A DNA stretch of 64,000 bases. Origin: an uncultured Gammaproteobacteria bacterium. GTDB lineage: Bacteria; Pseudomonadota; Gammaproteobacteria; CAWCPV01. Of this stretch, positions 1-64,000 are shown one piece after another (position 1 is the stretch's first letter; every line of letters starts with the position of its first letter). Position numbers and translations under genes: made by a program. The notes beneath the pieces are model-generated. The model did not search any database. It was not told the DNA's origin and was given only the letters and a program-made list of their open reading frames with translations. Location of the stretch: NCBI GenBank assembly GCA_963797555.1, contig CAWCPV010000009.1, positions 32,001 to 96,000 of the forward strand. The letters are read 5' to 3'.

Positions 1-125
1 GCAGCTCTCGAATGTCTTGATGGATCGCCCGGTCCGGCTCGAGGACCGTCGTTCCTTCTCGGCTCAGGCGGTCGAAAGTTGGGAGATCGGAGTGCGCGAC
101 CAGCGGCATGGTGGAAATACGGCGT

Positions 126-989
126 TTACGGGGGACTGCCGGGCGGGCCCCGGCGCGCGATCGCCGTCTCCACCAAGGCCAGGAAACCGGGCTCGTCGCG
201 CACGCCCGCCACCTCGTCCGTGGTCACCGTGTAACCGTCCTGATCGGCGATGGCCGCGTAGCGCGGCCGGCGCGAGCAAAAGAGCTTCGGGAAGCTCCAG
301 CGCACGAAGTCGTCGGGATCGATCAGCGCAACGTAAGGCAAACCCCTCTCCTCCATGAAGAGCTGTAGCTGCTCCTCCAGAAATGCTTCACGGTAGTAAA
401 GGGGCTTCGGGTCCTCCTCGGCGCGCCGCATCAGCTCCTGTTCGTCGTTCTCGGTGGCCTGGAGATACAGTATCAGCGTGTGCTGGGCGAGCCCCGGAAT
501 CACGTCCGGGTCGTCCAACTCGCAGATGCTGCCACCGGCGTCGTTGACGAAGTGCTGGTAGCCATAAATCTCGCGCGCCTTGCGAATGAACTCCGGAACG
601 TCCTTCATGGACGCGATCTCGGCCCTGCGATGCAACTCCTGCCGGCGCTTGAACTCTCGGAGAGACAGCCCTCCTTGCTCGGGGTCACCGAGCTTTCCGA
701 GGAAGCTGGACACGGGCTTCAAGTTGTCGACGGTGATGTTGTTGCTGAAGTAAATCGAGTCCGAGCGCAGCAGATCGCGCAAGAACGGGACCTGCATGGC
801 TTGCTGCTTGATGTTGTCCAGGATCGGCTCGTCTAAGTAGCGTGTCCCGATACGGTAGTCGCCCGAGTAATGGAACCAGTTGCGTTTGCGCAGCAGGTTG
901 GCCAGGCGCGTCTTTCCCACCCCCGACATGCCGAGGAGCGTGATGCACCGGTTCTCCCACTCTCGGAACTCGTTGACGCTGAGTTTCAC
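126..989 (-). CDS. P-loop ATPase/kinase-like conserved protein
   Basis: 287 aa ORF with Walker A GMSGVGKT near the N-terminus and VNDAGGS motif; divergent from the EPS locus. Confidence 0.85.
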   Translation of the reverse strand: MKLSVNEFREWENRCITLLGMSGVGKTRLANLLRKRNWFHYSGDYRIGTRYLDEPILDNIKQQAMQVPFLRDLLRSDSIYFSNNITVDNLKPVSSFLGKLGDPEQGGLSLREFKRRQELHRRAEIASMKDVPEFIRKAREIYGYQHFVNDAGGSICELDDPDVIPGLAQHTLILYLQATENDEQELMRRAEEDPKPLYYREAFLEEQLQLFMEERGLPYVALIDPDDFVRWSFPKLFCSRRPRYAAIADQDGYTVTTDEVAGVRDEPGFLALVETAIARRGPPGSPP

Positions 990-1123
990 CCGGGCCGGCC
1001 TCGACGGTCAGCGAAGTTCATGATTCTAATGCCCGGGGCTCCTGGGTTCCAATGGCGCGCCTCCCGTCGCACGCGGCTTCCGGGAGCAGTTCCCACCGAC
1101 GGCGCCGTTGGAAAGACTGGTGC

Positions 1124-1151
1124 TTGACATCAGCGAGGATTCGCTTATGAT
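1124..1151 (+). promoter_or_regulatory. sigma70-type promoter
   Basis: TTGACA (1124-1129), 16-bp spacer, TATGAT (1146-1151); ~45 nt upstream of a riboswitch. Confidence 0.7.
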
Positions 1152-1191
1152 AGCTCGCACACGACGCTGAAGAAGTCTTCGAGCGTCGAGG

Positions 1192-1279
1192 CCTGATAAA
1201 GGCAAACTCACCGCAAGGTGGGGGCGCAAAGCTGCGGGTCCGGTGCCCTAGTTAGGGTTTGGACAGCCGAGCTGCCGGG
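1192..1279 (+). ncRNA. c-di-GMP-I (GEMM) riboswitch aptamer
   Basis: AAGGCAAACTCACC-GCAA-GGTGGGGGCGCAAAGCTGCGGGTC...GACAGCCGAGCTGCCG matches the GGCAAAC-P2(GNRA)-CGCAAAG-P3-GCTGCC pattern; G at the Vc2 G20-equivalent position. Confidence 0.9.
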
Positions 1280-1517
1280 ACACAGGGGACGTGTGGCAGC
1301 TGATCCCGAGGAGGGGTCCAGTGGGCGCTAATACTGCTTCTGCTATTGCTGTACGCAGTTCTCCGGTGGCTTCAAAACACACCGGCGAAACTGGAGAGGC
1401 GCGCACCTGCCACTCTATTCCGTCAGCCGTTGTGTCCGACGGCAATCCCCCCATTTGGTCTTGGTCGGCGATATGAAGGCCGGGCGTGCCTGTGTAGGCA
1501 AAACGCCATGCAACGCC

Positions 1518-1552
1518 GGCCAGGAAGTGTCAGCTTCCGCCTCGGAGCGTCA
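1518..1552 (+). promoter_or_regulatory. putative enhancer (bEBP binding sites), copy 1
   Basis: two imperfect TGAC-N7-GTCA dyads at 20-bp period (GGCC-AGGAAGT-GTCA, CGCC-TCGGAGC-GTCA); homologous to the reverse complement of 48185-48219 and 62198-62232. Confidence 0.6.
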
Positions 1553-1639
1553 CCCTTGCAGCGTGGTGGCGGACCGCTTGAAACATCGCAGTCGGTCCAA
1601 CCACTGTGCTTCTGCTTGTGTCGAGCGCCATGATTGGTT

Positions 1640-1655
1640 GGGCATGAGACTTGCT
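1640..1655 (+). promoter_or_regulatory. sigma54 (-24/-12) promoter, copy 1
   Basis: GGGCATGAGACTTGCT versus consensus TGGCACG-N4-TTGCW; correct GG-N10-GC spacing. Confidence 0.75.
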
Positions 1656-1761
1656 TGAAGGTCTGCAATACTGGGGGGACATCTTAGTCGTCTCCCCGGG
1701 GACGACTTAGACCGCGAAACTTCTGCGAACCATCGTTCGTGGAAGCCAGAGGCGGGGGTTA

Positions 1762-2670
1762 TTTAACTCAATGCGAAGCGCGCGGGCGCTTTGCAGGGCG
1801 GTAGCGTACCCGAACGCGGGCAGTGGGCACCGCCCACGGGCACTCGGTGAAGCCGAGCGCCAACAGGATCTTTGCGCCTGGAGCTGTTGCGGGGCTGGGT
1901 CCTGCGAGTGCGGCAATTTTCCCATTTCCGGAGTGTCGCACAGCAAAGCTTAAGGTTTCATTAAGAGGTAGGGACTGAGGAGCGAAGTCGTTTAACTCGA
2001 TGCGAAGCGCGCGGGCGCTTTGCAGGGCGGTAGCGTACCCGAACGCGGGCAGTGGGCACCGCCCACGGGCACTCGGTGAAGCCGAGCGCCAACAGGATCT
2101 TTGCGCCTGGAGCTGTTGCGGGGCTGGGTCCTGCGAGTGCGGCAATTTTCCCATTTTCGGAGTGTCGCACAGCAAAGCTTAAGGTTTCATTAAGAGGTAG
2201 GGACTGAGGAGCGAAGTCGTTTAACTCGATGCGAAGCGCGCGGGCGCTTTGCAGGGCGGTAGCGTACCCGAACGCGGGCAGTGGGCACCGCCCACGGGCA
2301 CTCGGTGAAGCCGAGCGCCAACAGGATCTTTGCGCCTGGAGCTGTTGCGGGGCTGGGTCCTGCGAGTGCGGCAATTTTCCCATTTCCGGAGTGTCGCACA
2401 GCAAAGCTTAAGGTTTCATTAAGAGGTAGGGACTGAGGAGCGAAGTCGTTTAACTCGATGCGAAGCGCGCGGGCGCTTTGCAGGGCGGTAGCGTACCCGA
2501 ACGCGGGCAGTGGGCACCGCCCACGGGCACTCGGTGAAGCCGAGCGCCAACAGGATCTTTGCGCCTGGAGCTGTTGCGGGGCTGGGTCCTGCGAGTGCGG
2601 CAATTTTCCCATTTCCGGAGTGTCGCACAGCAAAGCTTAAGGTTTCATTAAGAGGTAGGGACTGAGGAGC
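1762..2670 (+). repeat. tandem array of 229-bp units (3 full + one 222-bp copy)
   Basis: units start at 1762, 1991, 2220, 2449; near-identical (I see single substitutions in copy 1, TCAATG vs TCGATG, and copy 2, CCATTTTCGG vs CCATTTCCGG). Confidence 0.97.
1797..1807 (+). promoter_or_regulatory. ops-like element (RfaH/JUMPstart core), repeated at 2026, 2255, 2484
   Basis: GGCGGTAGCGT on the sense strand upstream of a long polysaccharide cluster. Confidence 0.7.
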
Positions 2671-2871
2671 TGATCGGGGGCCGAAGCGTGCGTAGGAAAG
2701 GACTATGCGCCCCGAGAACTGGCGTCCTATCGGACCCGACTACATGGAGGAACTGGGCGATGGCGCGGGCCTGTACCTGAACGCGCCCGAGCATACCTCT
2801 GGTGCAGTGAGTCGATGAGCCGGCGGCGGTGGGATCAAGTTCTCCCATACGACGGACCGGAGGATAACGCG

Positions 2872-3045
2872 ATGTACAAGATGATGTACAAGATCGTTGG
2901 TATGGGCTATGTCGGACCACAGCGCGTGCCAGTCGCCATCGACTATATCGTATGGGCCGCGGGCTACGATGACGCCATCAGGAGGGTCCGTCAGCTCGGA
3001 ATAATGGTCCTCCAGTGCACAGTGAACTCCGTTGGTCAACATTAG
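2872..3045 (+). pseudogene. eroded N-terminal fragment of a nucleotide-sugar dehydrogenase
   Basis: KIVGMGYVGP...GYDDAIRRVRQL resembles ISVIGLGYVGLP...GFDINPQRIQEL of the 25724 gene. Confidence 0.45.
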
Positions 3046-3370
3046 GTAAAGAGCTGCCCCGGCCGCTGAGAACTCTGCCACTTGCCAGGTCCCGGAACGC
3101 CGAGGACTTAGGCGTCTTGCCACGCGCGACTTGGGCGGTGGCGTGGCGTTCAAAACCGGTGGCATCGCGGGTCCAATCTGCGGCTTACCTCCAGGGCGGA
3201 CTGCTCCGGCCCCGACCATGAACAGTTGGGCAACACACTCGACTATCGGTCCGTGCAGTTCGGTCGTTACCGCCTGAGGAGCAGTGGTGACGATTCAGCT
3301 TAGTCCGAAGCAGACGCATTCATGCCAAAGGCTCCGTAATTCCGGTCGGTCATTGTGACAGGGGCGAGAT

Positions 3371-5201
3371 ATGTGCGGGATCATGGGATTAGTAGCTGAC
3401 GGTGAGCATCGGGCCGCGCCTGTTCTGTTGGACGGTCTCCGCCGGCTAGAGTATCGGGGCTATGATTCGGCGGGTATCGCCACCCTGGTGAATGGTCACA
3501 TTCTCCGTCGTCGGGCGGCAGGCAAGCTTTGCCAGTTGGAGCGTTTGCTGGACGAGAAGCCTTTGGGTGGGAGCATCGGCATCGGTCATACGAGGTGGGC
3601 GACGCACGGTCCACCGATCGCTGAGAATGCCCACCCCCACGCGACCGAGCGTGTGGCCGTCGTTCACAACGGCATCATCGAAAACTTCCAAGTTTTGAGA
3701 ACAGAGTCTCTTCGAACGTGGGTGTCGGTTCACTAGTGAGACCGACACGGAAGTCATTCCGCACCTCATTACCCACTATCTGGGGCAGGGCTTGGCTCCC
3801 GAAGTGGCGGCCGCTGAGGCCATAAAACGGCTGGAGGGTGCCTACGCGCTCGTTATTATGTTCGCTGGAGAGCCCGACCTGTTGTTGGGAGCGAGGCGCG
3901 GAAGCCCCCTCGTTGTAGGCGTGAGCGGACCCGCCACATACCTTGCCTCAGACGCGATTGCGCTAGTGCCCTTTACGCGAGATATCGTGTATTTGGAGGA
4001 GGGTGATCTCGCGCACATCAGCCGCCGCGGGTTCAAGGTTTACGATGCAGCCGGCGCCCTTGCTGCACGCCAGTCCAGACGCACGACCCTCACGGCGAGC
4101 CCCGTCGGCAAAGGCGAGTACGCGCACTTCATGCAAAAGGAAATCTTTGAGCAGCCTGCGGTGCTGACCCAAACCCTCAGACGCTATCGCAGTCCCACCG
4201 CCGGGCATGTCGAGTTACCCAAACTTCCTTTTGACCTCGCCACTCTGCCTAAGTTGACCATGGTTGCCTGCGGTAGCTCCTACTATGCTTGCCTAGTAGG
4301 GAAGTACTGGCTGGAGCACATCGCTGGAGTGCCAGTGGAGGTCGACGTGGCGTCTGAATTCCGTTATCGCGCGACGCCGTTACCTCAAGGGGGCGCCGCA
4401 CTCTTCGTGTCCCAGTCTGGCGAGACGGCCGATACTCTGGCGGCGTTGCGCCACACGCGCGCCCATGGGCAGCATATCCTCGCGGTGGTCAACGTTGCTG
4501 AAAGCAGTATGGCACGCAGTTCCGACGTGGTCTTTCAGACCCTCGCCGGACCTGAGATCGGCGTTGCATCTACGAAGACTTTCACGGCCCAGCTCATGGT
4601 CCTAGCTTGCCTCACTCTGGCCGCGGCCCGGGCAAGAGGGGTGCTGAGTCCCGGACACGAGGCGTACCTCACGGCCGCCCTTCTCCAGGTGCCCTCCCTG
4701 GTCACAGAGGTGCTGGCACAGGAGAGTGCGCTCCGGCAGCTAGCCCAGACGACGCACTTGGCCGACCGCATGTTCTATATTAGCCGAGGATCGTGCTATC
4801 CGATCGCGCTCGAAGGGGCGCTGAAGGTCAAGGAGATCGCGTACCTCCCCGCCGAAGGCTACCCGGCCGGTGAGCTCAAGCACGGTCCCATCGCCCTCGT
4901 GGACGACCACGTGCCGGTGGTCGTGCTGGCACCCCGCGACGCCCTCTTTGAGAAGACCGCATCCAATCTTCAGGAGGTAGCAGCACGCCGCGCCCACGTC
5001 ATTCTTATGAGCGATGCTACCGGCACCAGCGCTCTTCAGGAGCACGCTGCTGCTGTACTCGTGCTTCCAGAGGTCGAGCCGTTCGTTGCGCCTATGATCT
5101 ATGCTGTAGCCGTCCAGCTACTCGGTTACTATATTGCAGTGCTGCGAGGCACCGACATCGACCAACCGCGCAACTTGGCCAAGTCAGTGACAGTAGAGTA
5201 A
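3371..5201 (+). CDS. glmS: glutamine--fructose-6-phosphate aminotransferase (one frameshift near 3705)
   Basis: MCGI start, [21 protein letters not shown]-terminal [11 protein letters not shown]; split ORFs 3371-3736 and 3792-5201. Confidence 0.95.
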
Positions 5202-5311
5202 GGCGCATGTTGCGGGCACTTTGTCATGGGGGAGCGGACCGGACCAGATCGGCGCGCGCCGCGACTCGGGGCGTGTGGGTATGAGCGGTCGAGGTTGCGG
5301 CGTTTGGGAAT

Positions 5312-5986
5312 ATGACGACACCAGCAAATGACTCCAGGAAGGCCCGTCGTCATGGGTGGCGCGGGATCGTCCATCTCGGACTTCTCACGGTGACATGTCT
5401 CATGTCGGGCTGCGGCGCCCTTCCGGCCGATCAAGCGAAATCGGGCGTTCAAGCCCCGGAGCCCGCATCGAGCGGCGCAGCCGTCTACAAGGTCGGTGTG
5501 GACGACGAACTCGAGGTCAAGGTCTGGAGGAACGAAGAGCTTTCGGTCAAGGTCCCGGTCCGGCCGGATGGCAAGATCTCCGTGCCACTCATTGGAAACG
5601 TCCAGGCGGCCGGCAAGACTCCAGAGGAAATTGCCGGCGAGATCGAGCAGAAGCTCGCCTTCTACGTGCTCGACCCCAAGGTTACGGTGATCCTAACGGC
5701 GCTCAGGAGCAACGAGTATCTGTCGCGCGTCCGGGTGACCGGTGCTGTCGAGCATCCGCTCTCGATGCCTTACCGTCGCGGAATAACCGTTCTCGACATC
5801 ATCCTGCAAGCAGGCGGCGTCAACAAGTTTGCGGCTCCGGATCGCACAAAGGTCTACAGAAAAGCCGGCAACGCAACCCAAGTGATCCCTGTCAAGCTCG
5901 GTAAGATATTGGAGAAAGGAGAGTTGTCCACCAATATCGAGCTCCGTCCAGGGGATGTAGTCACGGTTCCGGAAGGTTATTTTTGA
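5312..5986 (+). CDS. wza: polysaccharide export lipoprotein (Wza/OPX, XrtA-system type)
   Basis: lipobox LMSGC, VPVRPDGKISVPLIG PES motif, SLBB domain ending LRPGDVVTVPE. Confidence 0.9.
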   Translation: MTTPANDSRKARRHGWRGIVHLGLLTVTCLMSGCGALPADQAKSGVQAPEPASSGAAVYKVGVDDELEVKVWRNEELSVKVPVRPDGKISVPLIGNVQAAGKTPEEIAGEIEQKLAFYVLDPKVTVILTALRSNEYLSRVRVTGAVEHPLSMPYRRGITVLDIILQAGGVNKFAAPDRTKVYRKAGNATQVIPVKLGKILEKGELSTNIELRPGDVVTVPEGYF

Positions 5987-7551
5987 ATCCCATGACGTTA
6001 TCACCCGAGACGCTGAGACTGCTTTTCCACGATGCTCTACGATTTAGAGCAGCGATTGTCGGCATATTTGTTCTTGTCAGCCTGGCAGTGTTGGGTCTGG
6101 CCTTGGTATGGCCGTATTATTATGCCTCGTCGACGACGATATACGTCCAAGAATCCAATATCATCGAGCCTCTGATGAAGGGCACGGCCGTCGCAACGGA
6201 GGTGGCGGATCGTGCCCAGATCGCCCAACAGGTAATAATGGGCGGAAAGGTCTTGGATAAGTTGTTGGATAAAGGTGGGTGGCCGAAGGAAGAGCTGGCG
6301 GGTGTTCGCCGGGCGGCCTTCATGCGGCGACTCATAGGCCGGATCACCGTGTCTAACGAGGGGAAAAACCTTATCCGAATCACGTATTCGGACACTGATC
6401 CCGAAAGGGCGCATCAGGTTACTGACCGACTGGCTGAACTTTTTATCGACGAGAGCGATTTCACCAAAGTCCGTGAGAGTGTGTCAGCCTTTCAGTTCAT
6501 CGATAAACAGGTCGGTGTATACGAGGAAAAGTTGGCAGAGGCCGACAAGAACCTGCAGGCGTTCATGGCAGCGCACCCGGAAGCACGGCCGGACTCGCAA
6601 GCAAGGGTGGGTCAGAGATTAGACGCACTTCGGGCGAAGATCGATGAGACCAGGCTAGCGATCAAGGAGGCGCAGACTCGCAATGCGGCGCTGGACAAAC
6701 AGCTTTATGGGGAAGCCGCCTTGACGGCCAGCCTCAGCCGAGAGGCACAGTACCGAGACCGACTGGCGCAATTACAGAAGAAGCTCGACACGCTCCGCCT
6801 GAGCTACCGCGATACGTATCCGGACATCATCAGTCTCAAGCGCCAGATAGAGGAGCTGACACAGACGATCGCTGCGGAAGACCAGCGGCGGGGCGGCCGA
6901 AGAATCACACTGCAGGCGCGTCACAGTGACGACGGTAACGACGCGGATGCCAGTAGCGTGAGCGTTAACCCACTGTATGAAGTGTTGCTAAAGGCGGCTA
7001 CGGAAACGAAGACACAGATTGACACGTTACATACGCGGCTCGCAGAAACAGAAGCGCTCTTGTCCAAGGAAATGGAAAACGCTCCATATCTCGACGAGCT
7101 AGGTGGAAAACTGGCGAACCTGAACAAGACCCACGAGTTTTACCGAAATACCGTCGCAGATCTCATACAGCGGAGGGAGCATGCGAAGCTGTCAGTGGAG
7201 CTTGAACAGGGGCAGCACGGGCTGACCTTCAGAGTCCAGGAGCCCGCCTCAGTTCCGATCAAGGCAAGCAAGCTCGGCTTTGTACAGTTTGCCGCTGGGG
7301 GAATCGTGCTGGGCATCGCCCTACCGATCGGACTTCTTTTCACTAAGTTGAATGTGGATCCCAGGATTCTGTTACAGTCCTCCATCTCGGAGGGGTTGGG
7401 ATTGCCGACGATGGCGGTCGTGCCATACCTGTCCTGCCCCAGGGAGAGGCGGCGGTTTGTTATCAACGGCATCCTCTTGGTTTTGGGCTTGTTGGTGTAC
7501 CTTGTCGGTTACGGCGCAACGGTGGGATTGCGCCTCAAAGGCATGATATGA
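5983..7551 (+). CDS. polysaccharide chain-length determinant / co-polymerase (Wzc N-terminal, GumC-like)
   Basis: N-terminal TM, long coiled coil with YRDTYPDI, C-terminal TMs; overlaps both neighbours. Confidence 0.88.
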   Translation: MNPMTLSPETLRLLFHDALRFRAAIVGIFVLVSLAVLGLALVWPYYYASSTTIYVQESNIIEPLMKGTAVATEVADRAQIAQQVIMGGKVLDKLLDKGGWPKEELAGVRRAAFMRRLIGRITVSNEGKNLIRITYSDTDPERAHQVTDRLAELFIDESDFTKVRESVSAFQFIDKQVGVYEEKLAEADKNLQAFMAAHPEARPDSQARVGQRLDALRAKIDETRLAIKEAQTRNAALDKQLYGEAALTASLSREAQYRDRLAQLQKKLDTLRLSYRDTYPDIISLKRQIEELTQTIAAEDQRRGGRRITLQARHSDDGNDADASSVSVNPLYEVLLKAATETKTQIDTLHTRLAETEALLSKEMENAPYLDELGGKLANLNKTHEFYRNTVADLIQRREHAKLSVELEQGQHGLTFRVQEPASVPIKASKLGFVQFAAGGIVLGIALPIGLLFTKLNVDPRILLQSSISEGLGLPTMAVVPYLSCPRERRRFVINGILLVLGLLVYLVGYGATVGLRLKGMI

Positions 7552-8360
7552 CCCAGAGCAAGATCGAGAAGGCTTTCCAAAAGGCGCAATTCGGGAGCGA
7601 CCTGAGAGCCCAGGGAAACGCGTCTGCTCTCGTTATCCACGTCGGGACTACGCCCGCATCGGGCCCCCAATCCCAAGTTGACTGGCACCCCTCCCGCGTA
7701 ACGGAAAGGCCGCTGCTCGACAATGCAGCACGTGCCTCTCGCAGGATCATTTATCCGGAAATGCCCAACCGGCGAGTTTTGAATGCCTTTCGTGATCTGA
7801 GGACCAGGCTTTTGCCCAAAGTACGCGACGGACGGCTGGTGCTCATGATCACCAGCGCTGTCCCTGGAGGGGGCGGCAGCTTCGTGGCGGTTAACCTGGC
7901 GGTGGCGTTGTCTCTCGATGTGAACGCGAGGGTCTTGCTGGTGGACTGCAATCTTCGCACTCCGGAACTGCAAGATCTCGCTGTGGCAGAAAGTCCCGGA
8001 CTCATCGACTACCTGGAGAGTTCGGATCTCGAGCCTGAAGACGTCGTCTACCCCAGCGGCGTAGAGCGGCTCTGGATAGTGCCCTCGGGCGGAAGACGCG
8101 AGTCTCCAGCCGAATACTTCTCGTCCGACCGGATGCGCCAGTTGATGCTGAGCCTGAGACGCGGCCAGGGTGGTTGGCACGTCATTTTGGATGCTCACCC
8201 AGCGACGGAATCCGCGGACGCAAGGGTGCTGTCAGAGCTGTGCGACTATGTTCTGGTGGTGGTGCCGTTCGGCAAGGTTACGGAACGGCAGACTGCGGCT
8301 GCAGTGGAGGCGGTCGCACCAGATAGGCTACTGGGCGTTGTCTTCAACGGAGTACCGTAA
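7548..8360 (+). CDS. CpsD/CapB-like BY-kinase domain protein with degenerate Walker A
   Basis: AFRDLRTRL, ITSAVPGGGGSFVAVNLA, VLLVDCNLRTP, VILDA, LGVVFN. Confidence 0.85.
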   Translation: MTQSKIEKAFQKAQFGSDLRAQGNASALVIHVGTTPASGPQSQVDWHPSRVTERPLLDNAARASRRIIYPEMPNRRVLNAFRDLRTRLLPKVRDGRLVLMITSAVPGGGGSFVAVNLAVALSLDVNARVLLVDCNLRTPELQDLAVAESPGLIDYLESSDLEPEDVVYPSGVERLWIVPSGGRRESPAEYFSSDRMRQLMLSLRRGQGGWHVILDAHPATESADARVLSELCDYVLVVVPFGKVTERQTAAAVEAVAPDRLLGVVFNGVP

Positions 8361-8548
8361 GACGAGTAGGTTTGCCGAGACGGTTCGTTATGACTCCTCC
8401 CCCGGTTGTGGCCCGCCAGACGGCGGCCAAGCATCCTTGGGCCGCGGCAGAGGGATTTAGCAGTGCTATGTCAGCTCAGAGCAGGAGCGCCGGTCCCTGC
8501 TTGGGTCGTCCACTATTCTGAAGCCTGAGTTCTTGGACCTTTCAACAC

Positions 8549-9421
8549 GTGTATCTGGACTTCTTTCGGCTGCAGGATGAGCCTTTCCGGTTGACACCGG
8601 ACCCTGCGTATCTGTATCTAAGCTCGGGCCACGCTCGAGCGAAAGCCTTCATGGAATACGCCATCTGGGGCCGGGCGAGCTTCGTTGTCATCACGGGGGA
8701 GATTGGTTCCGGGAAGACTACACTCATAGAAACGTTGATGTCCGGGCTGAGCGCAAGCTCCGTCGTAGCCAGGATTCGCCACACGCAGTTGAATGATGTC
8801 GAGTTTCTTCGGGAGGTTCTTGCCGAACTTGGCTTCAGCGCGTACTCCGCCGGCAAGGCTGAGCTTCTGAACCTGCTCAAGAACATCCTCATGGATCAGC
8901 ACCAGCAAAACAACAATGTTGTTCTCATCATCGACGAAGCTCAGAATCTCGACTCCATCGTTCTCGAGGAAGTGCGATTGCTTTCTGGCGTCGAGACTCA
9001 CAAAGACAAGATCTTGAACGTTATCATGGTCGGTCAGCCGGAACTGAGGAAGACTCTGGAGTCGCCAGGGCTGGAGCAACTTGCGCAGCGGGTGCGTTTT
9101 AGGTTTCATCTGAGAGCGCTGAATGCGCTGGAAACGACGGAATATGTTCAGCACCGTCTGAAGGTTGCGGGAGCAAGAAATCCACACCTCTTTCCCCCAG
9201 AAACGATGCCACTGGTCTATGAGTATACCGGCGGCATACCGCGACTGATAAACACGCTCTGTGATACAGCCATGATTTGCGCGTTCGCGGATGACCTCGC
9301 CGTTATATCCGAGGATGTCATCGGAACCGCGATCATGGAGCTCGAGTGGGTTCCGTATAGTGAAAGGGCTCACCGAAAGGTTATGCTGCGGGTCTCTGGA
9401 GGAGAAGGCAGCCCTCCGTGA
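8549..9421 (+). CDS. ExeA-family AAA ATPase (XrtA/PEP-CTERM system type)
   Basis: MYLDFFRLQDEPFRLTPDP, GEIGSGKT, IIDEAQNL, TGGIPRLINTLCD. Confidence 0.92.
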   Translation: MYLDFFRLQDEPFRLTPDPAYLYLSSGHARAKAFMEYAIWGRASFVVITGEIGSGKTTLIETLMSGLSASSVVARIRHTQLNDVEFLREVLAELGFSAYSAGKAELLNLLKNILMDQHQQNNNVVLIIDEAQNLDSIVLEEVRLLSGVETHKDKILNVIMVGQPELRKTLESPGLEQLAQRVRFRFHLRALNALETTEYVQHRLKVAGARNPHLFPPETMPLVYEYTGGIPRLINTLCDTAMICAFADDLAVISEDVIGTAIMELEWVPYSERAHRKVMLRVSGGEGSPP

Positions 9422-10230
9422 CCAGTGTTTCTCGGCGGGAGATCTCATTCCCCTGGCGTGCTGCCCCGATAATGGCCGGTCGCCATTTCATTTGCCGCTC
9501 AGGGGCGCATGCCCTCTGTCGGTTGTTAAGCTCGGATGCACCGCTGAACGGAAGCGTTCACTCGGAAGGCATTAAAGAACCGAGTAGAAGCACCACGCCC
9601 GTGCCCTGAATCTGCACCCAGTTTGTCGAGGTGCGTCACTGTCGGGGAACCGCGGTCAGTTCCCACAGCCGCGCGGGTGCCACTTCCAGACCGTAGCGGA
9701 ATCCTGTCTGGCTGTGATCTGTCTGGCTTGTGATGAATGCCTTCGCGAAGTATACGGGGGTGGACGCCGGTCTGCCGGCCCAGTTGGGGGCTAAGAGCGG
9801 CGCGTAGGTTTCGACCCTGCGTTGGGGCAGCCCCAAGCTCTCCTGCCGATTGTGGCTAACGTTCTCGGCACGCAGGGAACAGCGTCATAGGTCTCGGAGA
9901 TCGGGGAACCCTCGTTGGCGGAACACTTGGTGTTCTGTTGCATCCGCGGTCCGTTTCGCCAGCCGTGTACCTGACATTCAGGATGATAGAGGTCGGCCGG
10001 CCACCCCAGCGTCCAGCGTAGCCCGGAAGGATTCGGCCTGAGGGCCTGGCCTGTGTGCCTTATGGTCCGTCAGCCCCGTTTCGAGGTGATGGAACTTGGG
10101 GCGTTGCGAGGAAGGCCGGTACCCGCGACGAACAAATCATCCGTGGTCGGCTTGGGCCGGCCAGTCGCAGTATCAGTATCAAATCTTAAAGTTCCGCCCT
10201 CGGAACAACTACTTAGGAGGAGTGTAGGCC

Positions 10231-13200
10231 ATGCGTCACAGCTATCTTTGGGCGCTTCTATTGGGATTCCTGACGATGGTCTCCCTGGGCCAGCCAACAA
10301 CGTTGGCGCCCGGGGCGCTCCCTGCGGCGGCTGGGCTAAGCCAGGCTTTCCAGGCCCGTGCACAGCTCACGACCGTTGCCTTCAGTCCGAATGGAGAGAC
10401 CGTGGCGGCGGTAGGAAATGACCACGGTGTCGTGCTCTGGGACATACGCTCCGGCCAGGAACGTTTCCCTTTATTTTGGAACGGATCCCCGATCACGGCG
10501 GTCGCGTTTAGCCCGGATGGAAAGACCTTGGCGGGCATTGGCGACGATGACCGGATCACCTTGTGGAATGCGCTGAGCGGCCAGGAGCGCGTTACCGTAT
10601 CCGCCGACCGCTTTGGCGCCCACGTGACGGACGTGGCTTTCAGCCCGGATAGCAAGGCTCTGGCCAGCATCGGAGCTAATGATGCACGGGTCATCGTGTG
10701 GGACACGGCGACCGGTGCAGCCAGATTGGTATTATCCGGTCATGGCGACCCTGTCAACGCGATAGCCTTTAGTCCCGATGGAAAGCTGTTAGCCAGTGGC
10801 GGCAAAGATTCAGAGGTCATCTTGTGGGACCCGGCCACGGGTGCGGAAACGGCGGCCCTTGCTGGCCTTGATGGCGCGGCCGTGAACCAGGTGACTTTCA
10901 GCCCCAACGGCAAGACGCTGGCCAGCACGGGCTCGGATAACAAGATCCGGGTGTGGGATGTGGCGACGGGCGCCCTTCAACAGACCCTCGATACCCACGC
11001 GGGTGCCGTCACCCAGGCCGCCTTTAGTCCGGACGGCAGCACCCTGGTGAGCGTGGACAACGGCACTAGGATCGACCTCTGGGATGTTGCCACCGGCCAG
11101 ATCCGCTTAACCCTAACCCATGCTCCGGGCGTCACAGTAAACAACGTCGCCTTTAGCCCGGACGGTCAGATTCTGGCCAGTGCGGCGGATGACACTGAGA
11201 TCATGCTTTGGGATATGGGCACCGGCAATTTGCGCGGTGTTCTCAGCGGCGGGTCTGACTTTGCGGTCGCGGTGGCCTTCGGTGCCGATGGGACGATGCT
11301 CGCAAGCGTGGCCAGGGATGGCCGGATTACCCTATGGGATATCACCACCGGTGCCCGAGTCCTCAGTGCCCTCGGGCCGCCGCCTATTATCGACCCCAGT
11401 ACCGCTAGCGGCGCCAACCTGGGGAGCCTTGACGCGGCCTTCAACACCTCTGGTCAACCGAACGGAGCTACGAGCGTATCAGCGCCCGCTTCCGCGGTCT
11501 CCCAGTCCGCGCTTTCACAAGCCGCCACGGCGCCTGTTTCGACCGGCGCCAGCAAAGGGCCAACTCCACGCAACAGAACTCATGCGCAGAATCGCAAGGG
11601 GGTCATCGCACTTGCCCTCAGCCCCGATGGGGCGCTATTGGGCAGCGCCAGTGACGACGATCGCATCCGTATATGGAACGCAGCGACAGGCCAGGTGAGA
11701 CTCACGCTCAGCGGTCTCCCGGGGGCCTTGGTGACGGGCGTTGCCTTCACGGGGGATGGGAAGCGGCTTGCGACCGTCGCCAGGGACAGCGTGGTGCGTC
11801 TGTGGGATGTGACTAGTGGAGCTGCGACCCAGGTTCTCCGAGGCCACGAACAACCCATCCGGGCCATCGCCAGCAGCCCGGATGGCAAGTTCTTGGCGAG
11901 CGCCGGAGAGGAGACCCGCATCATGCTTTGGGATGCGTCGACTGGCAGGCTGAGCAAGGTTCTGAACGGCCATACAGACTTTGTCAACGGCGTCGCCTTT
12001 AGCCCCGACAGCAAGCTGCTGGTGAGCGCGGGCGCCGACGCCCAGGTCTTGGTCTGGGATGTTGCAACTGGAAAACTGCTGCAGACGCTGCGCGGACATA
12101 GCAGTGATGTCAATGCCGTCGCTTTCAGCCCGGACGGAAGGCTCGTCGCAAGCGCCGGCGACGACAGTCTCGTTATCGTCTGGGATGTCGTCACCGGAGT
12201 GCAGTGGCCGCCCCTTCAGGGACATCAGCAACCGGTCAGCGCGGTCGCGTTCAGCCCGAACGGCCAGTTGCTTGCCAGCGCCGGCGAAGATGCCCGTATC
12301 ATTCTATGGGACGTGGCGACCCATACACTGCGCAAGATCCTCTCAGGGACTCCCAATGTCATCAACGCGCTGATCTTCGGCAAAGGCGGAACGTCGCTGA
12401 TGGCCGGCAGTGCGGACAACGCGTTGAGATTTTGGGACCTGTCCCGGTCTGCGGTCAGCAACACCATCCAGGTGCCAAACCTGCCGCCCGCGACTGCGAG
12501 CTCCACTGTAGCCCCGGCCGCGACCACCATTAGCTTAAACCTAGCGACCCCCTTCCCCCGTACGCCCGCGGAGATAGGGCAACTGAGACATGGCCGCAGC
12601 CCGAGCAATGGGCGACTGTCTGAGCTGGGCATTCTGGATCGGCTGTGGAACTGGGTGCTGCCTGCGGCCGATGCCGCAACCCTGCCCGATCCCAACCAGG
12701 GTCCTGGCGGACCCATCCTCGTCGTCACCTCGGCTTCCTCCACGTACGGCAAATATTACGCGGAGATCCTGCGCACCGAAGGACTCAATGAATTTGCCGT
12801 GATGGATGCTGCAGCCGTGACGTCGACGACGCTGAATGCCTATGATGCGGTCATCCTCGCGACGCCGTTGGCTGCTTTTCAGCAGATCCCTGATCCGGTC
12901 AGCATGTTGAGCAGTTGGGTAACCGCCGGCGGAAAGTTGATTGCGATGCAGCCCGACCCGCAGCTCGCCAGCCTGCTCGGACTCACCTCGACCGGGTTCA
13001 CGCTGTCCAATGGCTACCTGCTCGTGGATACGTCGAAGGCGCCCGGCAACGGTGTCGTGAGCCAGCCAATGCAGTTCCACGGCACTGCGGACCTCTATAC
13101 GCTGAGTGGCGCTGCGAGCGTGGCCATGCTTTATACGAATGTGACCACGGCCACACCAAATCCCGCGGTAACGCTGCGTAGCGTCGGCCCCAACGGTGGC

Positions 13201-16200
13201 CAGGCTGCGGCCTTTACCTATGATCTGGCCACGTCCATTGTGTACTCGCGCCAGGGAAACCCGGCGTGGGCAACACAAGAGCGCGATGGAGTATCGCCGA
13301 TCCGTTCCGATGATAAGTTCTATGGCGCGGCCGCCGGCGATCCGCAGCCGGACTGGGTAGATCTGGACCATGAGGTAGCGGTCCCTCAGGCCGACGAGCA
13401 ACAGCGGCTGCTGGCCAATCTCATCCTCCAGATGGATCTCGACAAGAAACCTTTGCCCCGATTCTGGTACTTCCCTCGCGGCAAGAAGGCCGTCGTGATC
13501 ATGACCGGCGACGATCACGCCAATGGGGGGACCGCGGGTCGATTCGACCAGTACATCGCCGCCAGCCCTGCCGGGTGCAGCGTGGCGAACTGGGAGTGCA
13601 TCCGATCCACCTCATATATCTATGTCGAGCCCGATAATCTAACGAATGCTCAGGCCGCGAGTTACACGGCGCAGGGCTTCGAGGTGGGGCTCCACCTCAA
13701 TACCAATTGCGCCGATTTCACACCAGACCAACTGGACACCTTCTATAGCCAGCAGGTTTCGGATTTCACGAGCTCCTATCCGAGTGTCCCGGCCCTGTAT
13801 ACCCAGCGGCACCATTGCATCGCTTGGAGCGACTGGGTCACGGGTGCGAAGACGGAGTTCAAATATGGAATGCGGCTAGACACCAGCTATTACTTTTGGC
13901 CGCCCGGTTGGCTGCAAAACCGTCCGGGCTTTTTCACCGGCTCTGCCATGCCCATGCGTTTCGCGGACCTCAATGGGACCATCATCGATGTCTACAACGC
14001 CACAACGCAGATGACCGATGAATCGGGCCAGAGCTATCCGTTCACGAGCGACGCCCTGTTGAGCGCAGCGGTAGGCCCACAGGGCTACTACGGGGCCTAT
14101 ACGGTCAACGCGCACACGGATAGCGTCGATAATCCGGTGTCCGACGCGGTCGTGGCTTCCGCCCTCGCGCGCGGCGTACCCATCGTGTCCAGCGTTCAAA
14201 TGCTGAACTGGCTGGACGCCCGCAACGCTTCTTTCTTCGGCGGCCTGACCTGGAGTGGCAATGCCCTGAACTTTACTGTCACACCCGGGAACGGCGCCAA
14301 CGGCCTGCAGGCCATGGTGCCCACGCATTCCAGTGCCGGGGTGCTCAGTGGCATCACGGGTCCCAGCGGCAACGTGGCATACACGACCGATAGCATCAAA
14401 GGCATCGAGTATGCCTTTTTCTCCGCCGCTGCAGGGGCCTACACCGCCACCTATGCGGCAGACACGACGCTGCCGACCGTGACTTCGACCTCCCCCGCTA
14501 CTGGCGTCACCGGGGTGAGCCAGGGCACGACGGTCACGGCCACGTTTAGCAAGGCGATGGACTCGGCCACGATCAATACGGGGAGCGTCGTCTTGCTTGG
14601 CCCTGGCAGCAGTGCGGTGCCGGCGACAGTAACCTACGCTGCGGGCAATGACACCGCAACGCTCTCGCCAAACAGCGTCCTCGCGGCGTCGACGACCTAC
14701 ACCGCCACCGTGAAGGGTGGCGTCGCCAAGGACTTGTCGGGCAATGCGCTCGCTGCCGATTACACATGGTCCTTCACGACGGCCGCCGCGCCGCCCTGTC
14801 CGTGCAGTGGTTGGAGCAGTTCCACGACGCCCGCGAATCCGTCAGAGGCCGATCCGAATCCCGTGGAATTGGGGGTCAAGTTCCGCACGGATGTAGGCGG
14901 TGTGATTACCGGTATTCGCTTCTACAAGGGGACCAGCAACACGGGCACTCACGTCGGCAACCTTTGGACCACCACAGGGCAGTTGCTGGCGACGGCAAAC
15001 TTCACCAACGAGACCGCCACGGGTTGGCAGCAGGTGACCTTTTCCAGTCCTGTCCCAGTGAGCGCCAATATCGTTTACGTCGCGTCGTACTTCGCGCCTA
15101 ATGGGAATTACGCCGCCGACACCAATTATTTTGCCAACACGGGCGTGGATAACTACCCGGTTCATCTGTTGCAGGACGGGGTGAGCGGGGGCAACGGCGT
15201 GTATAACTATGGCGCCAGCTCGTCCTTCCCCGCTTCCACCTATCAGTCGAGCAATTACTGGGTGGACGTGGTCTTTACCACGAATGCGGGCCCTGCCCCG
15301 CTGAGCGTGACCGCGACGACGCCGGCCAATGGCGCGACGGGGGTGAGTCCGGGCATGGAGGGCTCGGGAATCACCATCAATGCCACCTTCAACAATACCC
15401 TCGATACGACGACCATCAGCGCATCGACCTTTACCTTGAAAGATGCCAGCAGCACGCTGGTACCCGCCTCCGTCAGCGCGGCCGGGAACACGGCGACGCT
15501 CACCGCGACCAGTCCGCTGGCGACCTCGACGACTTATACCGCCGCCCTGACCACTGGTGTGAAGGATGTCAATGGCAGCGCCCTGGCCGCCAATTACACG
15601 TGGTCCTTCACCACGGCGGGCGGGAGTGGCGGTTGCAGCTCCCCGCCGAACTCCATCGTGGCCGAGAACTGTCTGCCGGGAAACCCGGCATCCGAATGGG
15701 ATATCTCCGGCGCTGGCGATCCGAGCATCCAGGGCTTCGCGACGGATATCAGCGTGAACAAGGGGGGCACGGTCAACTTCAAGATCGATACTGATGCCAC
15801 CGCCTACCGCCTGGACATCTATCGAATGGGTTATTACGGTGGAATGGGGGCGCGCAAGGTGGCCACGATACAGCCTTCCGCACCCTTGCCGCAGACGCAG
15901 CCCGCCTGTTTGACTGATGCTGCTACCGGGCTCATCGACTGCGGGAACTGGGCGGTGTCCGCTTCGTGGACCGTACCGACCACGGCGACATCGGGAATTT
16001 ACTTTGCCCACGCGGTGCGCACGGATACCGGCGGGGACAGCCACATCTTCTTTATTGTGCGAGACGACGCGAGCCGCTCCGACGTCCTGTTCCAGACCTC
16101 GGACACGACCTGGCAGGCATACAACGACTATGGCGGCAACAACCTCTACACCGGGTCGCCGGGCACGAACCCCGCGCGGGCCTACAAGGTGAGCTACAAC

Positions 16201-19200
16201 CGCCCGTTCCACACCCGGGTATATGAGCCCGAGAGCTGGGTGTTCAACGGCGAGTACCCGATGGTGCGCTGGCTCGAGGCCAACGGCTATGACGTGACGT
16301 ATTTCACTGGGGTCGACGCAGACCGCAGCGGTGCGCTCATCGAAAACCACAAGGTGTGGATGTCGAACGGCCACGATGAATACTGGTCGGGCCTCGAGCG
16401 GACGAACGTAGAAGCGGCCCGGGACGCCGGAGTCAACCTGGCCTTCTTCAGCGGCAATACGATTTTCTGGAAGACGCGCTGGGAGAATGCGATCGACGGC
16501 TCCGGTACACCCTACCGTACCCTGGTCTGCTACAAGGAGACGCACGCCAACCGGGTGATTGACCCTTCGGATCCGCCCACCTGGACGGGCACTTGGCGAG
16601 ACCCACGCTTCAGTCCGCCAGCGGACGGCGGGCGGCCGGAGAACGCGCTGGTGGGAACGATTTTCCGCATCAACGGACCATACACCGAGGCCATCACGGT
16701 ACCGGCCGAGGATGGAAAGATGCGGTTCTGGCGCAATACCCCGGTGGCCGCGCTGGCCGCTGGTCAAACCGCCACGCTCGCTCCCGGCACCCTGGGGGCT
16801 GAGGTGGACGTGGACGAGGACAACGGCTTTCGGCCACCCGGTCTCTTCGGGGTTTCCACCAACCCCATCACCACGGGCAGCAATTATCTGGAGGATTACG
16901 GAAGCACCTACGGTGCGGGCACGGCGACCCAGAAGGTGACGCTGTACAAGGCGCCAAGCGGCGCCTGGGTGCTCGGCGCTGGCACCTACCAGTGGTCGTG
17001 GGGTCTGGACTCCAACCACGACCGTAGCAGCCTGGGAGCGACCACCAATGGCGCGATGCAGCAGGCGACCGTAAACCTGTTCGCCGATATGGGCGTGCAG
17101 CCCGCCACCCTCGAGCCGGGCCTGACGCTGGCAACGGCGTCGACCGATACGGTCGCTCCAACTCGGCGATTACCTCGCCTACGGCCGGCGCGAACGTGCC
17201 GCAGGGTAGTCCGCTGACGATCAGCGGCACGGCGACCGATACAGGGGGTGGTGTCGTCGGAGGGGTCGAGGTTTCACTCGATGGCGGTACGACCTGGCAT
17301 CCTGCTATTGGGCGTGGGACTTGGAGCTACATATGGACGCCCAGTGCAGCGGGTTCGGTAACCCTCAAGAGCCGCGCGGTCGACGATAGCGGGAATCTGG
17401 AAACCCCCAATGCCGGCGTCACCGTTACGGTCGGCGCAGGCGGAACGGGCTGCACGAGCAGCTGCACCATCTGGCCCAGCACGGCGGTGCCGACGCTGGT
17501 GGATGGTGGCCCGGACAGCGCGGTGGAGCTAGGGGTCAAGTTCAGGTCCGATGTGGCAGGTACCATCTCCGGCATCCGGTTCTACAAGGCGAGCACCAAC
17601 ACCGGCACGCATGTCGGCAACCTGTGGTCGAGCACCGGGACAAAGCTCGCGACGGTCACGTTCAGTGGCGAGAGCGCCTCCGGGTGGCAGCAGGCGAGCT
17701 TCTCGCCGCCGGTTGCGATCACCGCCAACACCGTCTACGTGGCCTCGTATCACACCACCGTTGGGCACTACAGCGCCGACGTGAACTATTTTTCGAGCAA
17801 CGGGGTAGACAATCCGCCGCTGCACGCGCTGGCCAACGGGGTCTCGGGCGGCAACGGGGTGTACGCCTATGGGGCGAGCAGTGCCTTCCCGAGCCAGACC
17901 TGGAACAGCGCCAACTACTGGGTGGATGTGGTGTTCAGTTCAGGTCCGGCGCCGACGCTGCAGTCGATCGCAGTGACACCGGTAAACCCGACGATTCAGA
18001 CCGGGGGGACACAGCAGTTCACCGCTACCGGGACCTACTCGGATAGCTCCACGCAGAACCTCACTAGTCAAGTGACCTGGAGCTCGTCGGCGACATCGGT
18101 GGCGACCGTCAGTACAAGCGGGTTGGCGACCGGCGTCGGTGCCGGCAGTACGACGATCTCGGCGGCGCTGGGCAGTGTTTCCGGGGGCACTGGGCTGACT
18201 GTAAAGGCCGCGCCGACGCTGCAATCGATCGCAGTGACACCGGCGAACCCGACGATTCAGACCGGGGGGGCACAGCAGTTCACCGCTACCGGGACCTACT
18301 CGGATAACTCCACGCAGAACCTCACCAGTCAGGTGACCTGGAGACTCGTCGAGCACCGCGGTGGCTACTGTCAGTGCAAGCGGGTTGGCGACTGGCGTAG
18401 GAGCCGGCAGCACGACCATCTCGGCGGCGCTGAGCAGTGTTTCCGGGAGCACTGGGCTGACGGTGCAGGCTGCGCCGCTGGCGATCACTACGGCATCGCT
18501 ACCCGCCGGGACCGTGGGTGTGGCCTACTCGGCGACACTCACGGCGAGCGGTGGGACCCCGCCGTACACTTGGTCTCTCGCAAGCGGTTCGCTGCCCGCT
18601 GGCCTGACCTTGAACTCCAGCGCCATCAGCGGGACGCCCACGGCGGCGGGTACTGCCAACTTCACGGTTCAGGTGTTCGATTCTGCCAGCCCTGCCGCAA
18701 ACATCACCAAGGCGCTGAGCATCACCGTCGCCGCAGCCGCGACCGCCGTCACCATCTGGCCCAGCACGACGGTGCCGGGGACGGCAGACGCCGGTCCGGA
18801 CAGTGCGGTGGAGCTAGGGGTCAAGTTCCGGTCCGATGTTGCGGGCAGGATCACCAGCATCCGTTTCTACAAGGGGAGCGGTAACACCGGGACGCATGTC
18901 GGAAACCTGTGGTCGAGTACCGGCACCAACCTAGCCTCGGTCACCTTCAGTGGCGAGACCACCTCCGGATGGCAGCAGGCGAACTTTGCCACACCAGTGT
19001 CCATCACCGCCAACACCGTGTATGTCGCTTCGTATCACACCAACGTCGGGCATTATGCCGATAACCAGAACTACTTTGCGACCGCGGGGGTAGATAATCC
19101 GCCGCTGCATGCGCTTCAGAACGGTGTGTCGGGCGGGAACGGGGTGTACCGTTATGGCTCGAGCAGCGGGTTCCCGAACCAGACATGGAATACCTCCAAC

Positions 19201-19230
19201 TATTGGGTGGATGTGGTGTTCTCACAGTAA
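10231..19230 (+). CDS. giant (~3000 aa) secreted multidomain protein: WD40 propellers, deacetylase-like region, Ig-like repeats, 3x DUF4082, N,N-dimethylformamidase-beta-like domain (two frameshifts)
   Basis: AGGAGG RBS and signal peptide; VAFSPDG..WD repeats; [14 protein letters not shown] x3; adding 1 nt near 17163 (DTVAPTSAITSP) and removing 1 nt near 18344 joins ORFs 10231-17217, 17196-18884 and 18361-19230. Confidence 0.85.
17951..18470 (+). repeat. two tandem 261-bp Big_2-like Ig repeats
   Basis: [29 protein letters not shown] twice; starts 17951 and 18212. Confidence 0.9.
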
Positions 19231-19615
19231 ATATTGCCATCCAGGGTCCTCGATGGCACGGTGCACCCTAGCTCGCTGCGGCTGCCTTCGGACAGGCTCG
19301 ACACCAACGGCGGACCTTCCTTTTGGGGATTACTGGTCGGGAGCCTCCTGCCCCCCGGTCGGGCAGCCGGCGTTCGCGTGGCTGCCAAGGGCGGAAAACC
19401 GCGTGCGGAGGGTAGACCTGATTGCCGGTATCGCCTCCGCCTGAGCAGCCCATTGTGGACTCGTCGGCTTGGGGCACGACTTCAGGAGTTGTCTTCTCTG
19501 GCCCGGGGGCTGGCTGGTACGATGTGTCACCAGCGCGGGCTGATCCGCACTCCGGAGCCAAATTCGCATTTCCACGCTTGTGCAGACCCGGCGACCAACG
19601 ATAGCGAGACCTATA

Positions 19616-20101
19616 ATGATCGCAGAAAGCGTAGAGTTAAGTGGCACCGTCATCATACATCAACCGGATCTAGTGAATTTGTATGGCTGCAGGATCGCTG
19701 ACGGCACGCGAATCGGCGCATTTGTCGAGATCCAAAAAGGGGCGGAGGTTGGTCGCAATTGTAAGATTTCTAGCCACAGTTTTGTTTGTGAAGGTGTCGT
19801 GATAGAGGAGGGAGTATTCGTCGGCCACGGGGTCATGTTTATCAACGATATCTACCCCAGCGCGGTCACAGAAGAGGGCGGTTTGCAAACCGAAGCGGAT
19901 TGGGAGGTGATTAGGACGCGAGTCAAGATGCGCGCTTCTATCGGCAGCAATGCCACCATTCTGGCGGGGGTGACAATAGGAGAGGGTGCATTGGTCGGTG
20001 CCGGGGCGATCGTCACGCACGACGTGCCAGACTATGCGATCGTTGTTGGCGGACCTGCCCGAGTGATTGGCGACGTTCGGAACAAGAAACGTAATCGATG
20101 A
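19616..20101 (+). CDS. hexapeptide-repeat N-acyltransferase (WbpD/WxcM-like)
   Basis: [34 protein letters not shown]; ATG at 19616 preferred to the track start 19580. Confidence 0.88.
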
Positions 20102-20518
20102 CATTGGGTGATTCGGGGTAGTGTCCTTGGCCTCCACGCCTCCCCTGACGTTCTCCGGAGTGTTCGTCGGATCGCGAAAACGTCGGGAAACGTGCCTTGT
20201 TCCTGCCCAAGCCTCGCGAAGCGTCGCATCGGCGGGTTGAAGCGCAGGGCTCAGGGCACCGAGCGCCCCGGTGCGTCGGTGGCCTCGGTGCTTGCCTGGA
20301 CGCGGATAACACAGTCAAAGCCAAGATGCTCGGTCCTCACCCGCGCGCGGACGCGAGGTGACGCCGCAAGAGTAATGACTCAACTCGTGGCGAACACCTG
20401 CCGCCCGCCCAGGAGGCTCGCGCGGTCCTGTGCTAGTGGTCGTCGTCTTTTGGTGAACAACAGGACTCGCTGGACGAACGCTTGGGTTCGAGACCGGCGG
20501 GAACTGTCATAACTTCTA

Positions 20519-21589
20519 TTGAGAGGGATGCAACAAATGATTAGCATCGGCGTAATTGGGTACGGCTACTGGGGTCCCAACCTGGTTAGGAACTTTGCCG
20601 AAATCGACGGGGCTGTAGTTGCCGGCGTCGCGGATCAAGACGAGAAGAAGCTCGAAATCGTCCAACGGCGTTACCCGGCCATCAGGACGGCGACGCATTT
20701 CCAGGACTTGATCGAGGATCCGTCCATCGATGCGATCGCTGTGGCGACGCCCGTCAGTACACACTTCGAAGTGGGGGTGGCGGCGCTGAAGGCGGGGAAG
20801 CATTTGTGGCTGGAAAAGCCGATGACCGAAACGTCCCTTCAGGCGCATAAACTCATTGAGGAGGCCGAGCGCCGTCAACGAATCCTGTTTGTGGATCACA
20901 CCTTCGTATATACCGGGTCCGTGCGCAAGATGGGGGAAATCGTCAAGAGCGGCGATCTGGGTCGTGTCTACTACTACGATTCCACGCGTGTGAACCTTGG
21001 ACTCTTTCAGCGGGACGTAAATGTCATTTCAGACCTTGCCGTGCATGATTTCTCCATCTTGGATTATCTTTTGGGGGAACATCCAGTGGCTGTGTCGGCC
21101 AGCGGAATCAATCACTTCCCTGGTACGCCGGAGAACTTGGCGTACGTCACTCTGTTTTACGACTCCGGGGCGATAGCCCACGCCAATGTGAGCTGGCTCG
21201 CGCCGGTGAAAGTGCGTCAGATCCTGGTTGGCGGCAGCAAGAAGATGATCAGCTATGATGACCTGGAGCCGAGCGAAAAGGTGAGGGTGTACGACAAGGG
21301 CGTGAGCTTTACCGACGACCCGCAGCAGATTTACGAAATGCGGGTTGGCTACCGCACCGGTGATATGTGGGCGCCCAAGCTCGCCACAACGGAGGCGCTG
21401 CGTATCGGGGGCGAGCATTTTCTGGACTGCATCCGAAATGGTAAGAATCCGGATACGGATGGACATCTCGGTTTGCGAGTTGTCGAGCTCATCGAGGCTG
21501 CGACTAGTTCGATGCGCGGAAGAGGTGAAACGGTATATTTACAACGTCGGGGGCCGGTATATTTACAACGTCAGGGGAAAGTCGCGTGA
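20519..21589 (+). CDS. Gfo/Idh/MocA oxidoreductase
   Basis: IGYGYWGPNLVRNF, EKP, DLAVHD. Confidence 0.9.
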   Translation: MRGMQQMISIGVIGYGYWGPNLVRNFAEIDGAVVAGVADQDEKKLEIVQRRYPAIRTATHFQDLIEDPSIDAIAVATPVSTHFEVGVAALKAGKHLWLEKPMTETSLQAHKLIEEAERRQRILFVDHTFVYTGSVRKMGEIVKSGDLGRVYYYDSTRVNLGLFQRDVNVISDLAVHDFSILDYLLGEHPVAVSASGINHFPGTPENLAYVTLFYDSGAIAHANVSWLAPVKVRQILVGGSKKMISYDDLEPSEKVRVYDKGVSFTDDPQQIYEMRVGYRTGDMWAPKLATTEALRIGGEHFLDCIRNGKNPDTDGHLGLRVVELIEAATSSMRGRGETVYLQRRGPVYLQRQGKVA

Positions 21590-22719
21590 TTCCGTTTGTC
21601 GATCTCAAGGCTCAATATGCTTCGATCAGGGACGAGATCGGAGTCGCGATCCAGGGAATTCTGGAATCTTGCCAGTTTACACTCGGGAGCGAGGTGGCGG
21701 CATTCGAGAAGGAATTTGCAGCATACTGTCATGCGGAATATGGCATCGGCGTCAATTCCGGTACCAGTGCCCTGCATGTCGCTTTATTGGCGGCCGGCAT
21801 CGGGTCCGGTGACGAAGTCATCACGGTTCCGTTTACCTTCGTCGCTACGGTCGCGGCCATCCACTACACGGGCGCGAGACCGGTCTTCGTCGACATCGAG
21901 CCGCGGTCGTTTACGATGGACCCCACGGCCATTGAGGGTGCGATCACAGAGAAGACCAAGGCTATCCTGCCGGTGCATTTGTATGGTCAGCCAGCCGATA
22001 TGGACCCTATTTTGAAGATAGCCAAGAATCGCGGCCTGGTGGTAATCGAAGACGCGGCCCAAGCGCACGGCGCGGAGTACCGCGACAGACGCGTAGGCAG
22101 CCTGGGCGACATGAGTTGCTTCAGTTTCTATCCCGGTAAGAATCTAGGGGCGTACGGTGAAGGTGGCATGGTAGTTACCAACAACCCGGACTATGCGCGC
22201 ACCATGCGGATGCTTCGTGACTGGGGTGCGGAGCGGAAATACGAACACGTCATCAAGGGGTATAATTACCGCCTGGAGGGTATTCAGGGCGCCGTGCTTC
22301 GAGTTAAATTGCGTCACTTGGAAGCCTGGACGGAAGCGCGCCGATCCGCGGCATCACGCTACGACAAGCTACTGGCGGGCAGCGGCATTCCCACGCCGGA
22401 AGCGATGCCGTACTCTCGGCACGTCTATCACATCTATGCCATCCGTACCCCGCAGCGGCTCGCCTGGCAAGATGCGCTGCAAGCGCAAGGTATCCAGACG
22501 GGCATCCACTACCCGATACCGGTACACCTGCTTCCCGCATACGCCGACCTGGGCTACAAGGCGGGGGATTTCCCTCACTCCGAGCGGGCCGCGAACGAAA
22601 TGTTGTCATTGCCGATGTTCGCGGAGTTGACTCCAGCACAGTGCGAGGCGGTCGGCAGTGCCGTGAGGGATCTCGCGGGCGCCCCCGGGGTGGGGCTGAA
22701 ACTTCGGGCCAAGGGATAG
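21586..22719 (+). CDS. DegT/DnrJ/EryC1/StrS aminotransferase
   Basis: MIPFVDLKAQY, EDAAQAHG, SFYPGKNLGAYGEGG. Confidence 0.93.
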   Translation: MIPFVDLKAQYASIRDEIGVAIQGILESCQFTLGSEVAAFEKEFAAYCHAEYGIGVNSGTSALHVALLAAGIGSGDEVITVPFTFVATVAAIHYTGARPVFVDIEPRSFTMDPTAIEGAITEKTKAILPVHLYGQPADMDPILKIAKNRGLVVIEDAAQAHGAEYRDRRVGSLGDMSCFSFYPGKNLGAYGEGGMVVTNNPDYARTMRMLRDWGAERKYEHVIKGYNYRLEGIQGAVLRVKLRHLEAWTEARRSAASRYDKLLAGSGIPTPEAMPYSRHVYHIYAIRTPQRLAWQDALQAQGIQTGIHYPIPVHLLPAYADLGYKAGDFPHSERAANEMLSLPMFAELTPAQCEAVGSAVRDLAGAPGVGLKLRAKG

Positions 22720-23352
22720 ATGGCTTCATCCGGTGCGCAGCCGCTGCTGATCTTCCCTTGTAACGGCAATGGGCTCGAGGCATTGGACTGCCTTGGTGAG
22801 AGTTTCCGTCTGATCGGATTTATCGACGATACGCCGGAGAAGCAGGGCAGAGCCATGGACGGCTGTCCAGTTTACGGTCGAGACGCGCTCACGCGGTGGC
22901 CCGCGGCGCAGGTCCTGGCCGTTCCGGGGAGCCCGACCTCGTACCGTCGCCGCGCGCAGATCATCGACGGCCTAGGTATCAGTGTCGACCGCTTCGCCAC
23001 CGTGATTCATCCTGCCGCGACTGTGTCGCCGCGGGCCCGGCTCGGCCGCAACGTGCTGATCATGGCGGGCGTTGTGGTTACCAGTAACGCCAGCATCCGT
23101 GACCACGTCTGCGTTTTGCCCAACAGCGTGATCCATCACGATGCGGTCGTCGGGGCATGGGGCCTGATCGGCTCCAACGTGACAGTCGCTGGAGGTGCCG
23201 TCCTGGGCGAGAACTGTTACATTGGGAGCGGATCTTCCATCATGAATGGCCTGAACGTGGGTGAGGGAGCCTTGGTGGGCCTTGGCTCCAACGTGATCCG
23301 GAGCGTCCCGGCGGGTGTTAGGGTCGTGGGCAACCCCGCGAAGCCGATTTGA
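22720..23352 (+). CDS. NeuD/PglD-family sugar acetyltransferase
   Basis: GFIDD, TVIHPAA, hexapeptide repeats, VVGNPAKPI. Confidence 0.88.
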   Translation: MASSGAQPLLIFPCNGNGLEALDCLGESFRLIGFIDDTPEKQGRAMDGCPVYGRDALTRWPAAQVLAVPGSPTSYRRRAQIIDGLGISVDRFATVIHPAATVSPRARLGRNVLIMAGVVVTSNASIRDHVCVLPNSVIHHDAVVGAWGLIGSNVTVAGGAVLGENCYIGSGSSIMNGLNVGEGALVGLGSNVIRSVPAGVRVVGNPAKPI

Positions 23353-23416
23353 CACCGTGGACCTCGCAGCCCGGAAGCGTCCGACAGCTCGCGAATGAAC
23401 GAAACGGAGACTCTGA

Positions 23417-24391
23417 ATGGATATCGACGGCGCGAGCATCCTGGTGACGGGAGGTTGCGGGCTCATCGGGTCGACAACCATCGACCTGCTTCTGCAGGAT
23501 TTCTCACCCGCACGCATTGTGATACTCGACAACCTGATCCGGGGTACACTGGCCAATGTGAACGAGGCGTTGAGGGACCCTCGCGTGACGCTGATGCGCG
23601 GCGACATTCGCGACCTCGACACGGTACGTAGGGCCACCGACGGCATGGATGCAGTCATCCACATGGCGGCGCTTCGCATTACCGCCTGCGCTGCAGATCC
23701 GCGCGAGGCGATGGGGGCGATGTGCGACGGCAGCTTCAACGTGGTGGAGGCCGCACAGGCAGCCGGTGCGAAGAAGGTGGTTGCCGCCTCATCGGCGTCG
23801 GTTTACGGGTTGGCCGACACGTTTCCGACCCGCGAAGACCATCACCCCTACAATAACCGGACCTGGTATGGCGCGAGCAAGGTGATGCTGGAGGGCCTGC
23901 TGCGGTCTTACAACGAGATGTTCGGGTTGCCGTACGCCGCACTCCGCTACTTCAACGTGTATGGCCCCCGGATGGATATCCACGGCAAGTATACCGAGGT
24001 CTTGGTGCGCTGGATGGAACGGATCGATTCTGGCCAACCGCCGCTCGTCCTCGGTGACGGCAACCAGACCATGGACTTCGTCTACATCGAGGATGCCGCC
24101 CGATCGAATATTCTTGCGCTGGAGTCCGACCTGACCGACGACGTGTTCAACGTTGCGAGCGGCACCGAGACCAGCCTCAATGAGTTGGCGGCGGCGCTGC
24201 TCAAGGTGATGGGCTCGGATCTCGAGCCCGAGCACGGCCCGGAGCGCAAGGTGAGTCCGGTATCGCGGCGCTTGGCTGACACCCGCAAGGCCGAGAAACG
24301 GCTCGGATTCAGGGCGCAGGTGGGGCTGGAAGAGGGACTGGCCCGATTGGTGGATTGGTGGCGCGCAAACCGGTCGATATTCAGCTCATGA
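23417..24391 (+). CDS. NAD-dependent epimerase/dehydratase
   Basis: [23 protein letters not shown]. Confidence 0.92.
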
Positions 24392-25577
24392 TTCCCATCG
24401 CCAAGCCCTTGATGGGCGAGCCGGAAGCCGACGCGGCGCGGCGGGTGATCCTGAGCGGGTGGATCACGCAGGGTCCCGAGGTAGCCGCCTTCGAGCGGGA
24501 GTTTGCGGCCTTCGTCGGTGCCCCGTATGCGTGCGCGGTATCCAGTTGTACAACGGCGCTGCATCTTGCGCTGCTGACAGTCGGTGTGCAGCCCGGCGAC
24601 GAAGTCATCACCGTCAGTCACTCCTACATCGCTACGGCCAATGCGATCCGATACTGCGGAGCCACCCCGGTATTCGTGGATATCGACCGCAAAGCTTTAA
24701 CATGGACCCGTCGCTGATCGAGTGCGCTATGAGCGGGCGTACGCGCGCCATTTTCGGCGTGCATCAGATGGGCATGCCGTGCGATTTGGGACAGATACTC
24801 GAGATTGCACGTCGTCATGCGCTGCCTGTCATCGAGGACGCAGCGTGCGCCATCGGCAGCGAAATTCTGTGGAGCGGCCAATGGCAGAAAGTAGGCAAGC
24901 CGCACGGCGACATCGCATGCTTTTCCTTTCATCCCCGCAAGGTCATCAGTACCGGCGATGGCGGAATGATCACGACCGAGAATGCCGACTGGGACGCAAG
25001 ATTCCGCTTGTTGCGCCAACATGCCATGAGCGTGCCTGACACGGTGCGCCATGGGGCCAGCCAGGTCATCTTCGAGTCCTATCCGACGCTCGGTTACAAC
25101 TACCGCATGACCGACATACAGGCAGCCGTTGGACGCGAGCAACTGCGACGGCTGCCCGAGATCATCGCAAAGCGACGCGCTCTGGCAGAGCAATACCGGG
25201 AACTGCTCGCGGACGCGCCTGGCCTAAAGCTGCCTAGCGAATCGGAATTCGCACGCACCAACTGGCAAAGCTACTGCGTAGGTTTGCCGCCGGGCTGCGA
25301 TCAGCGGGTCGTGATGCAGGTCATGTTGGACGCTGGGGTGGCGACTCGCCGTGGGATTATGTGCTCGCATCGGGAACCGGCATATCCACACAGCGTCTGG
25401 TCCTGCGGGGTCGCAGCAGAGAATTGTGGGTGTGCAGATGGTCACTGCCGACGACTGAGGCATAGCGAAGAGTCGCAAGACAGAACCATCATCCTGCCAT
25501 TGTTTCCGCAGATGAGCTTCGAGCAGCAGAACCAGGTCGTGGTTGCTTTGCGTGATGCCTTGCGTACATGCCAGTAA
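24388..25577 (+). CDS. second DegT-family aminotransferase (frameshift near 24690)
   Basis: [15 protein letters not shown] in one frame; [34 protein letters not shown] in the next. Confidence 0.88.
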
Positions 25578-25723
25578 GCCGGAGCGTCCATCAGGATCTT
25601 AGCGCTCTGGAACCCGCTGTGGATGCCCGCGTGGGCGGTTAAGAATGTTGAGTTGTTGCCACCGCTGAGGTCGGTATCGGGCCCTTTCACCGAGCGGTTC
25701 AACGGCGACTGGAAGGTAAGGTT

Positions 25724-27010
25724 ATGGCACACAACAGAAAGATCTCCGTGATCGGGCTCGGGTATGTGGGGTTGCCGGTGGCCGCGGAATTCGGCAAGCG
25801 CCAGCGGATTGTCGGCTTCGACATCAATCCCCAGCGCATCCAGGAGTTGAGACGCGGCTGGGATCGGACCCACGAGGTCGAGCCTCGCGATCTGCGGGAG
25901 GCCGACATCGTCTACACCGATCAAAGTGAAGACTTGCGGGCAGCCGACTTTCATATCGTTGCGGTGCCCACCCCCGTCGATCGAGCCAAGCAGCCGGACC
26001 TGGGCGCGGTGATCCGGGCCTCGGAGACGGTCGGGCGCCAGCTCAAGTCGGGCGATATCGTCGTCTATGAATCAACGGTGTATCCGGGCGCCACGGAAGA
26101 GGATTGCGTCCCGGTGTTGGAGCGCACCTCGGGGCTTCGTTGCGGTGTCGACTTCTTCGTGGGCTACTCGCCGGAGCGTATCAACCCAGGCGACAAGGCC
26201 CATGTGTTCAAGAGTATCACCAAGATCGTCGCGGGCCAGACCCCTGAGGTCCTGGATATCGTCGCGGCGGTGTACGGCTCCGTTGTCATCGCCGGTGTGC
26301 ACAGGGCAAGTTCTATCAAGGTCGCCGAAGCGGCCAAGGTGATAGAGAACACCCAACGCGACCTCAACATTTCCCTAATGAACGAGCTTGCCTTGATCTT
26401 CAACAAGATGGGCATAGACACCCGGGAGGTGCTGGCGGCGGCCGGCACCAAGTGGAACTTCCTGCCCTTTGACCCTGGCTTGGTAGGAGGGCATTGCATA
26501 GGCGTGGACCCCTACTACCTGACCTACAAAGCCCAGGTGTTGGGGTATACCCCCCAGGTGATCCTGGCAGGGCGCAGCATCAACGATGGGCTAGGGACCT
26601 ATATCGCCGGCCAGGTTGTAAAGCAGCTCATCCACGCTGGGCGCAATGTCAAGGGCAGCGTGGTGACGGTCCTGGGCGTAACTTTCAAGGAAAACGTGCC
26701 GGACCTGCGTAACACCCGAGTCATCGACCTCATCCAGGATCTCAGGGATTACGGCGTCCGGGTCCAGACTCATGACCCTCTTGCCGATCCGGCGGAGGCC
26801 CAAGAGGCATACGGCCTTACGCTCCTCGCCGAAGACCGCCTGGCTCCGGCGGATGCGGTAGTACTGGCTGTGTGTCACGAGCAGTACGTGGCGAGCGGTT
26901 GGGGTGGTATCACCCCCCTGCTCAAGGGCGGGGAAGGGGTGGTCATAGACGTTAAGGCTACGCTGCCGAGGGCACTGCAACCGGCGGGTGTGACTCTCTG
27001 GCGCCTGTAG
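25724..27010 (+). CDS. UDP-N-acetylhexosamine C6 dehydrogenase (WbpO/TviB-like)
   Basis: GLGYVGLP, YESTVYPG, YSPERINPGD, GGHCIGVDPYYL. Confidence 0.92.
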   Translation: MAHNRKISVIGLGYVGLPVAAEFGKRQRIVGFDINPQRIQELRRGWDRTHEVEPRDLREADIVYTDQSEDLRAADFHIVAVPTPVDRAKQPDLGAVIRASETVGRQLKSGDIVVYESTVYPGATEEDCVPVLERTSGLRCGVDFFVGYSPERINPGDKAHVFKSITKIVAGQTPEVLDIVAAVYGSVVIAGVHRASSIKVAEAAKVIENTQRDLNISLMNELALIFNKMGIDTREVLAAAGTKWNFLPFDPGLVGGHCIGVDPYYLTYKAQVLGYTPQVILAGRSINDGLGTYIAGQVVKQLIHAGRNVKGSVVTVLGVTFKENVPDLRNTRVIDLIQDLRDYGVRVQTHDPLADPAEAQEAYGLTLLAEDRLAPADAVVLAVCHEQYVASGWGGITPLLKGGEGVVIDVKATLPRALQPAGVTLWRL

Positions 27011-27438
27011 AGGGCGTGACGCGAGAAATGTAGTCATCACTAACACCTCGGCGCCAACGTCCTCCGCCCTGCCCTTCTGACGCAGTTCCACCGTCTTCAG
27101 CCACGTGCCCGTGCGCTCGGCCATCGCCTTGCCGCCCGGTCCTTGCGGACAGGCAAGACCTTAACGCCCTTGCGCAAATCGATATGCCGCCGGCGTCACC
27201 CGATGGCCTCCTTCGGCTGACAACTCGGCTTTCTTCAGTCCTTCTGCCCGCATCGGGCGATAATGCCTGCAGACGGCCCGGTATTTCACCTCGGCACCGT
27301 CCCTTATGGGTTCATTGCCTCGCGTGTTGCACCCATGTTTCCGTGCAGCGGCCTTCGATTGGTCAAGAAAAGTCGAGTGCCGACGTTTGTCAATGGGCTA
27401 TGAGTTGAACGCGTCTCTGCTTTGTAGAGGTCTGAAAC

Positions 27439-28590
27439 ATGAACGCTAGCATCCGCCGTAACACGAACTTCGACCCCAACCCGGCGACTGTCGCAAATGT
27501 TTACGGTAAAATGCACGTAGACCCTGATACTCCCTTCCAGTGGCATTTGCCTCTAAGTAAATTTGCCTTCCTGGAGCAGTTGCGCCGGGAGGAGCGCCGG
27601 GCAAACCGTTCCAATGGTCATTTGTCCATTGCACTTATTCGTCTTGACAACGAGAGTGCCAGTGATCTCCGTAGCTCCATGGCGATATTAAAGCGTCTCC
27701 AAAACAGCGTGCGAGAGACAGATATTCTTGGCTGTCTCGATAAGGAAGTATTCGGTGTAATACTTCCGGATACGGACGAGAACAGGACACAAGATTTCAA
27801 GAATCGGATCGTTAACGGACACAAGAATCCACCCTTCACCATTATCACCGGGACTTATCCTGGCATGCTCTTTCAGAACCTCTTAACAGAGGACCAAGCT
27901 CGGTCGGAGTTATATCCTCTATTTATGGAAGATCCGCAAAAATGCAAAGGATTTGCCTACTTGTTGAAGAGGAGTCTTGACATCCTGGGTGCCGTCGTCG
28001 GGATACTTCTCTTCTCTCCCCTGATGCTGATTGCAGCTTTGGCGATTAAGATAACTTCTCCAGGGCCGATTATTTTCAGACAAATGCGCTTAGGTCAAAG
28101 GGGTGTGCCGTTCGTATTCTACAAGTTTCGATCCATGTTTGCGAATACGGATGAGCGAATCCACCGAGAGTATGTCAGCCATTTGATCGAAGGAAATCTT
28201 GATCACATTAATCAAGGGGACAAGGAAAAGCCATTGTATAAGATGAAATCTGATCCGAGAATTACGCGAGTTGGTAGGATCATTCGGAAAACGAGTATTG
28301 ATGAGCTTCCGCAGCTTTTCAATGTGCTAAAGGGAGACATGAGTCTGGTGGGGCCGCGGCCGCCCCTTCCTTACGAAGTCGAGAAATATCAGGCCTGGCA
28401 TCTCGCCCGAATATTAGAGATAAAGCCGGGTATTACCGGGCTCTGGCAGGTGGAAGGGCGCAGTGCAACATCGTTCGATGACATGGTGAGGCTCGACATT
28501 CGGTATATTCGGAACTGGTCGCTTATGCTCGACCTAAAAATTCTGCTCAAAACAGTCAGAGTGGTCCTGCAGTCCGCTGGCGCCGTCTAG
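27439..28590 (+). CDS. priming phosphoglycosyl transferase with N-terminal degenerate GGDEF-like domain
   Basis: C-terminal [33 protein letters not shown]; N-terminal [35 protein letters not shown]. Confidence 0.9.
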
Positions 28591-28642
28591 TGCGCAAGGC
28601 GAACCGTGGAGAGAAAGGCGAAGGCATCTGACAGCTACCCGC

Positions 28643-30217
28643 ATGCCATTAACTCCTTGTAATAAACTCCCTTCTGGTCCTTCGCTGCAAGATACGCCTC
28701 GAACGGACGAGGTCGAGACCACGGGCGAGAAGCATAGGTACGGCCAGATTCTGAAGTCCTCGGCATTGATCGGGGGCTCGTCGATGCTGACCATCGCCAT
28801 CGGAATCGTCCGTACCAAGGCCATGGCGTTGCTGCTGGGTCCAGCCGGGTTCGGACTGATGAGCTTGTACAGCTCGATTTCGGACCTCGCTCGCAGCATT
28901 GGTGAAATGGGGATTAACAGCAGTGGTGTTCGCCAGATCGCGGACGCAGTGGGTTCGGGTGACACCGATCGCATTGCGCGGACCGCGACCATCCTGCGAC
29001 GAATAGCGGTCGTACTTGGACTGTTTGGAGCCAGTCTGCTGATGCTGTTCTCTGTAACCAGGTGTCGACGCTGACGTTTGGCAACGATCAGCATGCTGGC
29101 TCCGTGGCCCTGCTGTCGCTGGCGGTGCTGTTCGGCTGCGTAGCCGGGGGGCAAGGCGCGCTGATCCAGGGGATGCGGCGCATTGCGGATCTCGCGAAGA
29201 TGGGCGTATTGGGCGCGCTCTTTGGAACCATCATCAGCATCCCGTTGGTTTATTTCTTTGGCGAGGAAGGGGTCGTCCTGTCTCTCGTAGGTATTGCGGC
29301 GATGTCGGTTCTCACCTCTTGGTGGTACAGCCGCAAGGTAGCAGTGCAGATGCCTTCCATGACGCTGTCGCAAGTGAGGCGGGAAGCAGCGGACTTTGCT
29401 GAAACTCGGCTTTGCGTTCATGGCCAGTGCGCTGATGATGACGGGGGTCGCCTACGTAGTGCGCCTCATTTTGTCACGCGAAGTCGGTCTCGATGCAGCC
29501 GGATTGTATCAATCGGCTTGGACCCTTGGCGGACTGTATGTTGGGTTCGTTCTGCAGGCCATGGGCGCGGACTTTTACCCCCGTTTGACCGGTGTCGCCA
29601 GGGACAATGCCGCCTGCAACCGCATGGTGAACGAACAGGCGCAAGTCAGTCTGTTGTTAGCAGGACCGGGCGTCATCGCCACCCTCGTCTTTGCACCGCT
29701 GGTGATCTGCACTGCTCTATAGCGCCAGGTTCGACGGGGCGGTAGGAATCCTACGTTGGATATGCCTTGGAATGGCCCTTCGGGTGATTATCTGGCCGAT
29801 CGGCTTCATTATTCTGGCAAAAGGCGCGCAGAACCTTTTCTTCTGGACCGAGTTGGCCTGGACGGTCGTCCACCTCGGTCTCGCGTGGGCGTGTGTGAGA
29901 TCGTTCGGTGCCGATGGTGCCGGCATTGCTTTCTTTGGATCGTACATTTTTCACGGATTTATCATCTACGCGATTGTACACCGCGTCTACGGATTTCGAT
30001 GGTCAACCCCGAACACTCGGACAGCCTTGCTTTTGGTTGTTTGATCGCGGTCGTGTTCTGCGGGTTCTACCTACTTCCACTCATGTTAGCTTACGGCGTG
30101 GGGACGTTGGCGGTGTTTGCGAGTGGCTTTTATTCGATACGTCGGTTAATCAATCTGGTCTCTTGGGACCAGATCACGCGTCCCGTGCGGCGGTGGCTTG
30201 CGGCCTTTGCTTTCTAA
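28643..30217 (+). CDS. wzx: Wzx flippase / O-antigen translocase (several frameshifts)
   Basis: YGQILKSSALIGGS, RTKAMALLLGPAG, GLYQSAWTL, MGADFYPRLT across 4-5 overlapping hydrophobic ORFs. Confidence 0.85.
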
Positions 30218-30244
30218 AACGGCAATCATTCGAGGAGCCGTGCT

Positions 30245-31267
30245 GTGACCTCTGTGGATGTCATTGTACCTTGTTACCGTTATGGACATTTTCTGCGACA
30301 GTGTGTAGAAAGTGTTCTTGCGGAATCCGTACAAAAGGTTCGCGTTCGAATCATTGACGACGCTTCGCCAGATAACACGGCCGAAGTGGCTGCGGATCTC
30401 GAGAGCGAGGACTCGAGAGTAACGTTCGTGCGGCACATTGTGAACAAAGGGCACATCGCGACGTATAACGAAGGCATTGAATGGGCTACAGCGGACTACT
30501 TATTGATTCTGTCGGCAGACGATTACTTGCTTCCAGGCGCACTTAGTCGCGCAGTAAACCTCATGGATGCACATCCGGAAGTTGGTTTCGTTTTTGGTAA
30601 TTTCATCCGCCTCAGCGATGCCGGCGCCATAAGTCAAGTACAAAGACGTGTGAGGGTCAGTGATAAGCGGGGCTGGCGTATCTTGACCGGGCGGGAATTC
30701 ATCGAACTTACCGGGGCGAGCAACTTTGTAGCTTCACCTACTGCGGTTGTAAGAACGATTCTGCAGAAGCGATTGGGAGGATACCGCCCTGAGTTGCCTC
30801 ACAGCGGTGATATGGAGATGTGGTTGCGGTTATCTGCACATGCTTCAGTCGGATTCGTGAAAGCGCATCAGGCAGTCTATCGTCGTCATTCTGAGAATAT
30901 GTCAAAGGCTTACATTGGGACAGTCTGGCTTCCGGATCTTCAACAGCGAAAGGCTGCGCTAGAGTGTTTTTTGGAAAACTACAGCAATGTTTTGCCCGAC
31001 GCCCAACAACTACACCGGCGGATGTTTTGGTCGCTTGCTCGCATAACGATTGGGTGCGCCAGTGCGGCATTCGCCAATGGCGAAATCGAGATTTCTAACG
31101 ACCTTTGCGGGTTGGCACTCGAGGTTTGTCCCAAGGTTAAGAGATCGTTGTCGTGGATAAAGTTTGCGTACATACGGCATGTGGGCAGCCTAGCAGGGCG
31201 CAGTTCGCTGACGATTGTCAGCGGATTCCGCAAAGTGCTATCCACCTTTATGGGCTTGTTAAGTTGA
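30245..31267 (+). CDS. glycosyltransferase family 2
   Basis: VIVPCYRY, IIDDASPD, SADD, GDMEMWLR. Confidence 0.9.
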   Translation: MTSVDVIVPCYRYGHFLRQCVESVLAESVQKVRVRIIDDASPDNTAEVAADLESEDSRVTFVRHIVNKGHIATYNEGIEWATADYLLILSADDYLLPGALSRAVNLMDAHPEVGFVFGNFIRLSDAGAISQVQRRVRVSDKRGWRILTGREFIELTGASNFVASPTAVVRTILQKRLGGYRPELPHSGDMEMWLRLSAHASVGFVKAHQAVYRRHSENMSKAYIGTVWLPDLQQRKAALECFLENYSNVLPDAQQLHRRMFWSLARITIGCASAAFANGEIEISNDLCGLALEVCPKVKRSLSWIKFAYIRHVGSLAGRSSLTIVSGFRKVLSTFMGLLS

Positions 31268-32155
31268 TTGAACCTAACGATCATGGCGATTGACTCACCA
31301 TTCCAGAGCATGAAAAATGCCGTCAACCAACTCTTCCTCACCCGATGACCAAGGTTAGAGGCACCTTGGGCGGTGCTTGACCGAGGTCCGCGAGCGAGGA
31401 AGCTTCTCCCCCCATCGTGTCTTTCGGAGACGGCGAGGGGTTGTGTCGTCTCGGGCTCCATCTTTTTCACGTTATCGCGTGGCCACGTAACAGTTGCGGG
31501 CTTGGGTTAGTTAATGAAGGCCTGACGCGACTATGGGCGGGTATGAGACCTGTCCAGAAAGTGGTGAGGAAGTCAAAAGGGGCGAGACGTGCTGCCAACC
31601 GCCCACAATACGTTTAGTCACCAAGCTGTCGCGGGCCGCAGGGGATGCGTGAAGGACGCTGAACAACGACCAAACGGTCCAACTGTTGTTTGGAGAGCGA
31701 CAAGACCAGGCGCAAACAATGGCCATGGGGGCACGTGGTGGAGGTACGCAGGTTCCGCAACGGAACGCTTCTGTTGGGAGCGACGAAACGCTATGTGGCA
31801 GGCAAGTGAGCGGTATTTCGGGCCGGGTTACTAATAGCTCGCCGGGATTGTTGCCTTTCATGCAGCCCCCTGTTTGAGAATGACGACATCTACGGTTGCT
31901 GTGGCTGAGAGGCCGCGGCCTCAGGTCGCTGGCAGACGGGCTCAGAACCGCGGCCGTGTCTTATGGCGATCCCTTCTCCGGAGCCGATAAGAGCATGGAC
32001 GGGTAGGGCACAGTGACCACGGGCGACCTCCGCCCCCTGGTTGATCTTCGGGTAAGGGGGGCGGGATATTTGCCCCCCATCCCCGTTGTGTCCGTGACTC
32101 GCCCCAGATCGGCGGCCACTGGAACCATCGCATGCGTGGCTGAAGGAGTGAATGC

Positions 32156-33109
32156 GTGACACAGAAGCCGGAGACTGGGAGTTTCACCCACCCTTGTGCC
32201 CCTTATGATGTCCGCAGGAGACCATACGGTTTGAATAATCCACTCAAATACGTAGTTATCACGCCGGTACGGGATGAGGCACTCCACATAGAGAAAACGA
32301 TCGCATCCATCATCCGTCAAACCATTCCGCCTTCCCAATGGGTTATTGTGGATGATGGGTCAACTGACGGTACCAGTGAAATTCTGGATCATCATGCGGC
32401 CCAGACTAGCTGGATAAGAGTGATGCACAGGGAAAACCGGGGATATCGGGCTGCTGGGGGGGGGGTGATGGAAGCCTTCTATGCCGGATATTCTGCCTTG
32501 AGCGACCACAATTGGGATTTCATCGTCAAGCTGGACGGTGATCTGTCGTTTGCCCCTGATTACTTTGAGCAGAGCTTCAGGATGTTTGGGGCTGAAATGA
32601 AATTGGGAGTTGGCGGCGGAACGGTCTGTAAGTTGGAGAATGGGGAACTGAAGGTGGACTCCGTGGGAGATCCTCCATTCCATGTCAGGGGGGCAACGAA
32701 AATCTATCGCCGCGCGTGTTGGGAAAAGATTGCCCCTCTGGCCAAAGCGCCGGGCTGGGATACCATCGATGAGGTCAAAGCGAACCTACAGGGCTGGACC
32801 ACACGGACCTTCGCTGATCTCAAGTTGGTTCAGCACAAGGCCACTGGCGGCGCAGATGGCAACTGGCGCAACTGGTTCAAGAACGGGCGGGCCAATTACA
32901 TCACCGGCTACCATCCGGTGTTCATGCTGGCGAAATGTCTCAAGCGAGCCGTACATAAACCGTTTCTAGTTGAGTCGATGGCTTTGATGGCTGGCTTTTG
33001 TTCGGGCTATCTGAAGAGGATGCCGCAGGTGGAGGACGACGAAACCATCCGCTATCTGCGGGAGCAGCAGCTTCGGTGCCTCTTGCTGCGGCCATGCATA
33101 TACCGATAG
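32156..33109 (+). CDS. glycosyltransferase family 2
   Basis: VITPVRDE, VDDGSTDGT, KLDGD, GWDTIDE. Confidence 0.9.
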   Translation: MTQKPETGSFTHPCAPYDVRRRPYGLNNPLKYVVITPVRDEALHIEKTIASIIRQTIPPSQWVIVDDGSTDGTSEILDHHAAQTSWIRVMHRENRGYRAAGGGVMEAFYAGYSALSDHNWDFIVKLDGDLSFAPDYFEQSFRMFGAEMKLGVGGGTVCKLENGELKVDSVGDPPFHVRGATKIYRRACWEKIAPLAKAPGWDTIDEVKANLQGWTTRTFADLKLVQHKATGGADGNWRNWFKNGRANYITGYHPVFMLAKCLKRAVHKPFLVESMALMAGFCSGYLKRMPQVEDDETIRYLREQQLRCLLLRPCIYR

Positions 33110-33313
33110 CGTCAACCCCAGCGTTCATACCGTTTTCACTTATGCCGCTTTCTGCAGTGCCTCCAGGTAATGCGACAACTCTTACTGGATGGCTGAATTG
33201 GCGCTCATCGACAGGGTCAATCGACCCTGCGGACGGACCAGGGGACGGGACGCGCGCCTGGCCGGTCTCGGCCACACGGCACAGAACAACGGATGCTAAG
33301 ACGCCTATTCATA

Positions 33314-33375
33314 GTAACAATCCACCGGCAAAGCCGGGGGCTTTCCGGTTGTTGGCCCCTCAAAGGGGCCTGATC
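33314..33375 (-). mobile_element. IS200/IS605-like terminal hairpins (no tnpA/tnpB seen)
   Basis: hairpins CCACCGGC-AAA-GCCGGGGG (33322-33340) and GGCCCCT-CAA-AGGGGCC (33354-33370) resemble IS200-group ends. Confidence 0.45.
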
Positions 33376-33404
33376 GCAGTCGAAAAGGCGTCAAGGTTCT
33401 CCCC

Positions 33405-33715
33405 CGGACTCGCTGCTGGCGAGTGCACTGTTCTCGCGGGCCGCCAGCATCCAAGCCACCACGAAGCGGCTGTAGAGGTCGAGCACCACGTAGAGATTCA
33501 GGAACACGCCTCGGCTCAGGGTGGCAAGCTTGGTGATGTCCCAGGTCCAGACTTGGTTGGCGGCGCTTGCCTCCAGGCGCGGCACGGGATGGTGAGTTTT
33601 GGGGCGCATGGCGCGCCGCTCGCCCGACTCTGCGGATTCGGCCAACAGCCGATGCATGGTGCGAACAGAACTCGGCGCCGTCTCTCCAGCAGCCCCATGT
33701 GGGCAAACTAACCCC
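33405..33715 (-). mobile_element. IS3-family transposase internal fragment
   Basis: SVRTMHRLL...NQVWTWDITKL...LYVVLDLYSRFVVAW. Confidence 0.8.
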
Positions 33716-33733
33716 GAAACAGCACAGGTCAAT

Positions 33734-35620
33734 ATGTGCGGAATCTGCGGAAAACTAAATTTCGATCGGCAAGAGCCTGTTGATAATGGGCTCCTCGGCA
33801 TAATGATGGACCTCATTCAACATCGAGGGCCGGACGGAAGCGGGAAATTCCTATCCGGTCCTGTCGGCCTTGGGCACCGCCGGTTGAGCATCATCGATCT
33901 CAACACCGGCGGGCAACCCATGTCCAATGAAGACGGTACGGTGTGGGTAGTTTACAACGGTGAGATCTACAATTTTCACGAACTCCGGACCAAGCTTGAA
34001 GAACGCGGCCACCGGTTCAAGTCCACAACGGACACCGAGGTCATTGTCCATTTATATGAGGAAATGGGCGATCAATGCGTGACTCGGCTTCGGGGCATGT
34101 TTGCCTTTGCCCTATGGGATGAGCGCCAACAGCGACTCCTTCTGGCCCGCGACCGTGTCGGCGTCAAACCACTTTACTATACCAATACCGGGAAGGCCTT
34201 ATTTTTGCATCTGAACTGAAGTCACTGCTCGCCGATCCGGACCGTCGAGCGGCGGGTTAATCCGCGCGCGGTAGACCGGTTTCTCACTTACTATTATTTG
34301 CCGGGCAACGAAACGATGTTCGAGGGTATCTATAAATTGGACCCTGGCCACTATCTTACTGTGAAGATGGACAGATCTCCGTACACCAATATTGGGATCT
34401 GCGCTTCGATGCACCGTCGCGCATTCAAAGCTTTCATGAGGCGGTCGAGACACTGCGAGAATTGCTCTCCCGGGCAGTCAAGGACCACATGATCAGCGAC
34501 GTGCCGGTAGGGGTGTTGCTAAGCGGCGGTGTGGATTCTACCGGCGTGCTGCGCCATGCGGTGCAGCAGACGGATAAGCCTATTCATACGTTTACCATAG
34601 GTTTCAGCGGAGCGAGTTTCGAAGATGAGCGACCTTACGCTAGGTTAGTGTCGGAAAAGTTCGGGACCGTTCACCATGAAATCTCAATGCATGCCAATGA
34701 CTTTCGCGAATTTTTGCCCAAGTATGTCTGGCACATGGAGGACCCGTCTGCGAACCTCCTGCAGTCGCTTTGTATTTCGTATCGCAGTTGGCGCGGCAAT
34801 CTTCGATCAAGGTGCTTTTGTCGGGGGAAGGAGGAGATGAAGCCTTCGGCGGCTATCAAACTACCGCAATATTCTCATGCTTGAAAGTTTAAAGTTGGTG
34901 TTCGGGCCGGCGAAAGGGCTTCTGCGCTTAGGATTTCAGGCTCTGGAGCTGGCGGGCTGGAGAGCGATCGGCACAGTACGCGAGCCTGACCGATCCACCG
35001 CTTTCAGAATACTATCTAAGCCGCACAGCAACACCGTACACGCCTTTAACCAACTGAAGTCGAGTCTTTATAACAAACAGTTCGCGGCGACCCTCCATGG
35101 TCAGGCATCGGACATACCCACACGCAGGTTGTTCGAGCGGATCGAAGACCAATCGCTGCTCAACCGGATGCTGTACGTGGACACGAAGACTTGGCTTCCG
35201 GACGACCTGCTAGTCAAGGCTGATAAAATGACTATGGCGACATCCGTTGAGTTGCGGGTGCCATTGCTCGATTTCCACGTGCTGGAGTTTGCGGCGTCGC
35301 TTCCGCAGCGCTACAAGGTAAGAGGTTGGCAGCTGAAGCGGGTGCTGAAGGCAGCCTTGGGTCAGTCTGTTCCCCCGGAGATTATCGGACGGAGAAAGAC
35401 GGGCTTCCCGGTCCCCTATGATGTGTGGATGCGCAAGGAGATGAAGGACTTCGTCTTTGATACGGTCTTGGCGAAGAACGCAGCGGCAGAAGCCTATTTC
35501 TGCAGACGGACGGTTTCTAAGTTGCTCGCGGCCCACCAGAAAAGCGGCCGGTACGCAAAGGAGGTGTTCTGCTTGCTCGTGTTTGAGCTTTGGCACCGCC
35601 GATTTCTTGGAACACCGTGA
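33734..35620 (+). CDS. asnB: asparagine synthase (glutamine-hydrolysing)-like amidotransferase (multiple frameshifts)
   Basis: MCGICG, HRGPDG, LGHRRLSIIDL, LSGGVDS, LLVKADKMTMATSVELRVPLLD. Confidence 0.88.
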
Positions 35621-35638
35621 TCCATGTGAGTCCGAATA

Positions 35639-36970
35639 ATGGGCGCAAGCAGCGTTCTTGTTACCCTAGCCACTAGCGTACTGCTTGCCGTTTTACCGAG
35701 GCGCTACGCCGCGCTTCCGTTATTGCTCGGCGCAACGTATGTCGCGGGTGACGCGGTGCTGGAACTTGGACCGGCACATTTCACTGTATTGAGGATTCTG
35801 GTCGCGGTTGGGTTTCTTCGGGTGCTGATTAGAGGCGAACGGCCCAGCAATGGGACAAGTTCTGTAGACCGAAGGCTAATGCTGTGGTCGGCCGTTTTGC
35901 TCGGGAGCAGCGTCGCTCACACGTCGCAGGCCTGGGTATTCCGGATGGGAATGATTTGGGGCGGCGTGGGCTCCTACTTTCTGTTTCGGTGTTTTCTTCA
36001 AGATTGGGAAGACGTTAGACGTGTCTTCAAAATCCTGTGTCTCCTGTTGGTTCCGGTCGCGATGCTAATGCTTCTGGAGAAATTTCTCGAACAGAATTTC
36101 TTTACGGCCTTGGGGCAGACCGGCGCAGTTATCCTACGCGACGGCCACGTTCGCGCGCGCGGGCCGTTTGTGCACCCCATCTTAGCGGGCACAGTTGGAG
36201 CCACGTGTTTGCCGATGGCGCTATATTTGTGGAAGAGCCACCGCAAGTATGCAGCGCTGGGGCTATTAGCGACGACGGGGATAATCTTTGCGTCCACTTC
36301 GAGCGGCCCTGTCATGATGGCTCTCTTTACGCTTGTCGGCCTGGCCCTTTGGAAGGCGCGTGGAAGTCTTCGCGCGATCCGTTGGCTGGCGGTGATGGCA
36401 CTTATCGCCTTAAGCATGGTGATGAAAGACCCCGTGTACTTTCTAATGGCGCGGATCGACATAACCGGGGGCAGTACGGGCTGGTTTCGTGCGCGGCTCA
36501 TCCAGTCGTCCATCGAGCATTTGGATGAGTGGTGGCTGGCAGGTACGGATTACACGCGGCATTGGATGGCGACGGGTATATACGCAAACGCTGCGCAGAC
36601 GGATATCACGAATCACCTGCTGGCCATGGGCGTGATGGGTGGGCTGCCGCTGATGTGCCTCTTTATCGTCGTCTTGGCTGCCGCGTTCCGCATCGTTGGA
36701 CGGGCGTTGCGGGAGAATGAAGGTGCATCGCAAGAACAACAGTTTCTCATCTGGACGTTAGGGGCGATCTTGTTCGGGCAGGTGGCAAACTTTTTCTCGA
36801 TCTCTCTGTTTGATGATCAGTCCGTCATGTTTTTCTACTTGGTTCTCGCCGCCATCGGAGCCGTTCAGGGCGTAGAGCCCGCCCAGCGGTCTGCTGCCGT
36901 CCCCAGCGCACTTTGCGAATCGCGGCCGCTGAGTGTCCGCGCTCAACGCCTTCCGGGTTACTCACGCTAG
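35639..36970 (+). CDS. Wzy polymerase / O-antigen ligase-like membrane protein
   Basis: about ten hydrophobic segments, RARGPFVHPILAG, DITNH; position among glycosyltransferases. Confidence 0.75.
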   Translation: MGASSVLVTLATSVLLAVLPRRYAALPLLLGATYVAGDAVLELGPAHFTVLRILVAVGFLRVLIRGERPSNGTSSVDRRLMLWSAVLLGSSVAHTSQAWVFRMGMIWGGVGSYFLFRCFLQDWEDVRRVFKILCLLLVPVAMLMLLEKFLEQNFFTALGQTGAVILRDGHVRARGPFVHPILAGTVGATCLPMALYLWKSHRKYAALGLLATTGIIFASTSSGPVMMALFTLVGLALWKARGSLRAIRWLAVMALIALSMVMKDPVYFLMARIDITGGSTGWFRARLIQSSIEHLDEWWLAGTDYTRHWMATGIYANAAQTDITNHLLAMGVMGGLPLMCLFIVVLAAAFRIVGRALRENEGASQEQQFLIWTLGAILFGQVANFFSISLFDDQSVMFFYLVLAAIGAVQGVEPAQRSAAVPSALCESRPLSVRAQRLPGYSR

Positions 36971-36971
36971 T

Positions 36972-37914
36972 ATGAAAACCATTTCTGTGATCATCGTTAG
37001 TTGGAACACGCGTAACCATCTAAGAAATTGCCTCAATTCGATCCACGAGACGGATAACGAGTCGGTGGAGGAAATCATTGTTGTGGATAACTGCTCCACG
37101 GACGGGTCGGCGGAAATGGTGGAGAGGGAATTTCCCGAAGTGATGTTGATTCGTGCCGGCGAGAATCTCGGGTTTGCTCGCGCAAACAATCTCGCCATGA
37201 AACTGGCACGAGGATCTATGTTCGCGCTGGTGAATTCCGACGTGATCGTGCACACTGGTTGTCTGGCAACACTGGCCAGATTTCTCGACGAACATGGTGA
37301 GGCCGGGTTGGTTGGGCCACGAGTGATCGGCGCGGACGGTAATCTACAGCGGACGTGCCGTCGTTTACCGAATGTTTGGAATACGGTGTGTAGAATACTG
37401 GCTTTAGACCGCATTTGTCCGAACTGGTCGGTGTTTTCGGGGTTCGAAATGCCATATGTGGCTCACGAACGGTGCATGGAGGTGGAAGTATTGAGCGGTT
37501 GTTTCTGGCTAGCGAGGAGACAAGCCGTGGAAGAGATCGGCGGGTTGGATGAGCGGTTTTTTTTTCTATGGGGAAGATATTGACTGGTGCAGACGGTTGC
37601 GCGGTCGAGGGTGGAAGGTAATGTTCGTTCCCAAATCCAGGGCGACACATTTGGGAGGTGCCAGCACGGCAAACGCGCCGCTGCGTTATAGCATTGAAAT
37701 AGTACGCGCGACGTTGAGGTATTGGCGGAAACACCATGGAATTCGGGGGCAGGTTATCTGCTACTTGTGCATGGTGGCGCATCATACAGTGCGCTTTGCC
37801 TTACGGCTTGTGAGCCGGAGCCTGGGGTTTGGGGGGTCGATTGAAAGCAGACATAAACTTCAGGAGGACATTGTATGCTTGCGATGGTTGTTGACAGGAG
37901 GCGGGGTTTCATGA
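36972..37914 (+). CDS. glycosyltransferase family 2 (frameshift in T-run near 37560)
   Basis: SVIIVSWN, VVDNCSTDGS, NLGFARANN, GGLDERFF(F)YGEDIDWC. Confidence 0.88.
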
Positions 37915-37974
37915 CGGCTCGCTCTGGAGTTGGCCCGTTCAGTGGGAGATAGGGGATTCGGGAGGGGTGTTACC

Positions 37975-39572
37975 ATGCCGCCGGTTTGTCATATATACGT
38001 CCCCAACGGCTTTCAAGCTTCAGGAAGAATGGAAGTGTTGTCCGTTTTGGAGGAGCTGGTGCGAGTAAAGTTTATTTGTTGGGATCCCCGTGGTCCGGAG
38101 GCGGGGATCCAAGGGGAAGGTTTGCGGTTGGGAACAAAGGATATGGTTGTTGAGTGCGAAGGTCGAGGGTCGCTTGAGATTCCGGTAGGGATCGGCTCCA
38201 ACGAGGGAGCCCGCAGCAGTGCGGTCGCCGTGAAGTTTGCTGACGACAGGGACGTACCGATTCCGTTTCGAGGCCGCGAGGTGATGACAACCGTGGCGGG
38301 AGACTGGCCGTTTCTTTCAGTCGGAAAGAAGCAGAAGGTTCTCGCCGCTGTTCAACAGAAGGCGATCTGGACAGTGCGCGAAGGCGATGTGGTAAAGCGG
38401 TTTAGATCATCTTTACCACTTCCTCAGATGTCGGAAGACACAAATTTTAAGGACGTGTTTAATGGGGAAAGGTGGTTGGATATGCTGCCGTTGTTGTATT
38501 TGCTTCGCGAAGTTGGTGGGGCCGACGGCTATTTAAGTCCCCCGTTGCGCGCTGCGTATATCATCGATGATCCAAATCTGCATTGGCCGCGGTATGGCTT
38601 CATCGATTATCGAGAAATCGCGGCTCACGCGGAACGGGAGAACTACCATGTTTCTTTTGCCATGATTCCTTTCGATACGTGGTTCACACATGGAAGAACC
38701 GCGGATCTATTCCGTCGTAATGCTCGGTTGCTTTCCTTAGTGGTTCATGGCAACAACCACGGAAAGGAGGAGTTGGTACGAAATGCGTCCCCTTCAGCGC
38801 GAAAGGCTCTGCTTCAACAGGCAGTTTGGCGTATCGAGCGGCTGGAACGGAAGACGAACCTGCGCGTTTGCCGAGTGATGGTGCCGCCACACGGGGCTTG
38901 TTCGGTGGAAATGTTGTCGGAGCTTCCCAGGTGGGGGTTTGAGGGGGCTTGCATTTCGGCAGGGTCGTTGCGCGCGTATAACCGTGACAGCTCGTGGACA
39001 AAAACGTGGGGTTTTTTCCGTCGGAGGTCATCGAAGCTTGCCCCGTGTTGCCGCGAGCGGCCTTGATTGGGAATGTCGAGACCTCATTGCTCGTGGCGGC
39101 TTATCTGGGGCAGCCGCTGATTCTTAGGGCGCATCATCGCGATGTGATGCACGGGGTGGAGATTTTCGATGAAGTTGCGGGATTCATCAATGGATTGGGG
39201 AGTGTCGTGTGGTCGAACCTGACTGGCCTTAGTCGGCTGAATTATCTATGGCGGATGGAGGCGGCGACCTGTTGCGTCAAGCCGCTAGGAAGAAAGATCG
39301 TCTTTCAAGTGCCAAGCGCCGCAAATGAAGTATTTATCGAAGGTTGTGACGCAATGGACGGTGGTTTGTGGGAAACGTCCGCGAGCGACGGTACTGTGCG
39401 GAGAATAGTACCAGGCGAGAAGTTTTCTGTATCCGGGGGCGATGAGATCATGCTCGAGCGCGTAGCTTCGCAGGAGGTTGAGCGAGCCCGAGTAAAGCCG
39501 AAGGGCACGAACGCCGGGCTCATTCTGCGGCGCTTGCTTACCGAGGCACGAGATCGTTTATGCATTTCTTAA
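37975..39572 (+). CDS. hypothetical protein with polysaccharide-deacetylase-like motifs (frameshift near 39005)
   Basis: IIDDPNLH, VHGNNH, MVPPHG; ORFs 37930-39066 and 38994-39572. Confidence 0.6.
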
Positions 39573-39851
39573 CGTTTTCGCCTGATCTGGCGGTGGCGTC
39601 CCGAGGCCACGGCGTGGTGGACCGGTTCGCGGACGCAAAACTGATAACGCGCCTCTCAGCAGCGGAGAAGACTTCCAACAGAACCATCCGTTCCTATATC
39701 CGGGGTGTACAATGATCACCTGCGCCGCCCGTCCTTTGGGGGGGCGCCAGGATCTATGCAAGCGAAATGACCAAGAAAGGGGCGGGCGAACACGGCAGTT
39801 CTTCGTTAAACGTTCGTATGGTCGTCCGGGACCGGGCTGGAGAGCGATAAG

Positions 39852-41067
39852 ATGCCTCTGTCTGTTAGAGTGTTAATGCTCGTCGAAAATAATCCCTTCC
39901 CGCTTGATTTCCGTGTGCGCCGGGAGGCAAACACGTTGCGTGATGCCGGGTATCGGGTTGCCGTCATTGCTCCGCGGGGAGCTACTCAGCCATGGATGGA
40001 GAACATTGACGGTATCAGAGTTTATCGTTTCCCCGCTCCGCGACGGGTACAGGTATACTTGGCTATGCGTTGGAATTCGGCTATTCCACGCTGGCTATGC
40101 TGCTGCTAACAGCATGGGTTGCAGCAAAAGAAGGAATTGACGTAATTCATGCGGCAAATCCCCCTGACACGCTCTTTGTCATCGGTGCGATATTCAAGGC
40201 GTTTAGAAAACGGTTTGTATATGACCATCATGACCTCGCCCCGGAGATTTACCTTTCTCGTTTCGGTGCGGCTCGTTCTAAGGTTGTTTATAGAAGTTTG
40301 TGTGTTCTTGAGCGTTGTTCCTACGCTGTGGCGGACGCAGTTGTGGCTACAAATGAGTCGTACAAACGAATAGCTATAACCCGGGGCAAGCAGGATCCTT
40401 CCAAGGTGTTCGTTGTTCGTAACGGTCCCCCGCTTTCTTATCAGCCGCTTAAGCTGAACCCGAAATGGCAAATAGAGCGAGGCATCTCATTGGGTACATT
40501 GGGACGATAGGACCGCAAGACGGCTTACATCACTTGTTAGGCGCCATACACGAGATGGTCTATAGTCTGGGGCGACGTGATTTTCTCGTTGTCATTATAG
40601 GAGACGGGGATGCCTTACCGGGTGTCCGAGCCTTAGCCAAGGATTTGGAAATTGAGTCTTACGTTTGGTTCACCGGTCGGCTAGCTGAACACCAAGCTCG
40701 CAAGTATCTTTCCGCAGTTAGTGTTTGTGTTCAGCCGGATCCATTAAGTCCATTGAACGACAAGTCCACAATGAACAAACTTATGGAATATATGGCGCTG
40801 GGCAAGCCGACGGTGGCCTTCGATTTGGTCGAGACGCGATTTTCGGCTCAGGAAGCAGCGCTTTACGTAACGCCAAATAACGATCGAGAGTTCGCGGAAC
40901 GCATCAGCTGGTTGTTAGATAACCCCGAAGAGTGTAAGAAGATGGGTCGAATTGGCCGCCACCGGGTAGCGGGCGCATTGGCATGGGAATACTCGGTGCC
41001 CGAACTGCTTCGAGCGTATCGCGATGGTTTGGGGCTCCATGCAAACGGTCTCGTTGGTTCGCCGTGA
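39852..41067 (+). CDS. glycosyltransferase family 4 (two frameshifts)
   Basis: MLVENNPFPLDFRVRREA, HAANPPD, YDHHDL, MNKLMEYMALGKP. Confidence 0.88.
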
Positions 41068-41255
41068 AGACAAGGTGTCGCTCTCTGCTGCCGGTGCGCG
41101 TGAACGCATCGGGGTCATCCTCAAGAGGCTTAGCAGGTTGGGCGGCTTCCCGCTGCGTCGACACCTTTATTCGCCGAATCCCGGCACCATATTTTGGACG
41201 TATTGTTGGATAAAGCACGTTAATTTACTGGGATGGATGTTAGGTGATTTCATAG

Positions 41256-42311
41256 GTGACAACTAAATTTGAACATGGACCAGCGATCAGGACTGAACCG
41301 TGCCCCATATGTGCTGTATGTGGCGCGGAAGGTAGCTCGTTATACCGTAGAAAGCGCGATCAACTCTTCGGCGTTGCCGGAGAGTGGAATGTGAAACAAT
41401 GTGCCAACAGGGAATGCCTTCTGGTGTGGCTAGACCCCATGCCGGCAGTGGACGATCTGCAGAAACTGTATGCGGGGTACTACACGCACGTATCGTCGAC
41501 CGGAACGTGACCGCCACAGCGTTCTAAAATCTATTGTTTTGGCGGTAAAGAGAGCAATACCTTGCGATAGGCGTATGTACGATTCAGGCCCGGAGGATCG
41601 GCGTCTCTTTACATTACGCGGTTACTATATATGTTTCCTTCTCGGCGGGACGAAGCGGATGGCAGTGTCCGATTTTTACAAGCCCTACCGCACGGGCGTT
41701 TGCTTGATGTTGGCTGTGGTTCTGCGGATTGGCTTTTATCCATGCGGGAACTTGGTTGGGAGGTGACGGGTGTCGATCTAGATGCACAAGCAGTAAGAGT
41801 CGGCAGGGAACGAGGCTTGACAATTCATTGTGGCACATTAACCGGCCAAAAGTTTGCGAACCATGCTTTTGATGCGGTTACGTTGAACCACGTTATCGAG
41901 CATGTTCCCGATCCGGTAGATACTCTTAGGGAGTGTGCTCGGATTTTGAAGAAGGGCGGAAAACTAGTGTTGTTCACGCCGAACGCGGGAAGCCTTGGGC
42001 ACCGAGTGTTTAAAGAATTTTGGCGGGGATTAAAAACTCCGAGACATCTACATATATTTTCGTTTTCCTCAATGCTTCACGCTTTGGAACAGGCAGGATT
42101 TCGGGAAGTCGCCATCGTGCCGTGGGTAGCTACTTCCGTTATTTATGAGAGTTATCTTCTTCGAAAGAGCATAGGGGGCGCTTTGTTTGGAGGGCGCCGT
42201 CGACGGCTTGGGATTGGTGTCGCGGGACTGTTCGGTGTGATGGAACGCCTGCTTATCAAATGGAAACCTTCCATGGCGGATTGTCTCGCTGTCATAACCG
42301 TAAAGTGGTAG
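41256..42311 (+). CDS. class I SAM-dependent methyltransferase with N-terminal Cys motif (frameshifted)
   Basis: CPICAVC..C..C..LDPMP; LLDVGCGS; HVIEHVPDP; TPN. Confidence 0.82.
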
Positions 42312-42318
42312 TTGTGGG

Positions 42319-43760
42319 GTGCGGCGGATGAGTACTACGAGAATGAGTGGAGGACGTGCTGGCAGGCCGAGGCTACTAGCCGTCATTGCCAGTTACGGTT
42401 TGAAAAATCTCGAGCTGCTGAGGCGGGTCATCGCTGAGTATAAAGGCATGAACATGGATGTGGACGTTGTCGTGGTTTCAAATGAGCCGAAGGAGTTGGA
42501 TGCGGACGTTAGAGTTGTTGTCGGTTTGCCTTCAAGGGATCCATGGTCATTGCCTTTTGCGCACAAGGCAATTTTCGCGAAAAATGTTGATCGGTACGAT
42601 TTATTCGCCTATTCAGAGGACGACATGGAGGTGAGAGAGGCAAATATCCGGGCGTTTCTTCGGGCCACACCGCATTTGGCATTGAATGAAATCGCTGGCT
42701 TCCTTCGGTATGAGGTGGATGAATGCGGGGGGATGTTCTTCCCGGAAGTACACGGAAGTTATTACTGGAAGCCAGAATCGGTGCATCGGCGCGGTGAGTA
42801 CACAATTGCGGAATTCACGAATGAGCATGCGGCGTTCTATTTGATGACGCAGGCTCAGCTAAAAACGGCTATCGCTTCCGGGGGTTTTGTCCGTGGGCCA
42901 TACGCAGGGCGGTACGACATGCTGTGTACAGCTGCTACAGATCCCTATACGCGATGTGGGTTTCGGAAGGTCGTGTGCGTGTCTGCGCTGGAAGACTTTC
43001 TTATTCATCATTTATCCAATCGCTACGCTGGTAAACTTGGGGTTTCGAGGCGGATTTTCAGAGAGCAGATAGAAGCGCTAATGGCCATTGGTAAAGGAAC
43101 CTATCCGGCAAGCAGCCTGTTGGCAGGAGACCACGTTTCGTCGGGGGGGGAATGCTCTAAGAGTTATTATGAGGAGCCAGACGAAGAATTGTTAGCGCTG
43201 GTGCCGCGTGATGCTAAGAGGATTGTTTCGGTTGGGTGTGGGTGGGGAGCGTCGGAGGCTAGATTGAAGGAACGGGGCGCGTATGTGACCGCAGCGCCTA
43301 TGGATTCCATTATCGGAGCAGCGGCTGCGCGTGAGGGAATCGACGTGGTTCATGGGACGTTGGAGGAGTGTTTGGCGAAATGGGATGGCCAGCGGTTCGA
43401 CTGCATTCTTATGACGAATGTGCTGCATCTGGTTCCAAATCCGAGGCAGGTGGTGGAGGCGTGCGCTCGTTTGGTTCGCGTCGGGGATTGTTTGTGGTCG
43501 GCGGTCCCAACTTCGGTTCCATGCGAAGGTGGGGAAAACGCATTCTTGGTAGGAGGGGTGCTCGCCAGTTTCGCGTTTTCTGCGAAGGAGGTATTAACGC
43601 TCTAGGGCCGACCGTGTTGAAGGGATACCTTAATAATTGCGGTATTAACGTTGTAGCGGTGCGTTGGACTGATGGGGCTGGGAAGGGTGCGGTGAAGGGA
43701 AGGTTTGGACGCTGGAGAGGGGGTAATTGGGTTCTGGGCGCGCAGCGCGAAGGGTTGTAA
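42319..43760 (+). CDS. uncharacterised GT-like domain fused to a class I methyltransferase domain (frameshift near 43490)
   Basis: N-terminal YSEDD motif; C-terminal VSVGCGWG, FDCILMTNVLHLVPNP. Confidence 0.65.
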
Positions 43761-43844
43761 GAGCATTTGTTGAACGGAACTCAAGATTTGTTGGGTGAAC
43801 ACGCCGCCCCTCGTCACCTTACGAGGCTGTAACGGAAGGACTCG

Positions 43845-43945
43845 GTCTCCAGCGCATGGTCTAGCGCAGTTGCTGGAGGCCCACGAGCGGGCTTTCGAGC
43901 ACTTCGGGGGTCTGACCCGTGAGCACCTCTACGACCGCCCGGCGC
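43845..43945 (+). mobile_element. IS21-family IstA fragment
   Basis: LLEAHERAFEHFGGLTREHLYDRP. Confidence 0.7.
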
Positions 43946-44100
43946 CTAGGCTACCGCACAACGGAGGAAGCCCGTCAGGCTGTCCGATGAGACGTCGCGG
44001 ATGCGCTGCATTCTCAACCGGAGCTGGGATAGCCTCTTCCGCGGGTAGTCTTGGCCGCCAAGGTTGTAATTACTTACCGAAATGTGGGGGGTCTTGAGCC

Positions 44101-45315
44101 GTGTGTCCGCAAAATGATCGGGTAAGAGTCGTATACAGCTTTCCACACAAGCTAGGAGCAGACAGGATCTGTACTACTGCCTGGTATCAAGTGGATGGCC
44201 TGGCAAAGGCAGGAGCGGAAGTTCTGGTATTCCCGGGTGCTTTGAGCAAACCCATGCCGCGGGGCGCCACTGTTCGCCCAACTCTTGCCAGGGGAAGAAT
44301 ACGCATCCCGTACAAGATTCTGGGCAACATGCGAGCTTTTTCGCTTCACGACTTGATCGTTTCCCGCCGCCTCGAAACGGTTTTCCAGAAAGTCGACATC
44401 GTTCACACTTGGCCACTGGGTGCATTAAGGACATTGAAAACTGCAGCTCGGCTTGGTATTCCCACAGTCCTTGAAAGACCTAATGCGCACACCCGGTTCG
44501 CGTATGACGTGGTTCAGGAGGAATGCAATCGGGTGGGAGTGGTTCTGCCGCGGAATCACGAGCATTCATATAAAGAGGATGTACTTCTTAAGGAAGAAGC
44601 CGAGTACGGGTTGGCAAGCCGGCTGTTGTGCCCGTCCGACTTTGTGGCACGTAGCTTCCTCGAACTCGGTTTCGCCGAGGAAAAGCTCGCACGACATCAA
44701 TATGGCTTCGACGAAAAGGTCTACTATCCCGATCCGAGACCACGTCGGGAAAGAACCGGATTGACCATGTTATTTGTCGGCGGCTGTGCGCCAAGAAAAG
44801 GCCTTCACTATGCTTTGGAAGCATGGCTAAAATCTACAGCGTGCCACAAGGGAAGGTTCATGATCGTTGGTGGATTTGTGCCGGGATATGCTGAAATACT
44901 GTCTTCGATGTTGTCTCATCGGAGTGTCCACGTCTTAGGCCACCGCACCGACGTGCCCCAACTCATGCGGCAGAGCGACATCCTGGTGCTGCCCAGCATT
45001 GAAGAAGGGAGCGCTCTGGTAACTTCGGAGGGGCGGGGCAGCGGATGCGTCTTGCTCGTGTCGGAGGCGGCTGGAGCGATCTGCCAGCATATGGAAAATG
45101 CACTTGTGCATCGTGTCGGGGATGTGCCGACACTCACGCAGCACGTTTCCCTGTTGCACGAGAATCCCATCTTGTTGCAGAAGCTCCGGGCCGCGAGTCT
45201 TCGACACGTGGCGGAAAGTACCTGGAGCGCGGCAGGACTGAAATTGCTGGAAGTTTATCGTGAAACCATTGCCCGCCATGCTGACACAAAATCAAGACCA
45301 CGGGCCAATGGGTAA
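44101..45315 (+). CDS. glycosyltransferase family 4
   Basis: LFVGGCAPRKGLH, LVLPSIEEGSALVTSE. Confidence 0.9.
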   Translation: MCPQNDRVRVVYSFPHKLGADRICTTAWYQVDGLAKAGAEVLVFPGALSKPMPRGATVRPTLARGRIRIPYKILGNMRAFSLHDLIVSRRLETVFQKVDIVHTWPLGALRTLKTAARLGIPTVLERPNAHTRFAYDVVQEECNRVGVVLPRNHEHSYKEDVLLKEEAEYGLASRLLCPSDFVARSFLELGFAEEKLARHQYGFDEKVYYPDPRPRRERTGLTMLFVGGCAPRKGLHYALEAWLKSTACHKGRFMIVGGFVPGYAEILSSMLSHRSVHVLGHRTDVPQLMRQSDILVLPSIEEGSALVTSEGRGSGCVLLVSEAAGAICQHMENALVHRVGDVPTLTQHVSLLHENPILLQKLRAASLRHVAESTWSAAGLKLLEVYRETIARHADTKSRPRANG

Positions 45316-45893
45316 GAAATGATTGCGGCGCCGGGAACGTAGGAGTTCCGATCTCTAGGATCGTCGAAACCGGCGTTGTGGACAAAACGCGCTTTGCCTC
45401 TTGACAAGGTGGTGCTGGGCGCTTGGAGGGGTCGTTCTAGGGCGTATCATCGCGGGTGAAACGGGAGCACGTTGCGAGGGGGGTGCGATGAGCATCGTCA
45501 AGCGGCGCACCCAGCGCAAGCTGCAGCTCACGTAAGATGCCGAGGATCACGAGATCCCGGGGGTCGAACTTACCCTTCTGGAGACTACCGACTGCAAGGT
45601 GCTGGCCGCTCGGCTCATCCCCGGGCTCCAGGGGCAGGCAGAGCTTTGCGCTGCCTGCCCCCGAGCCCGTTCGGCGGCGAGGACATTTCCCGCCCTAAAG
45701 GGGAGGGGGGTAGGGGCGGGGAAAGCACGTCTCCCATTGATACCTGCGCCTGCTCCTTCTTCCAGACGGTTATCAATAGCAACTTAGTTTCTCACCGCCC
45801 TTGTCGCAAAACTCATTGACACGTCGTGAAAGTGGGAAATGCTAACCGACTGAATATTCCCTAACAGGTCAGACGGGAACCACAGAATCGGGC

Positions 45894-47111
45894 TCATTGC
45901 AGCCGCAAATTCCCGGGCGGCAGGAGCGGCCCGGGCAGCGGTGTACCGCCCCCAAAGTAATTGGCGCCCATGTCCTGTCCGTCCGAAGCAGCCTTGTGGC
46001 CCAAGGAGGTTGTGGTCAATTGATAACCCGGCCACGTGCTGGGATTCGTACCCCCAACGAAGGTCGGACTACCGATGATGTTGTTCGTGCCAGAGGCGTT
46101 GCTACTGCTATTAAAGAGGTTATGATCAAAGGTACAGTTGCTACAAGCAGGATTATTGTTTGAGTCGACTGTTTTGAAATGTGTACCGATCATAATGTTA
46201 TTACGAGCGACGGTGTTTTGGCTTGGTGTTGTATTCTCCACCTTTTTGTCCATATTCACCATGACATTTACCACAGTGTTATGAATAAACGTGTCGTTAA
46301 CATGGGTGCCAAGCTGAATGCCATTATTTCCGTTTCTGCTGTAAAACACGTTATTTGTGATTTGCTCGGTGTTACCACCATCTGGCATCATAAGATAGGT
46401 ATCGCCGTTAAGGAAATAATTGCCGGTGATCGTGGTATGAGATTGGCCATACCCCTGTAAAGCATCAACGTGACGGCCGTACCCGTTTTGGACGATGCCG
46501 TCGAAGACGTTTCCCGGGCCAACAACGACCCCATACGCACCGAGCTGAATACCATCTGACTCGCCCGGTCCGCCAAAATGGTTGTTGCTAATCGTCACTC
46601 CTGTGGGCGTATTATCAGACATCACTTGCAGACGGCCCTCGTAGCAAGACCCACACACACTAATGTTGTCAAAAGAATTTCCATCTATGAGAATATCAGC
46701 GTTGCCGTAGCTACTGCCCCCGTTGACTCCCAGATTTAGGAGTAGTTGTCCCGTAAATGTGCTGTTAGAGAGCGTTATATGTATCGCCTGATTGTGAATA
46801 TACATGCCGGTAATGGTAAGATTCTGGAACGTCAGGCGCTGTGACCGACCAACGTCGAGGTTAATGGATGCTGTATTCCCCGACGTTGAGCGCAGCGTGA
46901 CCGTGTTACTTTTCACGATGTTGTCAAGGGTAACGTTACCATAATTGCCAGCGTTGAGACAAATTGTCGAGCCGGCGGCAGCATTCGAAACGACAGAGCC
47001 TACGTTGGATCCGGTGCTGAGGGTCTGGTCGCACGCTGCAAGTGAGAGTTGAGAGGTCCCTAGCAGGAGGATTGAAAAAAGGGACCAGGTATTAAAATGA
47101 CGGGCTTTCAT
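45894..47111 (-). CDS. secreted right-handed beta-helix (pectin lyase-like fold) protein
   Basis: GAGGAG RBS then ATG at 47111 (MKARHF), signal peptide ending LSLA, Asn/Thr/Gly-rich ITNNVF/ISNNHF repeats; AT-richer than flanks. Confidence 0.8.
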   Translation of the reverse strand: MKARHFNTWSLFSILLLGTSQLSLAACDQTLSTGSNVGSVVSNAAAGSTICLNAGNYGNVTLDNIVKSNTVTLRSTSGNTASINLDVGRSQRLTFQNLTITGMYIHNQAIHITLSNSTFTGQLLLNLGVNGGSSYGNADILIDGNSFDNISVCGSCYEGRLQVMSDNTPTGVTISNNHFGGPGESDGIQLGAYGVVVGPGNVFDGIVQNGYGRHVDALQGYGQSHTTITGNYFLNGDTYLMMPDGGNTEQITNNVFYSRNGNNGIQLGTHVNDTFIHNTVVNVMVNMDKKVENTTPSQNTVARNNIMIGTHFKTVDSNNNPACSNCTFDHNLFNSSSNASGTNNIIGSPTFVGGTNPSTWPGYQLTTTSLGHKAASDGQDMGANYFGGGTPLPGPLLPPGNLRLQ

Positions 47112-47140
47112 GGTTTTTCTCCTCAAGGCAGACTCATTAG

Positions 47141-47640
47141 CAGGATGTTGAAAAACTCCGCACACCCGTAGCAGGCCCATGGGATAATGCGCGCTTCTGA
47201 CGCGAGCACCGCCGAGGGGGGAGCCGATGCGAGGCGCCGACATCACGCAAGCAGCGCTGTTCAGCTACCGCACACTGGAGGCCCGGATACCGCGGGGGCA
47301 TCCGCTGCGCAAGCTTCGGGTAGTGGTGGATGGCCTCTTGAGTGCGCTGCTTGGCGAATTGGAAGCACTGTATGCCAGCGCGGGCCGACCTTCGATAGCG
47401 CCCGAGCGAGTGCTGCGGGCGAGTCTCATCAGGCGCTCTACAGCATCCGCTCCGAGCGCCAGCTGGTGCAGCACATCGAGTACAACCTGCTCTACCGCGG
47501 GTTCGTGGGCCTCGATATGGACGACGCGGTCTGGGACCCCTCCAGCTTTACCCAGAACCGGGACCGGCTGCTCGACGAAGCGCTCGCTCGCTCGTTCTTT
47601 GGCAAAGTGCTGAACTGGCGGAGTGGCAAGGCTTGGTCTC
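47141..47640 (+). mobile_element. truncated IS5-family element (left end + 5' transposase)
   Basis: end CAGGATGTTGAAAAA; MRGADITQAALFSY..HPLRKLR..GRPSIAPE; YSIRSERQL..YNLLYR; WDPSSFTQNRDRLL. Confidence 0.85.
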
Positions 47641-47930
47641 CTCGGAGCACAATGCGCGGCCGAAATAGTCGCTTCCGGCCTTGTTCGGGACGGATTGCGG
47701 TATCCGTGTTCGGATCGACCGCTCTCGCGTCTGTCGCGAGATAATGACAGTGCTGGCCGGGTTGCGTTTGTTTGCGATGCTCTGACAGGCCTCTTGGTGG
47801 TGTGGGGAAAACGTCCCGGTGGGAATGCGGTTTCTCATGCTGCCTGCTCGGAGTTAGGTAGTGTAGCCCAAGGGATCTGGTCCGCTGTCCGGCCTTCCAG
47901 CATCTGACCCTGGCGACGGTGTTATTTTGA

Positions 47931-47946
47931 AGCAAGCCTCGTGCCC
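47931..47946 (-). promoter_or_regulatory. sigma54 (-24/-12) promoter, copy 2
   Basis: reverse complement GGGCACGAGGCTTGCT, identical to 62103-62118. Confidence 0.75.
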
Positions 47947-48009
47947 ACATTGGTCCAAGCCGTGCCGATGATGATAGATGCACGGAACCTGGGACCTAAC
48001 CGTCGCTAG

Positions 48010-48133
48010 CAGCCTGTCGGACTTAAGGTTCAGCTCACTCGTAACGCTCTGATTTCACCTTGCTTTATAGTTTGGTTAAAATTTTGATCAAATCAATCAA
48101 ATCAAGCGCTTACTGGCAAAGTCCGACAGACTG
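48010..48133. mobile_element. 124-bp MITE
   Basis: TIRs CAGCCTGTCGGACTT / AAGTCCGACAGACTG (1 mismatch) flanked by CTAG on both sides (48006-09, 48134-37); AT-rich core. Confidence 0.85.
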
Positions 48134-48151
48134 CTAGTGATTTGGAATCCT

Positions 48152-48231
48152 CGTTCCCATGGAGACACCGGAAATGGCGCGCTGTGACGCTTCGAGGCAG
48201 AAACTGACCGTTCCTGTCATCAGCGTTGGGA
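48152..48231 (-). promoter_or_regulatory. putative enhancer block, copy 2
   Basis: TGAC-N7-GGCA (48185-99) and TGAC-N7-GTCA (48205-19); ~80-bp block aligns ungapped with 62165-62244. Confidence 0.65.
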
Positions 48232-48267
48232 TCAGGTCGGAGACAGGCGTTGTCGATTTTTTGATTT

Positions 48268-49595
48268 GGTTCATCCGGCAAATGAGTACTTCACAGGGGT
48301 GGGCTCTGGGTTGCGGGGACGTCGCCAGGGTGTGGATCCTCTGTCTGGCTTGGAGTCTGGACGGAGGAGGCGAGCATGGCGACGACGAGTTTTCTGTACC
48401 ACACGCTGGGGCTTCGTGGCTACCGGCATCTTGCCACGGAGTACCGGGAAGGTCGGGTCTACCATCATGTGGAACTCGATCGGCACCGCAAACGGTGTGG
48501 AGCCTGTGGAGCGAGGTGCATGAACTCGTCCACCGTGGCAGCTTCGAGCGTTCGTTTCTCGCCCTTCCGGTTGGCCGACGCCAGCAGGTGGTGGTGCTGC
48601 ACGGTCATCGCTTTGGCTGCCAACGCTGCGGACAGGTGGCCCGCCGGCCCATCGAGTTTGCTCGCGGCAAGGCGAGGCATCTCAAGTCCTTTGCCCGGTA
48701 TGTGGTGGAGTCTGTCCAGCTCGCCCCCATCAAGCATGTAGCGGCTCTGCTCGGGGGTGGGGTGGGATCTGGTCAAGGACCTCTACAAGACCCACCTGCG
48801 AACCCGGCTCAAGAAGCGAAAGCTCTCCAAAGTGCGCTACATCGCGGTCGACGAGTTCGCGTTGCGCAAGGGTCATGTCTACATGACGGTGGTGCTCGAT
48901 CTGGGCAGCGGTGCCCTGCTGCATGCCCAGCAGGGCAAGGATGCCTGGGCGCTCATTGGGTTTCTGGAGAAGCTCAAGCGCTCCCGCGCGCCGCTTGAGG
49001 CCATCGCCATCGACCTGTCCGAGGCGTACCTGAGCGCCGTGCGGCGGGTCTTTGGGGAGACGCTCGACGTCGTGCACGATCCCTACCACGTGGTGGCGCT
49101 TGCCAATCAGGCCATCGACGAGACCCGCCGAGTTCTCGCCCATACCCTGCAACACGAGGACGCCCGGATCTTGAAGGGCAGCCGTTTCTGCTGCTGCGCG
49201 GCTTCGAGCACCTCGCCGACGAGGGCCGCGAGGCGCTGCGCGTTCTGATGAAACTCAACCGCCCGCTCTACGAGGTCTACATTCTGAAAGAGCAGCTTCG
49301 GCTGTTCTGGCACTTGCCCAACGTGGCTACCGCCGAGACCTTCCTCGAGCACTGGACCGCCCAGGCCAAGGACTGTGCCAGCCGACCCTTCCGCCGCCTC
49401 GCCAAAACGCTCGAGCGTCACCGCCGAGGCCTGCTCGCCTACTTCCGCCACCGCATCTCCACCGGCCCCCTGGAAGGGCTCAACAACAAGATCAAGGTGC
49501 TCAAACGCCAGGCCTACGGCTTTCGGGACATGGAGTACTTCAATCTCCGGCTGATGTTCATCCACGAGGCCGCGTACTCATTTGCCGGATGAACC
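48268..49595 (+). mobile_element. ISL3-family insertion sequence (transposase 48376-49592, frameshifted)
   Basis: perfect 22-bp TIR GGTTCATCCGGCAAATGAGTAC; IAVDEFALRKGHVYMTVV, STGPLEGLNNKIKVLKRQAYGFRD. Confidence 0.93.
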
Positions 49596-49629
49596 ATAAA
49601 TTTATGTGCCCATTAAGTGTGCTATGGCG

Positions 49630-49990
49630 GTCAGGACGCGCGTTTCTCCCTTATTCGGCGCGCTTGGGCATACCAAGCCTGCTCGTGCGGTTGAGCACGG
49701 ACACACCCACATAGGCCTCGGTGATCTAGTGTCCGGCAGCCGGGCGGCGAGGGGCCTGGACCGAAGATCTGTTTATAGCGGAACATGCGCGGTCTCGGCG
49801 GTGGTAGCCCACAGCGCGTTTCTAAGCCGAGCGGCCTTGGGTGCGGCAGGCCTCGATCGCGGCGTTGCGCGGATGCGCAGGCTCCCACAGCGCAACCCCG
49901 CTGCGCTGGGGCACCACCGCGGTGGCCCCGCGCGCCTCAGCTTCCCGGTAGGTCTCACGGGTGTCGTAGGCGCCATCGCCACGGATGCTG
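49630..49990 (-). mobile_element. degraded IS5-family (IS903 group) transposase C-terminus
   Basis: AETA / MFRYKQIFGP / LGMP motifs in shifting frames. Confidence 0.6.
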
Positions 49991-50264
49991 GCAAGGGGCT
50001 GATCGGCGTTTTGCTGAAGCAGGGCAGCGCCTCGCCACTGCCCGAGCGACGCCAGGTGACCGAACTGGTGATGCGCCGCGAGGTCGACACGAGGCTGAAA
50101 CTAAGCTCCAGAAAAGCCTTCTGCCCCGGACCTGTGACGCCATGGAAATGGCCTTGTATCACGTTCTGCCGGAGCCGGAGTTCGCCCACAGATTCTGCTA
50201 ACGAGCCACAATTTGCGCGGGTCACAGGACCTGACACACTGATTTGGGGGGCGTCAGACAGACC

Positions 50265-51373
50265 ATGAAGGAAACCATCATCGTCACCGGGGGTGCGGGC
50301 TTCATCGGAGCCAACTTCGTGCGCTCGGCGCTTGCCGTACGCAGGGAAAGATCGTCGTCCTGGACCGGCTCACCTATGCCGGACACCGACAAAACCTGGA
50401 GGGCCTGCGCGACGAGCACCGTTTAGTGTTCGTCGAAGGCGACATTGCCGATCGGGACCTGGTCGAGGTCCTGTTTGCCCGCCACCGCCCGGTCGCGGTG
50501 GTCAACTTTGCCGCCGAGACCCACGTCGACCGCTCCATCGACGACCCTTGGCCCTTCGTGCACACCAATCTGGTGGGCACCGCGGTGCTGCTCGATGCGG
50601 CTCGGCGCCTCTACAATACCCTCGACGCGGCCGAGCGCGAGCGCTTCCGCTTTCTGCACATCTCCACCGACGAAGTCTACGGCAGCCTGGGCGATACCGG
50701 ACTGTTCTCCGAGCTAACCCCTACGCACCCAACTCCCCTTACTCCGCTTCCAAGGCCGGAGCCGACCATCTGGTGCGCGCGTACCACGCACCTACGGCAT
50801 TCCGGTGCTCCTCACCAACTGCTCCAACAACTACGGGCCGTATCAGTACCCGGAAAAGCTCATTCCGCTCACCTTGCTCAATGCCATAGAAGGCAAGGCC
50901 ATCCCCATCTACGGCGACGGCGGCAACGTCCGGGACTGGCTATACGTCGAGGACCACTGCGAGGCCCTGCTGCTGGTGTTGCGCCGGGGCGTGCCGGGGG
51001 AGAAATATAACGTCGGGGGGCAGCAACGAGCTCAGCAACCTCGAAGTCATCGACCGGCTCTGCGGCATCCTTGAGCGCCTGCGGCCCGCGGCGCAGAACC
51101 CGGCCCTCGCGCGCCATGGACGGCGCTCCTATGCGGACCTCAAGACCTTCGTGGCGGACCGTCCGGGGCACGACCGGCGCTACGCCATTGACGCCGCCAA
51201 GATCCGCGCCGAGCTGGGCTGGAGTCCCCGCCACAGCTTCGAAGAGGGTCTGCTGGCCAGCGTGCGCTGGTACCTGGAGCACCTCGACTGGTGCGCCGCG
51301 GTCCAGGCCGGGCGCTACGCGCCGCCAGAGACTGGGCCTGGCGAGCGCCGCGGAAGAGGGAGCGACGCCGTGA
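50265..51373 (+). CDS. rfbB: dTDP-glucose 4,6-dehydratase (multiple frameshifts)
   Basis: [53 protein letters not shown]. Confidence 0.9.
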
Positions 51374-52245
51374 AGGGCATCATCCTGGCCGGCGGTTCCG
51401 GGACCCGGCTCTATCCGCTCACCCGGGCGTGAGCAAGCAGCTCATGCCGGTCTACGACAAGCCGATGATTTATTACCCGCTCTCCACGCTGATGCTGGCG
51501 GGGATCCGCGAGATGCTGCATGATCACGACGCCGCACGATCAGGAGAGCTTCCGCCGCCTGCTGGGCGACGGGCGGCACCTCGGCATCGCCCTCGAATAT
51601 GCCGTGCAGGCGCGCCCGGAAGGCATCGCCCAGGCCTTCCTGATCGGCCGGCGACTTCGTCGCCGACGGAGCGGTGGCCCTCGCCCTCGGCGACAACATC
51701 TTCTACGGGCACGGCTTTCCCGAATCGTTGGCGGCGCCGCAGGCCGCCCCGCGGGAGCCACCGTCTTCGCCTACCGGGTACGCGACCCCCAGCGCTACGG
51801 CGTGGTGGAGTTCGACGCCGCAAGGCCGTGCCGCAAGCCTGGAAGAGAAGCCCGCCCAGCCCGCGTTCCTCTTACGCCGTGACCGGCCTCTACTTCTACG
51901 ACAACCAGGTGCTGGACATCGCTGCCGCGCCTTCACCGTCGGCGCGCGGCGAGCTCGAGATCACCGACGTGAACCTCGCCTACCTGCGCGCTCGGGCGCT
52001 GCACGTGGAGAAGCTCGGACGCGGCATCGCCTGGCTCGACACCGGGACCCACGAGGCGCTCCTCGCGGCCTCGAACTTCATCCAGGTCATCGAGGAGCGC
52101 CAGGGGCTGAAGGTGGCGTGCCTGGAGGAGATCGCCTACAGCATGGGCTACATCGGCGCGGACGACGTGGCCCGCATCGCCCAGACCATGCGCGGCAACG
52201 GCTACGGGCGTTACCTGCTGCAGGTCATCGCAGGAGAAGGCGTGA
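51370..52245 (+). CDS. rfbA: glucose-1-phosphate thymidylyltransferase (multiple frameshifts)
   Basis: [46 protein letters not shown]. Confidence 0.9.
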
Positions 52246-52806
52246 AGTTTCTGCCCACCGAGATCCCGGAGGTCATCGTGATCGAGCCGGAGGTCTACCG
52301 GGACGCCCGCGGCTTCTTTCTGGAGACCTACCATGCCGAGAAGTACCGGGCGGACGGTATCGCTCCCGCTTTTGTCCAGGACAACCACTCGCGCTCCGCC
52401 CAAGGCACGCTACGCGGGTTGCACGCTCAAGTCCGCCGACCCCAGGGCAAGCTCATCCGGGTAGTGGAGGGCGAGATCTTCGAGTCTGGCTCTGGACATC
52501 CGACGGGGCTCGCCGAGCTTCGCACGCTGGGTCGGCATCAGGCTCTCGGCGGAAAGCTTTCGCCAGTGCTACATTCCCCCCGGCTTTGCCCACGGGTTCT
52601 GCGTCCTCAGTCCCTGTGCGCAGGTGGAGTACAAATGCACCGTTCTGTACGACCCCAAAGACGAGCTGAGCATCCGATGGAACGACCCGGATCTCGGCAT
52701 TTCCTGGCCGCTCGCCTCCCCACTACTGTCCGAGAAGGACCGTCGTGCCCCCTTGCTGCGTGAGATCATGGACCGCTTGCCGAGCTTCGCCCAGGGCGAG
52801 CCGTGA
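52242..52806 (+). CDS. rfbC: dTDP-4-dehydrorhamnose 3,5-epimerase (frameshift near 52485)
   Basis: [42 protein letters not shown]. Confidence 0.9.
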
Positions 52807-53681
52807 AGATCCTCCTCATCGGCGCCGGGGGGCAACTGGGCCGGGCCCTGCGCGAAGCGTTGGCGAGCCATGCAGTGGTCGCCCTCGATCGCGCAGCCCT
52901 CGACGTCGGTCGTCTGAGTGACGTGCGCGCCGCGCTTCAGCGTCACCGGCCGGACTTGGTCCTCAACGCCGCAGCCTACACGCAGGTCGACGAGGCCGAG
53001 ACGGCTCCCGAGGCCGCCTACCTCGTCAATGCTCGGGGGCCGCGCAATTTGGCTTTGTGCGCCGCCGAAGCCGACGCCGCCATGCTCCAGGTCTCCACGG
53101 ACTATGTCTTCGACGGTGAGAGCTTTCAGCCGTATCACGAATTCGACCGCCCCAATCCCCTTTCGGTATATGGGGCGAGCAAGCTCGCCGGGGAGCGGGC
53201 GGTGCGGGAGCTGAACCCGCGTCATTACGTGGTGCGCACGGCCTGGCTCTACGACGTGAACGGCCAGAACTTCCCCAACACCCTTTGCCGTCTCGCGGCG
53301 CAGCCCGAGGTTCGCGTGGTGAGCGACCAGTACGGCTCGCCCACTTACGCGCCCCATTTGGCTCAAGCCATCGCCCGGCTCATTATCGACAACAGCGGCG
53401 CCTACGGCACTTATCACTTGGCCGGGCGCGGCGCGGCCAGTTGGTTCGAGGTCGCGCACCGCCTCTATCAGCAACTCGGGATGGGCATTCCGGTGCGGCC
53501 GGTTTCCACAGCGGAATTCCCGCGCCCCGCCCCGCGTCCGCGCTACAGCGTGCTCGCCACGCTGCAGGATCCGGAGATCCTGCTCCCGCCTTGGGAGGAG
53601 GGCCTGTCGGCCTATGTGGCCGCCCTATCCGCGAGCCGCCAAACTGACTCCGTTGTCCGCACTGACTCCGTTGTCCGCTGA
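52803..53681 (+). CDS. rfbD: dTDP-4-dehydrorhamnose reductase
   Basis: [40 protein letters not shown]. Confidence 0.93.
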
Positions 53682-53686
53682 CTCCG
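53643..53686 (+). repeat. 18-bp tandem repeat (2 copies + partial) at the rfbD 3' end
   Basis: ACTGACTCCGTTGTCCGC x2, giving [12 protein letters not shown]. Confidence 0.85.
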
Positions 53687-53884
53687 GTGCGTAGACGGTC
53701 TGTATAGACCGGCCAACTCCAGGACTTCACACCATGAGTCATGAATCCCCTGCAACGGGCGACACGTCCCGCGTGGCGCCCACGAGCAGGGTCATGCAGT
53801 GTGGAGACTGTGACCGCCGTGGCTCGCGCGACCGTTGTGAGCCTTGGCCCAAGAACTAAGCTCTGAAAGAGTGCTGATCGTTCG

Positions 53885-55084
53885 ATGATCTACGACGTTG
53901 TCGTCATTGGGGGCGGGATTGTCGGTCTCGCCGCGGCTCTGAGAATCGTGGAGCAGCGACCGGGTACGCGGCTTCTCGTGCTGGAAAAGGAGGCGCGGAT
54001 CGCGCAGCACCAGACCGGCCACAACAGTGGAGTCATACACTCGGGACTCTACTACAAACCGGGCTCGCTGAAGGCGAAGAACTGCCGCGAGGGTTACGAG
54101 CAACTGTTGGATTTCTGCCGGTCCGAAGGGATTGCGCACGATATCTGCGGCAAGGTTGTCGTGGCCGTCGATGAGAGTGATCTCGAACCGCTAGATGAAC
54201 TCTATCGACGCGGCCTAGCCAACGGCCTGATCGGGTTGCGGTATCTTATCGCGGAAGAGATCAGGGAAGTCGAGCCCCACTGCCCAGGCATCAAGGGGCT
54301 GTTAGTGCCGCAAACTGGCATTGTCGACTACAACGCGGTGAGCGAAAAATACGCGGATAGCATCCGTGCGTTCGGGGGAGAAATCGCGCTCGGCGAGCGC
54401 GTCGTCGAGATCCGACGGTCAAACGCCACGGTCGAAGTGGCGACGCCGTCGGCGACGCGAAGCTGTCGGCTGCTCGTCGCCTGCGCCGGGCTTCATTCCG
54501 ACCGGCTCGCGCGCCAAACCCAGGCCGAGCTGCCCCTTCGGATCATGCCGTTTCGCGGGGAGTACTACGTGCTCAAACCCGAGGCGCGGGGGCTGGTGCG
54601 CAATCTCATCTATCCCGTTCCTGATCCGGCCTTCCCCTTCCTCGGCGTGCATTTCACACGCAGGATCGATGGCAACATCGAGTGCGGACCTAATGCGGTA
54701 CTGGCCTTCAAGCGGGAAGGATACAAGAAGACGGATTTCAGCTTCCGTGACACTTGGGACACTCTCGCCTGGCCGGGATTCCGGGTCGTTGCCCGCAAGC
54801 ACTGGCGCGTGGGTTTCGGCGAGTTTTACCGTTCCTTCAGCAAGGCTGCATTCGTGCGCGCGCTCCAACGGTTGATTCCGGAAATCCGGGCCGAACACAT
54901 CGAGCCCGGCGGCGCCGGCATCCGCGCCCAGGCCTGCGGCATCGACGGGACGCTGCTCGACGACTTTCACATCGTCGAGGATGGCAACATGCTGCATGTC
55001 TGCAACGCTCCTTCGCCAGCAGCCACGGCGTCGCTCGCCATCGGTAGCGTCGTCGCGGGCACGGTCGTGAGGAAGCTCTCCTGA
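53885..55084 (+). CDS. lhgO: L-2-hydroxyglutarate oxidase family FAD enzyme
   Basis: IGGGIVG, HQTGHNSGVIHSG, PFRGEY, PFLGVHFT, NAPSPAATASL. Confidence 0.9.
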   Translation: MIYDVVVIGGGIVGLAAALRIVEQRPGTRLLVLEKEARIAQHQTGHNSGVIHSGLYYKPGSLKAKNCREGYEQLLDFCRSEGIAHDICGKVVVAVDESDLEPLDELYRRGLANGLIGLRYLIAEEIREVEPHCPGIKGLLVPQTGIVDYNAVSEKYADSIRAFGGEIALGERVVEIRRSNATVEVATPSATRSCRLLVACAGLHSDRLARQTQAELPLRIMPFRGEYYVLKPEARGLVRNLIYPVPDPAFPFLGVHFTRRIDGNIECGPNAVLAFKREGYKKTDFSFRDTWDTLAWPGFRVVARKHWRVGFGEFYRSFSKAAFVRALQRLIPEIRAEHIEPGGAGIRAQACGIDGTLLDDFHIVEDGNMLHVCNAPSPAATASLAIGSVVAGTVVRKLS

Positions 55085-55302
55085 GCCCTTGGGATTCTTT
55101 CACCGGCGAACCTCCGACCAGGGCTCGTCCGCGCTCCGGCCGTGTTTCGCCAGAGTCGCGTTCTGCCGGCGAGAACACGATGTGCCCGAAAAACTTCGCT
55201 GGCACCCGGACCGCTTACGAGGGGGTGATGCCCGCCCGACGGACGTGGCTCTCGGCGAGCGGACCCCGGTCGCCCAAGGGGGTAGGGTCCCGGTGCGACC
55301 GT

Positions 55303-56246
<944 letters not shown>

Positions 56247-56881
56247 TCAACGTCTAATGAGCTGTGCAATCGCCCCTCCCACGGTGGCCTATCGACCAGG
56301 GCCGCGTGGCAAGCGGGTTCCAAGCGCGCGCAACCCTCGGCAAGCTTGCACGCATGGCTGACGCGATACCTACGGTCTCCAGCGCAGCGGCCGAGAACAG
56401 CAAACTCTTTCCGCGTGCGGGTACCGGTCCGACGGCGTTCCCTAGGAAGCCTAGCCCTGCGCGTCCGCGATGACAACCCCCCGCCGCAACGACTCTAATT
56501 GGAGTCCGTCAGCCCAGTCCGGCGCAGATATTATACCGGCGCGGTGTGTTGACATTCCTGCCCTGCCGGCCGGGGCGTACGCGCGCCCGGTCCACAAAGA
56601 CGGGCAAACGACACAGGGATTTGCTGCTGAGGGAGGCGATGGGACAATATGGCCCAAGGCGGCGGAGGCCAGGTGGTTCGGGTGCCACACTGGCACGCCT
56701 TTGGAACGCGGTGCCGGAGGAACTGAAGTAGATGAACAAGGGGCCGCGTCGGCCCGCAGCACTGCGGGTGAACCGTTCGCCGCTGCTGACCTACTCTGAC
56801 AAAACAGGTCGGACGCATTGACTTGCTTTCAAAGCCACCACATAAGGTTATGATTGGCCGTAACAGCTCGGTCGACTTGCT

Positions 56882-58436
56882 GTGATGATAACCCGAGATC
56901 CCGTCGGCTCCAGATATGGCTCGTTATTGGCGGTTACGGCGGCATGTGCCTTAGCCAGTCCGTGGCCGGCGAACGCACTGGGGACGCTCACGCCCGGACT
57001 CCAGTTCGGAGGCCGCGAGCCCGCGGCTCGTCCGGCTATTGCAGCCGGGCAGTGGACGGTGACGCCTGGAGTGCAGCTCGGGGAGATCTATACGGATAAC
57101 GTGGGGCTTCAACCGTCTGGAAGCGCTACCCCAGACTTCATTACGGAAGTCGACCCCACAGTCTCCGTAAGGGGGCTGGGGCCCAAGTACCAGTTCCTCC
57201 TCGACTACACGATGCAGAACCTCCTCTTTGCGAACAATGGGGGGTCCAATACCACGAACAACGAACTGGGAATGTTTGGGAATGCACAGTTGGTCCCAGA
57301 TCTGTTCTTCATCGATGCCACCAGCAACATCGGTCAGGCGGTCATATCGCCCTCTGGAACCCTGTCTCTTAAATAACTTTACGACCTCGGGAAATCGAGG
57401 TGATGTCAGCTCCATCGGTGTGAGCCCTTATTTGGCACGGGACTTCGGCTCCTATGCGTCCGGTGAGCTGCGTTACAGCTATGACTGGGCGAAGTTTCCC
57501 CAAACCAGCGGTACGACGGGCACACCGGTTACAGAAAACGTTACTCGGACCAATGGCTACCTCTTTAGCCTCGCAAGCGGCCCACGCTTCGGTCGTCTGG
57601 GATGGAACGTGGGCTACGATTGGGTGGACTCGGCCGGAGGGACTGGAGGGGATCAGAATCTGCAACGCCTCCATTCGGACCTTGGCTACTTGGTGACGCC
57701 GCACATAGGCCCGTACGCGCGAGTTGGTTTTATCAAAACCACGTTTCCTGGCTCGACCGATCGAGACAACGGGCTGACCTGGTGTCTCGGAGGCCTCTGG
57801 AACCCGAGTCCGCTGACCTCCCTTGCGGGTTGCTACGGAAAGGCCCCATTCGGCGATAACTTGTACGGCTTGTTCAGTCACCAGTTTAGGCACACCACTT
57901 GGCAAGTGAGTTACACCAATTCGCTCTCCAACGGCGCGGTGGACGTTGCCAATCGATTGCCCTTCACGTTGAATCCTCTTACAGGAGAACTCACCTCCAA
58001 CATTGCGAAGCAGTCCAGCGTCGGAACGGCGAATTTTCTGACGCCGTCCTCGGAGGTCTTCGTCGACAGGCTGGCTCAGGGCACTTTTCGGTTCGAGAGT
58101 GGGCGGAGCAAGTACGACTTGAGCCTGGTCTACGAAAAGCAGGAGCCGGTGCAGAGCGGCGCACAGGCTCAGACAACGTCCGGTATCGCCGCTACGTGGC
58201 TTTGGCAGTGGTCACCGCGCATCGACGCCGGGGTCGACGGCGGGTGGCAGCGTGTCAAGGCGGGTTCGCCAAGTACATCGAGCGACATCTGGTATGTAGG
58301 TCTGCGCATCAGTCGCCAACTCACCGAAGCGTCGACTGTTCTGGTCAGTTATACGTATGCGGAGCAGGCTTCCGACGTGGCGGAGAACAACTATCGGCAG
58401 AACACTGTGATGCTCCAGTTGAGCCTTAGGTACTGA
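56882..58436 (+). CDS. outer-membrane beta-barrel protein, TIGR03016 (PEP-CTERM/EPS-associated)-like (frameshift near 57370)
   Basis: signal peptide, WTVTPGVQLGEIYTDNV, amphipathic strands, C-terminal YRQNTVMLQLSLRY. Confidence 0.75.
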
Positions 58437-58902
58437 TGTGGCCGACATCACTGCGGTTTGACATAGGCGACGGTCGTGTGTGAATCTCGAATATTCGACA
58501 AGGAAACCGGAGGCTTACGCGCAAAAGAGCGGCAGAGTCTGAACAGGTCGCGGTGGGAAGGAGGGACCACTGGGCCTCAGTATTGCGCCGGAGTGTGGGG
58601 TGGCCAAGCCGGGGCTACTTGAAGGGCAAGAGCGCCCTCCAGGTTGCCTGACGGCTTGCAGGCCGGGAGCGGAGCTTTGTACATCGGGGCATACATCGGC
58701 CATCAATCACGAGGCCGAGTGCAAAGACCAAATGCGGCTCGGAATGTGGGCGAGCGATGGGCGGGCCATGGTGCTATGGGAAATTCGAGGGTCAGTGCAA
58801 CAAGGGCACCCTGTGAGGGGGTCACGGGTGGGAATTCGTCACCTTTGCCAGAAGGACATGATTGAAGATCCGGGCGGGTTGACCAGCCCCGGCACTGACC
58901 AT

Positions 58903-58961
58903 CGTTCCCGATCTGCCTTGAGGAGCCCTGGAGGGAGAGCCTCTCAAGGAGAGCGGGAACG
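58903..58961 (-). terminator. long 3' stem-loop downstream of surface-protein gene (related copy at 63127-63186)
   Basis: CGTTCCCG...CGGGAACG outer stem with inner CCTTGAG/CTCAAGG; no clear U-tract. Confidence 0.45.
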
Positions 58962-59772
58962 GTTCTGCTGCATATAGAGTCCTCGAACCTCTTCGAGCCC
59001 GGGTCAGTTGCCTGCTGTAGGCCCGGCCAAGGGATTTTGGACTAGCGGGGTTGGCTCGGAGGAGCTTTGCTCTTCGGGGGCCTGCGCCCGGCTTATCCAC
59101 ATGACGAACCGCCCATCGTCGCTGAAGTGCGGGATGCGAGCTTCGGCATCGTCCAGACCATTCGGCCAGGGCACCCGGACGGCACCGCCCGTCAGCCGGT
59201 CAAGAATGTCGACGGCCCTGTACTCCTGCTGACCGTCCGTGTCTTGGGCCTGCTCGAGATAAGCGGCGTAGCGGCCGTCAGGGCTCAGGGCGGGATGGCT
59301 GTTGTCCGTCGATGCGCCTGTCTCGGTCAAATCCGGGCTCAGCCGCTCGGTAAAGCCTGATCTCAGGCTATACAGGTAGATTTGGCGCAGACCATCCTGC
59401 CCCGGCCGGTCGAACACTACCAGCTCGCCTCGGCCACAGAGGTCCGGGTCAAGCGCGGGCTGCTGTGCCTGCACGCCCCATTCATCGAAGCCCACCCGCT
59501 CCAGGGTGTTCGCGTCGAGGTCTCGCACAAACACATCGGCCACGCCGTTGGTGTCCGCGCCGACGAGATTGTCGGCTTCCGAGACGAAGGCGACGACGGT
59601 GCCAGGGCCGTTGATGCGCGGACTGTAGCTAGGCCCGTTGGCCTGCAGCCCCCGGTCGGTGACGCTCGCCCGGCTGAGAAGACCGGTGTCGGCATCATAC
59701 AGATACACGTCCTCCACGCTGTTGGTGTCCTCGGGCACCAAGGCGGCTTCTGTGCTGAACACCATGCGTCGC
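58955..59772. repeat. ~820-bp direct repeat, copy 1 (copy 2 at 63179-64000)
   Basis: near-identical DNA over the TolB-like domain and 3' flank. Confidence 0.95.
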
Positions 59773-61923
59773 TTGTCGGCGCTGCCGAAGAGGTCCCGGA
59801 TCGTGGCGTGGCGCTCGGCGAGTAATGTCCTGAGTTCATCCGGCAGCTCCGTGAACGCTCAGAGCCTGGGCGGCTGTGACCGCGTCCGGCGTCTGCTGGA
59901 CATCTCCGGCCGGGGTCGAAACGCCCGCGACCGAGATCTGCGTCGACGCGCTCTGAGTCAGAGCAAGAGTCTGCTGGGTACCCGAACTCGGGACAAACAC
60001 CACGTCCACCCAGTAGTTGGAGGTGTTCCAGGTCTGGTTGGGGAAGCTGCTAGTCGAGCCATAAGCGTATACCCCATTGCCACCCGATACGCCGTTCTGA
60101 AGCGCATGCAGCGGCGGATTGTCTACCCCGGTGGTCGCGAAGTAGTTCTGGTCATCGGCATAGTGGCCCACGGTGGTATTGTACGAGGCGACATACACGG
60201 TGTTGGCAGTAATCGACAGCGGAGTCGAGAAGTTCGCCTGCTGCCACCCGGAGGTGGTCTCGCCGCTGAAGGTGACCGAGGCCAGCTTGGTGCCGCTACT
60301 CGACCACAGGTTGCCGACGTGCGTGCCGGTGTTGCCGCTCCCCTTGTAGAAGCGGATGCCAGTGATCGTGCCTGCAACATCGGACCTGAACTTGACCCCG
60401 AGCTCCACCGCGCTGTCTGGACCGGAATCTGCCGTTCCGGGCAGCGCCGTGCTGGGCCAGATGGTGATGGCGGTCGCGGCTGCGGAGATGGTGATGCTCA
60501 GCCCCTGGGTGGTCGTCGCAGCAGGACTGGCTGAATCGGTCACCCGGAGGGTGAAGCTCCAGGTGCCAGCCGTCGTGGGCGTGCCGGTGATGGCGCCGGT
60601 GCTCAGGCTGAGACCGGCGGGTAGCGTACCGCTGGCGACAGACCAAGTATACGACGGTTTCCCGCCGCTTGCCGCCAACGTCGCCGAGTAGGCCACCTTC
60701 TGGGTCCCGCTCGGCAGCGAGGTGGTTGTAACCTGCAGCGGTGCAGCGACGGTGATGCTCAGCCCCTGGGTGGTCGTCGCAGCAGGACTGGCTGAATCGG
60801 TCACCCGGATGGTGAAGCTCCAGGTGCCAGCCGTTGTGGGCGTGCCGGTGATGGCGCCGGTGCTCAGGCTGAGACCGGCGGGTAGCGTACCGCTGGCGAC
60901 AGACCAGGTATACGACGGTTTCCCGCCGCTTGCCGCCAACGTCGCCGAGTAGGCCACCTTCTGGGTCCCGCTCGGCAGCGAGGTGGTTGTAACCTGCAGC
61001 GGTGCAGGGGCCGATGCAGCGACGGTGATGCTCAGAACCTTGGTGGTCTTCGCAACAACAGGAGTGGCTGAATCGGTTACCCGGATGGTGGGGCTCTTCG
61101 TGACGGCTTTTGTGGGCGTGCCGGTGATGGCGCCGGTGCTCGTATTCAGGCTGAGACCGGCGGGTAGCGCGCCGCTTGTGATGGACCAAGTGTACGGGGG
61201 TGTCCCACCGCTCGCCGCCAACGTCACCGAGTAGGTCACCTTCAGGGTCCCACTCGGCAGCGGCGAGGTGGTCGTAATCTGCAGCGGTGCAGGGGCCGGT
61301 GCGGGGTCCGGTGCGACGGTGATGCTCAGCGCTTGGGTGGTCGTCACGGCAGGATTGGCTGAATCGGTTACCTGAACCGTGAAGTTGGCAGTACCCGCCG
61401 CCCCAGGCGTACCACCGATGGCACCGGTGGCGGGGTTCACGGTCAGGCTACTCGGTAGCGAACCGCTTGCGATTGACCAAGTGTACGGCGCGGTCCCACC
61501 GGTCGCCGTCAGTGTCACCGAGTAGGGCACACCCACTGTCCCGCCAACCAGCGACGTGGTGGTGATGGACAGAGGCGGTGTCGAAACGGGGGTGGTGGTG
61601 CATACCTGATTGGAAAAAGCGCTCTCGCTGCCAGACCGATCGTAGGCTGTCGCTACAAAGCAATAGGTCGTTCCGTTCGCGAGACCGGGGACCGTGGCAG
61701 GGTTATTTGTCCCTGCATCTTGAGTGGAGCCGTACTGTCCACTTGCGGTGCCGTAATGAATATTATAGCCGGCCACCAATCCCGATGTATTAGGATCATT
61801 CCAGGCTAGAGTTACTTGTGCGGCATCGCTATTGGCTGTATAGAGAAGTACGGATAAGCCCAAGGTCGAGATCAGACCTAAGATGGCACGGAACGAGGCG
61901 AAAATCGGATGAACGCGGTTCAT
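59004..61923 (-). CDS. secreted surface protein: FN3, 4x He_PIG-type Ig, DUF4082, C-terminal TolB-like propeller (frameshift near 59860)
   Basis: GGGAG RBS + ATG 61923 (MNRVHP), signal peptide ending SDA; frame change gives FTELPDELRTLLAERH..RRMVFSTEA joining ORFs 59836-62016 and 59004-59765. Confidence 0.8.
60490..61007 (-). repeat. two near-identical tandem 261-bp He_PIG Ig repeats
   Basis: PLQVTTTSLPSGTQKVAYSATLAASGGKPSYTW twice; starts 60490 and 60751. Confidence 0.93.
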
Positions 61924-61996
61924 TATGGCAACTCCCATGCAATAGGCTTGGGGAGCCCCATAGTCGGGGTACTGCAATAGCGCCATCCGTCGACAC

Positions 61997-62080
61997 TCTG
62001 GCAATCCCGCTATCATGGGGCCTGAAGCCCGTTAGACCGGTGACTTTGCGCCCCCACCTTTCGGTAGGTTTGCCCTTTAC
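61997..62080 (-). ncRNA. c-di-GMP-I (GEMM) riboswitch aptamer
   Basis: reverse complement GTAAAGGGCAAACCTACC-GAAA-GGTGGGGGCGCAAAGTCACCGGTCTAACGGGCTTCAGGCCCCATGATAGCGGGATTGCCAGAG; GAAA loop and CTAA receptor. Confidence 0.95.
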
Positions 62081-62102
62081 AGAAGTCCTCACAACAGTTT
62101 CA

Positions 62103-62118
62103 AGCAAGCCTCGTGCCC
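62103..62118 (-). promoter_or_regulatory. sigma54 (-24/-12) promoter, copy 3
   Basis: GGGCACGAGGCTTGCT; predicted +1 near 62092, about 12 nt before the riboswitch. Confidence 0.82.
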
Positions 62119-62164
62119 ATGTCGGTCGCAGCGTTGCTGCATGCACCAGAGATGAACGGAATTG

Positions 62165-62244
62165 CGTTCCCATGGGGACATCCGAAACGGCGTGCTGTGA
62201 CGCTTTGAGGCAAAAACTGACCGTTTCTGCCATCAGGATTGGGA
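62165..62244 (-). promoter_or_regulatory. putative enhancer block, copy 3
   Basis: TGAC-N7-GGCA (62198-62212) and TGAC-N7-GCCA (62218-62232), 80 bp upstream of the sigma54 site. Confidence 0.65.
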
Positions 62245-63225
62245 AGAGGCCACGGAGAAGAATTTGTCTCTCGTAGTGCAGTGCTTGGTCGTTAACGGGT
62301 CATAGGCAGATGTCCCCTGTCTGGCCTGGAGTCGCGCGGCACAGATAAAGAACCATGCGCGGAACTCCAGAGACCGGGTCGAGTGCCGAGGAGGAGCGGG
62401 TGCTGAGGCGGTGCGACGAGTGTGCGGTCGGCAGGTCGAGCCGAGTACTGCATGCGGCTGACCTTGCTCGCCGTCAAGACCACGCGCGCCAGCGTCGGTT
62501 TCTATGCCCTTGTTACGTCGTGCTCATCCCAAAGGGACGCGTGGTCTCGCACTGCTATCAGAGCGCCGGGGCATTGAGCACATGGCTCTGGGTGCCGGGC
62601 GCCAAGAAAGCCGTGTCTTGCTCTATCCGCCAGAGGGCTTTTAGGATTGCTTCATCTGCGGGCGGGCCATGTTTGTACGCCGGTAGTGCCGAGAACGAGG
62701 ATGAAGCGCCGCACCCAAGACACGTAGGCATCCTGCATCTGGACGCTGTAATCACGCACCCGGATAGTTTGGTGCGCCAGCGCGACCAACACATAGCCGA
62801 CACTTTTGCTTCCGAGTGTGCTAACTCGGCGTTAGCCCGCTTCTCGACGGACTGCTCATCCACCGGCGTAGAGGTGTCTGTAACGCCATGCCCTCGGGCT
62901 GCGAGGGGGGAACACTAGGGTGCGGGTGGGGAACCATGAGTTGCCCGCTGCACCCTCCATTCCAACCTCCCCCTGTGAGGGGGAAAGCGGAAAAATGCAT
63001 TGCCGTCTTGGGCGGCTCGGGGGTTGCGGGCACGTTTGAGGTAGTCACGCCGTCAAGTCCGGAGGGGTTTGACAGGGGTCCTTGACGCGGGACTTAGACT
63101 AACCCGCCAGCTTGCCACCTACCTTCCCGTTCCCGTTCTGCCTCAAGGAGCCCGAGGCGGGCACCCTTTTGGCAGACCGGGAACGGTTCTACTGCATAGA
63201 GTCCTCGAACCTCTTCGAGCCCGGG

Positions 63226-64000
63226 TCAGTTGCCTGCTGTAGGCCCGGTCAAGGGATTTTGGATTAGCGTGGTTGACTCGGAGGAGCTTTGCTCTTCCGG
63301 GGCCTGCGCCCGGCTTATCCACATGACGAACCGCCCATCGTCGCTGAAGTGCGGGATGCGAGCTTCGGCATCGTCCAGACCATTCGGCCAGGGCACCCGG
63401 ACGGCACCGCCCGTCAGCCGGTCAAGAATGACGACGGCCCTGTACTCCCTGTACTGCTGACCGTCCGTGTCTTGGGCCTGCTCGAGATAAGCGGCGTAGC
63501 GGCCGTCAGGGCTCAGGGCGGGATGGCTGTTGTCCGTCGATGCGCCTGTCTCAGTCAAATCCGGGCTCAGCCGCTCGGTAAAGCCTGAGTTCAGGCTGTA
63601 CAGGTAGACTTGGCGCAGACCATCCTGCCCCGGCCGGTCGAACACTACCAGCTCGCCTCGGCCACAGAGGTCCGGGTCAAGCGCGGGCTGCTGTGCCTGC
63701 ACGCCCCATTCATCGAAGCCCACCCGCTCCAGGGTGTTCGCGTCGAGGTCTCGCACAAACACATCGGCCACGCCGTTGGTGTCCGCGCCGACGAGATTGT
63801 CGGCTTCCGAGACGAAGGCGACCACGGTGCCAGGGCCGTTGATGCGCGGACTGTAGCTAGGCCCGTTGGCCTGCAGCCCCCGGTCGGTGAGGCTCGCCCG
63901 GCTGAGAAGACCGGTGTCGGCATCATACAGATACACGTCCTCCACGCTGTTGGTATCCTCGGGCACCAGGGCGGCTTCTGTGCTGAACACCATGCGTCGC
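63226..64000 (-). CDS. C-terminal TolB-like domain of a paralogous surface protein (5' end outside window)
   Basis: 255 aa nearly identical to 59004-59765; frame open to the window edge. Confidence 0.85.
   Translation of the reverse strand, partial: RRMVFSTEAALVPEDTNSVEDVYLYDADTGLLSRASLTDRGLQANGPSYSPRINGPGTVVAFVSEADNLVGADTNGVADVFVRDLDANTLERVGFDEWGVQAQQPALDPDLCGRGELVVFDRPGQDGLRQVYLYSLNSGFTERLSPDLTETGASTDNSHPALSPDGRYAAYLEQAQDTDGQQYREYRAVVILDRLTGGAVRVPWPNGLDDAEARIPHFSDDGRFVMWISRAQAPEEQSSSESTTLIQNPLTGPTAGN

Follow-up and report, generated by a model that had tools for sequence, protein, structure and literature searches.

What are four nearly identical 229-nt units doing in tandem in the leader of a long exopolysaccharide (EPS) operon? 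We addressed this question in a 64,000-nt stretch of DNA (the window) from an uncultured gammaproteobacterium. The features on which the argument turns, all on the forward (+) strand, are these:

1124-1151 (+): sigma70-like promoter, TTGACA-16-TATGAT, with 11/12 consensus matches, ahead of the riboswitch
1192-1280 (+): c-di-GMP-I-GGC riboswitch aptamer (RF03167, 69.9 bits against a gathering threshold of 59), about 480 nt upstream of the array
1640-1655 (+): sigma54-type promoter-like site GGGCATGAGACTTGCT with a GG-N10-GC core; predicted start near 1666
1762-1990 (+): unit 1, 229 nt
1772-1808 (+): conserved module of unit 1, namely a 10-bp hairpin with a GCGG loop, one spacer base and the ops 12-mer GGCGGTAGCGTA (1797-1808)
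1991-2219 (+): unit 2, 229 nt
2220-2448 (+): unit 3, 229 nt
2449-2670 (+): unit 4, 222 nt, without the last 7 nt
2001-2037, 2230-2266 and 2459-2495 (+): copies of the module in units 2-4
2705-3045 (+): first open frame after the array, split in the assembly into 2705-2815 and 2815-3045, with coding-like GC by codon position
3371-5201 (+): glmS, in two frames with a frameshift near 3730-3790
5312-45315 (+): XrtA/PEP-CTERM-type exopolysaccharide genes, all on this one strand, whose products include an export protein, a chain-length determinant, a tyrosine kinase, a system ATPase, a 2328-aa WD40/DUF4082 protein, sugar-nucleotide enzymes, priming and other glycosyltransferases, and methyltransferases

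TRF described 1762-2670 as a tandem array with a period of 229, 4.0 copies, 99% matches and 0% indels (score 1804), in agreement with the four near-identical units reported by an earlier sequence-only reading of this DNA. With copy 3 as the reference, copy 1 differed at one position (unit position 9), copy 2 at one (unit position 167) and copy 4 at none over its 222 nt; the copies are accordingly 99-100% identical, with two differing positions in 909 nt. This near-identity suggests that the amplification was recent, and it may have been neutral. The unit matched only its own four tandem copies in the 5.35-Mb genome by BLAST, unlike a dispersed repeat or miniature mobile element, which would have copies at several loci. 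Two of four sequencing runs (Logan contigs; record 12 of run X2 and record 25 of run X4) contained contigs that cross from one unit into the next and extend 31 nt or more to either side of the junction. These two runs come from different studies, and one run may be the assembly's own source; a joint in run X1 (1696 to 2445) was set aside, as one of its sides measured just 22 nt. The tandem state (at least two copies) exists outside this assembly. The X2 unit, the sole natural variant that could be read, carried 12 substitutions, all at unit positions 104-195, while positions 10-103 were unchanged.

The array begins about 95 nt after the start implied by the predicted sigma54 site, as had been claimed. 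A 21-nt core of this site is common to two identical sites on the reverse strand (47931-47946 and 62103-62118), and sigma54 motifs at two mismatches numbered 15 in the window against 12.25 expected, no more than chance. The PrsR-type regulator model (TIGR02915) gave 35 matches in the genome, none above the cut-off; sigma54 activators exist in this genome, and these matches do not single out the one that serves the array. Downstream, a single additional T after 2797 in contigs of X1 and X2 joins the two parts of the first open frame into about 114 aa, and the product of this frame had no family match. The same-strand EPS genes reach about 45.3 kb, which bears out the description of the array as lying in the leader of a 42-kb EPS operon. 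These genes have a GC3 of 0.66-0.70, compared to 0.85 for the neighbouring gene. One study (PMC7593976) describes RfaH targets as usually of atypical composition.

The ops core GGCGGTAG occurs once per unit (at 1797, 2026, 2255 and 2484) on the + strand, which is the operon sense and the non-template strand, and the 10-bp module hairpin (unit positions 11-34) lies immediately 5' of it. In each unit 11/12 ops positions are kept: T11 is present, and A stands instead of G at position 12 (A12). The core matched eight times in the window against 2.39 +/- 1.51 expected, the four array copies not being independent, and the bare 11-mer was seen at five loci in the genome against about seven expected by our own base-composition arithmetic. 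With this count near chance, we gave weight to the longer motif and its context only. The extended 17-mer GGCGGTAGCGTRCCCGA has one other genome site, on contig C7, where it lies on the sense strand in an EPS leader 3 kb downstream of rfaH; this ops is canonical with TG and precedes MarR_EPS (TIGR04176, 137.7 bits) and an asparagine-synthase EPS locus. Genome G010 has this arrangement too. Among the 17-mer sites fetched, 14/121 had A12 and 107/121 had G12. Separately, an intergenic ops-like 11-mer lies ahead of a response-regulator gene on contig C4 and is possibly a chance match.

The core, the 5' hairpin, the sense strand and the EPS genes all fit the sequence-only reading, which took the motif for a JUMPstart-type ops and placed it in the leader of a long EPS operon. 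Judged by its sequence, the first ~45 nt of the unit is a JUMPstart-class hairpin+ops leader element. Rfam at E<=10 matched JUMPstart (RF01707) at each unit with 17 bits against a gathering threshold of 35 (E 2.8); across 900-3400 it gave no further cis-regulatory family besides JUMPstart, the remaining hits being chance matches to lncRNAs. The whole unit, matched by this sub-threshold hit only, is not a described family, as had been suspected.

Relatives of the 5' part of the unit could be found elsewhere. A model of unit positions 8-103 detected single-copy relatives in six ops-bearing loci at E 0.03-0.7, and in 0/150 other genomes of the class at E<=0.01. In an 11-sequence alignment, the module hairpin showed a covariation of 0.367, compared to 0.177 +/- 0.039 for shuffled alignments, with 0/500 shuffles reaching 0.367 and scores of 0.10-0.20 when the hairpin was slid along the alignment; changes on both sides were seen for seven of its ten pairs. 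In other Gammaproteobacteria the module stands in single copy ahead of polysaccharide genes, and the first ORFs downstream are polysaccharide genes in 7/8 related hairpin+ops loci. Unit positions 48-229, in contrast, had no homologue in the unit's own genome, 60 relatives, 150 class genomes searched with the model, 92 ops loci or 46 metagenome loci (found by scanning for two 11-mers 205-235 nt apart). By BLAST, the unit gave three short, weak matches only in the 60 relatives, one of them the ops of G010; these relatives are all of the same class, with no closer relative among the genomes searched. The unit likewise had no BLAST match in the 46 metagenome loci, and a 24-mer from it had no match in metagenome contigs.

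The earlier statement that the window holds no rfaH was correct, the sole NusG-domain match in the genome being on contig C7, and the search of the genome for an RfaH/NusG paralogue, which that reading had proposed, revealed an RfaH orthologue there: the protein scored 158.3 bits with TIGR01955 (cut-off 144.5) and 44.9 with the NusG model (cut-off 135.7), and matched E. coli RfaH (5ond_A) at full length (E 1.7e-21 over residues 1-153). It keeps K10, R16, R23, E48, T72 and F130, with V in place of I93. RfaH contacts ops bases through the side chains of K10, H20, R23 and R73 (PMC5995543). Compared to E. coli, the C7 protein has N20 and F73, such that two of these four side chains are changed; among 65 relatives from its subfamily, N20 hardly varies. 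The AlphaFold model (pLDDT 86.7) shows the C-terminal domain only as a beta-barrel, without the autoinhibited helical hairpin, and one model cannot show a fold switch. No housekeeping NusG was found in the assembly, which is 84.6% complete and hence permits no inference for the organism.

The consequences of A12 can be considered in light of PMC5995543, which states that T11-G12 is common to all validated E. coli targets, that a G12C change abolishes the U11 pause while in vitro recruitment stays, and that the brief dwell of polymerase at a single ops site is believed to limit the recruitment of RfaH. Since G12 is the pause-inducing base and A stands in its place here, polymerase probably pauses less strongly at each site in the array than at a canonical ops. 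The explanation that we favor, with somewhat better than even confidence in it as a whole, is that a leader segment was recently amplified fourfold in place and that the resulting array serves as an RfaH-loading cassette with a suboptimal (A12) ops in the leader of the EPS operon. Polymerase would start at the sigma54-type promoter near 1640-1655 and meet four serial ops on the non-template strand, and the RfaH orthologue may be able to board it at each of them. With RfaH on board, NusG and Rho would be shut out and polymerase would be able to traverse the compositionally atypical 42-kb EPS cluster; four weak A12 pauses in series would raise the chance of loading, while four serial pause sites without RfaH would be added obstacles to transcription. 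Against this explanation stand the lack of G12, the JUMPstart score below gathering, the N20 and F73 of the RfaH orthologue, its beta-barrel model, the near-identity of the copies, the near-chance count of the bare 11-mer and the rarity of tandem ops.

If RfaH binds at the array as we infer, copy number may change the output of the operon, and the proposal of the sequence-only reading that copy number tunes read-through is plausible. A stronger version, which we consider rather doubtful, sees the array as a rheostat that works on transcription elongation through copy number: four weak A12 ops would sum to load RfaH, unequal recombination would vary their number, and with it EPS output, by strain, and the ~180 nt of G-rich hairpins that accompany each ops could keep the long untranslated leader closed to Rho. 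If true, this rheostat would be a contingency-type locus built from an antitermination signal and not from a promoter or coding repeat. The array offers a natural test of whether site number can replace pause strength, and also of whether repeat number sets the output of a large EPS operon.

The same near-identity of the copies also fits a neutral and transient duplication, in which slippage or unequal recombination amplified one functional hairpin+ops segment and the operon behaves as it would with one ops. We regard this as possible, at well below an even chance. Besides the two differing positions in 909 nt, it is favored by the confinement of the unit to this locus in the genome, by the rarity of arrays over ops (a repeat array was found over ops in 0/119 ops loci), and by unrelated non-coding arrays without ops in other long leaders, e.g. 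177 nt x 6.3 at locus L074. Against it, junctions in two further runs, one with the 12-substitution variant, indicate that more than one clone carries the tandem state; the 5' module of the unit is unchanged in this variant while the 3' half varies; and the two cassettes of an analogous metagenome leader (L162, below) retain intact ops at 80% identity. Should the extra copies prove neutral, the array would be a curiosity of repeat dynamics.

The array could also be real but its count of four an assembly error, with the true number lower or higher, which we judge unlikely. The assembly does contain frame breaks in glmS, in a decarboxylase gene and in truncated amidotransferase and glycosyltransferase genes, and it is one base short at 2797 relative to two other runs; moreover, the evidence for the junctions comes from contigs and not reads, and no contig spans the whole array. 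However, a collapsed or inflated repeat would not readily produce the private single-base differences of copies 1 and 2. Frequent single-base indels are also usual for long-read assemblies; this assembly may therefore rest on long reads, which would span the 0.9 kb of the array.

A further alternative to the RfaH-loading cassette is that the unit is a structured RNA with its own job (a processive antitermination RNA, a protein scaffold or sponge, or a processed small RNA) that is repeated for dose. The seven hairpins drawn by the sequence-only reading are all present where it placed them, with 45/45 pairs standard, and four of these pairs are G-U and specific to the + strand. The + strand of the unit folds at -102.8 kcal/mol (z -3.36), which 0/200 shuffles matched, compared to a z of -1.73 for the - strand (9/200 shuffles as good), and the array RNA is G-rich (GC skew +0.12 to +0.21). 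In the X2 variant, stem pair 129/143 is changed on both sides with pairing kept, and the 147-180 hairpin has three substitutions in its loop and none in its stem. These observations favor a structured RNA, but 7/12 of the X2 substitutions break the minimum-energy structure and two break the stems of the earlier reading. In addition, the only Rfam match at E<=10 is JUMPstart, positions 48-229 lack a homologue in all genomes and loci searched, and a consensus scan found neither promoters nor terminators inside the units, so that the array has no terminator-like site. GGA motifs were also not enriched (5 per unit compared to 5.6 +/- 2.0 in shuffles), which led us to reject a CsrB/RsmZ-type (CsrA) sponge. 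We thus find a structured RNA with its own job improbable. A separate multi-copy ncRNA, which had been suggested earlier, fares poorly given that no relatives extend beyond the module and that the X2 variant breaks much of the predicted 3' structure. That each unit encodes a 60-aa cysteine-rich peptide is scarcely credible and was rejected: a 60-codon frame starting with ATG at unit position 10 is present in all units, but 10/11 in-frame X2 substitutions change the amino acid, GC by codon position is flat (0.62/0.64/0.67, compared to 0.64/0.44/0.69 in a real operon gene), and the one stretch resembling a Shine-Dalgarno sequence is about 19 nt away, upstream of the ATG.

We then compared the RfaH-loading array with other leaders. 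The expectation that ops occurs normally once per leader was broadly right but did not hold throughout, as two ops about 90-145 nt apart were found in 5/119 loci (Pseudomonas) and in genome G134. Like the array, these leaders have more than one ops on one strand of one leader; unlike it, their ops have dissimilar surroundings and no repeat array, and the first Pseudomonas site is an 8-mer core only. Two 11-mers within 40-400 nt were present in 1/400 other genomes of the class, while a reversed-pattern control gave four matches. Tandem ops are not a common solution. Nearly all of the 46 metagenome loci were protein-coding repeats or tRNA arrays, and the only leader analogue among them was L162, a contig on which rfaH (167.7 bits) is followed by two ~226-nt cassettes identical at 177/222 positions. 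L162 resembles the array in being a tandem ops-bearing leader cassette of nearly the same period with an RfaH system adjacent. It differs in that it has two copies that have diverged to 80% identity, each with a canonical TG and an AT-rich promoter-like part; it has no sequence likeness to the unit apart from ops, and its downstream genes are off the contig. L162 is an independent analogue of the array. Our literature search, in which the terms "ops" and "JUMPstart" were swamped by opsin papers and a polymerase brand, found no description of a tandem ops array.

In the known cluster with several functional ops, the sites are kilobases apart in separate intergenic regions, whereas those of the array lie in tandem in one leader. 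The EAR RNA, a cis-acting read-through element of Bacillus eps operons, differs in acting as an RNA without ops or RfaH; the sequence-only reading had named it, but there was no Rfam match to it, either in the window at the gathering level or in 900-3400 at E<=10. With the ops/JUMPstart and RfaH system, as known from the leaders of E. coli waa, rfb, kps, hly and tra, the array shares the core, the 5' hairpin, a place in the untranslated leader of a long polysaccharide operon, and a genome that encodes an RfaH orthologue. It departs from this system in its four 229-nt tandem copies, A12, a sub-gathering Rfam score, about 180 nt of lineage-specific hairpins per copy and an uncultured gammaproteobacterial host. 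With this locus, the range of the hairpin+ops module comes to include XrtA/PEP-CTERM EPS loci of uncultured Gammaproteobacteria, where it occurs alongside sigma54-type promoters and c-di-GMP riboswitches. We regard the array as an unusual, amplified version of a familiar control element.

The array was recovered by Tandem Repeats Finder as a single array with a period of 229 nt, 4.0 copies, 99% matches and no indels, with the last copy lacking its final 7 nt. Relative to copy 3, copies 1 and 2 each carry one difference (unit positions 9 and 167, respectively), and copy 4 carries none over 222 nt. Every unit contains GGCGGTAGCGTA between hairpins 1 and 2, and all seven hairpins claimed per unit by the sequence-only reading are present, with 45 of 45 stem pairs being standard (4 of them G-U). 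The + strand of the unit folds at -102.8 kcal/mol (z -3.36 vs dinucleotide shuffles, 0/200 as good), compared with a z of -1.73 for the - strand. A consensus scan found no promoter-like or terminator-like sites within the array. Since BLAST found no copies of the unit outside the array in the 5.35-Mb genome, the repeat is a local amplification, and a dispersed element was ruled out. The initial observation of a hairpin-rich tandem array with ops in an EPS leader was confirmed, in the following setting:

1124-1151, sigma70-like promoter upstream of the array (consensus scan)
1192-1280, c-di-GMP-I-GGC riboswitch upstream of the array (Rfam match)
1640-1655, sigma54-type site upstream of the array (motif)
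1762-2670, the array
2705-3045, open frame downstream of the array, split in the assembly
break at 3730-3790, glmS, frameshifted, downstream of frame 2705-3045
to about 45.3 kb, XrtA/PEP-CTERM-type EPS genes on one strand, downstream of glmS

As had been proposed, the array begins ~95 nt past the start implied by the sigma54-type site. Such motifs (two mismatches) are not commoner in the window than expected by chance (15 vs 12.25); the 21-nt core of the 1640-1655 site is common to two identical sites at 47931-47946(-) and 62103-62118(-). Directly after the latter lies a second c-di-GMP-I riboswitch (83.1 bits, region 61997-62118 (-)), which leads into a 726-aa frame (59836-62016 (-)) holding a 261-nt tandem repeat (60490-61372, 3.2 copies), and the two c-di-GMP riboswitches flank the EPS locus. 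After the first come GAGGAGG and a 51-codon frame with a GTG start (1321-1476 (+)), which has no family match and a composition that is not coding-like. GC3 is lower in the EPS genes (3371-5986 (+), 0.66-0.70) than in the neighbouring gene 126-989(-) (0.85), a drop suggesting that the EPS locus is compositionally foreign. Inside the operon, 10231-17217 (+) encodes a 2328-aa protein with about a dozen WD40 repeats and Big_5, DUF4082 and DMFA2_C domains, followed by a 562-aa DUF4082/Big_2 protein.

Frame breaks or truncations occur at 2797, 3730-3790, 34877-35620 and 40465-41067 in the window, where they affect glmS, an amidotransferase and a glycosyltransferase, and in a UDP-sugar decarboxylase on contig C7 (L008 126-1097). 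Assembly indels seem a better explanation for these than pseudogenes; one extra T after 2797 in contigs of two other runs (X1 and X2) rejoins the halves of frame 2705-3045. The many single-base frame breaks suggest that the source assembly (20 contigs, 84.6% complete), in which the window is C9:32001-96000, was built from long reads.

When 92 fetched loci, nearly all ops-bearing, were searched with a covariance model built from unit positions 8-103, there were 7 matches at E<=1, 6 of them at hairpin+ops sites (L063, L062, L064, L105, L117 and L043; E 0.03 to 0.7), with similarity spanning the hairpin and ops and then fading. For an alignment of 11 leaders of the array's hairpin+ops subtype and a hand-written hairpin, the share of paired hairpin cells was 70.9% (misaligned rows counted) vs 59.7% in shuffles. 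The covariation score was 0.367 vs 0.177 +/- 0.039 in shuffles, with 0/500 reaching 0.367, and slid partners scored 0.10-0.20; both sides had changed in 7/10 pairs. The hairpin 5' of ops thus covaries across these leaders, which bears out conservation of the pairing. Related hairpin+ops loci carry one copy of the element, 9-120 nt ahead of the first frame, and polysaccharide genes are the first downstream frames in 7/8 loci (NDP-sugar dehydratase or epimerase, TviB-type dehydrogenase, PglK-like ABC exporter, or a weak Wzc match), while the two downstream frames of L062 had no match. The Rfam JUMPstart model scored 17 bits vs a gathering score of 35. Taken together, the covarying hairpin, ops and the polysaccharide context of relatives identify the first ~45 nt of the unit, by sequence comparison, as a JUMPstart-class leader element.

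Unit positions 48-229 had no relatives in the genome, its relatives, class genomes, ops loci or metagenome contigs and loci searched. The one natural variant that was readable (run X2, difference table) carries 12 substitutions that all fall in unit positions 104-195 and leaves positions 10-103 unchanged, which shows that hairpin+ops is the more constrained part of the unit. Seven of these substitutions disrupt pairs of the minimum-energy fold. Scored on the originally listed hairpins, 7 miss the stems, 1 preserves a wobble pair, 2 together make a compensatory pair (129/143) and 2 disrupt pairing, which is too little to call conserved structure. GGA motifs are not enriched in the unit. A 60-codon frame in each unit was rejected as coding because 10/11 substitutions alter a residue and GC by codon position is flat.

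An RfaH homologue was looked for and is present in the genome. The sole NusG-domain gene lies on C7, 3 kb upstream of the C7 ops site, and the scores of its product with TIGR01955 (158.3 bits, cut-off 144.5) and the NusG model (44.9, cut-off 135.7) assign it at the level of family models to RfaH. Its alignment to E. coli RfaH spans residues 1-153 (E 1.7e-21), with K10, R16, R23, E48, T72 and F130 retained and H20 replaced by N, H65 by D, R73 by F and I93 by V. N20 is nearly invariant in 65 aligned relatives, and many of the 1038 database relatives at E<=1e-10 are source-named RfaH. Its C-terminal domain is a beta-barrel in the AlphaFold model, which neither shows nor excludes a helical autoinhibited state.

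The bare 11-mer ops is not rare (~7 expected per genome, by arithmetic from base composition), and of 9 sites listed in the genome, the array accounts for 4 and another 3 fall within long coding frames of the other strand. Among the sites listed, the longer motif GGCGGTAGCGTRCCCGA recurs once outside the array, on C7, where it lies in sense orientation in the leader that precedes a MarR_EPS regulator (TIGR04176, 137.7 bits) and an asparagine-synthase gene, an arrangement shared with a genome of another family (G010). An intergenic GGCGGTAGCGTT at C4:614581 (-) (L183, about 8082), ahead of a gene for a response regulator and one of 464 aa, could be fortuitous or mark an additional RfaH site. 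Genome contigs sharing the extended motif are mostly Gammaproteobacteria by title, and the closest relatives among the genomes compared are of the same class only.

Tandem ops elements were infrequent. None of 119 loci with the 17-mer had a repeat array over ops, and in 13 entries the 8-mer core recurred no more than 1.5 kb away. These include 5 Pseudomonas loci (L023, L026, L042, L055 and L127) with two cores ~90-100 nt apart on one strand in one leader, the first being GGCGGTAGCTTT or GGCGGTAGCATT and the second the full 17-mer. Two 11-mers 40-400 nt apart occurred in 1/400 other class genomes (G134; 4 matches for the reversed-pattern control). In Marinobacterium aestuariivivens (L074 5007-6517), two repeats occur in a non-coding leader of 2.3 kb, a 177-nt x 6.3 array (96% matches), itself free of ops, and a 229-nt x 2 repeat; a hairpin+ops site follows 300-700 nt downstream, at 6836. 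The whole ops-leader and MarR_EPS-type gene are duplicated in a gammaproteobacterial MAG (L069 2731-4808) and an Ectothiorhodospiraceae MAG (L086 568-1751), with a spacing of 1.0-1.5 kb and 78-93% identity. We found no description of a tandem ops array in a partly noisy literature search.

The array ops carries A12, while the genome's other ops (C7) carries G12; among 121 17-mer sites fetched, A12 occurs in 14 and G12 in 107. PMC5995543 reports that T11-G12 is common to all validated E. coli RfaH targets, that G12C abolishes the U11 pause while recruitment is kept when polymerase is slow, and that the RfaH effect in vivo is reduced by all ops substitutions but G2C. On this basis, we interpret the four ops copies of the array as weakened loading sites. 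Four such sites in series would give polymerase four chances to acquire RfaH before it enters the compositionally atypical 42-kb operon, and polymerase without RfaH would meet four pause sites. Given the general properties of Rho, the G-rich, hairpin-rich array RNA would be a poor substrate for it. RfaH binding at the array, the weakness of A12 and an effect of copy number are what we infer.

The main rival is a neutral, recent duplication of the leader segment, with which the near-identity of the copies agrees. Mildly against it are the unchanged 5' module of the variant, the diverged ops cassettes of metagenome contig L162, and tandem junctions in other samples: contigs from different studies (X2 record 12 and X4 record 25) bridge a unit-unit junction with 31 nt or more on either side in 2/4 public runs compared. 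A 257-nt contig in X1 (~93% alike) holds one unit and 26 nt of the next, below this bridging rule. Since no contig in the 4 runs spans the whole array, the count of four comes from the assembly alone and may be an assembly error. That the unit is a separate structured RNA is a possible reading with little support. The earlier interpretation is partly supported, its JUMPstart-class part being the one that stands.

To judge by its layout, L162 is the one true analogue of the array that was found. Like the array, it has tandem ops cassettes, two of ~226 nt, and an RfaH gene (167.7 bits) lies ahead of them. Unlike the array copies, its cassettes are 80% identical (177/222) and each has an AT-rich promoter-like part and a canonical ops. 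The array is an amplified version of the known ops/JUMPstart element in a new setting.
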